Virus record (IMG/VR): IMGVR_UViG_3300037063_000214
Reading direction: 5' to 3' (one strand)
Length of the DNA stretch: 24,942 bases
DNA from: a virus
The position numbers were made by a program, and so were the translations under genes. The first letter of the stretch is position 1. Each line of letters opens with the position of its first letter. Positions 1 through 24,942 of this stretch are shown here, one piece after another. The notes beneath the pieces were generated by a model. That model ran no database searches. It was given only the letters and a program-made list of their open reading frames with translations, and was not told the DNA's origin.

Positions 1-674
1 CTGTTACACCACCTTCAGTTCCACCACCAACTGGCTGGGGACAAGCTGTGGATTTTACTTGCTCAATCGCTAGTGGATTGGTAGGACAATCTACAACCCA
101 ATCTGTGGATGCCGGAACATTGAGTGTTGTCAGCAACTCCAACAATCCAGCAGCGTTCACCGTATCAACAAACAGCAGCGGTGTAGGGCCGCGAAACGAG
201 ACCTCGCAATACGGGACCTCGCAATACGGGACCTCGCAATACGGGACCTCGCAATACGGGGAAACAGTCGGTAACCGTGCGTCGATCATCGGTCGCGGCG
301 ATGGACGCATAACCCGGCTGGGAGAGTTTGTTGGCGATGGTACTACTCAGTACGATGATCGCGACACGTTCGGCAACAAATTCGACCCATCCAGCGTGAG
401 CGCGCCCCTGCCCATCGACCCTGCAAGCGGAAGCACGGGCGATTTTGCTACCGGAACCACATTGACGCAAGCGCAGTTGGACGCGCTAACGGCGGCCAAA
501 GTTCCGGCGGCATCTAACACGTCGCCATTGACGCAGGCTCAGTTGGCTGCGCTGGTGGCAGCGGGCGTGCCAGCTACTACGATTAAAAGTGCGTTTACTT
601 CACCTGCTAAGCCTACGATTACCCCTGGATATCAACATTCTCCAGATCCATCAACAGGCCGTAAGATTTATTAG
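1..674 (+). CDS. C-terminal portion of a structural protein, possibly tail-fibre-like. It is 5'-truncated: the frame is open from nt 3 with no stop. It contains in-frame tandem TSQYG repeats and a duplicated TQAQL(D/A)AL...A(K/G)VPA segment.
   Basis: The frame is open from the window edge to TAA at 672-674. The composition is Ser/Thr/Gly-rich. A terminator follows at 735-767. Confidence 0.55.
   Translation, partial: VTPPSVPPPTGWGQAVDFTCSIASGLVGQSTTQSVDAGTLSVVSNSNNPAAFTVSTNSSGVGPRNETSQYGTSQYGTSQYGTSQYGETVGNRASIIGRGDGRITRLGEFVGDGTTQYDDRDTFGNKFDPSSVSAPLPIDPASGSTGDFATGTTLTQAQLDALTAAKVPAASNTSPLTQAQLAALVAAGVPATTIKSAFTSPAKPTITPGYQHSPDPSTGRKIY
201..260 (+). repeat. A 15-bp unit (acctcgcaatacggg) repeated four times in perfect tandem and in frame. 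Each copy encodes TSQYG.
   Basis: Four exact consecutive copies were read directly from the sequence. Confidence 0.9.
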
Positions 675-734
675 GCACAATTATTATGCCGGCCCAAAAC
701 ACAGTCATGTAATAGAATTTGCACAACTATAAAA

Positions 735-767
735 GCCGTCAACTAAAAATTGACGGCTTTTGTTTTG
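735..767 (+). terminator. Rho-independent terminator.
   Basis: The stem gccgtcaa/ttgacggc has a 7-nt loop and is followed by ttttgttttg. Confidence 0.85.
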
Positions 768-879
768 AAAAGAGATAAATGGAATAAATCAGTATTATAT
801 TAAGTCCGGCCCGCCATAATCTGATTACCAAAAAACGCCGTGAAGCCACGCCCTTCAGGCTGGGGATATAAGGCGGAAA

Positions 880-1080
880 GTGCTTGTATTAGATCGCAGG
901 TTGTGGTATATTTCTTGCATGGCACTCGAAGGCTACAAAATAAGCATTGAAAGTCTTGCGAAAACCAAGCTGGCTAAATCAATGCTGCATTCGGGAATTA
1001 TCGTCGCCTCGGGATACATGGAGTCGTTAAACGACTGCGGACAGTGTGTAAGTCTGGCGAAAGCTAGCAACGCTGGTTGA
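880..1080 (+). CDS. Small hypothetical ORF. The start is uncertain: GTG at 880 or ATG at 919.
   Basis: There is an ORF but no convincing RBS. It is weak. Confidence 0.25.
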   Translation: MLVLDRRLWYISCMALEGYKISIESLAKTKLAKSMLHSGIIVASGYMESLNDCGQCVSLAKASNAG

Positions 1081-1159
1081 AACAGTTAAGGGCGTGAGCC
1101 GCCTAGAATCCCTCGCCTTTAGGCGTGGGGAGTATCAATAGATAGGGAGAGAAACAAAT

Positions 1160-1384
1160 ATGAATTTTCAAGAGCGTGTTATAACAGAAAAAAGAGAACT
1201 AGACAATAAACTGGATAAATTGCAAGCCTTTATAAATGAAGGAACGGTTTATGCACAGCTTCCCAAAGAGGAACGTTCAAGATTAGCGAGACAGGCAACT
1301 GTCATGATTGAGTACTCTCAAATTCTCGCTGATCGTATCGCAAAATTTCAAGGGTATGATCCAACTAAAATTTGGTCTTTGTAA
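1160..1384 (+). CDS. Hypothetical 74-aa protein.
   Basis: ATG is preceded by the gggagagaaacaaat RBS. The ORF is clean and a consensus promoter lies downstream. Confidence 0.6.
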   Translation: MNFQERVITEKRELDNKLDKLQAFINEGTVYAQLPKEERSRLARQATVMIEYSQILADRIAKFQGYDPTKIWSL

Positions 1385-1391
1385 ATAAATC

Positions 1392-1420
1392 TTGACAAAT
1401 ATTCCAACTACCAGTATTAT
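1392..1420 (+). promoter_or_regulatory. Sigma70-consensus promoter. TTGACA, a 17-nt spacer and TATTAT. It is one member of a repeated promoter family that shares the CAGTATTATA motif.
   Basis: TTGACA at 1392-1397 and TATTAT at 1415-1420. Near-identical copies occur at 8384-8412 and 12490-12518. Confidence 0.7.
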
Positions 1421-1543
1421 ACTCATAAGGCATTTATGAACAACATTACCCTATCACCGTAATTGTCGTTGCTGGCTTATTACCTTAGCTTGCCACGCGG
1501 CGGTGTGTTCAACGGGTAAATTTTAACCCGATTCGAATTAACC

Positions 1544-1575
1544 GCCGCCCCGAAATGGGCGGCTTTTGTTTTTTG
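1544..1575 (+). terminator. Rho-independent terminator. It follows a tRNA-like minihelix at 1481-1540.
   Basis: gccgccc-cgaaat-gggcggc followed by ttttgttttttg. Confidence 0.85.
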
Positions 1576-1613
1576 TGGTAAGCCCAGACTTCTAGTCTGG
1601 GTAGATGACCTTT

Positions 1614-1706
1614 GCCTAGAACGCAGATACGGTTGGCTGCATCCGGCTGTAACCCGGAATTTGGCTAGTCCAGACAATGGGAGTTCGAATCTCTCTCTAG
1701 GCACCA
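1614..1706 (+). tRNA. tRNA-Tyr, anticodon GTA. Class II with a long variable arm. CCA is encoded.
   Basis: Acceptor gcctaga/tctaggc. D arm gcag/ctgc. Anticodon stem tccgg/ccgga with loop ctGTAac. T arm gggag-ttcgaat-ctctc. Then ACCA. Confidence 0.75.
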
Positions 1707-1719
1707 AAATTTTATAGGG

Positions 1720-2001
1720 GTGATTATGGAAAAATTCATGTCCAGATCGGAACAGAAACGAGTAGCTTCAATGAAGGGAGAGCCCGCGCCTTCATTTGAG
1801 ATTAGAGTTGAATACGATGATGGCGAATCGGTTTGGCATGATGGTAAAAGTCCTTTTTGTACACGCAGGGATCGCCCAATGGGAATGTACGCTATGATGC
1901 CGGATGACACGCAGCGGCCTTTAAATATAGGGTACATGCGTGTGAGTGAAATGCAAGGATTGGAAAAACTCCTCAATGAAATTTTAAATTTTAAGAAATA
2001 G
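1720..2001 (+). CDS. Hypothetical 93-aa protein embedded in the tRNA cluster.
   Basis: Strong SD (agggggtga) 6 nt upstream of the ATG. It fills the gap between tRNA-Tyr and tRNA-Leu exactly. Confidence 0.55.
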   Translation: MIMEKFMSRSEQKRVASMKGEPAPSFEIRVEYDDGESVWHDGKSPFCTRRDRPMGMYAMMPDDTQRPLNIGYMRVSEMQGLEKLLNEILNFKK

Positions 2002-2005
2002 TTTT

Positions 2006-2090
2006 GCGGCTGTGGTGGAATGGGCAGACACACCATCTTGAGGGGGTGGCGTCGAAAGATGTGAGAGTTCAAATCTCTCCAGCCGCACCA
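2006..2090 (+). tRNA. tRNA-Leu, anticodon GAG. Class II. CCA is encoded.
   Basis: Acceptor gcggctg/cagccgc. Anticodon stem ccatc/ggtgg with loop ttGAGgg. Variable-arm hairpin cgtc-gaaa-gatg. T arm gagag-ttcaaat-ctctc. A73 and CCA. Confidence 0.8.
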
Positions 2091-2225
2091 AGTTTAGAGT
2101 CAAACCGTAGTTGTGAGGTTGCAACGGGGAGCTAACACAATGCTGCTCGATAAGAAGCGAAAGCTTCCGCTCGCGGGCGTAAGGTCGGGGTGCAGGCGTT
2201 GATCCGTTGCCTCTAAAATAAGTTT

Positions 2226-2311
2226 GCCGGGTTGGTGGAATTGGGAGACACTCTGGACTTAGGATCCAGCGGTTAACAGCCATGCAGGTTCGACCCCTGT
2301 ACTCGGCACCA
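2226..2311 (+). tRNA. tRNA-Leu, anticodon TAG. Class II. CCA is encoded.
   Basis: Acceptor gccgggt/actcggc with one G-U pair. Anticodon stem ctgga/tccag with loop ctTAGga. Long variable arm. T arm gcagg-ttcgacc-cctgt. ACCA. Confidence 0.8.
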
Positions 2312-2318
2312 AAAATTT

Positions 2319-2409
2319 GCGCGGGTGATGAAACTAGGGAGACATGCAGCGTTCAGACCGCTGTGCCCTTAAACAAGGCGTGCAGGTTCAATTCCTGTTC
2401 CGCGCACCA
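2319..2409 (+). tRNA. tRNA-Leu, anticodon CAG. Class II. CCA is encoded.
   Basis: Acceptor gcgcggg/tccgcgc. Anticodon stem cagcg/cgctg with loop ttCAGac. Variable-arm hairpin cctt-aaac-aagg. T arm gcagg-ttcaatt-cctgt. ACCA. Confidence 0.8.
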
Positions 2410-2422
2410 ATTTTGTAGATAG

Positions 2423-2513
2423 GCCAGAATGGCGGAATTAGGGAGACGCGCACGGCTCAAGCCCGTGTGAGCCTAAAAAACTCGTGGGGGTTCGATTCCC
2501 CCTTCTGGCACCA
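2423..2513 (+). tRNA. tRNA-Leu, anticodon CAA. Class II. CCA is encoded.
   Basis: Acceptor gccagaa/ttctggc. Anticodon stem cacgg/ccgtg with loop ctCAAgc. Long variable arm. T arm ggggg-ttcgatt-ccccc. ACCA. Confidence 0.8.
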
Positions 2514-2606
2514 AAAATAAGTATTACATTTTATGGGCATATTTATTTGGCAGTGTATCAACTGTAAAAAGTTAGTAAAAACTTCCATGGATTTTTAAGT
2601 ATCTTA

Positions 2607-2637
2607 AAATATCCATTTTCAGTGTTTCCGATGTATA
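2607..2637 (+). promoter_or_regulatory. Copy 1 of an exact 31-bp direct repeat, aaatatccattttcagtgtttccgatgtata. It ends in a TATAAT -10 element and has no sigma70-like -35.
   Basis: An identical 31-mer recurs at 2854-2884. Each copy sits 8-10 nt upstream of a small ORF. Confidence 0.6.
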
Positions 2638-2644
2638 ATTGGGT

Positions 2645-2854
2645 ATGGATATCACACTAAAAATTAAAAGGATCAGTGTCTTAACTGGTCACGGTACTGA
2701 TAGGATTTACCTTTATTTTGATCTGCCTACAACATTTCCTGACTGGCCGCTTGAGGAATGTTCCGCAGTCATCGAAGCGACTAAAGGTTACGGCGTTGCC
2801 TGGGTAAAAGAAAATTTCCACCTAGAACCAGATGTAGTTTCGTCCTGTTTCTGA
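2645..2854 (+). CDS. Hypothetical small protein. The ATG is at 2645. The ORF track starts it at TTG 2639.
   Basis: The ORF sits immediately downstream of copy 1 of the 31-bp box. Confidence 0.45.
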   Translation: MDITLKIKRISVLTGHGTDRIYLYFDLPTTFPDWPLEECSAVIEATKGYGVAWVKENFHLEPDVVSSCF

Positions 2855-2884
2855 AATATCCATTTTCAGTGTTTCCGATGTATA
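2854..2884 (+). promoter_or_regulatory. Copy 2 of the 31-bp promoter-like direct repeat. Here the -10 is TATACT.
   Basis: Exact match to 2607-2637. Confidence 0.6.
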
Positions 2885-2894
2885 CTAGGGATGT

Positions 2895-3170
2895 ATGAGT
2901 AAACCACCAATAAGCGAGAAACCTCCTTGGGTTCAAGGGGCTAAAAACACCAAGAAACGAAAGAAGAAAGACAACGATGCGATTCTAAATCCTGTATACG
3001 ACGCAAAACTTGTGGAGAAATTGTGCGGAAACGCACGAAGGATAGTTCTTCAAGAAGGCAACGGGATGCTAACAAATGGTGTTCCAACGGAGTTATATTG
3101 GCACATCAATGGGTGCTCTGCTTGTGAAGAACTTCGCTCCAAGGCTAAACCACCAGAGATACCGTACTGA
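2895..3170 (+). CDS. Hypothetical 91-aa basic protein with a KKRKKK motif.
   Basis: ATG is preceded by an aggga SD. It lies downstream of copy 2 of the 31-bp box. Confidence 0.55.
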   Translation: MSKPPISEKPPWVQGAKNTKKRKKKDNDAILNPVYDAKLVEKLCGNARRIVLQEGNGMLTNGVPTELYWHINGCSACEELRSKAKPPEIPY

Positions 3171-3210
3171 GGTGTAACGCATCATGGCCGGGACTGTGAT
3201 CAGGAGGAAT

Positions 3211-3498
3211 ATGAACAAGCCGATTATTCTCATTGTAGCACTGAGATACGAAATTGATGGTGATTTAGAAGATGCGAAACGTATGTTGTCTAGAGCTTAT
3301 GCTCCGCGTGAGGGAAGAGTTGAAAGTGCAAGTAGCCACAAAGCTACAGCAACATGCATATCAATGCAGGCTGAAATTGAGGAGATGCAAGAAGATATGT
3401 GTGAAGTTAGGAATGGTGTTGGATATGCCTACCTACAGGTCCCTTACCCAGCGGGGGCAGCTGGCGTGCAGCAACAAAAGCAGAGGAAGAAGAAATAG
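3211..3498 (+). CDS. Hypothetical protein. The likely true start is the internal ATG, which has a strong SD.
   Basis: caggaggaat-ATG at 3211. The ORF-track start at 3184 has no RBS. Confidence 0.55.
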   Translation: MNKPIILIVALRYEIDGDLEDAKRMLSRAYAPREGRVESASSHKATATCISMQAEIEEMQEDMCEVRNGVGYAYLQVPYPAGAAGVQQQKQRKKK

Positions 3499-3556
3499 AC
3501 AAAGAAAAGATCATCAAAGCGATCAAAGAGATCGATGATGAATGTCGGAGGCGGTA

Positions 3557-3784
3557 ATGAAAAGAGAACTCACTGAGAAGTTTTGCCAATTCGTCAACTA
3601 CCCTGAAAGCGAGGATGCCTGCGGAGAGCCAGCACGCTGCAAGCATGAGGATGTGTGGTTGTGTGCCGCGCACTACGACATCGTCATGGATTCACCAGAC
3701 GATTACGATGCGATCACTGTGGATAATACGAAGTCATCGTTCGTATTCACTTTGCCGGAAAAAGAACCCAATGCCAAAACCTAA
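3557..3784 (+). CDS. Hypothetical small protein.
   Basis: ggaggcggtaATG at 3557 is a strong SD. The ORF runs to TAA at 3782-3784 and overlaps the next gene by 14 nt. Confidence 0.5.
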   Translation: MKRELTEKFCQFVNYPESEDACGEPARCKHEDVWLCAAHYDIVMDSPDDYDAITVDNTKSSFVFTLPEKEPNAKT

Positions 3785-4079
3785 TTTATTCAAAGAAGAC
3801 GCCATTTTGGAATCCCAGATTATTGATACTTTAGAAGCTGGTTTGAAGCGGTGGCGACCAGATTTATCTTACCCCGAGTCTTACAGTGATATGCAAGCCT
3901 GTGTCCGGGGTCTGCTAATGGTCTTTGATGTTAAGCGCCTACCTCTGCCAAAGCCCCTGAGAATTGAATGTCATGTTTGTGATGGTTTAGGATATATGAT
4001 AACGAAAGCAGAAAATAGCTATCGTGAATCAACGTCTTGTAAAGAATGCAAAGGACGGGGGCACATTCCCAGTGAATAA
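3771..4079 (+). CDS. Small protein with a DnaJ-type zinc finger.
   Basis: Two CxxCxGxG repeats, CHVCDGLG and CKECKGRG. The internal ATG at 3771 follows a ggaaaaaga RBS. The ORF-track start at 3615 overlaps the upstream gene and is probably not real. Confidence 0.55.
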   Translation: MPKPNLFKEDAILESQIIDTLEAGLKRWRPDLSYPESYSDMQACVRGLLMVFDVKRLPLPKPLRIECHVCDGLGYMITKAENSYRESTSCKECKGRGHIPSE

Positions 4080-4242
4080 ACGAGTGGATATTCGAGCTAT
4101 TCTACGCAATCCGGCGCAACGCCGGGAGTTGATGATTCGCTGCATTATCGCCACACAAGCCAGAGAAGATGTCCAAACCACTTATAAACAGGCCGCCGTA
4201 GCTTATGATAAAGTCAGTGACTATCGTAAATCAAATTCCTAA
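4024..4242 (+). CDS. Hypothetical small ORF. The start is uncertain and it overlaps the previous gene.
   Basis: ORF only. An alternative GTG start lies at 4084. Confidence 0.3.
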   Translation: MNQRLVKNAKDGGTFPVNKRVDIRAILRNPAQRRELMIRCIIATQAREDVQTTYKQAAVAYDKVSDYRKSNS

Positions 4243-4289
4243 TCATTCCACCTCTTGCCATAAACAAATTCTTGAGATAGTATCAAGTT

Positions 4290-5276
4290 ATGGCAAATGC
4301 AAGCGCAAAAAAATTAGATTTTGACGATGAAGATGAATACGAGCCTCGTCCAGAAATAGGGTCAGATGACGATCAAGCTTATTATCATTGGTCCAAGCGA
4401 AATGGGGTATTTCGCCCTGTAGGTCACACTCAAGATACCGTACCAGCCGGTATTTATGAAATTGATAACGATAATAGCGGCTGGTTCCTATCCAAAGTAA
4501 AATTTCCATCAGATGCTCTACTCCGTTTACCTGGAATGCCTATTGATTTTATCCTTGATCAAATTGACACATTTTGGAAGCGTGAAGAATTATTCACCCA
4601 AACCAAACTCCTCCATAAGCGTGGTATTTTGATGTATGGACCCGCAGGCTGCGGTAAAACATCAATCATTAGACTGCTCTGTGACGATATTGTTAGACGT
4701 GATGGTATTGTGATCATGGTTACTAACTGCCGCTTGGCGGAAACGGCTCTTGGGGGCATTAGGCAAATAGAAACTCGTAGACCTATTCTTACAATTATTG
4801 AAGACATCGAAACCTTCATGGGTCCTGGTGATGAATCTTCATCCGCCAGAGCACTGTTGGCTCTGTTAGACGGAGAAACTCAAGTGGATCACATTGTTCA
4901 TTTGGCCACGAGTAATAAACCTGAACAATTGGAAGATCGTGTCGCTAAGCGTCCTGGGCGTTTTGATCTAGTAGTAAAATTAAGTCATCCGGTGGAAGAA
5001 GCCCGTAGAGCATACCTGTTAAATTTACTCCACGATCATGTAACCCCTGAAGAACTTCAGATTATGGTAGATGAAACTGAAGGTTTGGGATTGGCCCACT
5101 TACGCGAGTTGGTTGTAGCAAACTATTGCTTAGGCTTGGATCGTAAGCAAACATTAAAGCGTTTAAAGAAAAATTTCACAGGATCCTTAAAGGTCAAAAA
5201 GTCGCCCAGCGAGGGAATGGGATTTACCTTTGGTATCGATGAAGATGAAGATGAAAAATCATTAAAAAATGAGTAA
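4290..5276 (+). CDS. AAA ATPase of the classic AAA clade with a roughly 110-aa N-terminal domain.
   Basis: Walker A GPAGCGKTS. Walker B ILTIIEDIE. Second region of homology ATSNKPEQLEDRVAKRPGRFD, which is FtsH/CDC48-like. Confidence 0.85.
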   Translation: MANASAKKLDFDDEDEYEPRPEIGSDDDQAYYHWSKRNGVFRPVGHTQDTVPAGIYEIDNDNSGWFLSKVKFPSDALLRLPGMPIDFILDQIDTFWKREELFTQTKLLHKRGILMYGPAGCGKTSIIRLLCDDIVRRDGIVIMVTNCRLAETALGGIRQIETRRPILTIIEDIETFMGPGDESSSARALLALLDGETQVDHIVHLATSNKPEQLEDRVAKRPGRFDLVVKLSHPVEEARRAYLLNLLHDHVTPEELQIMVDETEGLGLAHLRELVVANYCLGLDRKQTLKRLKKNFTGSLKVKKSPSEGMGFTFGIDEDEDEKSLKNE

Positions 5277-5278
5277 AT

Positions 5279-6343
5279 ATGCCTGATGAAATTGAACTAC
5301 CTAAAAACGAATTCGACATACTACAGGATCGTATGCAAGCCTCTGAAGTGAACCGTAGAATACTTGGGGCCAATCCAGCAAGCGAGATGAGAAAAGTAGC
5401 ATCCGTGGATGGTAGTACACTTCTTTCATCCATGACAAAAAATCAATGGGCTGTATTACCGAATGATTCATTCACAGCCATTGGTACTACGGTTTCTCAT
5501 TTACCTCCAGCGATTTATACTTTATCGTCCGATGGGGGCGCGATATTTTTCCATAAAACTAAAGTTCTTACTGATAATTTAATTGATCTGGATGATAGCG
5601 CGGCTTTGCGAATCATTGCCGGAATTGAGAAATTTTGGGAATCTAAATCCAAATTTGATCGTTTTGGTATTCTCTTCAAGCGCGGCATTCTTATGTGGGG
5701 ACCGGCGGGGTCTGGAAAAACTGCCACAGTTAACATGTTGATGAATGATTTGGTGGGGCGCGGTGGAATGGTTGTAATTGTGCAATTCCCAGGTCTTGCG
5801 ATTGGGGGACTTCATGAACTTCGACGCATTGAACCGGAGCGTCCAATTATTGTAGTATTAGAGGACATCGAAGAAATGATACAAAATTTCGGAGAGCACG
5901 GATTGCTAAGTCTGCTTGACGGAGAGCACCAAGTTTCTAATGTTGTTGTACTGGCTACCACAAATTACCCAGAGCTTCTTGGCGAACGTATTATCAATCG
6001 ACCAAGCCGTTTTGATGAAGTTATTTTAGTAGATATGCCTTCCAAGAATGCACGATATCGGTATCTCAAGCACATATTAAAAGACACGGTACCAGAAGTA
6101 GAACTCCGGCAGTGGGTTATAGCAACCGACAAGCTATCCATCGCCCATTTACGAGAGCTTATTGTTGCTACTCAATGCTTGGATCGCCCATATGCCGAAG
6201 TTGTAGATCGTTTGAGGCGTATGAAAATTCGCCCGAATAGCGAGAAACGCGATAAAGAAGTTCCAGGCTTTTCAAATGTGGGCATGATAATTCCCGGGAA
6301 TTTTTCAAAGGAATGTGGGGGTTCAAGTACATCAAGTAGATAA
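5279..6343 (+). CDS. Second AAA ATPase, a paralogue of the upstream gene. Classic AAA clade.
   Basis: Walker A GPAGSGKTA. Walker B IIVVLEDIEE. SRH ATTNYPELLGERIINRPSRFD. It starts 3 nt after the upstream stop, so the two are translationally coupled. Confidence 0.85.
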   Translation: MPDEIELPKNEFDILQDRMQASEVNRRILGANPASEMRKVASVDGSTLLSSMTKNQWAVLPNDSFTAIGTTVSHLPPAIYTLSSDGGAIFFHKTKVLTDNLIDLDDSAALRIIAGIEKFWESKSKFDRFGILFKRGILMWGPAGSGKTATVNMLMNDLVGRGGMVVIVQFPGLAIGGLHELRRIEPERPIIVVLEDIEEMIQNFGEHGLLSLLDGEHQVSNVVVLATTNYPELLGERIINRPSRFDEVILVDMPSKNARYRYLKHILKDTVPEVELRQWVIATDKLSIAHLRELIVATQCLDRPYAEVVDRLRRMKIRPNSEKRDKEVPGFSNVGMIIPGNFSKECGGSSTSSR

Positions 6344-6399
6344 ATGTCAAGAGCAAATAGTTATGCACAATACTAATAAAGGCTGGTATAGGAAAAAAT

Positions 6400-7542
6400 A
6401 TGTCACATTATAGTGTTTTAGTTATCGGTGAAAACGTAGAAGAACAATTAGCCCCCTTTCATGAATTTGAATGTACCGGGGATGACAATGAGTATGTGCA
6501 AGATGTAGATGATACAGAAGAAGCCAGGGAATCTTATAAAGCCGATAAAACAACCATGTATAAAGATCCAGATGGTAACTTACACAGTCCTTGGACAAAA
6601 GAAGGACACGCCAAATCTGAATTTTATCGAGACCCTACACCAAAAGAAGAAAAAGAACGGGAAGAAACGGGATATTCTAACCTATCTTGTACATCTCAAG
6701 ACTGGGGTGACGGTAGGGGATATAGAGACAGAATTAAGTGTCTCCCTGAGGGCTGGCAAGAAGTAGAAGTGCTCACATCTTCTGTGGAAACTTTCGCTGA
6801 ATTCATTAAAGGTTATTACGGGCATGAACCTGTTGCTTTTGGTGAATCTCCTGACCTTGATGAAACCCACAAGTATGGATATGTGATACTTGACGAAAAA
6901 GGTGAAGTGGTACGAAGTATCAATCGGACCAACCCAAATAAAAAATGGGACTGGTGGACTCTCGGTGGTAGATGGAACGGCTTCTTTAAAACAAAAAAAG
7001 CAGGAGTAGGGGTAATGGGTGCGCCTGGTTTGCAATCGGCGCATGAGGATTATGAACCACCTACTGACGATCGTGCCGATGTTTGTACTAAGGATGATAT
7101 CGATATCGATGGGATGCGAGATGAAGCAGAACGCGAAGCCGGTAAGAGTTATGATTTGTATTCCAAAATAGTAGCTGGACTACCTCCGATTGTATCTTGG
7201 GAAGCTACAGTCGAAAAGCATAACAAAGATTACGCCGCTGCTAGAGAAGAATATAATGCACAACCGGCCGTATTAGTGCTTCGAAAGAACGAAGAGACTA
7301 CTTGGTATGACGCAGATGATTATTTGTGTTCTAGAGAGGTTTTTATTCAACGCTCACGGAATGCTGCTTTCTCTACTTTCGCTGTGGTTAAAGACGGTAA
7401 GTGGTACGAACGCGGGGAGATGGGTTGGTGGGGCGTGGTGAGGGATGAAAAAGACGCAGATGAATGGTATACTCAGTTTGCATCTCTTGTGGATAGTCTG
7501 CCTGGGGATACTGTAATGACTGTGGTAGATTGTCATATATAG
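6400..7542 (+). CDS. Highly acidic 380-aa hypothetical protein.
   Basis: Long clean ORF. It is D/E-rich and contains WDWWTLGGRWNGFF. No family was recognised. Confidence 0.7.
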   Translation: MSHYSVLVIGENVEEQLAPFHEFECTGDDNEYVQDVDDTEEARESYKADKTTMYKDPDGNLHSPWTKEGHAKSEFYRDPTPKEEKEREETGYSNLSCTSQDWGDGRGYRDRIKCLPEGWQEVEVLTSSVETFAEFIKGYYGHEPVAFGESPDLDETHKYGYVILDEKGEVVRSINRTNPNKKWDWWTLGGRWNGFFKTKKAGVGVMGAPGLQSAHEDYEPPTDDRADVCTKDDIDIDGMRDEAEREAGKSYDLYSKIVAGLPPIVSWEATVEKHNKDYAAAREEYNAQPAVLVLRKNEETTWYDADDYLCSREVFIQRSRNAAFSTFAVVKDGKWYERGEMGWWGVVRDEKDADEWYTQFASLVDSLPGDTVMTVVDCHI

Positions 7543-7657
7543 GAGCCGATAAACAGGCAGCAAGGTGGGGTTCGGTAGAACCGACAAAATGATGCGAGAA
7601 GCGGACAAGCACTTCATATGACGGCTGTAGTATCATAGGTACAAGGAATAACAGGTG

Positions 7658-8209
7658 ATGAAAATAGAGGATTCTGTGGAAACTGTGAATACATCAGCTA
7701 AAATTGATATCTTTAAATATGAATGGGAATTTTTGTCTAATTTTTATCCCTGTGAGATTGTTTGGGAAGGAATTACTTACGCTTCCACAGAGCACGCATA
7801 CCAAGCGGCTAAGACACTGGATATAGAGAAACGCCGGATGTTTGGATTAGAAGACAACCCTCGTTTAACAGCCAAAAAAGCAAAAGATATGGGAGCAAAT
7901 ATCAAGAAGAACGGAGAGCTGCGCTCCGATTGGCTCAAAGTCAATATCGGCATCATGCGGGAATTGTTGGTATTGAAATTTGAGAAAGAAGAGCTGAAAC
8001 AAAAATTATTGTCCACAGGCACCGCTTATTTGGAAGAAGGGAACTGGTGGGAAGACAATTTTTGGGGTGTTTGTTATGGGGGCACAGAAAAAGGGTTCCA
8101 TGGAATCAAATGCGGCAAATGGCCCCATGTCCCTTCGGGTGAAAATCATTTAGGTTTATTGCTTATGGCTATTAGGGCTACGTTTATTCCTAGAATACAG
8201 GTGGCATAA
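7658..8209 (+). CDS. NADAR-domain protein (YbiA/DUF1768-like). Predicted ADP-ribose-processing hydrolase.
   Basis: Signature IDIFKYEWEFLSNFYPCEIVWEGITYASTEHAYQAAK. aggtg sits immediately upstream of the ATG. Confidence 0.8.
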   Translation: MKIEDSVETVNTSAKIDIFKYEWEFLSNFYPCEIVWEGITYASTEHAYQAAKTLDIEKRRMFGLEDNPRLTAKKAKDMGANIKKNGELRSDWLKVNIGIMRELLVLKFEKEELKQKLLSTGTAYLEEGNWWEDNFWGVCYGGTEKGFHGIKCGKWPHVPSGENHLGLLLMAIRATFIPRIQVA

Positions 8210-8210
8210 A

Positions 8211-8387
8211 ATGACAAAAAACGAAATACTATACAACTTAAAAAACGGACGAAGGTTGCGTTGCGATAGGAAAGATGAACCGTTATTGCCTTGGTTGCTA
8301 GAACATCCAAACATCCAGAATAAATTTGTGCAAGTTGATGACCAGTCTAGCTATATTGAATTTATTTGGGAGAAAAATAATCCTTGA
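8211..8387 (+). CDS. Hypothetical 58-aa protein.
   Basis: ATG lies 1 nt after the NADAR stop. It is 58 codons long. Its stop overlaps the TTGACA of the next promoter. It is too short for the ORF track. Confidence 0.4.
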   Translation: MTKNEILYNLKNGRRLRCDRKDEPLLPWLLEHPNIQNKFVQVDDQSSYIEFIWEKNNP

Positions 8388-8412
8388 CAATTTTTCAACT
8401 ACCCAGTATTAT
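8384..8412 (+). promoter_or_regulatory. Sigma70-consensus promoter, TTGACA-17-TATTAT. Same family as the promoter at 1392.
   Basis: TTGACA at 8384-8389 and TATTAT at 8407-8412. The shared core is caactacccagtattata. Confidence 0.7.
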
Positions 8413-8656
8413 ATAAAGAGTAGTAGTAAAGTAAAAGTTGGCTCGGAACGAGCCATCAGGAAATGGGGGGTTTTGGGTAAAACTGAAGCCCATCACCAAA
8501 ATTGAGATAATTATGACCAAAATGCGACCGATGCCGATGTTTCCACCAAGCCCTATGGGGCGCGGGGTCGCTGGACTTTAGTCCAACCCCGTGCTAGCGG
8601 GGTTCTGTTGTTGTAACAAATTTTCCCATATCAAACAGAAATCCCTTTTTGCATTT

Positions 8657-8731
8657 CAGGGTATAGTGTTAATGGTAGCACCCTAGTTTCGGGAACTAGT
8701 AGTCTCAGATCATTCCTGAGTACCCTGACCA
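8657..8731 (+). tRNA. tRNA-Pro, anticodon CGG. It has Pro identity elements C1:G72 and A73. The T-loop is non-canonical, atcattc, with A54:U58 swapped.
   Basis: Acceptor cagggta/taccctg. D arm gtgt/gcac with GG in the loop. Anticodon stem ctagt/actag with loop ttCGGga. T stem ctcag/ctgag. ACCA. Confidence 0.6.
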
Positions 8732-8830
8732 GTTTACGGTGTAGCTCAGCCCGGTTTAGAGCAAGCACACCGACTTTCGTTACTTTTTGTACAGCTATCA
8801 AGATTTTTTGTAAAAGGAGTTACTTTTAAG

Positions 8831-8905
8831 CAGGGCGTAGATCAGAGGAAGATCGCAAGTCTGGGGGACTTGAGGCCGGAATATCATAATTTCCCGCCCT
8901 GACCA
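8831..8905 (+). tRNA. tRNA-Pro, anticodon GGG. C1:G72 and A73. The T-loop is non-canonical, atcataa, again with A54:U58. One T-stem pair is a mismatch.
   Basis: Acceptor cagggcg/cgccctg. D arm gatc/gatc. Anticodon stem caagt/acttg with loop ctGGGgg. Then ACCA. Confidence 0.55.
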
Positions 8906-8927
8906 CAGTTTGAAAATTTAAATTTAA

Positions 8928-9013
8928 CTAGGTGTCGGGTAGTTTGGTTTAGCCCACATGCCTTGGGCGCATGTCTCGAAAGAGAATCGCAGGTTCAAAT
9001 CCTGCCACCTAGA
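8928..9013 (+). tRNA. tRNA-Pro-like, anticodon TGG. C1:G72 and A73, but with a class-II-like 15-nt variable-arm hairpin (tctc-gaaa-gaga). No CCA is encoded.
   Basis: Acceptor ctaggtg/cacctag is perfect. D arm gggt/gccc. Anticodon stem catgc/gcatg with loop ctTGGgc. T arm gcagg-ttcaaat-cctgc is canonical. Confidence 0.5.
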
Positions 9014-9079
9014 CATTGGCGACTGTCAGCCGTTAGTAAGTCTGACTTAAAGGCGCATAGAGCGCAGTCGCACTTTTTT

Positions 9080-9340
9080 ATGAGTGTATTCGGCAATACA
9101 TGCGGCGTACGCATTTACAGAGGTCCATGCACCTGTAAAACTGCCTGCCCTAAATGTCAAATAGGCTGCTGGAATCCCGCTGCATATCGTAACCCATGGT
9201 TTGGGAAGCCTGGGCACCAGATTTATTGGTGGAGGGATCCATACAGCTACGCGGAATTTTTATGCGTAGAGCATTATGATGATGCTGTTAAAGACATTGA
9301 AGAATATGAAGAACTTTACCAAACGAAGGGTGTTTGCTGA
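9080..9340 (+). CDS. Cysteine-rich small protein containing CGVRIYRGPCTCKTACPKCQIGCW. The start is uncertain.
   Basis: The first part of the ORF-track ORF 8963-9340 overlaps the tRNA-Pro(TGG)-like gene, so the internal ATG at 9080 was taken. Confidence 0.4.
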   Translation: MSVFGNTCGVRIYRGPCTCKTACPKCQIGCWNPAAYRNPWFGKPGHQIYWWRDPYSYAEFLCVEHYDDAVKDIEEYEELYQTKGVC

Positions 9341-9341
9341 A

Positions 9342-9530
9342 ATGAAATATATTTATGAAGATCACGAGAAGCATACCACATGGGAATGTGAAGCCGAGGA
9401 TTTGCTTGCAGCGGATAAACTCTATGAAGCCGCTGGATGTAGGATGAGTGAAAACGCAAAAAGAAAAAAATCTATGCCTAATGATGTAGGGGCATGGTCA
9501 CCCGATTGGGCGTGTAACAAAAAGGCATAA
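9342..9530 (+). CDS. Hypothetical small protein.
   Basis: ATG lies 2 nt after the upstream stop. Confidence 0.4.
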   Translation: MKYIYEDHEKHTTWECEAEDLLAADKLYEAAGCRMSENAKRKKSMPNDVGAWSPDWACNKKA

Positions 9531-9558
9531 TAGGTTTATTCCAACTAATGGAGGAAGT

Positions 9559-10219
9559 ATGATTATCGAAATTAGAGCGGCTGAAGGCGGACAGGACGCA
9601 AAATTACTGGTCGAAGATCAAATGACCATCTACGCGAGGTTGGCGATACGGAGGGGTCTTTGAGTTTGATGTTACCGAACAACGCCCAGGTATAGCTATC
9701 CTGCGCATTACAGGGGCTACAGCGCCTCAAGTCTTCGCTAACGAGGCAGGAGGTCACCGTTTTCAGAGAATTCCTCCCACGGAGCGTAGCGGTAGAGTTC
9801 AAACCAGTACAATTACTGTGGCTGTTTTTGATGAACCGGAAGTTGCTGCTTTTGCCGTATCCCCAAATGATTTGGCATGGGAGACAATGCGCAGCGGGGG
9901 TAAGGGCGGTCAAAACGCCAATAAACTGGAAACAAAAATACGCTTAAAACATAAACCTACAGGATTAGTCGTGGTTTGCGAATCAGAACGTAGCCAAAAA
10001 AGAAATAAAGACACGGCCTTAGCTGTCCTTACAGCACGTTTGTACGCTGCTGATAAGGATAAAAAAGCTGAAGCTGCTACTACGGATAGGCGACAACAAA
10101 TAGGAACGGGACAACGAGGAGATAAACGCCGTACAATACGAGAAAAAGATGGAAAAGTCGTAGACCATATCACCGGTCAAAAATGGCGTTATTCTGATTA
10201 TGTAAAAGGCATTTGGTAA
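9559..10219 (+). CDS. Class-I release-factor homologue lacking domain 1, of the RF-H/PrfH type. The GGQ motif is present. Translation requires a +1 frameshift at CTT-TGA (9658-9663). Frame 1 covers 9559-9660 and frame 2 covers 9662-10219.
   Basis: Frame 1 reads MIIEIRAAEGGQDAKLLVEDQMTIYARLAIRRGL and then TGA. The +1 frame continues EFDVTEQRPG...GGHRFQRIPPTERSGRVQTSTITVAV...SGGKGGQNANKLETKIRLKHKPTGLVVVCESERSQKRNKDTALAVLTARL...DHITGQKW. Both parts align colinearly with RF1 domains 2-4. There is no start codon in the second frame between its upstream stop at 9623-9625 and the shift site. A GGAGGGG SD-like element sits just before CTT TGA G, as in prfB. Confidence 0.75.
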
Positions 10220-10222
10220 AAA

Positions 10223-10834
10223 ATGGAACAATATCCACATATCGAAGGCAGTACAAAGGCTCCTATAGGAGAACCGTGCATCGCTTTTTATAAGTACGAT
10301 GGTAGTAATCTGCGCTTCGAATGGAGCCCTAAAAAAGGCTGGCATAAGTTTGGCACCAGAAAAGAACTTTTTGACGCTCGCCATCCTTTGTGGTCTCAAG
10401 CCCTTCCCTTGTTTTTAGAGTTTGGAGATGAGATTGTAAAACGAGTGAAAGCATCGGATTGGCGATTGAAAGGTATCCAACGAATTACTGTTTTTTGTGA
10501 ATTCTTTGGACCTAGCAGTTTTGCCGGAATTCATGATGAAAAAGAGCCTAAAGAATTGCGTTTGATCGATGTATACCTTTTCAAAAAAGGTATGATGCCA
10601 GCGAAGCAATTTGTAGAAATTTTTGGAGATATGCCCCAGGCAGCACAGGTAATTTATCAGGGAAATTTGACTAAGCAATTCATAGATGATGTGCGCTTTG
10701 GGGCTTATTCTGTGAATGAGGGCGTGGTCGCTAAGGGCGCTGATTTTCGGGTAAAAATAAAAACTGCTGCTTACTTCAAAAAATTGAATGAACGGCTCCC
10801 AGAGTTAGCGAATGCCTTTGATTGTGAGTATTAG
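10223..10834 (+). CDS. Minimal ATP-dependent RNA ligase of the Rnl2 family. Adenylyltransferase core only, 203 aa.
   Basis: Motif I KYDGSN (KxxGxN). Motif III ITVFCEFFGPSSFAG (compare Rnl2 VFGEFAGPG). Motif IV EGVVAK. Motif V RVKIKT. It starts 4 nt after the release-factor stop. Confidence 0.75.
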   Translation: MEQYPHIEGSTKAPIGEPCIAFYKYDGSNLRFEWSPKKGWHKFGTRKELFDARHPLWSQALPLFLEFGDEIVKRVKASDWRLKGIQRITVFCEFFGPSSFAGIHDEKEPKELRLIDVYLFKKGMMPAKQFVEIFGDMPQAAQVIYQGNLTKQFIDDVRFGAYSVNEGVVAKGADFRVKIKTAAYFKKLNERLPELANAFDCEY

Positions 10835-10844
10835 ACTCTGTACG

Positions 10845-11110
10845 AGTTTGTGCTAATACGAGGTGCGGAGTTCCATAGATTTAGGCGGAACAAGACCTAA
10901 TTTCGGAACTCTACTGGCGACGGTCAGAGTTACCTCGTAGCACAATTTCCCAAACAGATACTTGTCTGGGAGAACTTGAGGACTCAGTGAGCCTCAGGTG
11001 GGGCATATTGGTGGACCCCTGTCCTTCGGGACTTAATCTGGCGGCCCAAGACGAGGAGTCAAGGGCTTAAAGAATCCTAGATTTTTAGTCTGGGAGCATC
11101 AAGCAGTATT
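10845..11110 (+). ncRNA. Structured non-coding region and candidate ncRNA. It has a long closing helix (gtgctaatacgaggt / acctcgtagcac), nested hairpins, and a gtcc-ttcg-ggac tetraloop hairpin.
   Basis: No ORF. Multiple compensatory stems were read by eye. Function unknown. Confidence 0.3.
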
Positions 11111-11172
11111 TTTTCAATTGGTGTATTCACCGTTTGCAGATTTGTACCGCTGGGGTTAATAAGGACGGTTGG

Positions 11173-11189
11173 TATGGAAAGTATAGGGA
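11173..11189 (+). repeat. Direct repeat atggaaagtataggga(c). A second copy lies at 11299-11316. The pair flanks tRNA-Met.
   Basis: A 16-nt exact match occurs 126 bp downstream. The second copy forms the hairpin tatag-ggaa-ctata just upstream of tnpB. Confidence 0.6.
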
Positions 11190-11211
11190 CTTGGTAAAAT
11201 TTTTTATTTAC

Positions 11212-11290
11212 GCCAGTGTAGCATAGTCCGGCCTAATGCGCTTCGCTCATAACGAAGAGATCGGTGGTTCAAATCCACCCGCTGGTACCA
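11212..11290 (+). tRNA. tRNA-Met (elongator type), or tRNA-Ile2 if lysidinylated. Anticodon CAT. CCA is encoded.
   Basis: Acceptor gccagtg/cgctggt with two G-U pairs. D arm gcat/atgc. Anticodon stem cttcg/cgaag with loop ctCATaa. T arm ggtgg-ttcaaat-ccacc. ACCA. Confidence 0.7.
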
Positions 11291-11349
11291 AAATTTTAAT
11301 GGAAAGTATAGGGAACTATATAGTTAACTCCCCCGGCTAGAACATAACA

Positions 11350-12477
11350 ATGCTGAGAACTTTTCAATGTCGGTTGTATCCAAACGCGACGCAGAGACAC
11401 GCGCTGGAGTTCGTCTTGCGTGACAACGCGGAGACGTACAACGCGGCTCTTGCAGAGCGCCGAGATGCATGGAAGTTGGAGCGCAAGGCGATCACCTATC
11501 GAATGCAACAGGACGAACTAACAGAACTACGCCGTGATGAACAATTTGCAAGAGTCGCCTGCGACATTCAACGTGATCCCTTGAGAAGGGTTGACCGAGC
11601 ATTCCAAGCGTTCTTTCGGCGTTGTAAAGCAGGCCAGAAGCCAGGCTTTCCTCGTTTTCGCTCTCATCTGCGCTACGACTCTTTTGGATTCAGTCTCCCA
11701 GTCGTGAATAGTGAACGTCTGAGGATTCCGAATGTGGGGCAGATCAAACTGCGCGGAGGCCGCAGCATTGCAGGTAAGGCGAAGTGTTGCACGGTCAAGC
11801 GAGACGGCAACCGTTGGACGGCTTCAGTCGTGTGCGACATTGGTCCGGCACCAGGGAAGCGTATGGTAACAAATGCTGTCGGAATAGATATGGGCCTGAC
11901 GACGCTCGCCACGCTGTCGGACGGGACGGAGATTGAGAACCCACGCTGGACCCGACAGCACGAAGACCTGATTGCAGCCGCGAATCGCCTACTGGCACGG
12001 AAGCATAAACGTTCGAAGAACCGCATCCGGGCGCGGGAAGCACTGCATCGCGCTCACCAGCGGGCCGCGAATGCCCGTCGCAACTATCTGCATCACGTTT
12101 CCAAATGGCTTGTGGGTAATTACGACCTGATCGCCCACGAAGCCTTAAACATTAAAGGCATGGCGCAAGGACATTTCGCCAAGTCGATTATGGATGCCGC
12201 ATGGAGCATTCTGCTGTCGCAAGTACGCTACAAGGCTGAGAGTGCCGGAGTGTACGCGATAGCGGTGAATCCACGCGGCACGTCACAAATGTGTTCGGGT
12301 TGCGGTCGAAACGTTCCGAAGAAACTGGCGCAGCGGGTGCATAGCTGTCCGCACTGCGGTCTAGTTCTGGGGCGTGACCACAATGCCGGACGGAACATTT
12401 TAGCGTTGGGGATCAACGCTGCGGGCGTAAGCCTTCAAAATCTACACACGACTCGGGTTAGGGAGTTATGTATATAA
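11350..12477 (+). CDS. tnpB: TnpB (IS200/IS605 family OrfB), an RNA-guided RuvC-like nuclease.
   Basis: N-terminal MLRTFQCRLYPNATQRHALE. RuvC-I GIDMGL. RuvC-II LIAHEALNIKGM. C-terminal zinc finger CSGCG...CPHCG followed by RDHNAGRNI. It is markedly more GC-rich than the flanking DNA. Confidence 0.9.
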   Translation: MLRTFQCRLYPNATQRHALEFVLRDNAETYNAALAERRDAWKLERKAITYRMQQDELTELRRDEQFARVACDIQRDPLRRVDRAFQAFFRRCKAGQKPGFPRFRSHLRYDSFGFSLPVVNSERLRIPNVGQIKLRGGRSIAGKAKCCTVKRDGNRWTASVVCDIGPAPGKRMVTNAVGIDMGLTTLATLSDGTEIENPRWTRQHEDLIAAANRLLARKHKRSKNRIRAREALHRAHQRAANARRNYLHHVSKWLVGNYDLIAHEALNIKGMAQGHFAKSIMDAAWSILLSQVRYKAESAGVYAIAVNPRGTSQMCSGCGRNVPKKLAQRVHSCPHCGLVLGRDHNAGRNILALGINAAGVSLQNLHTTRVRELCI

Positions 12478-12489
12478 GTCCCAAATATC

Positions 12490-12518
12490 TTGACAATTTT
12501 TTAATTATAGGTATTATA
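12490..12518 (+). promoter_or_regulatory. Sigma70-consensus promoter of the TTGACA / TATTAT family. It lies directly after the tnpB stop and points into the structured region.
   Basis: TTGACA at 12490-12495 and attata/tattat 17 nt downstream. Confidence 0.6.
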
Positions 12519-12743
12519 ATAATTGAAGCGTGGAACCCTTTTTACCTGACGAGGGAGTTTGTCGAAGTTGAGCCGCTCCTGCGATGATTGGCGGATCAAC
12601 AAGGTCTCGCAAGAGAGTGAGCTTAGCAAAGCTCCAACCGTGCAACAGGGTTCCCACTTTCTTATTTAAGTTTTGGGATAGGCAGTCGCCTTAAAGCGTC
12701 TGCCAATGGAAGTGCATAGCGCTTTCCGTTCCCAATAAAATTT

Positions 12744-12821
12744 GCGGGGATTAAGCTACGGTGCGCTTGGATGTCTCATAAGCATTCCTCTTAGGTGGTT
12801 CAACTCCACCCTCCGCTACCA
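12744..12821 (+). pseudogene. Degenerate tRNA-like element with a CAT anticodon arm. It is possibly a remnant or duplicate of tRNA-Met.
   Basis: D arm aagc/gctt. Anticodon stem gatgt/gcatt with loop ctCATaa. T arm ggtgg-ttcaact-ccacc. It ends in tACCA, but the acceptor stem pairs poorly. Confidence 0.35.
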
Positions 12822-12888
12822 TTTCAAAACCCCGACTTTGAATATCTTGTTATGAGTCAGTATTATATGTATAAGTTAAGGAGAAAAT

Positions 12889-13509
12889 ATGCAGCAAAAA
12901 TCTAGTTTTCAAAAAGCAATTGTAGCATTGATGTTGTGTGGAGTTATGACATTTGTAGGATGTACCGCATCATGGGTCAATACATTTGACACCGTTATCA
13001 GCGTTGCCGCTCCTGCTTTGACCGGTATTTTAGATGTTGCAGCGCTGGCAGATGGAAAGCCGGTAGATGCCGCCTTAGTTACAAAAATTAACGCCGATGC
13101 CGCAGCAGTTGAAACTCTCGCCAAAGATTTCGCCAATGCTTCGTCTTCAGCAGGGCCGGGACTTTGTTCACAACTTCAAGTAGGTATAACCACTTATGAA
13201 TCAGACTTGCCGCTAGTATTACAAGTAGCTCAAGTATCTGATCCGAATACAGAAGCAAAAATTGAAGCGTTATCAGCTTTGATTGTTAGCACATTCAATA
13301 GCATTGAGCCTTTAATTCCGAACTGTGCGGCTCCAGCTAAAACCACATTGGCGGTTGCGGTACCATTGTCAGTTAAGAATTTTGTGAATGACTATAACGC
13401 AGAAATGGTTAAGCCAACTGGAAATCCACAGGTAGATGCAGGAACAGCAAAACTTAAACTGCACACGAAATCAACTTTTATGCGCGTGGTAACATTTAGC
13501 TGGTTGTAA
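12889..13509 (+). CDS. Predicted secreted lipoprotein.
   Basis: Strong RBS taaggagaaaatATG. The signal peptide carries the lipobox FVGC (MQQKSSFQKAIVALMLCGVMTFVGC). A promoter-like caGTATTATat lies just upstream. Confidence 0.75.
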   Translation: MQQKSSFQKAIVALMLCGVMTFVGCTASWVNTFDTVISVAAPALTGILDVAALADGKPVDAALVTKINADAAAVETLAKDFANASSSAGPGLCSQLQVGITTYESDLPLVLQVAQVSDPNTEAKIEALSALIVSTFNSIEPLIPNCAAPAKTTLAVAVPLSVKNFVNDYNAEMVKPTGNPQVDAGTAKLKLHTKSTFMRVVTFSWL

Positions 13510-13919
13510 AGTTTCAAAGAGACATAATCCCGTCGCCCTGCTTGCTCGACTAAGGCGGTGTGGGGTGTTGAGACCGGTAAGTTTGACGACGATCCGGGTA
13601 CGAAGTCCCTATCCTTTCTGATAGGGTGGTTGCGGGTGTTCTAGTCCACGCAATGACTAGCTAGCATTTTAGAAGTGATTTTTGTGGCGGGCGCACACGC
13701 AGTGCGTAAGCGGAGGCTGCTGTACAATCTATAGTAGGGAGCCTCACTAATCCGACTGGCGTACGACGGTCGGGATATTGATGAGATGTATCGGAGCGGA
13801 AGCCCACAAAATATTTTCGTTGCAGCAATACCGCAACAAAAGGAAACTTAACCTTTATAGGATCGCGTTCCTACTGGGGTGGATGACGAGTTTCCTTTCC
13901 ATTTCTACCGTAACAGGTA

Positions 13920-13975
13920 AATCAAATGACCAAGAAGAGTTAATCTTGGTCATTTGATTTTATACGCAGTATTAA
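13920..13975 (+). promoter_or_regulatory. A perfect 16-bp hairpin whose 3' arm carries a -35-like TTGGTC. An 18-nt spacer separates it from gcagTATTAAg. This is a promoter-like element with an overlapping operator or terminator hairpin, upstream of the DNA polymerase gene.
   Basis: aatcaaatgaccaaga / tcttggtcatttgatt with an 8-nt loop. U-rich 3' flank. The -10 resembles the CAGTATTA promoter-family core. Confidence 0.45.
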
Positions 13976-13997
13976 GTCTGATAGAGGTTCAAAGAAC

Positions 13998-16900
13998 TTG
14001 TCAGACTTCAATCCCCCAATTATTGACCCCCTGGAAGTACCAGTCAAGCCTAAAAGAAAGCGTAAGCTTGCTTCCCCTCCATCCAAGGTAAAGAAACCAA
14101 AAGTAGCTCGGGATCTTCGTTCAGTTTTCCTTGAAAAATTAAAAGAAATTTCAGTTGAAAAAATCAAGAAACCTTGGATGGCAGAAAAAGTTTTTCGATT
14201 AATTAATACTACATCTGAGTTAGAAACTTGGGTAGAAAAAGTCTTAACTGATAAGTCTCAATTCCACACTCAATTTAAGCATACATGCCCAGTCTTGGCG
14301 GTTGATACAGAAACCACTAGCTTAGATACTCGTATCTTTTCTACTCTTCAACAACTACCTAGCGGGGAATCAGAACTTCAATATGAAGTGAAAGTTGAAA
14401 TTGCAGGAGTATGTCTGTCTGTAAATGGTATCGAAGGTGTGTACATTCCCATCAACCATGAAAGCGGAAGCAATATTCCACGAGCTGATGCGGCTCGTAT
14501 TTTACAACGATTATTTGATAACTGCCATTTGATTTTCTACAATGGTAAGTTTGATCGTGAAGTGTTACGTATTACTTTGGGTATCAATTTCAGACCCTAT
14601 CCATTTTTTGAAGATGTTCAAGTACTGCAATATATCAATGACCCCAAAGCAGATTTAGGGAAGTCTGGTACTTGGGCTGGGGATAGCGGCACATTAAAAA
14701 AATTGTCAGAAAGTAAGCTGGGAATTGAACAGATTGAAATTAAAGAAATTGCCAAAGTACGAGCGCATGTTTGGAATCCGCTTACTCAAAAAAATTCCTT
14801 GAAGATGCAAGTTGTACCCTTTACTTGGGTACCTCCAGAAATAGCTTTGTGGTACGCCGCAGCTGACGCCATATGTACCTGGTTACTCTGGGATAAGATG
14901 AAAGATTTGGCTCGTAGTAGAGACCTAGTTCATCATATTGACCATGAGTTAGTAGATTCTTTATCTTATGTGGAGCGGCAAAGATTTTTGATAGATGTGG
15001 ATCGTCAACGCCGTACCACTCGCTGGCACACAAGAAAAACTCAAGAATTACGAGATGAACTAGGTCAGATGGCGAAAGATGCTGGTTGGGTTAGCCCCAC
15101 CGCAGATGATGAAGACAAAGGCGTATTTAATCCTAGTTCTACAAAGCAATTGGGACCTTTGCTATTCAAGTTGATGGGTTTTAAACCTTATCGGATGACG
15201 GATAAAAACCAAGCATCTACTGACAAAGAAACGCTTCAAGAGTTGGTAAAAGATAACCCGGATAATGAATTTCTTAAGACGCTTCAAGAATATAGAGAGC
15301 TTGCGGCTCTACATCCCGGCAATTTACGTTATGATACCAAAGATAATAGTGCTCGGTTATATTTGAAACAGAATGTAGTAGCTGGTGGAAGATTATCAGG
15401 TTCTGGTGGTAAGTTTGAAAAAGATGGAGGCTTGCAATGGAATCCTCAGGGCGTAAAAAAACTGGAAGAGGATGATTTTTGGCGTGTGTACGGTAATGTA
15501 TTGGAGCCCGATTCTGTTCCTGAGTATGATATTGAAGCGTATACTGAAGAGGATTTACACCCGTCCTGCTTTCAAGAAGATGGAGATAAACGAGAGAAAG
15601 CCCCAGGGATCATAAAAAATCACATAGGATTGTACCAAGATTACGCCATTTGTCTTGTGCCTAAATGTACATCTTGCGCTGATAAATTCGGTATTCTTAT
15701 ACCAGATACTTCTTTAGACGCGAATCAGGTAGTTAACCTGCGTGTGCTATTCGTAGCATCACCCGGTTGGACCTTCTTTTCTATCGATTATCAAAATATC
15801 GAAGTTCGTACAGCGGCTAATTTATCGAAAGAGCCTGAATTGGAAAACATCTTCCTCTTAGGTGATGGAGATCATCACGCCCTTACCGCATCTAAAGTTT
15901 TCCCTGAATATAATGACCCTAAAAGTAAAATGTATAGGTCTAAGTCTCTTCGTGCCATTGCAAAAATTATTAACTTCGCTCTCCAATATGGCGGCACTTC
16001 TCACGCTATTTACAAAAATATGGTGAAGAATGATCCGACCATCACTAAGGAAAAAGCGGAAGAGATGGTTACGAAATATTGGGCTGGCGTTCCTAAATTT
16101 AAAGAATGGTGCGAAGGAAGACAAGCACGGGCGCGGGATGCATTTGTTAGTGAGACAGCTACGGGGCGTGTTATCAACTTTAAATCTGCTATGGAAGCTG
16201 AACATCTACATGTTCCCACCAGAGATGAAAGAAGCAGGTTGAGTCAATACTATGAGTGGAACAAAGAAGCCAAGAAAGCTAAAGCGGATCAAAACTCCGA
16301 TAGAGAGATGAAGTACCGTAAGGCAGCGGATAATTTATTTAAGAACCTAGATACAGGAGTACGTAACGCCATAGAATACAATAAATTCTTGGGGTATATT
16401 CAACGGGTGGCTGTTAATTGCCCCGTACAAGGATTATCTGGGGATTTCATGCGCATCGCAATTAACCGTATAAAAAAGTGGGTGGAGAAAGACCCGCAAA
16501 TTCAAAGGGTATTTCGTTTTCACGGGTCTGTACATGATGAGATTGATATCAGTATTAAAAATGAATATGTGCCCTTTATCTTACCTCGTCTTACCCGATT
16601 AATGAAGTTACGTAAATATCATAAAAAGATGGATTGGAATGTTCCTATTGAGTGTGATGCTGAATATGGGCATAGCTGGGATGTAGATTATAATGTTACA
16701 GACAAAAAATTTCCAGCGGCTTACACCCATATCCCGGGCTGGGAGTCTTATGTACCCTCAGATTTTGATATGAAGACTGTAAAGAATCTTTATCAGGCTT
16801 TTATATCGGGGGATGATGTTAGAAAAGAAAAAGCCAAGAATTGGATTACTGAAATATTGCATTCAAAAGTGCAACAATCAGTGAAGACTTTATTTGAGTC

Positions 16901-17198
16901 TAAGGATCCAGTAAAGATTAAAAACCAACTTATCGCCGTACTACAGTTACATGAATATTGGATGATTGATTGGACGCCAGATGAGGATGAAGCTAAACTT
17001 GAGACCCTAGAGCGGTACGAACAAAGAATGGGATTTTCACCTGACGATAGAGACAAAAGTTGTCCGGAGTTTGGTTATATGGGGGCTATTCCACTTTCTG
17101 CCCCTGTGATTCGCCCTGATGTACATACGCTAACTTGTGAATCAGAATCTTCTTCTGAGCAGGAACTAGTATTGGCAAATGCTTACGGAGCACCTTAA
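13998..17198 (+). CDS. Family-A (PolA-type) DNA polymerase with a 3'-5' exonuclease domain and large insertions. It has no 5'-3' exonuclease domain.
   Basis: Exo I LAVDTETTSLD and Exo III YAAADA. Pol motif A DYQNIEVRTAA. Motif B RSKSLRAIAKIINFALQYGG. Motif C VHDEID. The first in-frame start is TTG at 13998. The next ATG is at 14178. Confidence 0.9.
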   Translation: MSDFNPPIIDPLEVPVKPKRKRKLASPPSKVKKPKVARDLRSVFLEKLKEISVEKIKKPWMAEKVFRLINTTSELETWVEKVLTDKSQFHTQFKHTCPVLAVDTETTSLDTRIFSTLQQLPSGESELQYEVKVEIAGVCLSVNGIEGVYIPINHESGSNIPRADAARILQRLFDNCHLIFYNGKFDREVLRITLGINFRPYPFFEDVQVLQYINDPKADLGKSGTWAGDSGTLKKLSESKLGIEQIEIKEIAKVRAHVWNPLTQKNSLKMQVVPFTWVPPEIALWYAAADAICTWLLWDKMKDLARSRDLVHHIDHELVDSLSYVERQRFLIDVDRQRRTTRWHTRKTQELRDELGQMAKDAGWVSPTADDEDKGVFNPSSTKQLGPLLFKLMGFKPYRMTDKNQASTDKETLQELVKDNPDNEFLKTLQEYRELAALHPGNLRYDTKDNSARLYLKQNVVAGGRLSGSGGKFEKDGGLQWNPQGVKKLEEDDFWRVYGNVLEPDSVPEYDIEAYTEEDLHPSCFQEDGDKREKAPGIIKNHIGLYQDYAICLVPKCTSCADKFGILIPDTSLDANQVVNLRVLFVASPGWTFFSIDYQNIEVRTAANLSKEPELENIFLLGDGDHHALTASKVFPEYNDPKSKMYRSKSLRAIAKIINFALQYGGTSHAIYKNMVKNDPTITKEKAEEMVTKYWAGVPKFKEWCEGRQARARDAFVSETATGRVINFKSAMEAEHLHVPTRDERSRLSQYYEWNKEAKKAKADQNSDREMKYRKAADNLFKNLDTGVRNAIEYNKFLGYIQRVAVNCPVQGLSGDFMRIAINRIKKWVEKDPQIQRVFRFHGSVHDEIDISIKNEYVPFILPRLTRLMKLRKYHKKMDWNVPIECDAEYGHSWDVDYNVTDKKFPAAYTHIPGWESYVPSDFDMKTVKNLYQAFISGDDVRKEKAKNWITEILHSKVQQSVKTLFESKDPVKIKNQLIAVLQLHEYWMIDWTPDEDEAKLETLERYEQRMGFSPDDRDKSCPEFGYMGAIPLSAPVIRPDVHTLTCESESSSEQELVLANAYGAP

Positions 17199-17201
17199 TA
17201 T

Positions 17202-17810
17202 ATGAGAATTTTGGTAGCTTGTGAGTATTCCGGGGTTGTACGAGAGGCATTCAAAGCATTGGGTCATGATGCTTGGAGTTGTGATATTTTGCCTACGGAA
17301 ATACCGGGGCAACATTACGAATGCCCAGTAGAGGAAGTATTGAATCTCGGATGGGATTTGATGATAGCGCATCCTCCGTGTACATACTTGTGTAGCAGCG
17401 GGTTACATTGGAATAAGCGTATACCAGGGCGAGCAGAAAAAACAGAAGAAGCCTTGAAGTTTGTCCAATTGCTAATGAACGCTCCTATTGAAAAAATAGC
17501 GTTAGAGAATCCTATCGGTTGTATCTCTTCCCGAATTAGAAAACCAGATCAAGTGATTCAACCATGGCAATACGGTCACCCGGAGTCTAAACAAACAGCG
17601 TTATGGCTTAAAAATTTATCACCTCTTCAGCCTACTAACATATTGGAACCTCCAGCTTATCAAAAGAATGGTAAACCTCAGTGGAACAATCAAACACCGA
17701 CTGGTCAAAATAAGTTAGGACCATCACCCACCCGCGGTCTGGAGCGCAGCCGTACATACACAGGAATAGGAACAGCTATGGCTTTGCAATGGGGATCAGA
17801 TGGCAGATGA
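17202..17810 (+). CDS. Minimal C5-cytosine-methyltransferase-like protein of 202 aa. No target-recognition domain is evident.
   Basis: Motif-I-like ILVACEYSGVV. PC motif AHPPCTYLCSSG, compare GPPCQxFSxAG. ENV-like ALENPIG. Confidence 0.5.
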   Translation: MRILVACEYSGVVREAFKALGHDAWSCDILPTEIPGQHYECPVEEVLNLGWDLMIAHPPCTYLCSSGLHWNKRIPGRAEKTEEALKFVQLLMNAPIEKIALENPIGCISSRIRKPDQVIQPWQYGHPESKQTALWLKNLSPLQPTNILEPPAYQKNGKPQWNNQTPTGQNKLGPSPTRGLERSRTYTGIGTAMALQWGSDGR

Positions 17811-18594
17811 AACTAAAAAACAGTGTCCTCAATGTAATGGACAAATTGATTTTTTTGGGTCATGTAGAAAATGCGGTAGGCAGTGGTCTGAAGATTTAGA
17901 GTTGGGGGAGAAAGCTTTTGGTTTACCTGAAGGTGAACAGTATAAGTCTGTCGTTAAAAAAATAGGCACACACATTCCTCGTAAGAATCGTTTTACCAAA
18001 TCAAAAGGAGCGCTTGCTGGTAAAGATTTTAAAACTTTTGCACCTGAAGTACCGCCAAAATATCAAAATTGGCAGATTAACGCTGATTATGATGATGTTA
18101 CAGAGATCGTAAAAAAACGAGCTTTGATGCGGTTGGATTCCCGTAAACTTTACTCCGCTTTGGGGTTATCTATAAGAGCTTCCGACTGCCAAAAAGCTAC
18201 TCTTTCATCTTTATCTCGAATGTGGGAATTTCTGGATGAAGAAGAGAAAAAAATCCTTTCCCCTACAATGGAGCGTCTTAAGATTACTCTAGGTGAAATT
18301 CAAAAAGTATGCGAGAAAAAAATCATCGAAACATCTGAAATGGAAAAAGCTCTAGAAAAAGCTCGAATGTCTGCTCGTAAAGCAAGAATTCGTATTACAG
18401 CTGATGAACAAAAAGCTCAAATAGCCGCTAAACAAATTATCCCCGGGGAAGATACTGAAGGTTTGAGTGACCCAGAACCGCAGTTTATTTCACCATCCGC
18501 ATTACTTGAGCAAGCTAAAGAAAAACTCATCGCCTTAGCTAAAGAGAAAAATCTCAAAAAAGGGCATATCAAGCAAGATGAATCAGAAGAATAA
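17800..18594 (+). CDS. Hypothetical protein with an N-terminal zinc ribbon (CPQCNG...CRKCG) and a charged, coiled-coil-like C-terminus.
   Basis: Clean ORF. It overlaps the upstream gene by 11 nt. Confidence 0.6.
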   Translation: MADETKKQCPQCNGQIDFFGSCRKCGRQWSEDLELGEKAFGLPEGEQYKSVVKKIGTHIPRKNRFTKSKGALAGKDFKTFAPEVPPKYQNWQINADYDDVTEIVKKRALMRLDSRKLYSALGLSIRASDCQKATLSSLSRMWEFLDEEEKKILSPTMERLKITLGEIQKVCEKKIIETSEMEKALEKARMSARKARIRITADEQKAQIAAKQIIPGEDTEGLSDPEPQFISPSALLEQAKEKLIALAKEKNLKKGHIKQDESEE

Positions 18595-20572
18595 ATTATC
18601 CAAGGACTGGTGGCTAGCTCAACGATGGGATAAGTTAAAACTTGACCCCAATCAACAAATGCCAGATAAATGGTCAGAAGGTAGTGGGTTAAAATTAAGG
18701 TTTTTATGTGAGTGCGGTCGTATATCATTTACATCATTTGGCAGCGCTATAAAATCTACGAGTTGCGGGAAGTGTACATTCAAATCTAAAGAATATTGGC
18801 TTTCTCAAAAATGGGGCAAAGTTAAAATTGATCCTACGCAATTACTACCCAATGAGTGGGGACCCAGCAGCGGTAGAAAAATTATATATTTATGTGACTG
18901 CGGAAAAACTATTAAAGCAAATATGTGCAGGACTCTACAATCTTGCGGAAAATGCTCATTTCTTCCCAAGGAACATTGGCTAAGTTTGAAATATGGAGAA
19001 TTAAGTTTGATTTCTGACCAAGAATTACCCGATGAATGGGGGCCTAACTCTAATTATAGATTTGAATATTTATGCTCCTGCGGCAAAACTACAAAAACAA
19101 TGTTTGAAAATGTAAGCACTGGACATTCAGTGTCTTGCGGTAAATGCACAGCAAAACCTTTATCTTGGTGGCTGGAGCAAAAATGGGGGAAATTAAGGAT
19201 GGATTCAAGCCAAGAATTACTTGGACAAGCAGCCCCAAAAACAAATATAAAATTATGGTTTTTATGCGATTGTGGCAATAAAACACATGCTCTCATTTCC
19301 AATGTAACTACGGGGCGTACAAAATCGTGTGATAAGTGTAATTATAAGCCTAAAGAGTATTGGTTAGCACAACGATGGGATAAATTAATAATTGACCCAA
19401 ATCAAATACTTCCAGATGAGTGGGGACTACAATCTGAAATTAAAGTAAGGTGTATTTGTGACTGTGGGACTATTAGAAATTTTATTTTTTATTATATTAA
19501 TAACGGAACTACTAATTCCTGCGGTCAGTGTTCTTGGATGAGTAAAGAGCACTGGCTAAAACAAAAATGGGGTAAATTAGTGATTGATATAAATCAAAAA
19601 CTATTAGATAACTGGGGTTCTTCTGTAGACTATTTACTGAAATTTAATTGCGATTGTGGGGGCAATATAATTTTACCTTTTGGTAGAGTAAATAGAGGTA
19701 GTACTAAATCTTGTGGGTGCCTTCGAATAGGTCAAAATGAATTTTCCGCTGAAAATGAAATTAGAAAATTTGTAATGTCATTAGCATCGGACACATTTTC
19801 TACATCTTATAAAATCCCAAATTCTCGTAAAACATACGATGTTTACGTTCCTTCAAAAAAATTAGCTATAGAATTTCATGGTCTTATCTGGCATGGAGAA
19901 AAATTTTCAACAAAGGGGAGTAAAAAAAATGATTTTGATAAATATATTCTCAGCAGGCAGAGAGGTGATAGATTAATACAGATTTATGCGGATGAATGGA
20001 AAAATAAACAATCAATAATAAAAAACATGATTGAAAATATACTATCTCCCCTTAAAGGTAGAAGAATTTCCCCGAAATATACGGTAGAAAATATTACTTC
20101 AATGGTAACTAGGGATTTTCTTGACCGAAGTCATTACCTTGGAGCCGCTTCTGGGTGTCTTACCGTTATAGCTAAACATCATGATCAAATAGTAGGAGTA
20201 TGGGTCTTTATGAAGCGGGAAGAAGGTACTGTGTTATGGCATAGAGCCTGCTGGGATCATCGATATAAAACTTGGAACCCGCATGAGAAAGCTTTAAATA
20301 TATCAATACCTTTATTAAAAGCTATGGGATTTACTCGTATTATCACTTTTTCTGATAATAGATTTCATACGGGAAATCTATATGAAAAGTTAGGGTTTGT
20401 TTTTGAAAAAAATTTAGATCCTGAATACAGTTATACAAATGGTAATAGCAGAGTGTCCAAATACACAATGAGAGTAGAAGCGGGGCGTAACGAAAAACTT
20501 GAAGCTGAAGCCAAGGGCTGGTACAGGATTTGGGATAGCGGGAAAAAGAGGTACAGTTTATCTCTGGAATAA
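18578..20572 (+). CDS. 664-aa protein with six tandem zinc-ribbon repeats of roughly 60 aa, a Vsr/DUF559-like PD-(D/E)xK endonuclease motif, and an unrecognised C-terminal domain.
   Basis: Each repeat follows the pattern K(E/D)(Y/H)WL.Q(K/R)WGKL..D..Q.LPDEWG...FLCDCG...SCGKC. Vsr-like YDVYVPSKKLAIEFHGLIWHGEKF ... RQRGDRLIQIYADEW. Confidence 0.75.
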   Translation: MNQKNKLSKDWWLAQRWDKLKLDPNQQMPDKWSEGSGLKLRFLCECGRISFTSFGSAIKSTSCGKCTFKSKEYWLSQKWGKVKIDPTQLLPNEWGPSSGRKIIYLCDCGKTIKANMCRTLQSCGKCSFLPKEHWLSLKYGELSLISDQELPDEWGPNSNYRFEYLCSCGKTTKTMFENVSTGHSVSCGKCTAKPLSWWLEQKWGKLRMDSSQELLGQAAPKTNIKLWFLCDCGNKTHALISNVTTGRTKSCDKCNYKPKEYWLAQRWDKLIIDPNQILPDEWGLQSEIKVRCICDCGTIRNFIFYYINNGTTNSCGQCSWMSKEHWLKQKWGKLVIDINQKLLDNWGSSVDYLLKFNCDCGGNIILPFGRVNRGSTKSCGCLRIGQNEFSAENEIRKFVMSLASDTFSTSYKIPNSRKTYDVYVPSKKLAIEFHGLIWHGEKFSTKGSKKNDFDKYILSRQRGDRLIQIYADEWKNKQSIIKNMIENILSPLKGRRISPKYTVENITSMVTRDFLDRSHYLGAASGCLTVIAKHHDQIVGVWVFMKREEGTVLWHRACWDHRYKTWNPHEKALNISIPLLKAMGFTRIITFSDNRFHTGNLYEKLGFVFEKNLDPEYSYTNGNSRVSKYTMRVEAGRNEKLEAEAKGWYRIWDSGKKRYSLSLE

Positions 20573-20606
20573 AGCTATCTTTCAGTTATATTTATAGAGA
20601 AATTTT

Positions 20607-23243
20607 ATGGCGGATGAGAAAAAAGAATCAAAAAGACAGCGTAACGGAAACGCTACAGTCAAAAAAACAACTGAAACTCGCAAAGTAGCGAAAGTCGGAA
20701 AGCAAGAATACGCCAGCGCCGGTAGATATACTACCTTAAGTTCTGATGGACGGACTATTACTGATGATGTAGCATATCGTAACAAACTCCGATCTTTTCG
20801 TGGCTTGGCCGATAGTTTATTGGGAGATGACCCAACCATTCAAACCGGCAAAACCGCAGGAGGTATGTTTGGTGGGGATAGTGGAGTTGGTTATGCCGAC
20901 ATTGCAGACTCAAATAACATCGGGTATTACTCATATGAATTCCCTGTTGATGCGCTTGAGCTTCCCGCGTCTAGAGCTGAAGAACTTCGATTCTATAGAT
21001 TAGCTTATGATCGTGACCCTATTGTAGGGCGAGCAATTGATTTACACACTGAACTACCTCTCTCCAAAATGGAATTAAGTAAACCCAAATGTTCATCAGA
21101 AGAATATGCAGATTTTGTATTTGATGAATTTCAGCGTTTTGTGGGTAAGACAAAACTATTCCAAGTACTTATTGATTTGGTTCGTGAATATTGGACAATT
21201 GGTGAAGCATTTTTGTTCATTGAAAAGCTTGGCAATATAGAACCCTGCAAAGAAGCTCAAAAACTAATGGAGAAAGATGATAAAGGGGATGGAACAGAAC
21301 CTGGAAAAGAATCCGAATTCCACGGTCCTTTGGGCGGTACATCCGATCGTATTTTAGAGTATTTACAACCAGAAAAAACATCTGCCTGGGTGAATAAGAA
21401 AAGTCTTATATTAGATGAACTTAAAAATGCAGGTATTAAGTTTGATTTTTGGGAAGATAGTAAAAAAGTTGCCCGTGAAATAGAGTCAAAGAAAGCTGCT
21501 CTTAACGCTAAAACCCGCAAAATCGCTAAAGTAGCAGGAGTTCCAGCTGTCACTTTGGCAAAAATGATTATAGCGGCGGACACCCTGCACCAATTAAATA
21601 AAAACTCCAAACAATCACTAGAGGCTAATGAAAAACTGGCTAAACTTTTAAGTAGAATTGACGCAGATGAAAGTTTAAACGCCCCCCTTCAAATTACAGC
21701 AGAAATGTCCAAGGTTGCAGTACCCCCAGCCCCGGCTGCTCCGGGGGTTCCAGCAGGAGATGCGGGCGCTGGGACGCCCCCAGGGGCTGATACAGGGGTT
21801 CCTACAGACCCAGCAGCACCCGGCGCACCCGGAACTCCAGGCACTGACCCGGGCGCTCCTTTGGGAGACCCCGGTTTAGGGGATATCGCTGGGGCAGATG
21901 AAGGTATGGGCGGCGGTATGCCTCCCATGGGTGGTGGAGGCGGGGGAGGCGGTATGGGTATTCCCGGTGAAATGGCCGGTGAGGCACAAAACGCTATTGC
22001 AGCCGGTGTTTCTATTACCGCGCAACGAGAACTGATGGAAATGAAACATCTTCTTCGTTTACTGGAGAAGAAGAAAGAATTGTTAGAGGATTTAAAAGAA
22101 ATTCGAGAGAAGAAACGCGAAGAATTAGAGCTTTTCTCTCATGTGACCAACAAGGATTATGATGGTCCAGCTCGTTGTCAGATTCTACCCCCAGAACAAA
22201 TGGAAATAGTAAACGAGGGGCAGATGGAAGACGGTCCTACGATTTATTACAAACCACCAGAGGCACAAAAACAGTCTTATTTGGAAGATCCCGATGTACC
22301 ATCGGATGTGAAAGAGAAAATCCAAACTGAAGGTAAGATCCCACTAAATCAAGATCCTATGAAGGGAAGTTATGTAATTCACTTCGCCCGTAAAAAGAGT
22401 GGATATGAACTTCACGGGCGATCTATTTTACAACGCTGCATTCGTACGGTTATTTATCGAGAAAAATTAAGACAGGTACAAAGTACTTTAGCTTCTCGTA
22501 ACATGACGCCTAAAACCATGGTAATTGCTCCTGGTATTCCAATATCGGAAGTAATGGCTTTGCGTGCTCATATTGATGAAGCGAAGGCAGACCCAGATTA
22601 TAGCGTAGTCTTGAACTATGAAGCCCGCTGGGATGAAATTGGTTCTGAAGGACGTTTGCTTGTGCTTGATGGGGAATATCAACATACAAACTCTGACCTA
22701 GCTATTGGTTTGGGGTTATCGCCAGAAATTCTTATCGGTGAGGGTATGTACAGTGGAAATAAAGTACAACTGGAAATCATGAATATCTCTTATCTACAAT
22801 TCCGTGATTTGCTCACTACGATCATTGAAGATAATATTTTTAAACCAATTGCAATGGAGAAAGGTTTTTATGAAATGGATAAATATGGGCGTCCTCGTTG
22901 GATTTATCCTAAAGTTGAATTCTCCCGTATGGCGTTAAGAGATAGCGGCGACCTCTACGATATGCTTTTTAATCTTTATGCAAAAGGAAGTCTGCCTGTA
23001 GACATTATTTACGAATTTTTGTCTATCGATCCAGAAGATGCTACTCGTAAATTAGAAGATAATTTGTTTACTGTAAAGGATAGTAAATTCAACGAAATGC
23101 TTTCGAATCTATACAGTAGCGTTGGTGAATGGATGATGGCCAATACAGACTTAGGTAAGAAACTTACCAAGGGATTACAACTCAGTGAAGTTGATCACGC
23201 TGAGGATGATAGTGAAATAGAAGGATCTGGTGAGGGAGTATGA
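20607..23243 (+). CDS. Large 878-aa hypothetical protein with an internal Pro/Gly/Ala-rich low-complexity linker. It is possibly virion-associated.
   Basis: Long clean ORF. The low-complexity region [55 protein letters not shown]...[15 protein letters not shown] is encoded in a GC-rich stretch at about 21720-21960. The C-terminus is acidic. Confidence 0.75.
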
Positions 23244-23965
23244 TGGATGAAGGCTTATCAAACGCTCCGAAACAAACCCGAAAAAAGCGCGTGGTTCGGA
23301 ACGGTCATCCGTCGAATAAGCTTGTCCTGAGTGCCTTTTCAGAGACAAATAACCGAGCCTTCCCAGAGATTCTCCAATTGTACGTGGACGCTAAAAGTGT
23401 CGTTGCTGACGTGACCTATGGTAAGGGCGTCTTTTGGAAGAATATTCCGAAGGATAAATACGTCTTGAAGGCGACCGATATTCGGGATGGCATTGATTGC
23501 CGGAAGTTGCCTTACAAGGACGGCGAGATAGATTGTGTTGTGTTTGATCCACCCTACATGCATACTCCTGGAGGTACGGCTCACTCGTCCCACACTCCAT
23601 TTGAGAGTCACTATAGGAATAATGGCACTGGTAACGGTACGGCCAGCAAATACCATGAAGCCGTCCTTGACCTGTATAAAGAGGGCGGCAGAGAAGCGTA
23701 TCGAGTTTTACGGAAACAGGGAGTCTTGATCGTAAAATGCCAAGATGAGGTATGCGCCAACCGCCAACGGTTTACGCATGTTGAAATCATGCAAATGTAC
23801 AAAGAACTCGGATTCGTAGCGGAAGATTTGTTTGTAATAGTCCGCAACAATCGCCCGGGAGTTAGCCGCATGGTTCGCCAAGTTCACGCCCGTAAGAACC
23901 ATTCCTATTTTTTGGTCTTCTGGAAAAACGGATCCGGTACAGGAAGATGGGAACCCCCAAAGTGA
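23240..23965 (+). CDS. DNA amino-methyltransferase, N6-adenine or N4-cytosine.
   Basis: Motif I DVTYGKG. Catalytic motif IV VVFDPPY. ATGA overlaps the upstream stop. Confidence 0.75.
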
Positions 23966-24023
23966 GTTCCATTGAACTGCCATAAACCAGTTTTTCATTA
24001 TTAGGTAGAGGAAATTTCATTTA

Positions 24024-24942
24024 ATGATCACCGCACTTGACACCCAAAACTGGTCATCTGAACTTGTTACAGGGAACGCTGAGTTTATTCAGCTCCCTAA
24101 TGGTAATATTTGGGATGGATCTCCCACACTTTATATCATAAGCAATGTTCGAACAGATAATTCTTTTGTTGTTTTAAAAGCGAATCCATCTCCTCCAACT
24201 CCAGGATACGGTTCTTCTTTTACTTCTGTAGCATCTTATACATTTCCTCAACCAAATATTTCGTTTGATCCGGTTGCAGCTTTCGACAATACTACGGGTT
24301 ATATTCATATTGTAGGAATGAGGAATACTCCAACTTTAGAGGCTCCGTTTTACAACCCAAATCAAGTAGACTTGATAAAATTTACTTATCATGTGGGGAC
24401 AGGTACGCTATTAGGACCAATTGTTTTAAACACGGGGTCTAGAATTCGAGGAGCTTACGATGCTGTTGTACTGGCAAATACAGATTATGCAGTAGCTGTT
24501 TGCCTGGTCAACGACATAACTTTAGGAGAAAGTTTAGAGGTATTGGAGCTAACATCATCCGATGTCCTGGTCTCTCAAACCACAATAGCTAGTTCACCAA
24601 CTAGGTCTGGTGATGGGTATGATGCTGTATCTATCGTGACGCCAGGGAGTAATAATTTGGAACTGTACTATGAAACTCACCCAAAAGTTATTACATTTAA
24701 CGATCAAATATTTTCGATCAACTTCATTAATCGAACCTCCGGTGTTTGGAATTCTTTTTCTACAGTTTTGACTCAATACAGCGGACGTTATGCTGATAAT
24801 CGATTAACAGTGATAGCAGATAATGCAGGAAATCGATATATGGCACAAATATTTTGGTCTCAACAAAATCACCCCGATGGAATTGTGGGTAATGCTTTTT
24901 TAGGTTATAAACCATCTGGTTTATCTTGGGGTTTTAACACTA
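24024..24942 (+). CDS. 5' part of a large hypothetical protein, possibly structural. It is open to the window end at 306+ aa and is absent from the ORF track because no stop lies within the window.
   Basis: ATG at 24024 follows a gaggaaat RBS. No stop codon occurs in frame through 24942. Confidence 0.55.
   Translation, partial: MITALDTQNWSSELVTGNAEFIQLPNGNIWDGSPTLYIISNVRTDNSFVVLKANPSPPTPGYGSSFTSVASYTFPQPNISFDPVAAFDNTTGYIHIVGMRNTPTLEAPFYNPNQVDLIKFTYHVGTGTLLGPIVLNTGSRIRGAYDAVVLANTDYAVAVCLVNDITLGESLEVLELTSSDVLVSQTTIASSPTRSGDGYDAVSIVTPGSNNLELYYETHPKVITFNDQIFSINFINRTSGVWNSFSTVLTQYSGRYADNRLTVIADNAGNRYMAQIFWSQQNHPDGIVGNAFLGYKPSGLSWGFNT

Follow-up and report, generated by a model that had tools for sequence, protein, structure and literature searches.

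Introduction

The T4 protein gp30.3 (AdfN), a NADAR, takes ADP-ribose off the DNA of the phage and overcomes DarTG1 (Johannesman et al., PMC11257639/PMC11825919). Two unrelated phage NADARs, those of Bas32 and Bas60, likewise protect phages against DarTG1 and also neutralise DarT1 (PMC11257639/PMC11825919), and DarTG1 is thereby countered by all three of the phage NADARs tested (T4, Bas32 and Bas60; PMC11825919). Guanine-linked ADP-ribose is hydrolysed by every NADAR tested, across four families (PMC11125620, PMC12945103). These families can be sorted by the residue at one catalytic position, residue 127 in the numbering of the protein described below, which is Glu in NADAR/YbiA, with Asp taking its place in DarG1 and His in proteins of the T4 type (PMC11543638, PMC12945103). 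The Glu-type families hydrolyse C-ADPr as well, on both DNA and RNA, and in vitro E. coli YbiA acts on ADP-ribose attached to either G or C (PMC11125620, PMC12945103).

Here we describe a NADAR gene in a stretch of viral DNA of 24,942 nucleotides (IMG/VR record IMGVR_UViG_3300037063_000214), referred to below as the window. An earlier note on this DNA had read the gene as a possible counter to ADP-ribosylating defences, and its premise, that some NADARs reverse guanine ADP-ribosylation by DarT-like toxins, agrees with published work (PMC11825919). Counter-defence by phage NADARs is an already established mechanism; what is new here is one more member of the family.

Results

A NADAR gene in phage DNA

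The gene is an open reading frame on the + strand that encodes 183 residues, running from an ATG at 7658 to a TAA at 8207–8209. In-frame GTG codons at 7655 (just upstream) and 7676 provide alternative starts, and the JGI gene call took 7676.

7643 to 7647, + strand: AAGGA, a Shine-Dalgarno-like motif found in the sequence 10 nt 5' of the ATG at 7658
7658 to 8209, + strand: NADAR-domain gene encoding 183 residues (from the ORF list and the sequence)

The encoded protein contains a single domain in Pfam. Its match to NADAR (PF08719) scores 74 bits (E = 2.2e-20) against a gathering cut-off of 35.1 bits and covers positions 10–161 of the 163 in the profile, which is far beyond chance. A match to phrog_1017 in PHROG (E = 4e-36) was also found, together with 2227 homologues at E <= 1e-5 in a large protein collection. 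The NADAR signature quoted in the earlier note is exact, with FKYEWEFLSNFYP corresponding to residues 19–31 and STEHAYQAAK to residues 43–52, and the NADAR identity claimed there is upheld by the profile match and by the predicted fold and catalytic residues described below. The ORF at 7658–8209 is confirmed as a real gene. Among cultured phages, 340 of 50,697 records encode a homologue, every one at less than 60% identity; the top matches (44–47% identical) come from Klebsiella, Xylella and Xanthomonas phages and are all uncharacterised.

The window also encodes a family-A DNA polymerase (PolA), a portal-like protein, DNA methyltransferases, nine tRNAs and a TnpB element. A phage location for the gene, as originally proposed, is supported by the portal-like gene, PolA, the nine tRNAs and the gene order shared with contigs of jumbo phages, and by gene content and synteny together the window can be assigned to an uncultured jumbo phage. 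Its PolA has 42% identity to the polymerase of Tunturi_5, a 309-kb jumbo phage of Tunturiibacter (Acidobacteriota); no synteny with Tunturi_5 was found around the PolA gene of the latter. A near-identity DNA search with positions 5000–12000 against cultured phages returned no match. The sequence is otherwise recorded only as an identical 12.6-kb JGI metagenome contig.

Conserved position within a replication region

The closest homologues of the NADAR protein (~46–59% identical) are encoded on metagenomic contigs of 0.45–0.9 Mb, which share an order of genes with the window. On the 5' side this order begins with a 5'-3' exonuclease and continues, after an interval, with REC, two AAA genes and small variable ORFs up to NADAR. 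On the 3' side a variable stretch is followed by the tRNAs, a ligase-like gene with RF-1 and, further on, PolA. The genes that directly precede NADAR in the window are as follows.

4290 to 6343, + strand: two paralogous classic AAA ATPase genes (4290–5276 and 5279–6343; Pfam AAA)
6400 to 7542, + strand: gene for an acidic protein of 380 residues (pI 4.58, phrog_10079), between the second AAA gene and NADAR

NADAR thus keeps a conserved position in the replication region of a lineage of jumbo phages and does not belong to a reshuffled accessory island. This runs against the anti-defence island that had been claimed around it: the AAA pair, NADAR, RF-1 and PolA instead make up a conserved syntenic backbone. 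No neighbour in the window scored above threshold for a known defence or anti-defence family in Pfam, NCBIfam, PHROG or PADLOC. The gene does lie upstream of the tRNAs, as had been said, at a distance of 450 nt, but this placement does not help the island, given the promoter-like and terminator-like sites in between. The promoter-like site (8384–8412) matches at 11 of 12 positions, the best in the region, and like the terminator-like hairpin (8585–8604) it falls between NADAR/ORF58 and the tRNA block; promoter-like sites in this region are no commoner than in shuffled sequence and so constitute weak evidence. Placement in a replication region has parallels in described phages. In T5-like phages, NADAR adjoins RNase H, thymidylate synthase and Nrd genes, and in T4 it adjoins DNA ligase.

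In the PDB the AAA ATPases match AFG2, VAT and Cdc48 at their D2 domains, and the genes of the two ATPases precede NADAR in most of the related contigs. We considered a functional AAA-AAA-NADAR module and rejected it: one lineage keeps REC-NADAR-RF-1 without any AAA gene, another has only one AAA gene, and the AAA genes are separated from NADAR by small ORFs that vary or by the acidic gene. The acidic gene occupies the site between the second AAA gene and NADAR only in the window genome, being absent from all related loci examined, and its relatives are found in ~60-kb phages of Bordetella, Burkholderia and Pseudomonas. In five relatives NADAR is followed by a K/E-rich gene (125–133 residues, no Pfam family on record) that is absent from the window. 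Sequence searches of the PDB with the acidic 380-residue protein and with the 203-residue ligase-like protein gave no match. Within the 25-kb window no gene for an ADP-ribosyltransferase (ART), macrodomain, Nudix, riboflavin or other NAD-related protein was detectable. A toxin-antitoxin arrangement was also discarded, as ORF58, the acidic protein and the AAA genes gave no ART, Macro or Nudix signal in Pfam, PHROG or PADLOC.

Predicted fold and active site

The NADAR protein was modelled with AlphaFold2 from an alignment of 118 homologues; the model has a mean pLDDT of 94.4 and a pTM of 0.86, with ~14 low-confidence residues ahead of the core. A Foldseek search of the PDB with this model gave significant matches only to E. 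coli YbiA (2B3W; E = 2.7e-8, TM 0.67/0.73), which is the best structural match, and to the ADP-ribose-bound NADAR of Phytophthora nicotianae (PnNADAR; 8BAU, E = 2e-7). Matches at E <= 1e-3 were also obtained to 57 viral NADAR models. The predicted structure is a NADAR fold, with small beta elements on either side of an alpha-helical core, that can be superimposed on the solved NADARs.

The contacts to ADP-ribose in 8BAU are made by E43, K50, W89, E125, D130 and W133 (Schuller et al., PMC11543638), and these residues align with E45, K52, W92, E127, D133 and W136 of the phage protein. None of S27, E45, K52, W92, E127 and D133 varies across the 118 homologues, and at least 90% of them keep W136. 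The corresponding elements of the gene are listed here.

7730 to 7750, + strand: FLSNFYP motif, in which S27, N28 and F29 are invariant in the 118 homologues
7790 to 7813, + strand: EHAYQAAK, containing E45 and K52, both invariant and aligned to 8BAU
7931 to 7933, + strand: W92, invariant, equivalent to PnNADAR W89, a pyrophosphate contact (PMC11543638)
8036 to 8038, + strand: E127, the family-diagnostic catalytic acid, invariant in the 118 and equivalent to PnNADAR E125 and SCO5665 E167
8054 to 8065, + strand: D133-N-F-W136, equivalent by alignment to 8BAU to the diphosphate contacts D130 and W133 of PnNADAR

Functions for several of these positions are known from related proteins. The counterpart of S27 is S69 of SCO5665, a conserved serine of the substrate cleft (PMC12945103); S69, E87 and K94 are the substrate-channel residues of SCO5665. 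E45 corresponds to PnNADAR E43 and AdfN-T4 E36, which position the distal ribose, and K52 to PnNADAR K50 and AdfN-T4 K43, which bind the diphosphate (PMC11543638; mutagenesis in PMC11257639). Activity of AdfN-T4 requires the residues equivalent to E45 and K52 (PMC11257639), and the counterpart of E127 is essential in both SCO5665 and the C7 NADAR (PMC11543638, PMC12945103). Position 127 of the phage protein is Glu. Since no residue of the catalytic set, E127 and K52 among them, varies in the 118 homologues, catalysis appears to have been retained, and the protein is very probably an active NADAR hydrolase.

Comparison with known NADARs

In BLASTP comparisons the phage protein scores 87 bits against AdfN-Bas32 (bas32_0066; 37% identity), 60 bits against E. 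coli YbiA (33% identity) and 31.6 bits, over 71 residues, against T4 gp30.3. By these alignments AdfN-Bas32 is the closest of the three tested relatives compared (Bas32, YbiA and T4 gp30.3). A rough neighbour-joining tree, drawn with no bootstrap, places the phage protein within a metagenomic clade, with Bas32 just outside it, YbiA further off and T4 farthest.

AdfN-Bas32 shares with the phage protein its form as a stand-alone phage NADAR, the Glu-type site, the ...EGNxWxDxxWGVC...GxNxLG...LMxxR architecture and a sub-threshold score against TIGR02464, and its gene is likewise located in a region of replication and nucleotide metabolism. It is, however, shorter at 149 residues, and it lacks both the 21-residue Cys/His insertion described below and an E/H at position 132. 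Its host phage, Escherichia phage IrisVonRoten, is a T5-like member of the Markadamsvirinae, a ~112-kb coliphage and not a jumbo phage, and an identity of 37% does not guarantee an equal substrate range. PnNADAR (placed in the NADAR family with SCO5665 and the sigma70-linked E. coli NADAR) has the same fold and matching ADP-ribose contacts at 24% identity, but is a eukaryotic cellular protein, and its papers mention no Cys/His metal site. YbiA (2B3W) has the Glu-type catalytic residue in common with the phage protein but carries WGDG in place of WGVC and has no insertion, and ybiA lies on the chromosome, next to dinG in an operon under LexA control. T4 AdfN (gp30.3) and DarG1 belong to the same superfamily, with the same proposed task of removing guanine-linked ADP-ribose from DNA. 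T4 AdfN is a stand-alone phage protein, as here, but has His where the phage protein has Glu; DarG1 has Asp.

Family models separate the protein from several of these groups. Its score against TIGR02464, a riboflavin equivalog model and its best NCBIfam match, is 68.4 bits, similar to the 66.3 bits of the anti-DarTG1 protein AdfN-Bas32, below the trusted cut-off of 73.7 bits and far under the 169.5 bits of E. coli YbiA. Membership of YbiA/TIGR02464 was rejected on this sub-cut-off score and on the absence of ribA/ribD domains from the protein, the window and 20 related loci; the outcome that the earlier note had named as contrary to its proposal, a profile assignment to a riboflavin-pathway YbiA subgroup, was therefore not what we found. 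Membership of the T4 gp30.3 family (Phage_30_3, PF08010; 19.3 bits against a cut-off of 36) or of DS-32 NADAR (NF053876; 30.5 bits against 240) is likewise not indicated, and the 35.8 bits for PADLOC PDC-M42C represent generic NADAR similarity. DarG1 was rejected as well: the catalytic residue is Glu and not Asp, the N-terminal beta-beta-alpha extension is missing, and Pfam, PHROG and PADLOC reveal no adjacent ART-like gene.

An insertion with a putative zinc site

Between WGVC and GENHLG the phage protein carries 21 additional residues, YGGTEKGFHGIKCGKWPHVPS, which the alignments show to be missing from AdfN-Bas32 and YbiA and which are modelled at a pLDDT of 96–98.

8075 to 8137, + strand: 21-residue insertion, residues 140–160, between WGVC and GENHLG (from alignments)
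8051 to 8128, + strand: putative metal-binding set E132, C139, C152 and H157, framing the insertion (from column covariation)

An insertion of 8–32 residues is present at this site in 78 of the 118 homologues. In these 78, the columns equivalent to 132, 139, 152 and 157 read H-C-C-H in 68 and E-C-C-H in six, the phage protein included. In the 40 homologues that have no insertion, position 132 is mostly Gly or Asn, and neither the second Cys nor the His is present. A tetrahedral zinc site would be expected to produce just such covariation between the insertion and the distant ligand 132, which adjoins the catalytic D133, and the E/H-C-C-H set is probably a zinc site. Basic residues flank it. 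All of the insertion-bearing homologues whose context was examined lie in jumbo-phage synteny or on phage-like contigs.

PnNADAR also has an insertion at the equivalent position after the WG motif, near the active site, where it contributes to an extension of the substrate groove (PMC11543638); its sequence is unrelated to that of the phage insertion. A term search of the text of the two main structural papers on NADARs found neither 'zinc' nor 'cysteine'. In the main NADAR papers examined the Cys/His insertion goes unmentioned, and it is a new detail.

Divergence relative to neighbouring genes

NADAR evolves faster than its neighbours. Across the same related contigs it is only 46–58% identical, with the catalytic set invariant, against 61–82% for the flanking genes (67–82% for the first AAA protein, 75–82% for the second, 61–73% for PolA, 63–72% for RF-1 and 67–68% for the ligase-like protein). 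Faster divergence of NADAR is what host-driven diversifying pressure would be expected to produce, and the pattern fits such pressure on surface or specificity regions, although relaxed constraint could also explain it.

Discussion

At a probability of roughly 55%, our preferred reading is that the phage protein is an active ADP-ribosyl-nucleobase glycohydrolase which most likely removes host-imposed ADP-ribose from phage nucleic acid in the manner of AdfN. We infer the enzymatic activity from the invariant residues together with the tested homologues; we infer the substrate and the counter-defence role by analogy with those homologues, and on homology such a role is plausible. The uncultured jumbo phage would then carry a stand-alone Glu-type NADAR glycohydrolase in which K52, W92, D133 and W136 would hold the diphosphate of ADP-ribose, and E45 and E127 its distal ribose, while the N-glycosidic bond between ADP-ribose and the nucleobase would be hydrolysed. 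The likely substrate is guanine in single-stranded DNA or RNA and, because position 127 is Glu, cytosine is probably a substrate too, again in single-stranded DNA or RNA. Host ADP-ribosyltransferases, either DarT1-like or pierisin/ScARP-like, would modify the phage nucleic acid, and removal of ADP-ribose would let phage replication proceed.

Several points count against an AdfN-like role. YbiA and T4 gp30.3 are both active in vitro, yet gave no protection from DarT1 in uninfected cells. A gene that is lineage-wide and positionally conserved fits a housekeeping part in the phage cycle equally well. Identity to AdfN-Bas32 at the level of 37% is no guarantee of the same physiological substrate, and, as noted above, the window has no detectable ADP-ribosyltransferase, macrodomain or NAD-related gene.

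The same chemistry could be directed at RNA, with the enzyme removing base-linked ADP-ribose from tRNA, rRNA or mRNA as one component of a translation-protection toolkit that would also include the phage tRNAs, a GGQ-only release-factor-like protein and the ligase-like protein. NADARs do undo the ADP-ribosylation of guanosine and cytidine in RNA as well as in DNA, comparative genomics ties NADAR to RNA-repair contexts (PMC9503650), and in the window the gene stands 1.6 kb upstream of an RF-1-domain and KxDG ligase-like pair as well as 450 nt from the tRNAs. However, the promoter-like and terminator-like sites at 8384–8412 and 8585–8604 separate NADAR/ORF58 from the tRNA genes, the content of the interval from NADAR to RF-1 differs among the relatives, and the window contains no KptA/Tpt1 or RNA-targeting ART. 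We regard an RNA-directed toolkit as unlikely.

Similarly unlikely in our judgement is that the substrates are not nucleic-acid adducts but soluble molecules derived from ADP-ribose, such as immune signals or toxic breakdown products of NAD. Iyer et al. (2022, PMC9503650) proposed that phage NADAR, Macro and Nudix domains predominantly degrade such molecules, pointing out that these domains are enriched in medium-sized and jumbo phages and are expressed early, and cleavage of an N-glycosidic bond at ADP-ribose is compatible with substrates of this type. That proposal is nevertheless older than the experiments: all the phage NADARs tested since then act on DNA-linked ADP-ribose and rescue from DarTG1, none of the papers examined demonstrates a soluble-signal substrate for a NADAR, and no SLOG, Macro or Nudix partner is encoded in the window.

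The protein could also act non-catalytically, binding ADP-ribose and inhibiting a NAD-consuming defence of the host, or it could regulate an ADP-ribosyltransferase encoded elsewhere in the phage genome. The phage NADAR of a Retron-Eco1 study (Carabias et al. 2024) needs no enzymatic activity according to PMC11825919, and NADARs and ARTs are co-encoded in T4-like phages (PMC9503650). Against this stand the invariance of the whole catalytic set, E127 and K52 included, across 118 homologues and a window in which no ART is visible, and we judge a non-catalytic role to be highly improbable. Least credible of all is a housekeeping N-glycosidase of YbiA/RibX type that destroys reactive intermediates of the riboflavin pathway, for which TIGR02464 as the best NCBIfam match, the Glu-type active site common to YbiA and the automated JGI naming of homologues as 'ribA/ribD-fused uncharacterized protein' might be cited, but the TIGR02464 score is below cut-off and no better than that of AdfN-Bas32, the JGI names merely repeat the name of the model, neither the window nor the related loci contain riboflavin genes, and a phage has no obvious need for such a function.

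A small putative zinc knuckle (E/H132, C139, C152 and H157), grafted by D133/W136 where PnNADAR has its groove extension, may retune substrate recognition, possibly towards the phage's own modified DNA or a base or ADP-ribosyltransferase yet to be found. We therefore entertain, tentatively and with the odds against it, the idea that the insertion-bearing jumbo-phage NADARs form a distinct, undescribed subclass, characterised by a zinc knuckle and retuned substrate recognition, whose divergence records an arms race. If true, the above-background divergence of NADAR would reflect an arms race with ADP-ribosylating defences of soil bacteria.

By itself the finding adds one more member to a known family and no new mechanism. 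Reversal of DNA ADP-ribosylation by phage NADARs as a counter-defence has so far been demonstrated only for coliphages (T4, Bas32 and Bas60). Here the replication region of an uncultured lineage of soil jumbo phages has an intact and fast-evolving NADAR as a constant component, and the presence of the enzyme there suggests that ADP-ribosylating defences matter well beyond the enterobacteria. The insertion, with its probable zinc site, is a concrete feature through which the way NADARs acquire substrate specificity can be tested.

Genes on either side of NADAR

Window 4290-6343: two tandem paralogous genes for classic AAA ATPases
Window 6400-7542: gene for an acidic 380-aa protein (pI 4.58; phrog_10079, E = 1e-111)
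Window 8211-8387: 58-aa ORF, unique to the window

The two AAA ATPases upstream of NADAR share ~40% identity, and the top PDB matches of both are to the D2 domains of AFG2, VAT and Cdc48. Each is mostly 74-82% identical to its counterparts in the relatives (67% in one of them), and in most of the related phage contigs the pair is preceded by a REC-domain gene. Compared with the related loci, the acidic gene lying between the second AAA ATPase gene and NADAR is an insertion found in this genome only. Searches of Pfam and PDB returned no match for its product, and ~60-kb phages of Bordetella, Burkholderia and Pseudomonas encode proteins homologous to it (40-45% identity); a role as a DNA mimic or anti-restriction protein is conceivable.

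Downstream, the 58-aa ORF stands in place of two genes that are missing from the window. In five related contigs NADAR is followed directly on its 3' side by a conserved K/E-rich gene encoding 125-133 aa (L009:8500-8877, L014:6536-6931, L018:6613-6999, L022:7623-8009 and L023:7637-8038), after which comes a second conserved gene. The same phage synteny (REC, AAA, AAA, NADAR, then tRNAs, the ligase-like and RF-1 genes, and PolA) is carried by L006 (JGI Ga0374055_0000025), a single contig of 894,233 bp; the other related contigs grouped with it measure 447-463 kb. Provided that L006 represents a single genome rather than a misassembly or concatemer, its 894 kb would make it larger than any phage genome known to date.

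A candidate rescue pair among tRNA genes

Window 9818-10834: RF-1-domain gene (RF1/PrfH match) and ligase-like gene (KxDG motif, PHROG match)
Window 1614-2513, 8657-9014 and 11212-12817: three tRNA clusters
Window 11212-11290 and 12744-12817: tRNA-Met genes flanking TnpB
Window 11350-12477: TnpB/IS605 OrfB gene

The RF-1-domain protein (133 aa) retains the GGQ hydrolase part alone, matching RF1 residues ~200-320 and also PrfH. Downstream, with 3 nt between and the next start codon 4 nt on, is the gene for a 203-aa protein that weakly matches an RNA-ligase PHROG and bears the nucleotidyltransferase motif KxDG, here as KYDGS. The two genes are side by side in the relatives too, but which of them comes first varies. 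Most RF-1 proteins of the relatives have 180-195 aa and include a PCRF part; the one in L022 has 130 aa and lacks PCRF. Together the two proteins could rescue ribosomes or tRNAs as a PrfH/RtcB-like pair. The nine tRNA genes in the 25-kb window comprise one Tyr, four Leu isoacceptors, two Pro and two Met. The TnpB gene, at 55% GC (GC3 58%) against 40-43% in the surrounding region, appears to be a mobile element that was acquired recently.

DNA modification

Window 17202-23965: DNA-modification cluster, downstream of PolA

This cluster encodes a DNA methyltransferase (phrog_757), an HNH/Mom-like protein of 664 aa and an N6/N4 methylase; a portal-like gene of 878 aa is interspersed. By analogy with what has been proposed for T4 AdfN, the phage NADAR that removes ADP-ribose from DNA, modification of the phage DNA could affect the substrate specificity of NADAR.

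Follow-up and report, generated by a model that had tools for sequence, protein, structure and literature searches.

Two of three proline tRNA genes on a 24,942-nucleotide stretch of phage DNA (IMG/VR record IMGVR_UViG_3300037063_000214; hereafter the window) carry A54 and U58 in their T-loops in place of T54 and A58, a coordinated double change that recurs among phage tRNAs. Few nucleotides in biology are as conserved as T54 and A58, which textbook accounts of tRNA structure present as fixed. We consider it probable, if far from certain, that these genes are the proline block of a huge-phage tRNA island in which the T-loop is rewritten with its structure kept, most likely removing the U54-U55-C56 sequence from the reach of host factors.

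The proline tRNA block

The genes and neighboring features are listed in Table 1. Coordinates and sequence details of the three cloverleaves agree with those given in the sequence-only reading, and the covariance-model check that it proposed is passed by all three, with ARAGORN calling two. Membership was taken as a score at or above the gathering score of Rfam RF00005, 29 bits, over the full model; the three genes exceed this by 12–21 bits, with alignments spanning model positions 1–71 of 71. The tRNA-Pro(GGG) gene was missed both by ARAGORN and by the whole-window Rfam scan and was recovered by searching 8600–9080 with laxer Rfam filters, and tRNA finders could be improved, as ARAGORN and the default filters each overlooked it. 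A structure-anchored pattern for tRNA-Pro(CGG) has one match in the window and none in 100 shuffles. The segment 8400–9100 is 100% identical in two more metagenome assemblies of the same phage (L008 and L009), and because these carry SNPs and indels elsewhere yet agree here, assembly error is excluded for this segment. No GenBank phage was matched when the whole window was searched by megablast, and neither an exact 30-mer of tRNA-Pro(CGG) nor a degenerate pattern for tRNA-Pro(GGG) matched any viral contig; the phage was found in the metagenome collection only.

Table 1. Features of the proline tRNA block and its flanks (window coordinates).
Feature	Position	Strand	Parts	Evidence
tRNA-Pro(CGG)	8657-8731	+	anticodon 8690-8692; T-loop ATCATTC 8709-8715; A54 = 8709, U58 = 8713, C60	ARAGORN; Rfam RF00005 45.8 bits; MFE fold is a cloverleaf
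Truncated tRNA-Pro(CGG) 5' half (pseudogene remnant)	about 8737-8779	+		local alignment to 5' halves of L005_CGG, L007_CGG, L014_CGG
tRNA-Pro(GGG)	8831-8905	+	anticodon 8863-8865; A54 = 8883, U58 = 8887, A60	Rfam 41.7 bits, E = 1.5e-7, lax filters only
tRNA-Pro(UGG)	8928-9013	+	anticodon 8964-8966; canonical T-loop TTCAAAT (U54/A58); G37, C1:G72, A73, G15:C48	ARAGORN; Rfam 50.6 bits; domain comparison with relatives
Variable region of tRNA-Pro(UGG), 15 nt	8974-8988	+	TCTCGAAAGAGAATC	isolated fold ((((....))))..., -3.9 kcal/mol
Promoter-like site	8384-8412	+	TTGACA-17-TATTAT, 11/12	consensus match only
Branched hairpin (possible terminator)	9019-9079	+	GCGACUG...CAGUCGC, then ACUUUUUU	fold -21.2 kcal/mol, z = -1.5

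Work in E. coli has defined G35, G36, A73, C1:G72 (G72) and G15:C48 as the identity elements of bacterial ProRS. The first four of these are present in all three genes; G15:C48 is found in the GGG and UGG genes, with A15:U48 in the CGG gene. The anticodon loops (UUCGGGA, CUGGGGG and CUUGGGC) place G37, the m1G37 site, in each gene, and several tRNA-Pro genes of relatives have A37 instead. Identity positions and anticodons together bear out the earlier claim that these are tRNA-Pro genes with bacterial ProRS marks that jointly cover the CCN codons. All four proline codons are used in the window's genes, with CCA making up 75 of the 248. Once expressed, the three tRNAs would most likely be charged by a bacterial-type ProRS through G35, G36, A73 and C1:G72, with G37 open to m1G37 formation, and would then decode phage CCN codons during infection.

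All three genes have G18, G19, U55 and C56, with several individual departures elsewhere. The T-arm of tRNA-Pro(CGG) is CTCAG-ATCATTC-CTGAG, closed by G53:C61; this gene has C1:G72, A73, an encoded CCA and a 4-nt variable loop, and U14 replaces A14. The T-arm of tRNA-Pro(GGG) is GGAAT-ATCATAA-TTTCC, in which a U53.U61 mismatch replaces the normally invariant G53:C61; C1:G72, A73 and an encoded CCA are again present. The 3' trailer of tRNA-Pro(UGG) is CAT rather than CCA. The remark that this is the only tRNA without an encoded CCA holds among the covariance-model-supported tRNAs of the window; a "tRNA-Met" at 12744–12817 is called by ARAGORN only, with a sub-threshold 22 bits and its CCA out of register.

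Within the cluster there is also a pseudogene remnant of a fourth tRNA-Pro, overlooked in the first reading. It retains the acceptor 5' strand, the D-arm and the anticodon stem up to TTCG, and is otherwise of canonical type; no 3' half follows it, and neither Rfam nor ARAGORN makes a call there. The three co-oriented genes are probably co-transcribed and, with this stump, would constitute the proline block of the tRNA island. The promoter-like site, which precedes the first tRNA by about 245 nt, may drive the cluster, with the regional count of such sites not above shuffle expectation. The branched hairpin to the right is a possible terminator closing the transcription unit, judging from its predicted fold; a terminator scan did not call it, its loop being too long.

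The PolA relatives of this phage are huge phages (455–463 kb) in which the tRNA-Pro genes, up to five of them, lie in syntenic clusters. C1:G72 and A73 are found in all tRNA-Pro genes of the clade; in other isotypes the 1:72 pair is G1:C72. In an alignment of the 17 class-I proline tRNAs of the clade, 98.9% of cells are paired and 17 of the 22 pairs vary on both sides, a combination reached by none of 500 shuffles, and slid controls pair at about 40%. In both swapped genes, compensatory changes seen against the clade paralogues have kept all four stems paired.

The long-arm tRNA-Pro(UGG)

The variable region of tRNA-Pro(UGG) comprises a hairpin, TCTC-GAAA-GAGA (8974–8985), followed by AUC; its 15 nt include a 4-bp stem capped by a GAAA loop, giving it the length and stem-loop (at least 10 nt) that define class II. 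The rest of the molecule does not have class-II identity: the anticodon is UGG, A73 stands with C1:G72, the D-stem has 4 bp, and the domains are nearest to class-I proline tRNAs (the anticodon arm matches the canonical TGG genes of L007 and L014 at 13 of 17 positions, and the T-arm matches L001_CGG at 17 of 17). The suggestion that this is a class-II-type or mis-acylated tRNA is therefore unsupported, and serine mis-acylation in particular is opposed by A73, as SerRS requires G73 (PMC7609411). The domain comparison indicates an ordinary class-I proline tRNA into whose variable loop a GAAA hairpin was inserted. Having lost its encoded CCA, it would need RNase trimming and a CCA-adding enzyme. 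Membership in the "L family" of long proline tRNAs in the clade (4-nt 8–9 linker, 5-bp D-stem, A37, sub-threshold scores of 22–24 bits) was considered and rejected, as tRNA-Pro(UGG) is canonical apart from its variable arm.

Charging by LeuRS, with some CCA/CCN codons read as leucine, seems to us very improbable. [quoted passage not shown] Locally, the variable region aligns best with the corresponding arm of the window's own tRNA-Leu(GAG) (8 of 15 positions), and the 78-nt tRNA-Leu(GAG) of L005 attests to class switching in the clade. However, tRNA-Pro(UGG) has the full ProRS set (C1:G72, A73, G35, G36 and G15:C48), a class-I 4-bp D-arm, and acceptor, anticodon arm and T-arm that match proline rather than leucine or tyrosine tRNAs. 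It is also the sole UGG isoacceptor of the cluster, so that leucylation would mistranslate the common codon CCA. Moreover, long arms on class-I anticodons (Lys, Met and Ile) recur in other phages with no sign of recoding. Annotated examples in cultured phages are the 84–90 nt tRNA-Lys of Caulobacter phages CcrSC and RBC8 and the 92-nt tRNA-Ile-TAT of Stenotrophomonas phage DLP_6; our literature searches found no functional study of these tRNAs.

Covariation of positions 54 and 58 in phage tRNAs

We define a phage A54/U58 class as A54-U55-C56-R57-U58-N59-(A/C)60 with a closing G53:C61 and an otherwise standard cloverleaf. Position 60 is A or C throughout the swapped class, and both window loops match: tRNA-Pro(CGG) has every feature of the class, and tRNA-Pro(GGG) has the loop signature with U53.U61. 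Viral and genome collections were scanned with a structure-anchored pattern that requires an encoded CCA and G37. The viral scan returned at least 126 matches, and 91 of the 126 listed are perfect tRNA-Pro cloverleaves. Among the matches listed, these amount to at least 27 different sequences, which fall into 12 clusters at 85% identity. In the cellular genome collection, that pattern found no cloverleaf among the 128 matches listed (at least 128 in all); this contrast between phages and cells is a sample estimate, with many viral matches coming from related contigs of one sample. Random bacterial loci (889 kb) contain 13 tRNAs, too few for a baseline.

The change extends well beyond proline. 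It is found in many other isotypes of phage tRNA, and the phage tRNAs with the double change and the same position-60 signature form 35 sequence clusters or more. Among 211 unselected neighboring phage tRNAs, 29 have A54 with U58, nine have A54 with A58, none has U58 without A54, and 173 are of other types; the occurrence of U58 solely with A54 has p = 4e-28. Some phages have lost U54-U55-C56 from most of their tRNAs, with A54 in 15 of the 25 tRNAs of L098 and 10 of the 12 of L138, and the tRNAs of both score 54–62 bits. Other phage tRNAs lose the UUC sequence by G56 with C19, A56 with U19 or U56 with A19. In contrast to the single swap found among the model phages examined, the tRNA-Phe of DLP_6, the T-loops of T5, a T4-like phage, Bxz1, TsarBomba, S-RIM8, CcrSC and RBC8 are all canonical. 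Full-text literature searches found no description of A54/U58 tRNAs or of phage T-loop variants.

The sequence-only reading had proposed that the 54/58 change is covariation favoring function over decay, that it is uncommon, and that it preserves the reverse-Hoogsteen pair. The first of these holds, as seen in the compensatory stems and in the restriction of U58 to A54 tRNAs. The second is true of cells and fails for phages, in which the swap is recurrent both in tRNA-Pro and in other isotypes. [quoted passage not shown]

In the window's phage the swap is derived. The orthologue of tRNA-Pro(GGG) in L001 (4857–4931) has the same D-loop, anticodon loop and U53.U61 but the T-loop TTCGAAA, from which it follows that A54/U58 is the derived state here. 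The swapped CGG gene is a different paralogue with an unrelated T-stem, and comparison of the two shows that the change arose twice. Gene conversion between the two T-loops is unlikely, since they share only five loop bases, flanked by unrelated stems. Probably U54 changed to A first, giving a tolerated A54.A58 intermediate, and A58 then changed to U; a close relative and some other phages have the A54.A58 state.

Relaxed constraint deserves to be weighed here, because the lineage is losing tRNAs: the unusual T-loops, together with U53.U61, U14 and the lack of an encoded CCA, could reflect early pseudogenization of tRNAs with little or no role in translation. There is a truncated tRNA-Pro inside the cluster, the 12744 "Met" falls below threshold at 22 bits, and ARAGORN fails on tRNA-Pro(GGG). 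Where relatives have five proline and two phenylalanine tRNAs, the window has three and none; the tRNA-Phe pair upstream of PolA is absent, and lax Rfam filters found no further atypical tRNAs, that pair included, in 12450–14050 or 8150–8700. We nonetheless regard decay as unlikely. The stems all remain paired by compensatory change, with scores well clear of threshold. Precisely positions 54 and 58 are altered, in complementary fashion, in two non-sister genes with U55, C56, R57, G18 and G19 intact, and the same signature recurs across the phage clusters described above with U58 never occurring without A54. Even the U53.U61 mismatch recurs in the orthologue from L001, whose PolA has diverged by about 40%.

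Possible selection on the T-loop and relation to known systems

In the reading that we favor, two tRNAs have reversed U54.A58 to A54.U58 with C or A at position 60, and the retained U55, C56, R57, G18 and G19 would still allow the elbow to form. The selective reason would be the loss of U54-U55-C56 as read by T-loop-directed host factors, with U58 restoring the intraloop pair after the loss of U54. Of the candidate factors, the best documented are nucleases whose cut site lies between 54 and 55, namely Cash (CRISPR-associated Schlafen) and CdiA-CT(E479). The Schlafen-type CRISPR effector CbCash cleaves 5' of U55 and targets UUC, and a single mutation of U54 or U55 blocks cleavage (PMC13462974); CdiA-CT(E479) cuts between T and pseudouridine of the T-loop (PMC9086364). 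By analogy with these substrates, nuclease resistance of A54/U58 tRNAs is plausible but unproven. The swap is present in two of the ten tRNA-like genes of the window, and any selective agent would thus need to act on these two proline species in particular.

The same signal (structure-preserving loss of UUC, shifts of whole tRNA sets and enrichment in phages) would also fit a rewrite that shields the tRNAs against a host-shutoff tRNase made by the phage itself, or one that frees them from host T-loop modification or surveillance (TrmA m5U54, TruB, TrmI m1A58), with the selective agent then being something other than host immune nucleases. Host enzymes otherwise modify phage tRNAs (review, PMC13191261). 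We judge this improbable, in that the window contains no T-loop nuclease or T-loop-modifying gene that we could find, literature searches yielded no published phage nuclease of such specificity, and there is no obvious benefit to a phage in losing m5U54 or m1A58.

More broadly, we speculate that rewriting of T54-psi55-C56, whether by A54/U58, A54/A58 or 19:56 swaps, is a widespread counter-defense against Cash- and E479-type nucleases of which the window genes are one instance, a proposal that we advance tentatively and rate as less likely than not. Phages repeatedly reverse 54:58, and also G19:C56, in tRNAs that are otherwise unaltered, and no such tRNA is found among the listed cellular-genome matches; these comparisons suggest a pressure that is specific to T-loop sequence and acts on phage tRNAs. 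If the counter-defense proposal is correct, tRNA-based immune evasion reaches beyond the anticodon loop to the elbow of the tRNA, and the "invariant" T-loop sequence is dispensable for translation provided that the tertiary pairs are kept. The authors of the 2026 CbCash study leave open whether phage tRNAs are targets (PMC13462974), and natural A54/U58 tRNAs are ready-made substrates for this question. The swapped tRNAs also outline a workable T-loop sequence space, of use in the engineering of orthogonal or nuclease-resistant tRNAs.

Comparison with known systems shows several patterns. First, the block resembles the bacterial tRNA-Pro isoacceptor set (E. coli proK/proL/proM type) in its CGG, GGG and UGG anticodons, in C1:G72, A73, G35-G36 and G37, and in the standard 7/5 cloverleaf, with G15:C48 and an encoded CCA each in two of the three genes. 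It differs in being phage-encoded and fast-evolving, in the A54/U58 substitution in two genes, one with U53.U61 and one with U14, and in the one gene that has a 15-nt variable arm and lacks CCA. Secondly, that long-arm gene shares a variable region of at least 10 nt with a stem-loop with class II tRNAs (Leu, Ser, Tyr and Sec) and allo-tRNAs, but departs from them in its proline anticodon, 4-bp D-stem, 7/5 acceptor/T arrangement, A73 with C1:G72 and class-I proline affinity. Further parallels are the long-arm tRNAs of CcrSC, RBC8 and DLP_6, in which an additional variable-arm hairpin is likewise found on a class-I anticodon in the tRNA island of a large phage, although the isotypes are other and the sequences unrelated. 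Thirdly, the eukaryotic initiator tRNA (A54, A58 and A60) provides a precedent for A54 in a functional cytoplasmic tRNA with a non-U at position 60, and the A54/A58 phage tRNAs (the tRNA-Phe of L011 and the L098 set, ATCGAAG) resemble its T-loop; the swapped tRNAs of the window differ from it in having U58 and in being elongators of proline identity in a bacterial system. Finally, T5 tRNA-Lys and tRNA-Tyr escape the anticodon-loop nucleases of PARIS (AriB) and of retron/PtuAB, respectively (cited in PMC13462974), and these too are phage copies of host tRNAs with substitutions at otherwise conserved loop positions. T5's own T-loops are canonical, and the changes described here lie instead in the T-loop and need second-site compensation (at 58, or at 19 for 56), but the proposed logic is common to both, with tRNA function kept and the nuclease site lost.

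The tRNA-Pro genes and their genomic setting

The Rfam tRNA covariance model recognises all three tRNA-Pro genes at scores above its gathering score of 29 bits (see the table), confirming the three cloverleaves (CGG, GGG and UGG) that a sequence-only reading had placed at 8657-9013. ARAGORN agrees for the CGG and UGG genes but not for tRNA-Pro(GGG), which also has no match in the whole-window Rfam scan and is found by the covariance model with laxer filters. The sequence features listed in that reading are all correct. The T-arms are CTCAG-ATCATTC-CTGAG in tRNA-Pro(CGG), GGAAT-ATCATAA-TTTCC in tRNA-Pro(GGG) and a canonical GCAGG-TTCAAAT-CCTGC in tRNA-Pro(UGG), whose variable region is 15 nt (TCTCGAAAGAGAATC); C1:G72 and A73 are common to all three genes, and CCA is encoded by the first two but not by tRNA-Pro(UGG). 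Three features had been overlooked, a U53.U61 mismatch in tRNA-Pro(GGG), U14 together with a variable loop of 4 nt in tRNA-Pro(CGG), and a truncated fourth gene between these two. The minimum-free-energy folds of tRNA-Pro(CGG) and tRNA-Pro(GGG), which carry A54 and U58 in place of the near-universal U54 and A58 (the swap), are cloverleaves. The three genes are themselves further examples of the known tRNA-Pro type.

Relatives were fetched using the family A DNA polymerase (PolA), and an identical protein is encoded on L008, L009 and L010, which are metagenome contigs of other samples. L008 and L009 match the region 8400-9100 at 100 % identity even though SNPs, small indels and differences of whole segments set them apart from the window elsewhere, and the region is therefore not an artefact. 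Nothing closely related turns up among the phages in GenBank. In IMG/VR, contigs of 455,708 and 463,033 bp encode relatives of PolA with 57-60 % identity, and the window thus belongs to a huge-phage clade. Strain-level indels are seen in the tRNA island, L009 having ~1351 extra bases at the equivalent of 7541 and lacking 10825-11049. A 1171 bp segment coding for TnpB (with OrfB_IS605 and Cas12f-like TNB domains) adjoins a tRNA-Met gene, and in L008 and L009, otherwise near-identical to the window, an unrelated 361-bp segment takes its place, which looks like a recent mobile-element polymorphism.

The window also encodes two AAA ATPases, a DNA methyltransferase, an HNH endonuclease and a portal-like protein, and the tRNA-Pro cluster is flanked by RF-1-domain and NADAR proteins, placing translation- or ADP-ribose-related genes within the tRNA island. 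Relatives have syntenic islands upstream of PolA, in which as many as five tRNA-Pro genes are accompanied by genes for Met, Gln, Phe, Leu and Tyr tRNAs. Among 81 tRNA calls at 12 loci the Pro genes all have C1:G72 and A73 and the other isotypes G1:C72, and CCA is encoded in almost all. All four CCN codons are used by the window genes (CCU 92, CCC 45, CCA 75, CCG 36). The sigma-70-like site and the branched hairpin with its U-run weakly suggest that the tRNA-Pro genes may form a single transcription unit.

Features of the window and of comparison loci
Feature	Location	Strand	Evidence or remark
NADAR-domain protein	7655-8209		
Sigma-70-like site	8384-8412		Upstream of first tRNA-Pro
tRNA-Pro(CGG)	8657-8731	+	ARAGORN; Rfam 45.8 bits (whole-window scan)
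Truncated tRNA-Pro(CGG), 5' half, dead	~8737-8779		Between tRNA-Pro(CGG) and tRNA-Pro(GGG); alignment to relatives' genes
tRNA-Pro(GGG)	8831-8905	+	Rfam 41.7 bits, E = 1.5e-7, complete model (8600-9080 as short query, laxer filters)
tRNA-Pro(UGG), long-arm	8928-9013	+	ARAGORN; Rfam 50.6 bits (whole-window scan)
Branched hairpin and U-run			After third tRNA-Pro (UGG)
RF-1-domain protein	9818-10219		Related to peptidyl-tRNA hydrolase or release factor; PHROG matches down to 1.9e-22
tRNA-Met	11212-11290		Adjoins TnpB segment
TnpB segment	11312-12482		
tRNA-Met(CAT) call	12744-12817		ARAGORN
PolA	13998-17198		
Orthologue of tRNA-Pro(GGG)	L001 4857-4931		75 % identity
Long tRNA-Pro(UGG/CGG) family of relatives	L001 4234-4323, 4348-4440; L002 1533-1619; L007 3236-3322, 3365-3454; L014 74-160, 173-264; L003		
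tRNA-Leu(GAG), 78 nt	L005 1345-1422		
tRNA-Phe(GAA)	L011 109-184		
YrlA (Y RNA-like) match	L098 8327-8456		
tRNA-Phe-GAA, phage DLP_6	L275 4528-4603; KU682439.2 104845-104917		Annotated
tRNA-Lys, 87-90 nt	L280 5642-5728 (CcrSC); L281 9284-9370, 9376-9465 (RBC8)		

Decay and constraint in the swapped genes

Three observations indicate that this phage lineage is losing tRNAs. First, the truncated fourth gene aligns with canonical tRNA-Pro(CGG) genes of three relatives (L005, L007 and L014) over their 5' halves, covering the acceptor 5' strand, the D-arm and the anticodon loop up to TTCG, and is followed by unrelated AT-rich sequence with no 3' half. Secondly, a pair of tRNA-Phe(GAA) genes lies ~2.4 kb upstream of PolA in all of the relatives (L001-L029), and no tRNA-Phe is found in window 12500-13998 even with lax Rfam filters. 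Thirdly, the second tRNA-Met call scores only 22 bits with covariance models (to tRNA-Sec, below threshold), and with its imperfect acceptor stem and CCA out of register (…CGC-T-ACCA) represents a tRNA that is either degenerate or unusual. Decay is therefore a serious rival explanation for the odd features of the Pro genes. Against it stands the pairing in a stem alignment of the clade's class-I Pro tRNAs (17 sequences, the two swapped genes included): standard pairs occupy 98.9 % of cells and 17 of 22 pairs have changed on both sides, values reached by none of 500 shuffles, with slid controls pairing at ~40 %. On this sequence evidence the two swapped genes do not appear to be decaying.

The L001 orthologue of tRNA-Pro(GGG) shares its D-loop AGAGGAA, anticodon loop CUGGGGG and U53.U61 mismatch, and differs by compensatory changes in all four stems. 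Its T-loop is a canonical TTCGAAA, so the swap is derived in the window's lineage. tRNA-Pro(CGG) is a separate paralogue with an unrelated T-stem, and the swap thus arose twice or was selected twice; gene conversion between the two T-loops is unlikely, as it would be confined to five loop bases.

The long-arm tRNA-Pro(UGG)

A separate family of long tRNA-Pro genes in relatives is distinguished by an acceptor stem followed by a 4-nt linker, a 5-bp D-stem without position 26, A37 for G37, and a covarying 3-bp variable-arm stem (GCC/GGC, GTC/GAC, GAT/ATC, ACC/GGT), with scores of 22-24 bits, below the Rfam threshold. With 50.6 bits, a linker of 2 nt, a D-stem of 4 bp and G37, the window's long-arm gene falls outside this family. 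In its anticodon arm it shares 13 of 17 positions with the canonical UGG genes of L007 and L014, like them it follows a GGG gene, and its T-arm is identical (17/17) to that of the L001 CGG gene. The best reading is a class-I tRNA-Pro(UGG) whose variable loop has putatively acquired a GAAA hairpin of 4 bp. The hairpin's best match, the variable arm of the window tRNA-Leu(GAG), is weak evidence, with 8 of 15 positions in agreement. Elsewhere, class-I anticodons are combined with long arms in tRNA-Lys of Caulobacter phages CcrSC and RBC8, in a 92-nt tRNA-Ile-TAT of DLP_6, and in 92-nt tRNA-Met(CAT) and 91-nt tRNA-Ile(TAT) genes at IMG/VR loci. The tRNA-Leu(GAG) of L005 has a class-I-type variable loop of 5 nt and adjoins normal long-arm Leu genes; tRNA class switching has thus gone both ways in the clade.

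The suggestion that the long-arm tRNA might be mis-acylated is unsupported. Serylation is unlikely because SerRS requires G73 (PMC7609411). Recognition by LeuRS rests on A73, the tertiary core and the orientation of the arm, whatever the anticodon (PMC2377443), and these determinants would allow for leucylation. However, the ProRS marks are complete, the domains match those of canonical Pro tRNAs, and the cluster has no other UGG isoacceptor. The missing CCA, also singled out as odd, is indeed unusual within the clade. Nonetheless, tRNA genes without an encoded CCA are ordinary among bacteria and phages, and its absence implies no more than that a CCA-adding enzyme is required.

Recurrence and possible basis of the T-loop swap

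A structure-anchored pattern fixing only U33, G35-G37, G53, A54-U55-C56-R57-U58, C61 and G72-A73-CCA matches the window once and its shuffles not at all. It matches at least 119 loci in the viral collection, and 91 of the 126 viral matches listed are perfect cloverleaves, all of them tRNA-Pro(UGG), with at least 27 distinct sequences in at least 12 clusters at 85 % identity; none of the 128 matches listed from 185,579 bacterial and archaeal genomes is a cloverleaf. Because the pattern's frame also accommodates canonical bacterial tRNA-Pro, the contrast points to real scarcity in cells, with the caveats that it is drawn from the matches listed, that the pattern demands an encoded CCA, and that one sample supplies many of the viral matches.

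An unbiased view comes from the neighbouring non-Pro tRNAs at the viral loci (211 distinct sequences whose stems pair well), since these were not selected by the pattern. A54 occurs with U58 in 29 and with A58 in nine, and U58 without A54 in none (Fisher's p = 4e-28); together with the paired stems, this bears out the sequence-only reading as to function and covariation. The swapped class retains U55, C56 and R57 and has A or C at position 60, usually U elsewhere, a signature matched by both window loops (ATCATTC and ATCATAA), and it spans Gly, Leu, Met, Glu, His, Lys, Ala, Thr, Asn, Phe, Gln, Trp, Ser and Ile isotypes.

In some phages most of the tRNA set has shifted to A54, with 15 of 25 tRNAs in L098 (IMGVR_UViG_3300037993_001242, 199 kb; its A54 tRNAs score 54-62 bits in Rfam) and 10 of 12 in the L138 locus. 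The majority of tRNAs in both lack U54-U55-C56, some having A54/U58 or A54/A58 (ATCGAAG) and others G56 with C19, A56 with U19, or C55. Position 19 tracks position 56 in these phages (G18-C19 in 5/5 G56 tRNAs, G18-A19 in 2/2 with U56, G18-U19 in 2/3 with A56, and GG in 154/156 with C56), and covariation thus extends to the elbow pair 19:56. L098 also has a weak YrlA match among its tRNA genes (35.9 bits against a 69-bit threshold).

The tRNA-Phe(GAA) of L011 (72 % PolA) may be an intermediate toward the swap: its T-loop is ATCGACA (A54, A58 and A60), that of its orthologues TTCGACT, and it resembles eukaryotic initiator tRNA, in which A54/A58 is the arrangement (PMC7912444). As A54/A58 is the sole single-step intermediate observed, it suggests that U54 changed to A first and A58 to U second.

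Among model phages (T5, T4-like, Bxz1, TsarBomba, S-RIM8, CcrSC, RBC8 and DLP_6) the swap is present in 1 of 119 tRNAs, a near-absence that may explain why searches of the accessible literature yielded no description. The one case is the tRNA-Phe-GAA (GTCGG-ATCGTTA-CCGAC) of Stenotrophomonas phage DLP_6, a cultured phage that offers a tractable experimental system. As a variant of tRNA architecture, the T-loop rewrite appears to be enriched in phages and not previously described.

The conserved triplet is lost by several independent routes while every tertiary pair is kept, in phages and not in the sampled cellular genomes, a pattern that looks like escape from a sequence-reading factor. The swap could alternatively protect against a phage-encoded shut-off nuclease, avoid host T-loop modification, or reflect plain drift. 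We favour nuclease evasion as a plausible explanation of A54, for which U58 would compensate, on the strength of the escape-like pattern and of two published nucleases that read exactly this site, giving the rewrite a testable link to T-loop nucleases. The CRISPR-associated Schlafen CbCash cuts 5' of U55 at a UUC motif and is blocked by single substitutions at U54 or U55, its targeting of phage tRNAs being called open by its authors (PMC13462974), and the cut made by CdiA-CT(E479) falls between the conserved T and the pseudouridine (PMC9086364).

Follow-up and report, generated by a model that had tools for sequence, protein, structure and literature searches.

Taken together, our analyses indicate that positions 9559–10219 of the 24,942-nt stretch of viral DNA analyzed here (IMG/VR record IMGVR_UViG_3300037063_000214; hereafter, the window) very probably constitute a single gene, which encodes a 219-residue RF1-derived class-I release factor without domain 1 and is expressed through programmed +1 ribosomal frameshifting. 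Judged from sequence comparison, the CUU-stop cassette, known so far only from the bacterial RF2 gene, is conserved in more than 100 genes of huge phages and myxobacteria. Every CUU-stop +1 entry in RECODE is prfB according to the PRFect paper (PMC10885494), and prfB is the only release factor listed in the GeneTack survey (PMC3711429); a search of the openly available literature found no account of frameshifting in release-factor genes that are RF1-like or carried by phages.

The gene is preceded on the plus strand by a ribosome-binding site, GGAGGA (9548–9553), which lies 5 nt upstream of the start codon and is kept in three near-identical assemblies; this motif shows, as far as sequence can, that the phage and its host would use canonical GGAGG Shine–Dalgarno (SD) pairing. 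The first reading frame, ORF0 (9559–9663, plus strand), begins with ATG and comprises 34 sense codons followed by TGA (9661–9663), encoding MIIEIRAAEGGQDAKLLVEDQMTIYARLAIRRGL*. These residues correspond to the first β-strand and the codon-reading helix of release-factor domain 2 (IIEIRAAEGGQDAKLLV...RRGL), and the peptide is conserved across 118 frameshifted homologues. The remainder of domain 2 with the tripeptide PPT, domain 3 with GGQ, and domain 4 are encoded in the +1 frame of the same strand (9662–10219) by 185 codons and a terminal TAA (10217–10219). Reading of the sequence confirms the earlier remark that this second frame has a stop at 9623–9625 and no start before the shift: it is open from 9626 to the TAA, there is no ATG, GTG, or TTG between 9626 and 9817, and the first such codon is GTG 9818. 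Omission of T9661 produces a single fused protein of 219 amino acids with the junction peptide ...GLEFDVTEQRPGIAILR.

The RF1 homology of ORF0 runs on gap-free in the +1 frame up to the TAA. In the fused protein, Pfam assigns PCRF to residues 2–87, thereby spanning the junction at residues 34/35, and RF-1 to residues 98–203, while the phmmer alignment with T. maritima RF1 is gapless at the junction, with RRGL/EFDV placed opposite RKGW/NLEV. The switch of frame at 9658–9663 with unbroken homology, as proposed in the first-pass annotation, is therefore upheld by the Pfam, NCBIfam, and phmmer alignments, all of which cross the junction; its placement inside domain 2 rather than domain 1 likewise stands, the junction lying within the PCRF match and domain 1 being absent.

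The local sequence at 9649–9664 reads CGG AGG GGT CTT TGA G. The Arg codons CGG AGG supply an internal SD-like stimulator on the plus strand, GGAGG (9650–9654, within the extended run GGAGGGG at 9650–9656), GGT provides the 3-nt spacer, and the slippery codon CTT occupies 9658–9660. At the shift site CTT TGA G (9658–9664, plus strand), re-pairing from CUU to UUU would skip T9661 and leave GAG (9662–9664) as the next codon. The prfB-like parts that had been recognized from the outset (SD-like element, short spacer, CUU, and in-frame UGA) are all present. Shuffles of the sequence predict 0.03 occurrences of the pattern GGAGGNNNCTTTRA in the 24.9-kb window, in which it is found once. The base following the stop is G in the window (UGA-G), in contrast to C, the base of a weak termination context, which is the commonest in the homologue family and in prfB. 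An Rfam scan of the window returned tRNAs only and no known frameshift element. Among these, a phage tRNA-Leu with the anticodon GAG (2006–2090, plus strand; identified by ARAGORN and as an Rfam tRNA) is the cognate reader of CUU and belongs to the isoacceptor type that slips in prfB; we infer only that this tRNA may be tied to the frameshift.

A lone 1-nt change of frame resembles a sequencing or assembly indel, and public gene callers give only truncated products of 133–195 aa; an artifact of this kind, or a decaying pseudogene from which no full-length protein is made, is nevertheless very improbable. The site is identical in three independent, near-identical assemblies, namely NCBI GCA_017886315.1 (a MAG contig), Logan SRR12736056, and ENA ERZ28656357 (a metagenome), and the differences among them, where checked by eye, are mostly synonymous in the frame used on the respective side; one of the assemblies carries TGT in place of the spacer GGT. 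A systematic homopolymer error at TTT is implausible for a run of 3 nt seen on different sequencing platforms. Furthermore, the huge phage LR745208.1 (485 kb), the protein of which shares 45% identity, has the 15-mer CGGAGGGGTCTTTGA unchanged at the corresponding codon. No further stops or frame changes are found within the window gene, and in homologues sharing 41–78% identity, the shift falls at the same codon and both halves are under purifying selection. Nucleotide-level comparison of positions 9400–10900 of the window with the phage collection gave no matches, and only searches at the protein level succeeded.

Profile-guided scans, in which the frames were assigned by HMM, recovered 80 loci of viral origin and as many from bacterial genome records. 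Of the viral loci, 55 of 85 show the +1 change at the codon in question, as do at least 72 of the 80 bacterial-genome loci, and the pooled, non-redundant set comprises 118 frameshifted genes (51 viral and 67 from bacterial genome records). The question of whether related genomes restore a single frame is thus answered in favor of conservation, since the CTT-stop recurs at the same codon throughout these 118 genes. The slippery codon is CTT in 118/118, compared with 9.6% of the Leu codons elsewhere in the same genes. The stop that follows is TGA in 79, TAG in 35, and TAA in 4 genes (67/30/3%), and the next base is C in 91 and G in 22. Codon −4 is CGG in 87/118 genes and codon −3 is AGG in 73/118, although AGG makes up 8.7% of their Arg codons elsewhere; as a result of this bias, GGAGG spans −11 to −7 and is followed by 3 nt of spacer, in the same arrangement as in E. 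coli prfB. However, GGAGG is weak or absent in about one-third of the family sites (e.g., CGC CAC GGT CTT TGA), and the SD-like stimulator is thus not universal.

Slippage of RNA polymerase, known from prokaryotic examples that include IS elements and, in certain species, dnaX (PMC3711429), could in principle restore the frame at the level of the transcript. Long runs of A or T are needed for this, whereas the site offers TTT only, and the conserved features (in-frame stop, CUU, and SD-like element at fixed spacing) are of the ribosomal +1 type; the probability of transcriptional slippage is hence negligible. The three assemblies together with the conservation across 118 genes exclude assembly error, pseudogene, and transcriptional slippage for practical purposes, and a conserved recoding site for prfB-style programmed +1 frameshifting is, with high confidence, the predicted nature of the sequence at 9649–9664.

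The members of the family that encode the protein in a single frame (L026, L030, L040, and L090–92) have neither the SD-like element nor CTT, and carry, e.g., GGT CTC GAA or GGT TAC CAG at the corresponding place. At five further loci, an in-frame stop is followed by homology that continues in the same frame: the stop coincides with the codon of the shift-site stop in L017 and L020 (TGA) and in L021 (TAG), and a TGA lies one codon earlier in L084 and L089. The large flanking ORFs inspected in L020 and L021 contain no internal stop of the same type. These five loci are candidate readthrough variants.

Regarding the identity of the protein, colinearity with release-factor domains 2–4 had been noticed from the letters alone, and the Pfam matches to PCRF and RF-1, the RF1 profile, and the RF1 fold all agree with it. 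In the NCBIfam comparison, the fused protein scores 205 and 198 bits with the RF1 models, 134 with RF2, and 82.6 with PrfH; the two RF1 scores lie below the curated cutoffs for full-length RF1 (400 and 423 for TIGR00019 and NF001859, respectively), and the match to the RF1 profile starts at position 107–115 (107 of 347 positions), i.e., domain 1 is missing. Similarly, phmmer searches of the PDB give E values of 2e-46 for RF1, 2e-26 for RF2, and 2.5e-14 for PrfH. The AF2 model of the fused sequence has a mean pLDDT of 85.6, and it comprises a strand (2–9), a helix (12–31), and a second strand (35–42), each with pLDDT >89 (89–95 for the first strand and the helix), such that the junction is located between a confident helix and a confident strand within a well-packed domain 2. 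The best Foldseek matches of this model are ribosome-bound RF1 structures (TM 0.89, rmsd 2.2 Å); PrfH appears at rank 49 with a TM of 0.71, and RF2 is not top-ranked. The initial assignment to the RF-H/PrfH architecture holds with respect to the absence of domain 1 but not with respect to identity, as the PrfH score remains below its cutoff of 166.65 (TIGR03072), the fold is closer to RF1, and no RtcB gene is present. Based on these profiles and the structural model, the protein is RF1-derived and falls outside PrfH.

The PPT tripeptide, described initially as RF1-like (PxT), is indeed present at residues 72–74, and GGQ is located at residues 116–118. The Gln of FQR and the Thr of QTS, which are the third-base readers, are present and conserved, and the C-terminal part carries the distinctive motifs GDKRRTIR and DHITG. 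The N-terminal 34 residues hold an AEGGxDA helix tip, which corresponds to the first-base reading element of RF1; a product without these residues would thus be unable to function as a decoder. According to structural rules, a reading head with PPT, Gln, and Thr is predicted to recognize UAA and UAG and not UGA.

As an alternative, two separate products would be made, with ORF0 serving as a leader peptide and the downstream part, mainly the GGQ domain, being translated from an internal start as an ArfB-like protein. GTG 9818 opens a 133-aa ORF with the GGQ domain, and some relatives have a called +1-frame ATG about nine codons before the site (P0001, MQGWRSGGGF). However, the segment 9626–9817, which has no ATG, GTG, or TTG, encodes the conserved EFDVTEQRPG...GGHRFQRIPPTERSGRVQTSTITV, including the codon-reading loop, and the N-terminal 34 residues contribute a strand and a helix that are integral to domain 2 in the AF2 model. 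In addition, the upstream ATG of the relatives arises incidentally where Tyr-Ala is written TAT GCA; the window has TAC GCG and thus no ATG there. A pair of independent products is accordingly improbable, and a single fused factor is the reading retained here.

The closest known parallel to the cassette is that of E. coli prfB, AGGGGG-TAT-CTT-TGA (PMC3711429). In both systems, an SD-like element spanning −12 to −7 is followed, after 3 nt of spacer, by P-site CUU and an in-frame stop, and the base behind the stop is usually C; both reside in a class-I release factor gene, and in both, single-frame versions lack the elements of the cassette, as reported for in-frame prfB (PMC12421855, PMC3711429). 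They differ in that prfB encodes RF2 while the gene described here is RF1-derived, and in that the prfB site is located at codon 25/26 in domain 1 while the present one is found at 34/35 in domain 2, at approximately residue 120 of RF1. Moreover, the stop of prfB is TGA in 98.6% and never TAG (PMC12421855), in contrast to the mixture found in this family, and the stop in the window is not the codon that its factor is predicted to read, for which reason classical self-feedback is not expected.

RF1 itself (prfA) is the closest counterpart of the window protein in sequence and structure over domains 2–4, and PxT, GGQ, and the third-base Gln and Thr are common to both; however, the window protein has no domain 1, reaches 205 bits against a cutoff of 400, and possesses C-terminal motifs of its own. 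Programmed frameshifting is reported not to have been shown for prfA, and more than 12,000 surveyed genomes gave no evidence of it (PMC12421855), while a 2016 review lists an RF1 counterpart of RF2-type recoding as unknown (PMC5009743). PrfH, of the RtcB2-PrfH rescue and repair module, is likewise a class-I release factor homologue of approximately 200–230 aa without domain 1 and with GGQ (PMC1586002). A ligase-like gene adjoins the window gene as a further likeness, but PrfH is partnered with RtcB2, whereas a weak ATP-type RNA ligase neighbor stands beside the window gene and RtcB does not. PrfH, furthermore, has decoding-centre motifs of its own in place of PxT.

Huge phages are known to encode RF1 and RF2 (PMC7162821; Borges preprint 10.1101/2021.08.26.457843). 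The large-phage release factors of Al-Shayeb 2020 and of the 'code-change module' of Borges 2021 resemble the present one in lying within a tRNA array; they differ in that neither frameshifting nor truncation is mentioned in these reports. The window follows the standard genetic code, with TGA terminating at least four other ORFs, and the factor described here is thus not part of a code switch. The open-frame coverage under alternative codes is uninformative in GC-rich DNA, and the interpretable evidence comes from low-GC loci with multiple TGA codons and from the stop usage of the window itself; in low-GC relatives that recode TGA, the homologue is single-framed with in-frame TGA codons. Another viral termination factor that requires recoding at stops, by readthrough and frameshifting, is the eRF1 of Mimiviridae (PMC5009743), which is eukaryotic in type, unrelated in sequence, and dependent on other recoding signals.

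We infer the slippage mechanism, its efficiency, and the regulatory logic, the mechanism being modelled on prfB by analogy. Ribosomes would initiate at ATG 9559, read 34 codons, and pause with peptidyl-tRNA-Leu(GAG) on CUU (9658–9660) in the P site and UGA (9661–9663) in the A site. Pairing of the internal GGAGG (9650–9654) with the anti-SD sequence of the 16S rRNA, combined with slow release-factor action at UGA-G, would move the P-site tRNA from CUU to UUU. GAG would be decoded next, and translation would run on to the TAA at 10217–10219, while ribosomes that terminate at UGA would yield only the 34-aa peptide. The output of the factor would consequently be inverse to the rate of termination at the shift-site stop.

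In the window gene, the output may be set by the activity of host RF2 at UGA, given that the reading elements of the factor are of the RF1 type. The proposal of the first-pass annotation that expression reports on host RF2 follows for the UGA of the window if the factor is RF1-specific, but it does not extend to the family as a whole: the stop is mixed and even switches between genes that are 97% identical (TGA in L125 and TAG in L137), so that RF2-specific sensing is not a conserved property of the family. Likewise, the view that the factor does not feed back on its own UGA is reasonable for a gene with a PPT head, whereas the members with TAG or TAA could feed back on themselves. If the factor is RF1-specific, UGA would offer the window gene no self-feedback to account for the retention of its site.

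It is possible, although doubtful, that the family is autoregulated in the manner of prfB, with the short factor terminating at its own shift-site stop, either by reading all three stops or by releasing any paused ribosome; frameshifting would then drop as the factor builds up, whatever the stop codon. The free exchange of TGA and TAG, even at 97% identity, is most easily explained if the identity of the stop is irrelevant to the regulator, and TAG, which is RF1-specific, accounts for 30% of the family sites against none of the 8,164 prfB sites (PMC12421855). The tripeptide is also variable (PPT in 72 and PPN in 26 genes, in addition to SPT, PET, and a deleted loop), which suggests that specificity may not be strictly RF1-like. 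In opposition to this, the reading head in the window is RF1-like (PPT, Gln of FQR, and Thr of QTS), with UAA and UAG as its predicted targets; its UGA does not match the predicted specificity of the encoded factor, contrary to what autoregulation would require, and across the family no correlation emerges between tripeptide type and shift-site stop, a co-variation that would have spoken directly for autoregulation. The site may serve as a generic gate or attenuator that responds to termination efficiency; alternatively, the factor may act at the ribosome stalled on its own message, irrespective of the stop codon.

On a broader view, the family may tentatively be regarded as a third, hitherto unrecognized lineage of bacterial-type class-I release factors, derived from RF1, devoid of domain 1, and distributed among huge phages and Myxococcota records, in which the prfB cassette would have been independently acquired or captured elsewhere in the protein and production would be gated by failed termination at any stop. 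If this is true, L017, L020, and L021 would represent the long-hypothesized readthrough form of release-factor feedback, listed as unknown in the 2016 review (PMC5009743), and the product would be a back-up or rescue terminator made only when termination fails, e.g., in a phage-host conflict over translation. A second large, independent family with the cassette would make it a portable or convergently evolvable module, and the alternation of its stop between RF2-specific and RF1-specific codons would constitute a natural experiment on the autoregulation model. The analysis also draws attention to an unstudied domain-1-less RF1 in the tRNA islands of huge phages and in Myxococcota genome records.

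The gene had initially been considered a phage gene, a view that is too narrow since 67 of the 118 frameshifted homologues derive from bacterial genome records. These bacterial matches are mostly from Myxococcota of the class Polyangia and mostly from MAG bins, in which Kofleriaceae and Sandaracinaceae are well represented, with other phyla being scattered. Cultured strains are among the carriers as well, namely Minicystis rosea DSM 24000, at about 5.21 Mb of its complete chromosome (CP016211.1), and Nannocystaceae ST9, on a 6.98-Mb contig. Of ten ORFs scanned around the gene in M. rosea and ST9, three gave Pfam matches, all to common cellular families (a sigma-70 region, a GDSL lipase, and TPR repeats), and neither RtcB nor phage hallmark genes are found.

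The window contains a DNA polymerase, a portal protein, an HNH endonuclease, a methyltransferase, and nine tRNAs, and the phage copies of the gene sit within tRNA arrays. The 5′ neighbor (9276–9530) has no Pfam or PHROG match, and the 3′ neighbor matches ATP-type RNA ligases weakly (phrog_548, E 5.6e-5); an RtcB2 partner of the kind found in PrfH operons is not present beside the window gene. Close relatives have a NADAR gene in the vicinity, together with a small gene resembling RNA ligases. The ligase-like neighbor was considered as a part of the system and rejected, as it is syntenic in close relatives only and absent at both myxobacterial loci examined.

The recognition of the split frame also corrects a systematic error of annotation, in that the homologues appear as truncated calls in databases. 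In a large protein database, 98 of the best 120 homologues cover 61–88% of the fused protein and are 133–218 aa long, which, judged from these lengths, is as expected of gene calls confined to the +1 frame; the JGI label of these database homologues is 'peptide chain release factor 1'.

Five homologues of the short RF1-like release-factor gene carry a single in-frame stop in an otherwise unbroken reading frame, at or next to the shift codon, and could be cases of programmed readthrough, a type of recoding of a release-factor gene that was given as unknown in a 2016 recoding review (PMC5009743). In three viral loci the stop occupies the position of the shift-site stop codon, namely in L017 (CTC TGA CTG, at about 4103-4105), L020 (CTA TGA CTG, about 4100-4102), and L021 (TAT TAG ATG, about 4103-4105), while in L084 (GGA TGA AAG) and L089 (GGC TGA CTC) it lies one codon before that position. 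The stop type differs between the syntenic relatives L020 and L021, being TGA in the former and TAG in the latter, and internal stops of the matching type were absent from the large neighboring ORFs inspected at these two loci.

The codon-reading head of the family is variable. Some members have wholly lost the PxT loop while retaining the GGQ motif, including the huge phage LR745208.1 (L001), L046, L053, and L017, with loop-less sequences such as QRTSNGRIHSS and QHAPTGKVHTS. The frameshift site is also retained in L001, L046, and L053, whereas L017 belongs with the homologues that carry an in-frame stop. Reading of stop codons in the canonical way may be dispensable in some lineages of the family. 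In low-GC (29-40%) huge-phage relatives (loci L002-L004, L039, L045, L050, L059, L065-L072, L075-L079, L083, L085, and L087), a single reading frame encodes the factor and contains one or two TGA codons, located at profile positions 37 or 42, and 50, which is consistent with phages in which TGA is decoded as Trp and the release factor carried is of the RF1 type.

The frameshifted gene is also found in genome records of Myxococcota (Polyangia), comprising L107, L162, and most of L093-L169. At the two cultured-strain loci that were examined, Minicystis rosea (L107, CP016211.1, 5209470-5216127) and Nannocystaceae ST9 (L162), the flanking ORFs with Pfam matches belong to ordinary cellular families, i.e., sigma-70, GDSL lipase, and TPR. 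The short RF1-like family is therefore not phage-specific.

In the window, a 203-aa ORF (10223-10834, + strand) begins 4 nt past the release-factor stop and may encode a minimal RNA ligase. It contains a KYDGSN motif, corresponding to the nucleotidyl-transferase KxDG, and its similarity to RNA ligase in PHROG is weak (phrog_548, E 5.6e-5); searches of the ORF against Pfam and NCBIfam returned no match. The ligase-like gene adjoins or lies close to the release-factor gene in L011, L012, L014, L015, L036, and L037. A protein with a NADAR domain, of an ADP-ribose-processing family, is encoded at 7655-8209 (+), 5' of the tRNA-Pro pair, and at least 11 related viral loci have a NADAR homologue no more than a few kb from the release-factor gene.

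The tRNA genes of the window, which comprise Tyr, four Leu (gag, tag, cag, and caa), two Pro, and two Met, are clustered by amino acid (1614-2513 and 8657-9014, with Met at 11212-11290 and 12744-12817). ARAGORN calls nine, of which only seven reach the Rfam gathering score, tRNA-Tyr (1614-1706) and the second tRNA-Met being missed at that score. Several are unusually long, such as Tyr at 93 nt and Pro(tgg) at 87 nt, with its anticodon at position 37. Between the two tRNA-Met genes lies a gene for TnpB (IS605 OrfB, Cas12f-like; 11350-12477, +). The near-identical relative L170 has a TnpB at another position, 5' of the NADAR gene, and the element thus seems to have been recently mobile within this phage lineage. 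Two adjoining, paralogous ATPase-like genes (4290-5276 and 5279-6343, both +) share the PHROG families phrog_7485 and phrog_2376.

Follow-up and report, generated by a model that had tools for sequence, protein, structure and literature searches.

Why a phage should carry a release factor (RF) gene directly ahead of an RNA ligase gene, both inside a cluster of tRNA genes, is the question raised by the 24,942-nt stretch of phage DNA analyzed here (hereafter, the window; Table 1). A sequence-only reading of this stretch proposed a ribosome- or RNA-repair module that reproduces the logic of the bacterial prfH-rtcB2 operon with a non-homologous ligase. Huge phages encode many translation genes, the roles of which are mostly guessed, and the source phage is itself a huge soil or peat phage of the 300-460 kb class. 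Positions 9000-12600 gave no match at the DNA level among 50,697 phage records, and the phage is without a close cultured or deposited relative. In relatives, the same Pro...Met array of tRNA genes surrounds the RF/ligase pair.

Table 1. Features of the RF/ligase locus and its surroundings, in window positions
Feature	Position	Strand	Remarks
tRNA-Pro(CGG)	8657-8731	+	ARAGORN, Rfam; upstream part of Pro/Met tRNA island
tRNA-Pro(UGG), 87 nt	8928-9014	+	ARAGORN, Rfam; upstream part of Pro/Met tRNA island
Shine-Dalgarno GGAGG	9550-9554	+	4 nt before RF start codon; read from sequence
RF gene, frame-0 part	9559-9663	+	34 codons (MIIEIRAAEGGQDAKLLVEDQMTIYARLAIRRGL), then in-frame TGA 9661-9663
+1 frameshift cassette	9650-9664	+	GGAGGGGT CTT TGA G; prfB-like architecture
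RF gene, +1-frame part	9662-10219	+	185 codons + TAA (10217-10219); RF1-type domains 2-4
RF PPT motif (PxT-like)	9773-9781	+	
RF catalytic GGQ	9905-9913	+	aa 116-118
RNA-ligase nucleotidyltransferase domain, stand-alone	10223-10834	+	203 aa; ATG 10223, TAG 10832-10834
Ligase motif I KYDGSN	10292-10309	+	aa 24-29, K24
Ligase motif III VFCEFFGPSSFAG	10490-10528	+	aa 90-102
Ligase motif IIIa LIDV	10562-10573	+	
Ligase motif IV EGVVAK	10718-10735	+	aa 166-171
Ligase motif V KIK	10754-10762	+	aa 178-180
Structured segment, 225 nt	10825-11049	+	overlaps last codons of ligase; RNA fold z-score -4.1
tRNA-Met(CAU)	11212-11290	+	ARAGORN, Rfam; downstream part of island
TnpB-only insertion	11312-12482	+	ORF 11350-12477; Pfam OrfB_IS605 and Cas12f1-like_TNB
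Second tRNA-Met	12744-12817		ARAGORN, Rfam

The sequence-only reading had the coordinates of both genes right. The RF span it gave, 9559-10219, is however not one open frame: frame 0 stops at 9661-9663, and the span therefore implies a +1 frameshift, which had gone unmentioned. The frame-0 part, starting at ATG 9559, aligns with domain 2 of RF1 (PCRF profile; Thermotoga maritima RF1 residues 89-122), and the joined product of 219 residues matches T. maritima RF1 residues 89-298 unbroken across the junction (E 2e-46). Both the PCRF and RF-1 domains of Pfam are found, but domain 1 is missing, as the match to the PCRF profile begins at position 103 of 194. An upstream ORF (9276-9530) was considered as a separately encoded domain 1 and rejected, with no match in Pfam or PHROG. 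Codon-dependent release does not require domain 1 (PMC1586002).

The label "RF-H-like" given to this protein does not hold. NCBIfam scores are 198-205 bits for prfA, 134 for prfB, and 82.6 for prfH, for which the cut-off (TIGR03072) is 166.65, and among PDB sequences RF1 (2e-46) precedes CgPrfH (2.5e-14) and EcPrfH (5e-10, over the GGQ domain only). The score of 205 bits also lies below the RF1 equivalog cut-off of 400, and the protein is not a full-length four-domain RF1. Domains 2-4 align end to end with those of bacterial RF1 (prfA), and both proteins have the Gln of QRVP, a PxT-type tripeptide (PPT here), the Thr of xTST, and GGQ. The RF1-like codon-reading elements retained in the window protein (QRIPPTE...QTST) are the Gln of QRIPP, PPT, and the Thr of QTST; Q35, P38, P39, T48, and S49 are invariant among 30 family members. 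Unlike RF1, the protein is without domain 1 and without the helix at the extreme C terminus, has Gln in place of the His beside the conserved Thr (in the window clade), carries AAEGGQD instead of GTGGEE at the tip of helix α5, and requires a +1 frameshift. By these sequence criteria it is an RF1-type class-I factor without domain 1, not PrfH, and is referred to below as mini-RF.

The frame break falls in a cassette consisting of an SD-like GGAGG (9650-9654), a 3-nt spacer GGT, a slippery CTT (9658-9660), the stop TGA (9661-9663), and a G. The sequence GAGGGGTCTTTGAG is identical in four relatives (L004, L005, L008, and L024), 18 distinct site sequences occur among ligase-linked loci, and 65 of 80 RF-anchored viral loci have a cassette at the same protein position, with TGA (53), TAG (10), or TAA (2) as its stop. 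Members of the family with an uninterrupted frame also exist. A sequencing or assembly error was rejected as the source of the break, because the break and its conserved cassette recur in dozens of independent contigs; the pattern points to programmed, prfB-like +1 frameshifting as the way in which the factor is made. Reassignment of a stop codon, considered as a reason for a phage to encode its own RF, was also rejected because all three stops are used by window genes (TAA 12, TGA 5, TAG 4) and long ORFs fit the standard code.

As in prfB, GGAGG lies 3 nt before CUU and an in-frame stop, the remainder of the protein is encoded in the +1 frame, and in-frame members are known. The differences from prfB are the position of the site (codon 34, within domain 2, against approximately codon 25 of domain 1), the RF1-type gene that carries it, and its use of TAG in 10 loci, a stop seen in 0 of 8,164 prfB motifs (PMC12421855). 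Among more than 12,000 bacterial genomes surveyed, none gave a convincing programmed frameshift in prfA (PMC12421855). Programmed frameshifting has thus far been tied to RF2 autoregulation and reported absent from prfA, and our literature search returned no paper that connects an RF of phages to frameshifting or to an RNA ligase. The phage factors described here form a widespread RF1-type family that lacks domain 1 and carries a prfB-like +1 frameshift at a new position, with UGA, UAG, or UAA. The product looks RF1-like and would be expected to read UAA and UAG, yet the cassette stop is most often TGA (53/65 loci). A UGA site would report the activity of RF2 rather than that of the product, unless mini-RF also reads UGA. 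These genes offer a way to ask whether a frameshift site can sense the activity of another RF, that is, the termination capacity of the host, and what a phage gains from a terminator of its own that is independent of RF3.

The ligase gene directly follows the RF gene, as the sequence-only reading had noted, with a gap of 3 nt; no Shine-Dalgarno sequence precedes its ATG. The four motifs then listed (I, III, IV, and V) are all present. Across 118 diverse homologues, conservation is complete or at least 90% at K24, D26, G27, R46, E93, D116, E166, G167, K171, K178, and K180, and in this alignment the conservation of the motifs is far above chance. The protein ends 23 residues past motif V, and C-terminal and OB domains are absent. 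The HMM searches suggested for both proteins, which returned an RF1 model and not PrfH for the release factor, gave no Pfam match for the window ligase alone, even at E 10; it also missed the NCBIfam thresholds and had no phmmer match in the PDB. PF09414 is nevertheless matched by 83 of the 118 family members at E ≤0.1 (best 4.6e-14), and the window protein itself matches PHROG 548, "RNA ligase" (E 5.6e-5).

A profile of the 118 members gave only marginal matches to PDB sequences, headed by a spurious one to Rsp5, and structure comparison was therefore used. The model was built from an alignment (single-sequence AF2 reached only pLDDT 44). Both fold searches rank RNA ligases above DNA ligases and capping enzymes, and the modeled fold is that of a covalent nucleotidyltransferase with RNA ligases closest. 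Alignment to T4 Rnl2 with hhalign covers the N-terminal domain only and pairs motifs I, III, and IIIa, in keeping with the earlier assignment to Rnl2-type nucleotidyltransferases. Window residues K24, R46, E93, and D116 correspond to T4 Rnl2 K35, R55, E99, and D120 in this alignment; E166, K171, K178, and K180 correspond to E204, K209, K225, and K227 by reading of the motifs, not by hhalign. The same catalytic motif set is found in the Rnl2 and Rnl5 relatives within PF09414 (T4 Rnl2 and Trypanosoma brucei REL1 for Rnl2, Naegleria NgrRnl for Rnl5), to which the window ligase is only 12-17% identical, and from which it differs in lacking both the C-terminal nick-sensing domain of Rnl2 and the N-terminal OB domain of Rnl5. 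We predict the 203-residue protein to be an ATP-dependent RNA ligase of minimal size, similar in kind to the Rnl2 and Rnl5 ligases of PF09414.

The family comprises 688 clusters at 50% identity, is uniform in length, and on clustering and genome searches stands out as a distinct subfamily of approximately 200 residues that is almost phage-only. Among 185,579 species genomes the close family has three matches, all on MAG contigs that are likely phage-derived. Homologues occur in Lak and other huge phages, and XacN1 ORF354 is 32% identical. XacN1 is reported to have three Rnl2-family paralogues, and Rnl2 ligases of jumbo phages have been read as tRNA repair enzymes (PMC7824862).

The loci compared below were collected with a narrow alignment and single queries as seeds. 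Among informative close relatives in ligase-anchored loci, RF adjoins the ligase in approximately 21 of 46 (~45%), and RF is the most frequent protein-coding neighbor of the ligase (31/109 loci). The main clade keeps the adjacency in two gene orders, RF>ligase and ligase>tRNA-Pro>RF. In the former, either 3 nt lie between the two genes or they share 1 nt, a spacing that suggests co-translation. A deep lineage (L139/141/143), whose RF is 46-49% and whose ligase is 36-38% identical to those of the window, has the two genes adjacent in a different tRNA island, and in L017 and L108 mini-RF lies 1.7-2.3 kb from the ligase. Viewed from the RF gene, however, the ligase is within 5 kb in only seven of 80 loci and absent from that range in the other 73. 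Two loci (L113/114) have the same Pro/Met island with RF and no ligase, and many ligase loci, distant ones included, are without RF. The two genes are approximately 124 kb apart in the 405-kb contig IMGVR_UViG_3300050821_002957, and in LR7565xx and Lak phages the distance is hundreds of kb. Pairing of RF and ligase is facultative; a dedicated ribosome-repair pair is a minor possibility. The sequence-only reading made itself dependent on ligase motifs of Rnl2 type and on synteny in relatives, and both were found. Co-occurrence in related phages is real in some, but of the 80 RF-anchored loci only the seven just mentioned have a ligase near; the proposed repair module retains its synteny, while its RF is not PrfH and its pairing is not constant.

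The commoner and more general neighbors of the ligase are tRNA arrays. By a hand count from the context table, tRNA genes lie within ~1.5 kb of it in ~24 of 33 distinct contexts, which include RF-free ones and other tRNA sets (Thr/Gln/Ile, Glu/Gln/His, and Leu). Recurrent protein families beside the ligase are limited to RF, a 170-residue protein, and NADAR, and most neighbor clusters have no domain annotation. A Pfam scan of the window (~20 ORFs of at least 58 residues) agrees with the earlier statement that no end-healing kinase or phosphatase is visible there. RtcB was also absent from the ORFs scanned, and no kinase or phosphatase recurs beside the ligase across the 109 loci. Single cases are a metallophosphoesterase in L017 and, 0.8 kb downstream of the ligase in L022/L023, RlaP, a repair nucleotidyltransferase known to be associated with RNA ligases. 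The locus resembles T4 Pnkp/Rnl1 and the repair sets of jumbo phages in combining a phage ATP-dependent RNA ligase with a genome that has many tRNAs of its own. It differs from these in that the ligase consists of a catalytic domain alone, its gene is embedded in tRNA arrays, and no kinase or phosphatase partner is seen in the window. What emerges is a large, almost phage-only subfamily of ~200-residue bare RNA-ligase domains, found preferentially inside tRNA arrays; it is a concrete candidate for phage tRNA repair and, for ligase biochemistry, a minimal enzyme.

We favor, at about an even chance, the reading that RF and ligase each support translation in their own right and merely have a tRNA island in common, the ligase serving tRNA and mini-RF being gated by the frameshift. 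The ligase would be adenylylated on Lys24 and pass AMP to a 5'-phosphate RNA end, after which attack by the 3'-OH would seal the break. Its substrates would most likely be nicked, structured RNAs, with tRNA anticodon loops broken by host or competitor ribonucleases the leading candidate. The enzyme probably reseals broken tRNA; ends would be healed beforehand by enzymes encoded elsewhere. Mini-RF would bind the A site, read the stop codon with its RF1-like elements, and hydrolyze peptidyl-tRNA through GGQ, working without RF3 or contacts to the L11 stalk. For its synthesis, tRNA-Leu would have to slip +1 at CUU-UGA, leaving CUU for UUU, with the internal SD-like GGAGG assisting the slip. Because synthesis would need this slip at a stop codon, output should rise when termination at the cassette stop is slow. 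In the window lineage, RF and ligase share one polycistronic unit, in which their spacing makes translational coupling probable.

The standing of RF as top neighbor of the ligase, the two gene orders, the recurrence in a deep lineage, the short distance in L017 and L108, and the tight spacing count against separate genes; they fit a functional link, and the favored reading treats them as incidental. Such a link might be loose, with host nucleases cutting tRNAs either on the ribosome or off it, mini-RF setting free both ribosomes and nascent chains, and the ligase resealing the healed halves in one pathway without an obligate complex, which resembles the idea of PTH2 plus RNA ligase for jumbo phages. 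Adjacency that recurs with two gene orders and across two or three different tRNA islands, and the tight coupling in the RF>ligase order, speak for this; peptidyl-tRNA hydrolysis together with RNA ligases has been proposed for ribosome rescue in jumbo phages (PMC7824862), and RF-type hydrolases in RNA-repair contexts are established for PrfH (PMC6514570). We consider it rather unlikely all the same: mini-RF keeps the stop-codon reading residues of RF1, so that nothing suggests action at sense codons or empty A sites, most RF loci are without ligase and many ligase loci without RF, and no enzyme for end healing accompanies the pair. If the facultative linkage is functional, it would represent a second, independently assembled rescue-and-repair system. 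Doubt can also attach to the ligase itself, which might act in adenylylation of itself or other molecules or in DNA nick sealing, or be a decayed remnant. The N-terminal domain of T4 Rnl2 alone is not known to carry out overall nick sealing, and the window protein, which falls under the Pfam and NCBIfam thresholds, has none of the accessory domains with which characterized RNA ligases bind their substrate, neither the C-terminal domains of Rnl2 and Rnl1 nor the N-terminal OB domain of Rnl5. The 688 clusters of uniform length with conserved catalytic motifs argue against decay, and the higher rank of RNA ligases in both fold searches, above capping enzymes and DNA ligases, together with a gene context of tRNA genes and RlaP rather than of DNA replication, makes a function other than RNA repair highly improbable.

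A closer relationship to PrfH-RtcB2 has been proposed for this locus, and the likeness is in the arrangement: an RF homologue without domain 1, as in PrfH, stands beside a real RNA ligase, is coupled to it in one gene order, and keeps this adjacency in a clade and one deep lineage. The bacterial precedent is experimentally solid (PMC9304027, PMC9223846). In a dedicated rRNA-repair module convergent with it, the RF would recognize the cut ribosome, release the peptide, and split the ribosome, and the ligase would reseal the rRNA. We regard this as very improbable, as mini-RF scores as RF1 and retains the RF1-type codon-reading head where PrfH has an rRNA-recognition domain instead (PMC9304027). 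Its downstream neighbor is a PF09414-type ligase and not RtcB2, the pairing is facultative rather than invariant, and the setting is a phage tRNA island rather than a bacterial defense operon. Whereas RtcB joins 3'-P and 5'-OH ends, the window ligase is predicted to need ATP and 3'-OH/5'-P ends. The ends left by colicin-E3-type cuts are 2',3'-cyclic phosphate and 5'-OH, which an ATP-dependent ligase could join only with the help of a kinase and a phosphatase; neither is seen in the window or recurs near the pair, which speaks against such a module. A broader version, in which the frameshift-gated mini-RF1 and the ligase form a phage counter-defense unit against RNA-cleaving host nucleases, as an ATP-ligase counterpart of PrfH-RtcB2, seems to us quite improbable. 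Such a unit would rescue jammed ribosomes and reseal cut tRNA or rRNA, and in the RF>ligase order translation of the ligase would be tied to a frameshift sensing that termination is failing.

Two further features vary between near-identical contigs. A scan for promoters and terminators returned fewer matches than shuffled sequence, and Rfam searches of the spacer 10835-11211 (gathering and E-value thresholds) returned tRNAs only. The structured 225-nt segment has no Rfam match and no further copy in the collected loci; by blastn, it is shared with L031 and missing from the otherwise near-identical L032. Inverted repeats of 22 nt flank the ORF of the TnpB insertion, which separates the two tRNA-Met genes and lies outside the RF/ligase unit. 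The insertion is missing from both of these near-identical contigs (L031 and L032; blastn) and is thus polymorphic.

Two plus-strand genes occupy window positions 9559-10834, as the sequence-only reading had proposed. The first is a release factor (RF), correctly located but not a single open frame, as its reading frame is broken by a +1 shift. The joined 219-residue product aligns with residues 89-298 of T. maritima RF1 without interruption over the junction (E = 2e-46), and Pfam identifies the C-terminal half of PCRF and the RF-1 domain. As the protein begins at the start of RF1 domain 2, it lacks domain 1.

Features of the window, with coordinates
Feature	Position	Strand	Description
tRNA-Leu(GAG)	2006-2090		
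Conserved upstream block	4290-8209		response-regulator-like gene; two AAA ATPases; NADAR-domain protein (7655-8209)
tRNA-Pro(UGG)	8928-9014		
RF start	ATG 9559	+	GGAGG Shine-Dalgarno at 9550-9554
RF frame 0	stop TGA 9661-9663	+	translation, 34 residues, MIIEIRAAEGG...RRGL
Frameshift junction	9650-9664	+	CGG AGG GGT CTT TGA G, read from sequence
RF +1 frame	9662 to TAA 10217-10219	+	homologous reading frame resumes
Ligase gene	ATG 10223 to 10834	+	3 nt past RF stop; no Shine-Dalgarno of its own
225-nt segment	10825-11049		starts inside last ligase codons
16-nt direct repeat, ATGGAAAGTATAGGGA	11174-11189, 11299-11314		perfect; flanks tRNA-Met
tRNA-Met	11212-11290		
TnpB-only element	11312-12482		ORF 11350-12477; 22-nt terminal inverted repeats 11311-11332 and 12461-12482
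Other content			family-A DNA polymerase, portal-like protein, methyltransferases

Absence of domain 1 is shared with PrfH (RF-H), the family to which the gene had been likened. NCBIfam scores are 205 and 198 bits for RF1 models, 134 for RF2 and 82.6 for PrfH, against a PrfH cut-off of 166.65. PDB matches follow the same ranking: RF1 (2e-46), RF2 (~1e-26), C. gingivalis PrfH (2.5e-14) and E. coli PrfH (5e-10, GGQ domain only). In PrfH the decoding head is replaced by an rRNA-recognition domain (PMC9304027). The window protein retains the RF1 decoding elements (Gln of QRIPP, the PxT-type PPT, Thr of QTST) together with GGQ; most of these are invariant among 30 family members, one relative having PPN. 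Given the RF1 scores, the PDB ranking and the retained decoding elements, the RF-H-like label is not borne out, and by sequence the protein is a mini-RF1. Codon-dependent release does not require domain 1 (PMC1586002).

The frameshift junction is built like the prfB (RF2 gene) +1 site, with an SD-like GGAGG separated by a 3-nt spacer from a slippery CUU, directly before an in-frame UGA, and is identical among the relatives read. In ligase-linked loci, 18 distinct site sequences carried TGA (14), TAG (3) or TAA (1). A survey anchored on the RF (80 IMG/VR loci, 41-68% identical) found that 65 have CTT followed by a stop at this point in the protein, mostly behind GGAGG, the stop being TGA in 53, TAG in 10 and TAA in two. 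The gene is in frame in eight of the 80, and full-length in-frame family members are present as proteins. Across more than 12,000 bacterial genomes, a published survey reported the device for prfB alone; prfA (the RF1 gene) gave no convincing case, and TAG was never the stop (PMC12421855). In contrast to prfB, the cassette here belongs to an RF1-type gene and falls within domain 2, not domain 1. No paper describing such a gene was found within a limited literature collection. With its frameshift site in a new place, the mini-RF is more surprising than the ligase. A tRNA-Leu(GAG) in the window decodes the slippery CUU, and the same tRNA lies near the RF of two related loci, L139 and L143; it could tune frameshift efficiency, although coincidence is also possible.

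All motifs quoted for the ligase are present: KYDGSN (residues 24-29), VFCEFFGPSSFAG (90-102), EGVVAK (166-171) and KIK (178-180). Alone, the protein matches no Pfam or NCBIfam model even at E = 10, its sole match being PHROG 548, 'RNA ligase' (5.6e-5). Its family is large, with 778 matches in 90% clusters and 688 clusters when grouped at 50% identity; almost all members have 195-225 residues, and none has a precomputed domain. The residues conserved in a diverse 118-member alignment are those that covalent nucleotidyltransferases use in catalysis, with D26, G27, E93 and D116 invariant and K24, N29, R31, R46, G96, E166, G167, K171, K178 and K180 conserved in 90% or more. PF09414 (RNA_ligase) is matched by 83 of the 118 (best E = 4.6e-14). 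For the AF2 model predicted from this alignment (pLDDT 96), RNA ligases rank ahead of DNA ligases (≤11.8) and capping enzymes (~7), an order unchanged with Foldseek. Alignment by hhalign to T4 Rnl2 (sequence verified) pairs K24-K35, R46-R55, E93-E99 and D116-D120. Together, these results uphold the Rnl2-type assignment as far as fold and catalytic domain are concerned. The protein ends 23 residues past motif V and consists of the catalytic domain only, whereas characterised RNA ligases carry accessory domains, all missing here; it adds a minimal form to an established type of enzyme. Among 185,579 species genomes there is hardly any close relative: only three matches, all MAG contigs and probably phage.

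Co-occurrence of the two genes holds in part. RF precedes ligase, with a 3-nt gap or 1-nt overlap, in the window, its near-identical contigs L031 and L032, and L033/34 and L024/25/73; the order ligase, tRNA-Pro(CGG), RF is found in about 16 further distinct relatives (gap 139-1016 nt). RF is the most frequent protein neighbour of the ligase (31 of 109 loci). RF-linked ligases form essentially one clade in a crude neighbour-joining tree, with the two orders interleaved, and some 23 informative relatives at a comparable 59-70% identity lack an RF within 1.5-7 kb. More distant lineages (34-45% identity) have none, with the exception of L139/141/143, where ligase and RF (36-38% and 46-49% identical to the window proteins) lie ~200-450 nt apart, in that order, in a Leu/Ser/Arg tRNA island. 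Elsewhere the genes are 1.7 kb (L017) or 2.3 kb (L108) apart, ~124 kb apart on a 405-kb contig, and hundreds of kb apart in LR75xxxx huge-phage records and Lak phages. Only seven of the 80 RF-anchored loci have a ligase within 5 kb, and L113/114 share the window's NADAR, tRNA-Pro (x4), RF, tRNA-Met island without it. The neighbours most general to the ligase are tRNA genes, which by our count lie within ~1.5 kb of it in ~24 of 33 distinct contexts, among them some that lack an RF and have a wholly different tRNA set.

The proposed analogy to PrfH-RtcB2 ribosome repair is weakened, and we regard it as improbable: the RF is of the RF1 family and keeps its decoding head, the ligase's end chemistry is ill suited to colicin-E3-type cuts, and the pairing is facultative, with no healing enzyme present. 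A looser partnership of rescue and repair would accommodate the recurrent linkage and tight coupling, and a similar idea exists for PTH2 and ligases; we consider it plausible, at well below even odds. The main-clade island holds almost nothing but tRNAs and both genes, so close spacing would arise by default under local shuffling. Simple co-residence of two translation-support genes in a tRNA island is the likeliest reading, with about an even chance of being correct. Under co-residence, the ligase would serve in tRNA or RNA repair, a role proposed for Rnl2-family ligases of jumbo phages, including three XacN1 paralogues (PMC7824862), and which fits the RlaP gene (PF10127) 0.8 kb downstream of the ligase in L022/L023 (L022 8372-9214). 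The mini-RF would be an RF3-independent terminator whose output depends on a frameshift responding to termination efficiency.

Neighbours of RNA-repair type are isolated cases: besides RlaP, a calcineurin-like metallophosphoesterase lies 0.9 kb downstream of the ligase in L017 (7475-8035). In L002 (LR756502, a 642-kb phage; 3989-6249), a HisRS/HisZ-like class II synthetase fragment comes after the ligase homologue, and beyond it lies a second, canonical-looking RNA ligase (KIDGAN, EGIVIK).

Contigs that carry relatives measure 200-460 kb, with one of 894 kb, and come from metagenomes of peat and soil and from IMG/VR, and both proteins have distant homologues in curated huge phages (LR7565xx, LR7452xx) and Lak phages; the source is therefore a huge phage. 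Xanthomonas phage XacN1 has a homologue of the ligase alone. Genes in the window end in TAA (12), TGA (5) and TAG (4), thus giving no sign of recoding. Nine tRNA genes are present. The tRNA-Pro(UGG) is unusually long (87-88 nt), with an ~11 nt insertion in its variable region, a length kept in L120 (2992-3079). The block upstream of the Pro/Met tRNA island is conserved in L004, L005, L008 and L113, and its NADAR protein points to ADP-ribose chemistry.

The TnpB-only element lies between two tRNA-Met genes, its left end abutting the second copy of ATGGAAAGTATAGGGA. L031 and L032 carry a 361-nt segment in its place, so an insertion or replacement took place recently. The 225-nt segment folds far more stably than shuffled controls (z = -4.1); it matches nothing in Rfam, and no further copy lies in the loci compared. 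L031 shares it with the window, but L032 lacks it despite 99.97-100% identity in the flanking blocks. Relative to the window, L032 (1969-3318) and L031 (5214-5843) carry insertions of 1350 nt at window 7541 and 630 nt at ~13561-13567, and these sites look like mobile-DNA hot spots.

Follow-up and report, generated by a model that had tools for sequence, protein, structure and literature searches.

Positions 11311-12482 of the window, by which we mean the whole 24,942-nt stretch of virus record IMGVR_UViG_3300037063_000214, are a recently acquired and still polymorphic mobile element, recently inserted at AAAGTATA in a phage tRNA cluster. Judging from its sequence, this 1172-bp block is very probably a non-autonomous element of the IS1595 (DDE) type, with 22-bp inverted repeats and an 8-bp AT-rich target duplication, carrying an intact TnpB together with its predicted omegaRNA. 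OMEGA TnpBs are known chiefly as partners of the scarless-excising IS200/IS605 and IS607 elements, and both their rarity with DDE transposons and their role there are an open question (PMC13565253); the present locus offers a natural and testable case of a TnpB associated with DDE-type transposon ends.

Element limits, alleles and native surroundings

The limits of the GC-rich block were set by comparison with near-identical phage contigs from other metagenomes, the majority of which do not carry the element. Homology to these element-free variants ends exactly at 11311/11312, with 100% identity up to 11311, and restarts at 12483, with 99% identity from there on (12483-13567). This comparison, which the preliminary description had recommended, fixed both the limits of the element (plus strand, GGGAAC...AGTCCC) and its target. 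Near-identical copies (99.4-100%) are found at three different sites and measure 1172 bp, or 1174 bp at one site, and a 99.7% identical copy with the same TnpB protein was found in a GC-rich contig. In Pfam and PHROGs scans, the GC-rich context of L239 gave a single PHROG match, of unknown function. The mean GC content of the tnpB ORF is 0.55 vs 0.43 for the whole window (by position, 0.54-0.58 vs 0.38-0.46 in the surroundings), which, along with the polymorphism and the copy in a GC-rich contig, bears out the earlier proposal of a recent acquisition. GenBank phages showed no DNA similarity to positions 9500-14500.

Empty, filled and rearranged alleles of the phage locus coexist in public metagenomes. 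The empty site, as found in L134, reads AATGGAAAGTATAGTTCCC. In variant C (L136), the element has AAAGTATA on either side, a perfect 8-bp duplication, and is followed on its right by a native segment of 361 nt, segment X, that holds a 96-aa ORF; the right repeat of this copy has a 2-nt deletion. The window allele, which is that of L138, L242 and L243 from independent samples, has lost the 369 bp right of the element, i.e., the right copy of the duplication and segment X. This copy is thus left without target duplication, with AAAGTATA on its left and AAATATCT on its right (AAATATCT|TGACA...), a history reconstructed from the sister variants; as a result of the deletion, the predicted guide flank now reads into the native promoter. 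Segment X could have been lost by recombination between two element copies or by intramolecular transposition (adjacent deletion). A further indel, located between polA and the 206-aa gene, does not belong to the inverted-repeat family of the element.

The element is surrounded by native phage DNA, which includes a 13-nt repeat, two tRNAs, a promoter and a structured RNA of 225 nt. A 16-nt direct repeat (ATGGAAAGTATAGGGA) had been reported as a possible left end or target duplication. It is indeed exact at 11174 and 11299, its sole two matches in the window even with 3 mismatches, but 13 of its nucleotides are native and occur twice in element-free phages, which leaves neither role for it. The first copy (11174-11189, plus strand; native ATGGAAAGTATAG followed by GGA) lies outside the element and is present in the element-free L134; the second native copy extends over 11299-11310 (plus strand, ATGGAAAGTATA), and the last three nucleotides of the 16-nt repeat (GGA of GGGA) coincide by chance with the beginning of the left inverted repeat. 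The insertion target (11303-11310, plus strand, AAAGTATA) falls inside the native 13-nt repeat, being the last 8 nt of its second copy, and is the left copy of the duplication.

The other native features are also on the plus strand. The tRNA-Met(CAT) at 11212-11290, predicted by ARAGORN, matches Rfam RF00005 at 63.7 bits and is 100% identical in element-free variants. On the right, the consensus promoter of the preliminary description was found at 12490-12517 as a sigma-70-like sequence (TTGACA, 16-nt spacer, TATTAT; 11/12 consensus positions) identical in element-free variants; it is followed by a structured non-coding RNA or leader of 225 nt (12519-12743; MFE -79.1 kcal/mol, z=-4.0), located 5' of a second, atypical tRNA(CAT) at 12744-12817. 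ARAGORN folds the latter into a cloverleaf whose acceptor stem has 6 bp and whose T stem has 4 bp; it stays below the Rfam gathering score for RF00005, its best match being tRNA-Sec (22.1 bits, E=0.27). Searches of both non-coding stretches against Rfam, at gathering and E-value thresholds, returned nothing but tRNA, and a blastn comparison of the non-coding flanks with related loci gave solely tRNA similarity and the left-end match. A hammerhead-like CTGACGAG motif at 12545-12552 was set aside, being without Rfam support. The occurrence of these native parts in element-free variants means that none of them is an end of the element, the product of a tRNA duplication or omegaRNA. The idea of an insertion into tRNA-Met with partial duplication had to be abandoned, as both tRNAs are present in element-free variants and the related phage L002 has a comparably odd tRNA(CAT) (12034-12109).

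Inverted repeats and the IS1595-type family

The element is bounded by two 22-bp terminal inverted repeats, given here on the plus strand: GGGAACTATATAGTTAACTCCC on the left (11311-11332) and GGGAGTTATGTATATAAGTCCC on the right (12461-12482), with 18 of the 22 positions complementary. The termini are kept as inverted repeats across relatives, and TnpB-bearing elements show an 8-bp target duplication at 8 independent insertions, including that of L136 at the window locus. Perfect duplications elsewhere are AAAATTAA (L237), AAAAGAAT (L239), AAATACAA (L152) and AAAAGGAG (L153), while those of L154, L151 and L020 are imperfect (7/8 matching). In about half of the TnpB-bearing copies the target duplication is missing, and the right flank, in many cases not AT-rich, always starts with A. 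Such replaced right flanks are found in 9/17 TnpB-bearing copies vs 12/58 other family members.

Two other placements of the ends were considered. A left end longer by 8-12 nt, of the IS605 type and including GGAAAGTATA, had been prompted by a similar GGAAAGTCAA in L014; it was rejected because the empty site and the site-specific 8-mers flanking closer relatives show that these bases come from the target. A 7-bp duplication, with the A after TCCC counted as part of the element, was rejected as well, since the duplicated 8-mers start right after TCCC (L152, L153, L239) and no T precedes the left repeat.

More than 45 elements from viral contigs have these same terminal repeats at their ends, and the repeat pattern is present in 87 viral contigs. 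Family members of 1.5-2 kb encode an IS1595-family DDE transposase, and others carry DNA methyltransferases; among the 58 family elements without TnpB, 44 have perfect 8-bp duplications. ORFs of 305-310 aa accompany these repeats in L284, L248, L306, L307, L291, L320 and L295, with 150 bits for Pfam DDE_Tnp_IS1595 plus a Zn_ribbon_IS1595 match; the two ORFs scanned, those of L284 and L291, both match PF12762 and PF12760, and that of L284 reaches 198.9 bits with NCBIfam NF033547 transpos_IS1595 (cutoff 75). The left repeat of the window element is identical at 21/22 positions to that of the transposase-bearing L284 element (2206-4050, with the transposase at 2263-3186), and its right repeat at 20/22. 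Insertion sequences of the IS1595 family are known for generating 8-bp direct repeats rich in A/T (PMC12561309).

No transposase match was found inside 11311-12482, nor an IS1595 transposase in the window, which makes the element a non-autonomous, cassette-type member of the IS1595 family. With repeats common to IS1595-transposase and methyltransferase elements, it would be a non-autonomous IS1595-type cassette with tnpB and the omegaRNA as cargo, and these shared repeats suggest that an IS1595-family transposase supplied in trans may move it. Among the elements examined, we saw none holding both a transposase and tnpB. A literature search for IS1595 together with TnpB returned no paper describing such an association. 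As IS1595-type ends with many cargo variants form one family, its TnpB-bearing and TnpB-free members can be compared directly, and this comparison yields the TAM-like flank rule presented below.

TnpB, its predicted omegaRNA and the flank rule

The sole long plus-strand ORF of the element, tnpB (11350-12477), codes for a predicted RNA-guided RuvC nuclease of 375 aa and has its stop codon inside the right inverted repeat. Its product matches Pfam OrfB_IS605 (75.7 bits), Cas12f1-like_TNB (71.6 bits) and HTH_OrfB_IS605 (29 bits), with PF01385, PF07282 and PF12323 all above cutoffs, as well as NCBIfam NF040570 guided_TnpB (244.8 bits, cutoff 100); the IS200_TnpB equivalog gives 229.9 bits, under its cutoff of 425. 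Compared with ISDra2 TnpB structures, it gives E=6e-51. All the hallmarks listed in the preliminary description (RuvC I/II/III and the zinc finger) were recovered: the RuvC triad is complete, with D180 (GIDMG), E264 (AHEAL) and D343 (GRDHNA), and the CxxC...CxxC finger consists of CSGC at 315 and CPHC at 333. These motifs align with those of an AI-designed nuclease equal in length to ISDra2 TnpB, and ISDra2 TnpB chains match the same residues. By its sequence, this TnpB is catalytically intact. One has to keep in mind that an OrfB_IS605 match, found here on an IS1595-ended element, does not imply IS605 ends. Nor are such proteins uncommon in phages, as had been assumed, since tblastn retrieved relatives in 418 GenBank phage records.

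The predicted omegaRNA scaffold (12293-12482, plus strand) overlaps the 3' end of tnpB and terminates with the right inverted repeat. The covariance model R1, built on 13 relatives with the window left out, matches 12293-12483 with 198.9 bits and E=9e-51, much of this score being plain sequence homology within the coding sequence; sequence conservation runs beyond the tnpB stop codon to ...TCCC. The scaffold contains two adjacent hairpins (12403-12437, plus strand; 12403-12408/12414-12419 and 12420-12426/12431-12437), with compensatory changes at 8/12 base pairs and pairing in 93.5% of cells, values reached by 0-1 of 500 shuffles. The 20 nt that follow (12483-12502, plus strand, AAATATCTTGACAATTTTTT) are native phage DNA that overlaps the -35 box and is not a copy of the left 8-mer; in relatives, the sequence 3' of ...TCCC is unrelated between sites. 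On the basis of the architecture known for TnpB systems, we infer that 12483-12502 is the guide segment of the omegaRNA. Variants A and C read GGGATG|AAATATCTTGACAATTTT, a perfect motif-bearing target for the predicted guide of the window.

On the tnpB-upstream side, all 16 distinct TnpB-bearing insertion sites have a G at -1 and an A at +1 (G11302|A11303 in the window), vs 24/116 ends (21%) of TnpB-free family elements (Fisher p=4e-10). That this G|A rule is restricted to the tnpB-upstream side is what is predicted for a TAM adjacent to a guide match, and the rule suggests a TAM filter and homing. TnpB and its omegaRNA would then cut element-free alleles, where a TAM-like G-A-W directly precedes the guide match, and would spare occupied alleles, which read ...TCCC-A-W; repair from an occupied genome would copy the element (homing), e.g., between phage genomes coinfecting one cell. 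Tentatively, and at somewhat less than an even chance in our view, the RNA-guided nuclease may thus filter and drive a DDE cut-and-paste transposon at the level of the population. TnpB-omegaRNA cassettes would persist only where they land directly after G-A-W, the putative TAM, as only from such positions could they cleave an empty allele and then be copied there. With segment X lost, the guide would have been redirected to the neighbouring promoter junction, so that the window variant could cut both element-free and element-plus-X variants while being itself immune, and the replaced right flanks of TnpB-bearing copies would be a by-product of nuclease-induced breaks. If true, this would be a gene drive of phage against phage, with the removal of a 96-aa gene as a further effect. 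The TnpB itself is compact (375 aa), with defined predicted omegaRNA limits and a candidate short TAM, G-A-W.

The same cassette could also carry TnpB and the omegaRNA as passive or decaying cargo, with no homing or drive, the G|A rule then having a cause other than a TAM: the needs of tnpB expression, omegaRNA 3'-end formation or a sampling effect. The repeat family does carry unrelated cargo, such as the DNA methyltransferases, so that cargo need not serve transposition; DDE-OMEGA associations are rare and their benefit has been questioned (PMC13565253), homing in particular being of debated benefit to a cut-and-paste DDE element (PMC13565253); and the deletion in the right repeat of the L136 copy might be a sign of decay. 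We nonetheless find passive cargo unlikely, given that the catalytic triad and the zinc finger are intact, that the omegaRNA hairpins are held by compensatory changes across relatives only 68-85% identical, and that the G|A rule is without exception on one side only.

Much less probable still is the initial view of the locus as an IS200/IS605 (IS1341-type) element with subterminal hairpins and a Y1 TnpA, with the 16-nt repeat as left end or duplication and tRNA-Met as the partially duplicated site. It has in its favor the homology to ISDra2 TnpB, the OrfB_IS605 match and the partly palindromic sequence of each inverted repeat, which makes a hairpin possible. However, inverted repeats and target duplications are both absent from IS200/IS605 elements (PMC13565253), whereas the ends are here mutually inverted, with 8-bp duplications at 8 independent sites, and also bound elements encoding IS1595 transposases; moreover, the IS200_TnpB score is below cutoff, the 13-nt repeat and both tRNAs exist in element-free phages, and no TnpA was seen in any element examined. 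We give practically no credence to an omegaRNA that extends into or sits in 12484-12830, with the tRNA-like element as its 3' end. The structured stretch and the odd tRNA(CAT) of the preliminary description are both present, 3' of tnpB and ending in a tRNA-like fold, but the sequence from 12483 on is shared, at 99-100% identity, with phages in which the element was never present, it has its own promoter, the sequence after ...TCCC differs from site to site in relatives, and the covariance model, the search that had been advised, stops at 12483, any match beyond that point being no better than E=2. It is just as hard to believe in an ancient domesticated gene of the phage lineage, the case that had been named as refuting the initial view, or in an assembly artefact. 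In L235 and L238, the element does connect the left flank of the phage with a right flank that is GC-rich, so the element repeat can confuse assemblies; yet the related phages L001 and L002 and most near-identical variants do not have the block, both window junctions recur in independent samples and assemblies (L138, L242, L243), those of variant C are found in L136 and three similar contigs, and copies at three sites are nearly identical.

Comparison with known systems

Earlier work has described DDE-associated TnpBs with inverted terminal repeats and also solo TnpBs that share their ends (Altae-Tran et al. 2023, PNAS, PMC10691335; PMC13565253). As in those of PMC10691335, the TnpB and predicted omegaRNA of the window lie less than 250 bp from the transposon end, the ends are symmetrical inverted repeats, and those of the solo TnpB are nearly identical to those of transposase-bearing elements. 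The review PMC13565253 lists ISL2, IS630 and IS1031 as DDE partners, and IS1595 is not among the families named in the texts consulted; the partner here is of the IS1595 type, with an 8-bp AT-rich duplication. Unlike the known DDE-TnpB elements, the present family has no element seen to hold both a transposase and tnpB, and the window element belongs to a phage population with coexisting empty, filled and rearranged alleles. Among IS1595 elements, passenger-carrying or transposase-less derivatives are known as transporter IS and mobile insertion cassettes (Siguier et al. 2009, cited in PMC12561309). Our element resembles them by its repeats common to IS1595-transposase elements, its A/T-rich 8-bp direct repeats and the many cargo variants of its family, and differs in that the cargo is a predicted RNA-guided nuclease with its guide RNA and that the right repeat would double as the omegaRNA end.

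With IS200/IS605 elements (IS1341, ISDra2), the window element shares the protein family, the domain order and the D-E-D and zinc-finger motifs; as in ISDra2-type elements, the predicted omegaRNA overlaps the 3' end of the ORF, stops at the right end and would take its guide from the flank. The G-A-W core of the window flank may also be likened to the GAT of the ISDra2 TAM, TTGAT (PMC13565253). IS200/IS605 elements, however, insert 3' of a fixed 4-5-nt motif without target duplication and have subterminal hairpins (PMC13565253), whereas the window element has terminal inverted repeats, an 8-bp duplication of an AT-rich 8-mer target and no Y1 TnpA.

Similarities extend to the Fanzor1/Fanzor2* elements (PMC10711439), which are non-autonomous, with inverted repeats, duplications and a TnpB homologue as sole gene, and some of which reside in a large virus, as ours does in a virus; the inverted repeat is part of their guide-RNA scaffold, as predicted here. 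The window element differs in being prokaryotic (phage, with Acidobacteria-type relatives), and, as the 8-bp duplication of its family varies beyond the first one or two positions, not all of it can be fixed scaffold, unlike in Fanzor. Finally, free-standing homing endonucleases are found in phage tRNA regions, e.g., T4 SegB (cited in PMC13565253). The window element likewise places a nuclease gene in a phage tRNA cluster, from where it is predicted to cut competitors lacking it and to spread by repair; in contrast to SegB, this nuclease would be RNA-guided, with a target set by the flank, and transposon-borne, as predicted from its sequence.

The tnpB element and the phage locus hosting it

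The ORF at 11350-12477 codes for a 375-aa TnpB with the Pfam domains OrfB_IS605 and Cas12f1-like_TNB and an HTH domain; it matches NCBIfam guided_TnpB (244.8 bits) and the ISDra2 TnpB structures (E=6e-51). The RuvC motifs and zinc finger reported in the preliminary description are indeed intact, with GIDMG (D180), AHEAL (E264), GRDHNA (D343), and two CxxC pairs, and the block is richer in GC than the phage backbone (0.54-0.58 across the ORF vs. about 0.43 for the window). The supposition that TnpB is uncommon in phages is not borne out, as relatives occur in 418 GenBank phage records; the nearest genomic TnpBs belong to Acidobacteriaceae MAGs (71% identity).

In order to delimit the element, sister contigs were gathered via the block-flanking proteins, identical in sequence on many metagenome contigs, and aligned, which gave three alleles. 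Allele A, the majority (L134, L135, L137, L139-142, L144-147, and L149), lacks tnpB. Its identity to the window is 100% on the left side, as far as 11311, and 99% on the right side, starting at 12483, with a native segment of 361 nt (X, including a 96-aa ORF) in between. Allele B is that of the window and of L138, L242, and L243 from other samples, while in allele C (L136) the element is present and X follows it. Without the insertion, the site has the sequence AATGG AAAGTATA GTTCCC, and AAAGTATA stands on either side of the element in allele C; the comparison with phages lacking the insertion, proposed earlier, thus gave the target, AAAGTATA, and exact limits: the mobile unit is 11311-12482 (1172 bp, GGGAAC...AGTCCC). 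In two contigs (L235 and L238), the phage left flank (tRNA-Met...AAAGTATA) is joined across an identical element to the right flank of a GC-rich site (AAAAGAAT tattttgc...); these joins may be assembly chimeras or real recombinants. The X protein (L134 5315-5605) is basic and contains Cys, with its own ribosome-binding site and a marginal PHROG match; its loss from the window shows that some hosts, at least, can be infected without it.

Judging from the alignment of element-free and element-bearing alleles, the neighboring features are all native to the phage. The 16-nt repeat ATGGAAAGTATAGGGA is exact, as described, at 11174 and 11299 on the two sides of tRNA-Met (11212-11290), but only its last three bases belong to the element, by a coincidental match; ATGGAAAGTATAG is native phage sequence, present twice even in phages without the element, and the 16-nt repeat is neither a left end nor a target duplication. 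To the right, the near-consensus promoter (12490-12517), the 225-nt structured stretch just 3' of it (z=-4.0 for folding), and the subsequent atypical tRNA(CAT) (12744-12817) are all present and native; with both tRNAs native, insertion at tRNA-Met with partial duplication is not retained. The more distant related phages L001 and L002 (~70% protein identity) lack tnpB as well, yet contain multiple genes for tRNA(CAT), including an odd tRNA (L002 12034-12109) similar to that at 12744-12817.

The element is hosted by a translation/RNA-repair module (9818-10834, plus tRNA genes at 1614-2513 and 8657-9014) with a 133-aa ArfB-like RF-1-domain protein, a protein resembling RNA ligases (KxDG motif, weak PHROG RNA-ligase match), and nine tRNA genes, some unusually long (e.g., an 87-nt tRNA-Pro); relatives are contigs of jumbo phages, up to 405 kb long. 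Variant L136 lacks 10825-11049 (225 nt), which includes the final 10 nt of the RNA-ligase-like gene and the greater part of the GC-richer non-coding stretch 10835-11173, which shows long-range complementarity and no Rfam match, and is dispensable. At 13561-13567, between a 206-aa gene and polA, most sister variants have ~630 extra nt (L134 6676-7305) with tRNA-like fragments and a 105-aa ORF; this segment is missing from the window and L138, with no IS1595-type repeats at its bounds.

Terminal repeats and IS1595 affiliation

The element is bounded by 22-bp terminal inverted repeats (11311-11332 and 12461-12482; 18/22 positions complementary). Closer TnpB relatives, taken from the protein database and a metagenome scan, keep these repeats, with site-specific 8-mers duplicated directly outside, perfectly for AAATACAA (L152) and AAAAGGAG (L153) and at 7/8 positions in L154, L151, and L020. 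The very same TnpB protein is found at two more sites, where the duplication is again perfect: AAAATTAA, whose surroundings are also AT-rich (L237, L240, and L241), and AAAAGAAT, whose surroundings are GC-rich (0.55-0.59; L239 and L244). One has to keep in mind that IS200/IS605 and IS607 lack both inverted repeats and target duplications (PMC13565253; PMC6188088); the proposed IS605 OrfB-type element is at odds with the 22-bp repeats and 8-bp duplications, and the ends are, by sequence, not of IS605 type.

In L163 (~1165-2370; 63% TnpB identity, different ends), a 12-nt direct repeat, AAAGTAGAGTAA, flanks the gene, and neighboring TnpB clades may also reside on elements making target duplications. 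In L020 (3120-3290; TnpB identity of 68%), a tandem duplication affects the final ~75 nt of the omegaRNA/right-end region, the 8-mer matching the left flank at 7/8 standing after the inner copy; the arrangement resembles a guide array of two units or the remnant of a second element.

A scan of viral contigs with the repeat consensus GGGAMYTATATASWTAACTCC returned 87 contigs, in which pairing of inverted copies gave >45 bounded elements, ranging in size from 224 bp to 2.9 kb; in a broader, deduplicated set, the 8-bp AT-rich duplications are perfect in 44 of 58 TnpB-free elements. Those members that are 1.5-2 kb long carry an ORF of 305-310 aa matching Pfam DDE_Tnp_IS1595 (150 bits), Zn_ribbon_IS1595, and NCBIfam transpos_IS1595 (198.9 bits vs. 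a cutoff of 75), and the repeats of one of them, L284, are identical to those of the window at 21/22 and 20/22 positions. Insertion sequences of the IS1595 family are known for A/T-rich 8-bp direct repeats as their signature (PMC12561309). The shared repeats, the duplications, and the transposase ORFs together show that the window element belongs to an IS1595-type family as a cassette-type member without a transposase, its cargo being tnpB; it is presumably mobilized in trans. Other members carry orphan DNA methyltransferases (C5, N6/N4, and Dam-like; Pfam). Dozens of small cassettes from this repeat family, with 8-bp duplications at their flanks and such methyltransferases as cargo, lie in viral contigs L245-L324 (e.g., L311 3167-3863, L261 1658-2462, L289 7892-8941, and L287 732-1800), and further ones contain small ORFs.

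Predicted omegaRNA, flank rule, and the window copy

Among 14 family members, conservation runs past the stop codon to ...TCCC, beyond which sequences are unrelated. Two adjacent hairpins (12403-12419 and 12420-12437) show compensatory changes in 8/12 pairs, with 93.5% of cells paired, measures reached by 0-1/500 shuffles; a covariance model from which the window was left out matches 12293-12483 (198.9 bits). These three observations place the predicted omegaRNA in the 3' end of tnpB and the element's right end, where TnpB biology expects it. In the region suggested for a covariance search (12380-12830), the model has no meaningful match over 12484-12830, which is native; this argues against an omegaRNA with a tRNA-like 3' end downstream of tnpB. 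An omegaRNA-bearing right end that is also the right inverted repeat recalls Fanzor elements (PMC10711439), and the flank that begins at 12483 would serve as the guide.

With the elements oriented by tnpB, the 8-mer is directly preceded by G, starts with A, and continues with A or T at each of the 16 distinct insertion sites. This G|A (base before/first base) occurs at 24/116 end contexts of TnpB-free elements of the same repeat family (Fisher p=4e-10) and is one-sided, upstream of tnpB only, which is not expected from a symmetric DDE transposase but is expected from a TAM beside a guide match in the empty allele. The G-A-W flank is a candidate TAM-like motif; the ISDra2 TAM is TTGAT (PMC13565253), whose GAT seems to resemble this core. 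In the occupied allele, ...TCCC precedes the same 8-mer and the G is lost, so the copy would be immune. Duplications matching at ≥7/8 positions are found in 8/17 TnpB-bearing insertions vs. 46/58 other members (p=0.014). In TnpB-bearing elements, ...TCCC is invariably followed by A, including in copies that have no target duplication (window 12483, L155, L158, L054, L160, L157, L014, L013, and L253), and many of the replaced right flanks are GC-rich, unlike an IS1595 target.

The window itself has a right flank, AAATATCT|TGACA, with no copy of the left 8-mer; relative to allele C, 369 bp are missing, i.e., the right duplication copy and X. At the new junction, alleles A and C read GGGATG|AAATATCT, an AT-rich 8-mer after G|A. 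The most economical routes would be a second insertion at GGGATG|AAATATCT followed by recombination between both copies, or intramolecular transposition; a deletion via AAA microhomology is possible. By this loss, the predicted guide now lies over the native promoter's -35 region; a perfect match to this guide, with the motif, is present in alleles A and C but not in the window. In mixed infections, A and C are predicted to be cut and converted to B.

Relation to known TnpB systems

DDE-associated TnpBs with inverted terminal repeats, as well as solo TnpBs with the same ends, have already been described (PMC10691335), and a review lists ISL2, IS630, and IS1031 as DDE partners, calling such associations rare (PMC13565253). 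We found no mention of IS1595 as a TnpB partner in these two papers or in a literature search. Here, the partner family differs from those named, being IS1595, and our data add a population snapshot together with an internal control, namely the same ends without TnpB.

Follow-up and report, generated by a model that had tools for sequence, protein, structure and literature searches.

A probable free-standing Hef-type homing endonuclease gene with six predicted DUF4379 fingers and a Mom-like domain, next to the portal gene of an uncultured large phage

The unk264-portal locus

The window analyzed here is a stretch of 24,942 nucleotides from a virus (IMG/VR record IMGVR_UViG_3300037063_000214), and all coordinates and strands are given relative to it. 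It contains a complete open reading frame (ORF) on the plus strand (18578..20572), with an ATG start and a product of 664 aa, which most probably encodes a Hef-type homing endonuclease. This ORF is placed between two conserved genes of the same strand that adjoin each other in relatives, namely unk264 (17800..18594), a gene of unknown function with an N-terminal CxxC...CxxC motif, and the gene for the portal protein (20607..23243). It starts within unk264, overlapping its end by 17 nt, and the portal ATG is found 34 nt downstream of its stop codon. The same 7-mer, GAATAAA, is present at both junctions on the plus strand, containing the stop codon of unk264 on the left (18589..18595) and the stop codon of the ORF on the right (20567..20573). 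The sequence after the right junction, AGCT..ATCT..TTTATAGAGAA..ATG, is the counterpart of the unk264-portal spacer in relatives without the gene. The GC content of the gene (35%) is the lowest of the local genes, the others having 38-48%, and no second copy was found within the window.

The window is from a jumbo-phage-like lineage, with related contigs reaching 230-460 kb and nine tRNA genes in the window itself; no cultured phage was matched when 11 kb of the window were searched by megablast. The gene was found in four near-identical copies of the same phage from other samples (L023, L025, L026 and L035), and about 30 related loci, with portal proteins 55-84% identical, lack it at the unk264-portal junction, which agrees with the patchy distribution that had been named beforehand as informative for a homing endonuclease. 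The spacer has just 43 nt in L002, and in L027 and L001 it contains a different gene of the endonuclease VII/HNH type (PF02945, 1e-21 and 8e-23), making the unk264-portal spacer an insertion hotspot for two unrelated nuclease genes. An HMM of the six repeats described below had no significant match in the zinc-finger part of the endonuclease VII-type ORF of L027 and L001, and for this reason a finger shared between the two nucleases is not claimed, though both touch phrog_374.

Precise excision of the gene would give an allele with the sequence ...CAGAAGAATAAAGCTATCTTTCAG..., and exact-pattern searches of viral contigs found neither this empty site nor the pre-portal spacer. Alignments of the junction DNA with relatives have 57-61% column identity, and because the related genomes are too diverged (~60% at the junction), the true empty allele and the co-conversion tracts are not recoverable from them. 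The cleavage site in genomes without the gene is likely located in the portal gene or in unk264.

Zinc-finger repeats and the nuclease domain

Six consecutive repeats of 61-64 aa, with four Cys apiece, precede the nuclease core. These include repeat 1, a divergent DUF4379 unit (18602..18787; aa 9-70; Cys 44, 46, 63, 66), repeat 2 (18788..18970; aa 71-131; Cys 106, 108, 123, 126), repeat 3 (18971..19159; aa 132-194; Cys 166, 168, 187, 190), repeat 4 (19160..19351; aa 195-258; Cys 230, 232, 251, 254), repeat 5 (19352..19543; aa 259-322; Cys 294, 296, 315, 318) and repeat 6 (19544..19735; aa 323-386; Cys 358, 360, 379, 381), all on the plus strand. The Cys pattern is CxC, 16-19 residues and then CxxC, with a CxC...CGC variant in repeat 6. 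The mean pairwise identity among the six is 40%, and their Smith-Waterman scores against each other range from 114 to 166, compared with 23.9 +/- 4.4 (maximum 39) for shuffled repeats. The six tandem repeats of ~60 aa noticed in the earlier note are well supported by these scores, although the array ends at aa 386 and not at about 370. No tandem array was detected at the DNA level with Tandem Repeats Finder; the similarity is detectable in the protein only, and the repeats are therefore regarded as old duplications and not as recent slippage.

The six repeats are predicted to be divergent treble-clef zinc fingers of the DUF4379 family (PF14311). The zinc-binding type proposed earlier is consistent with the four Cys of each repeat; the fold is given in Pfam as a treble-clef and not as a ribbon, and the repeats belong to a known family which is neither a tail-fibre nor a carbohydrate-binding one. 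The Pfam scan gave no PF14311 match for the whole protein at E <= 1 or for single repeats at E <= 10. The six-repeat HMM detects 2-8 units in 120 of 120 homologues, the copy number being variable, and in homologue P0052 its units (10-68, 69-128, 129-188 and 190-245) overlap the PF14311 match made by Pfam (best stretch 19-65; whole-protein E 1.2e-15). In 54 homologues, each Cys column is either invariant or conserved to at least 90%; the scaffold of the array is conserved, in contrast to hypervariable stretches that precede the Cys pairs or separate them.

The AlphaFold model of the array has a pLDDT of 92, and a fold search with it returned nothing significant. Matches to influenza polymerase, virginiamycin lyase and a polo-box fold were rejected (TM < 0.15). 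The mitoribosomal protein mS66 was the sole fold match agreeing with the sequence signal; it is weakly matched and is the one solved look-alike, there being no structural precedent for DNA binding by DUF4379 fingers. Based on the domain architecture, together with a copy number that varies and inter-cysteine segments that are hypervariable, it is proposed here that the six fingers, each holding one Zn through CxC...CxxC, would act as a modular array reading a long, rare DNA site. Tandem DUF4379 fingers, with their 2-8 copies, would then resemble a natural modular DNA-recognition system and, should they follow a recognition code, could lend themselves to engineering in the manner of zinc-finger or TALE arrays.

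The array is followed by a predicted EDxHD/Vsr-like nuclease domain (19739..20053, plus strand; aa ~388-492), with the residues E394, D421, H434, H439 and D452. The motifs cited in the earlier note are both present, 'YDVYVPSKKLAIEFHGLIWHG' at aa 420-440 and 'IQIYADEW' at aa 467-474. A profile of 56 family members matches I-Bth0305I (3R3P_A) with an E of 6.5e-8 at profile positions 324-414, where E394, D421, H434, H439 and D452 are aligned to E170, D196, N208, H213 and D222, respectively. No variation across the family is seen at D421, E432, H439, D472 and E473, and D452 shows at least 90% conservation. Of the 54 members, 51 have H or N at position 434 and 30 have E at the position of E394. As judged from the sequence, the nuclease part is an EDxHD/Vsr-like homing-endonuclease domain with all catalytic residues kept, in agreement with the Vsr-like core derived from PD-(D/E)xK that had been suggested before. 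The AlphaFold model of aa 383-664 has a pLDDT of 95; both fold-search lists for the C-terminal half were filled with GNAT matches to the Mom-like domain and gave no match for the putative Vsr-type fold of the nuclease domain. With the single sequence as query, the PDB sequences yielded only isobutyryl-CoA mutase (E 0.24), which was rejected as spurious.

The stretch 'FHGLIWHG' resembles the Vsr motif 'THGCFWH'; however, the scores are far under the family cut-offs, both for TIGR00632 (E 0.21, 11.9 bits; curated cut-off 97.85) and for PF03852 (E 0.031, 14.6 bits; cut-off 27). [quoted passage not shown] When the whole protein and the single repeats were scanned directly against Pfam and NCBIfam, all matches were below threshold (Mom, Zn_Tnp_IS91, vsr and DUF1922), so the domain assignments rest on profiles, relatives and structure. 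The PHROG matches include phrog_559 (4e-42) and phrog_3339, annotated as 'homing endonuclease' (8e-39). No HNH-type Pfam domain was found in the 664 aa by the Pfam scan, and the HNH label of phrog_559 and phrog_374 is considered a misnomer because the nuclease core is Vsr-like. For phrog_559, whose members are encoded by introns within terminase genes, the VSR signature is the only one reported (PMC11878797). By homology to Vsr and I-Bth0305I, the domain would cleave DNA with the help of Mg2+ coordinated by D421 and D452, H439 acting as the general base.

The Mom-like C-terminal domain

The C-terminal ~170 aa, previously described as unrecognized, correspond to a Mom-like GNAT-fold domain (20069..20569, plus strand; aa ~498-664), in which H519/Y520, R556, D593-N594-R595 and Y602 are conserved. 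Its best Foldseek match is Mom of phage Mu, the fold being GNAT and closest to Mom. The Pfam model Mom (PF25680) scored 13.5 bits with the whole protein and 18.6 bits with the domain alone, not reaching the cut-off of 27.1, which is exceeded by the relatives P0052, P0058, P0068 and P0060 (30.9-32.7 bits). Mu Mom (PDB 8BV8) is a Gly-tRNA(Gly)-dependent DNA adenine-N6 glycyl transferase, for which R111, S124 and R151 are essential and whose S124A variant is catalytically dead (PMC13219725). Mom H58/Y59, R111, D149/R151 and Y159 correspond to H519/Y520, R556, D593/R595 and Y602; among the three essential residues, R556 and R595 are present and S124 is replaced by E570. Mu Mom is a stand-alone enzyme, whereas here the domain is located inside a nuclease and has no com-like regulator.

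In the family alignment, the checked pocket residues other than Ser124 are invariant or nearly so, and the full Mom set H-Y-R-S-D-R-Y is kept in 30 of the 54 members. Ser is found at the Ser124 position in 30/54, these being the more distant members, and in the clade of the 664-aa protein this position, located just after an invariant Pro-His, can be E, S, G, Q, A or K and is thus unconstrained. The domain is part of the conserved catalytic module throughout the family. Because the essential Ser124 of Mom is Glu in this protein, acyl transfer has probably been lost here, and a nucleic-acid-binding or positioning role would be more likely, this being the least certain step of the mechanism. A plain homing model does not account for how strongly the Mom-like pocket is conserved.

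Mom-REase fusions, including five such enzymes in PA5oct, have been read by Iyer et al. 2021 (PMC7824862) as modification-restriction units. Applied to this protein, the Mom-like domain would acylate phage adenines and the finger-targeted REase-fold nuclease would destroy unmodified DNA of the host or of superinfecting phages, to the benefit of the phage and not of the gene, as a self-contained unit. The domain fusion and the type of large phage are the same in both cases, and the five PA5oct genes are those which match the protein here directly. This reading also agrees with the jumbo-phage-like lineage, with the Mom structure as the top Foldseek match, and with the complete H-Y-R-S-D-R-Y set of 30/54 members and the invariant or nearly invariant D-N-R, Y, R and H-Y. 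However, active adenine acylation protecting phage DNA was predicted for those fusions, whereas the protein here has Glu570 as its Ser124 equivalent, at a position that varies within its clade, and U5 Hef, a reported homing endonuclease, has a pocket that is more degenerate still (D593 to G and Y520 to L). The 8-11 copies of relatives in each of the Campylobacter myophage genomes, the intron-encoded members and the swap for an unrelated nuclease at the spacer are traits of selfish homing endonuclease genes (HEGs) and would be atypical for a protective system, and no match was found by PADLOC. A modification-restriction unit is thus considered unlikely at this locus.

The near-universal Mom-like domain has two conflicting published readings, as part of a homing endonuclease or of a modification-restriction unit, and the conflict is now testable because the tRNA-dependent chemistry of Mom is known; the clade without the catalytic Ser, which maintains the other checked pocket residues, represents a natural control. 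It is tentatively proposed, as a rather doubtful idea, that the Mom-like GNAT domain in thousands of Hef-type endonucleases is a working homing part and not a relic. If this were true, members with the full H-Y-R-S-D-R-Y set would acylate adenines in the target site or close to it via aminoacyl-tRNA, as Mom does, and the carrier genome would be immune to its own nuclease, resulting in a homing endonuclease with built-in self-protection. In the Ser-replaced clade, the other checked pocket residues stay conserved, and the pocket may have been re-purposed, e.g., as a base-flipping adenine reader, which could aid site recognition or tell modified from unmodified DNA.

Homing and comparison with known systems

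Hef of the T4-like phage U5 (AY262133) was reportedly described by Sandegren, Nord and Sjoberg in 2005. By HHalign, aa 378-661 of the protein here match U5 Hef 246-543 (99.8%, E 7e-29, 269 aligned columns), with an identity of ~23-29%, and U5 Hef was also matched by tblastn (E 5e-8). The C-terminal module is homologous to that of U5 Hef, which favors the homing-type or free-standing endonuclease listed as a candidate in the earlier note. The two genes have in common the nuclease plus Mom-like module, a free-standing position between conserved genes and a patchy presence among relatives. In contrast to the six DUF4379 repeats here, U5 Hef has none in its first 245 residues, and its pocket keeps the Ser but no longer has the Asp and one of the Tyr residues, while the protein here has the reverse, with Glu for Ser. 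Hef was reported to be an endonuclease that cleaves the nrdB region (PMC2988022), and Hef-type enzymes were assigned to the EDxHD family (PMC3239194). Hef-like enzymes are known in T4-like, ViI-like and Campylobacter phages, the Campylobacter and PA5oct versions also having N-terminal zinc-finger repeats.

The EDxHD prototype I-Bth0305I (PDB 3R3P) has a homologous catalytic domain, with all five E-D-x-H-D positions aligned. However, it is intron-encoded, has NUMOD/HTH DNA-binding motifs where the protein here has zinc fingers, lacks the GNAT domain and is active as a dimer, its site being pseudo-palindromic. Its 'x' residue is Asn, whereas it is His here, as in Vsr. The HEGs of phage group II introns reported in PMC12350094 consist of ~60-aa CapR/DUF4379-like domains and an EDxHD domain, and the authors, who noted thousands of unannotated relatives, take the repeats for modular DNA-binding domains. 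These CapR/DUF4379/DUF723-like HEGs of group I and II introns have the same order of several ~60-aa zinc-finger-like domains followed by an EDxHD/Vsr-like nuclease. They differ in being intron-encoded, with three to five repeats, a nuclease C-terminus of ~100 aa and no Mom-like domain described; the protein here is free-standing, with six repeats and the additional GNAT domain.

Altogether, the gene is interpreted, with a probability of about three in four, as a free-standing Hef/EDxHD (Vsr-like) homing endonuclease gene inserted precisely into the short unk264-portal spacer. Homing is suggested by the presence/absence pattern: during co-infection, a break in a related genome without the gene would be repaired from the carrier, and the gene and its flanks would be copied into the recipient. 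Hef, the founding member, is reported in secondary sources to home via such repair copying. The 664-aa "hypothetical protein" of this uncultured large phage can be annotated accordingly as a Hef-type homing endonuclease with three assigned domains. It is well preserved and ordinary within a known family of very large size: relatives occur in 320 phage records, mostly annotated as Hef-like or homing endonuclease, and the nuclease plus Mom module has ~14,000 cluster representatives. The novelty implied earlier does not hold because the whole architecture has already been published (Taylor 2011; Iyer 2021; NAR 2025 group II intron paper).

The same note had also considered an anti-defence nuclease. 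Nucleases that degrade host DNA are known in phages, and a host sequence is a conceivable target of a long zinc-finger array, for host takeover or against a host defence locus. However, the annotated and experimentally studied relatives are all homing endonucleases, and an array reading a long site fits rare cutting and not bulk degradation. The PADLOC scan was empty, with no likeness to known defence or anti-defence families, and the defence-system reading was dropped for this reason, a role in anti-defence or host takeover being very improbable.

Another explanation is that the gene is a former homing endonuclease, fixed and without empty sites left, which is drifting to inactivity or has been recruited to bind DNA as a regulator close to the portal (late) genes. 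All known copies of the phage carry it (the window and the four copies from other samples), one Mom-site residue is already gone, and six substitutions are clustered in 45 nt between samples, compared with 1-5 differences in 2.7-3.9 kb of flanks, which could correspond to relaxed constraint. However, decay or domestication is quite unlikely, as the ORF is intact over its 664 aa, none of the 24 zinc ligands, the five EDxHD residues or the remaining residues invariant in the family has been lost, and both AlphaFold models are confident. The clustered changes themselves are conservative and towards the clade consensus, and look more like a conversion patch than decay.

Zinc-finger repeats and nuclease domain

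The ORF at 18578-20572 (+) encodes 664 aa. Six units, each 61-64 aa long and on average 40% identical to one another, follow directly on each other across aa 9-386. The six repeats described in an earlier note were confirmed by unit-versus-unit local alignment scores of 114-166, far above those of shuffled units (23.9 ± 4.4, maximum 39), and by the Cys pattern of every unit, in which CxC is followed 16-19 residues on by CxxC (CxC...CGC in the last unit). No DNA-level tandem repeat was found, and the duplications are therefore old; no second gene copy was found within the window. The query's own units did not reach PF14311 in a direct Pfam match. An HMM built from the six units found 2-8 units in each of 120/120 homologs, which in relatives such as the protein P0052 coincide with Pfam's own match to DUF4379, described there as a 'probable treble clef zinc finger'. 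The six-finger array lies at the upper end of this 2-8 range, a point of modest interest. Across 177 units from close relatives, the scaffold K.YWL.Q.WG.L.LDP.Q.LP.EW...F.C.CG...V..G...SCG.C is conserved, while the sequence leading up to the first Cys pair and that separating the two pairs are hypervariable; the zinc ligands are conserved. AlphaFold models aa 1-392 with good local confidence (pLDDT 92) and a pTM of 0.59, so the relative placement of the modules is not well fixed. The sole solved look-alike of the repeats is the kinetoplastid mitoribosomal protein mS66, as a weak match.

The two nuclease motifs quoted in the earlier note were located at aa 420-440 and 467-474, and its overall interpretation, zinc-binding repeats fused to a Vsr-like nuclease, is supported. 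A profile of 56 family members matches the catalytic domain of I-Bth0305I (PDB 3R3P, E 6.5e-8). This enzyme serves as prototype for the 'EDxHD' family of Vsr-like homing endonucleases, and its authors had already assigned 'bacteriophage Hef type homing endonucleases' to the same family (PMC3239194). Residues E170, D196, N208, H213 and D222 of I-Bth0305I align with E394, D421, H434, H439 and D452 of the query. All 54 sequences share D421, E432, H439, D472 and E473, and position 434 is only H, N, Q or T. Direct matches of the query to Vsr itself fell far below threshold, so the domain is a superfamily relative of Vsr and not its orthologue. The groups phrog_559 and phrog_374 are labelled 'HNH endonuclease', but the region matching them here combines a Vsr-like/EDxHD nuclease with zinc fingers; this misnomer is spreading into phage annotations.

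Mom-like domain and relation to Hef

Hef ('homing endonuclease-like function') of the T4-like phage U5 is homologous to the query, the family profile aligning it to query aa 378-661 with 99.8% probability (E 7e-29). Its gene sits between nrdA and nrdB, and it is described as a unique endonuclease that cuts the nrdB region (PMC2988022). The first 245 residues of U5 Hef lack the DUF4379 repeats; the nuclease plus Mom-like module is thus the conserved core, with an exchangeable DNA-binding front end. At E <= 1e-3 this module alone accounts for 14,194 cluster representatives, of which 7,804 remain at E <= 1e-10. Each element of the architecture is already published, including Hef as a homing endonuclease, the placement of Hef-type enzymes within the EDxHD/Vsr family in 2011 (PMC3239194) and the Mom-REase fusions of jumbo phages in 2021 (PMC7824862).

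Mom transfers glycine from Gly-tRNA(Gly) to the N6 of adenine, with R111, S124 and R151 as essential and H58, Y59, D149 and Y159 as important residues (PMC13219725). The family residues H519/Y520, R556, D593-N594-R595 and Y602 align with this set and are invariant or nearly so. In place of Mom Ser124 the query has Glu570; members of its clade have E, S, G, Q, A or K there, in a 'PH-x-K' context instead of 'IWSK'. The complete active-site set is kept in 30/54 family members, and the pocket of U5 Hef is degenerate too, in a different way. Judging from these residues, acyl transfer has probably been lost in the query protein, but the domain is still under constraint, most plausibly because it helps the nuclease module to bind nucleic acid. 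The clade-specific loss of the catalytic Ser, with the other checked pocket residues conserved, is of modest interest. The homing model is weakest where the Mom-like domain is concerned.

At 20262-20306 (ORF nt 1685-1729; aa 562-577), the window differs from the copies of the phage in other samples (L025, L026 and L035) by six substitutions in 45 nt, with the changes R562Q, T565A, S576A and I577L relative to the window flanking the Glu570 helix of the Mom-like domain. Flanks of 2.7-3.9 kb have just 1-5 differing positions between the window and the other-sample copies. Such clustering suggests either gene conversion over a short patch or selection acting locally.

Insertion site and proposed homing

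The window is part of a large uncultured phage, with nine tRNA genes and related contigs of up to 230-460 kb; no DNA-level match to cultured phages was found. Using the portal protein (20607-23243) as an anchor, 20 viral and 38 metagenomic loci were gathered. Other samples yielded four nearly identical copies of this phage, each with the gene (L023, L025, L026 and L035); all other junction-covering loci (~30; portal 55-84% identical) have the order pol - unk264 - portal without a Hef-like gene, unk264 being the conserved upstream gene (17800-18594). The unk264-portal spacer is just 43 nt in the locus L002. L027 and L001, the closest two relatives, have instead an ORF of 230 aa in this spacer, of endonuclease VII/HNH type and Cys-rich towards its N-terminus (L027:1254-1946 and L001:8466-9158, equivalent to window 18595-20606; PF02945, E 1e-21 and 8e-23; phrog_2633). 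The site therefore has three states, empty, with an EndoVII-type nuclease or with a Hef-type nuclease, and the spacer is an insertion hotspot common to two unrelated nuclease families, a point of modest interest. Free-standing homing endonuclease genes of T4-like phages behave likewise.

The insertion is tidy. The ORF begins within unk264, its ATG 17 nt before the end of that gene, and a 7-nt direct repeat, GAATAAA, with a stop codon within each copy, is found at both borders (18589-18595 and 20567-20573). To the right of the second copy, the sequence matches the spacer found downstream of the unk264 stop in relatives; when the two copies are joined, the resulting junction resembles the spacer in L003 and other such relatives. 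The repeat may be a chance occurrence or a trace of microhomology at the original insertion, and is given little weight. The GC content of the ORF (35%) is the lowest among its neighbours (38-48%), weakly supporting a foreign origin.

The gene is here proposed, with a probability of about three in four, to be a free-standing homing endonuclease gene of the Hef type. The six fingers would bind a long DNA site, and the Vsr-like domain would cut the genomes of phages without the gene within or close to their unk264-portal region; recombinational repair would then copy the gene across; the carrier genome would be immune through disruption or divergence of its own site. Iyer et al. read such fusions as modification-restriction units and counted five Mom-REase fusions in PA5oct (PMC7824862); these five are the genes annotated as Hef-like homing endonucleases and matching the query. 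That reading may hold for family members with an intact pocket. It fits the query poorly because of its lost Mom Ser, the multi-copy paralogues in other phages, the intron-encoded family members (PMC11878797; PMC12350094) and the unrelated nuclease gene swapped in at the same site. A decaying or domesticated copy of a homing endonuclease is possible but not favoured, since all functional residues except the Mom Ser are intact. A defence or anti-defence role found no support.

Neighbouring genes

Two DNA methyltransferase-like genes flank the region (17202-17810 and 23240-23965; phrog_757 and phrog_24333, respectively) and, like the endonuclease gene, are confined to the query's phage lineage; in relatives, pol adjoins unk264 directly and no match is present after the portal gene. 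The DNA polymerase gene is uninterrupted in the window (13998-17198) and in several relatives is broken by gaps of ~600-770 bp around residue 530 or residue 598 (L001:4789-5417; L008/L009:6240-7000; L012/L013/L047:5498-6090, in L012/L013 coordinates; L017-L019/L054:7083-7855, in L017-L019 coordinates), possibly representing introns, inteins or additional insertions of nuclease genes.

A transposase ORF (11350-12477; phrog_506, E 6e-94) lies between two tRNA-Met(CAT) genes (11212-11290 and 12744-12817), and four of the window's tRNA genes, all tRNA-Leu, stand one after another at 2006-2513. A peptide chain release factor-like ORF with an RF-1 domain (9818-10219) adjoins an RNA-ligase-like ORF (10223-10834, weak match), both being translation/RNA-repair-type accessory genes such as occur in very large phages. 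In the portal protein, aa ~390-470 (window 21900-22000) form a long low-complexity insert rich in Pro, Gly and Ala, whose length differs between relatives, and the tblastn portal matches are split around residues 305-450 in several loci.
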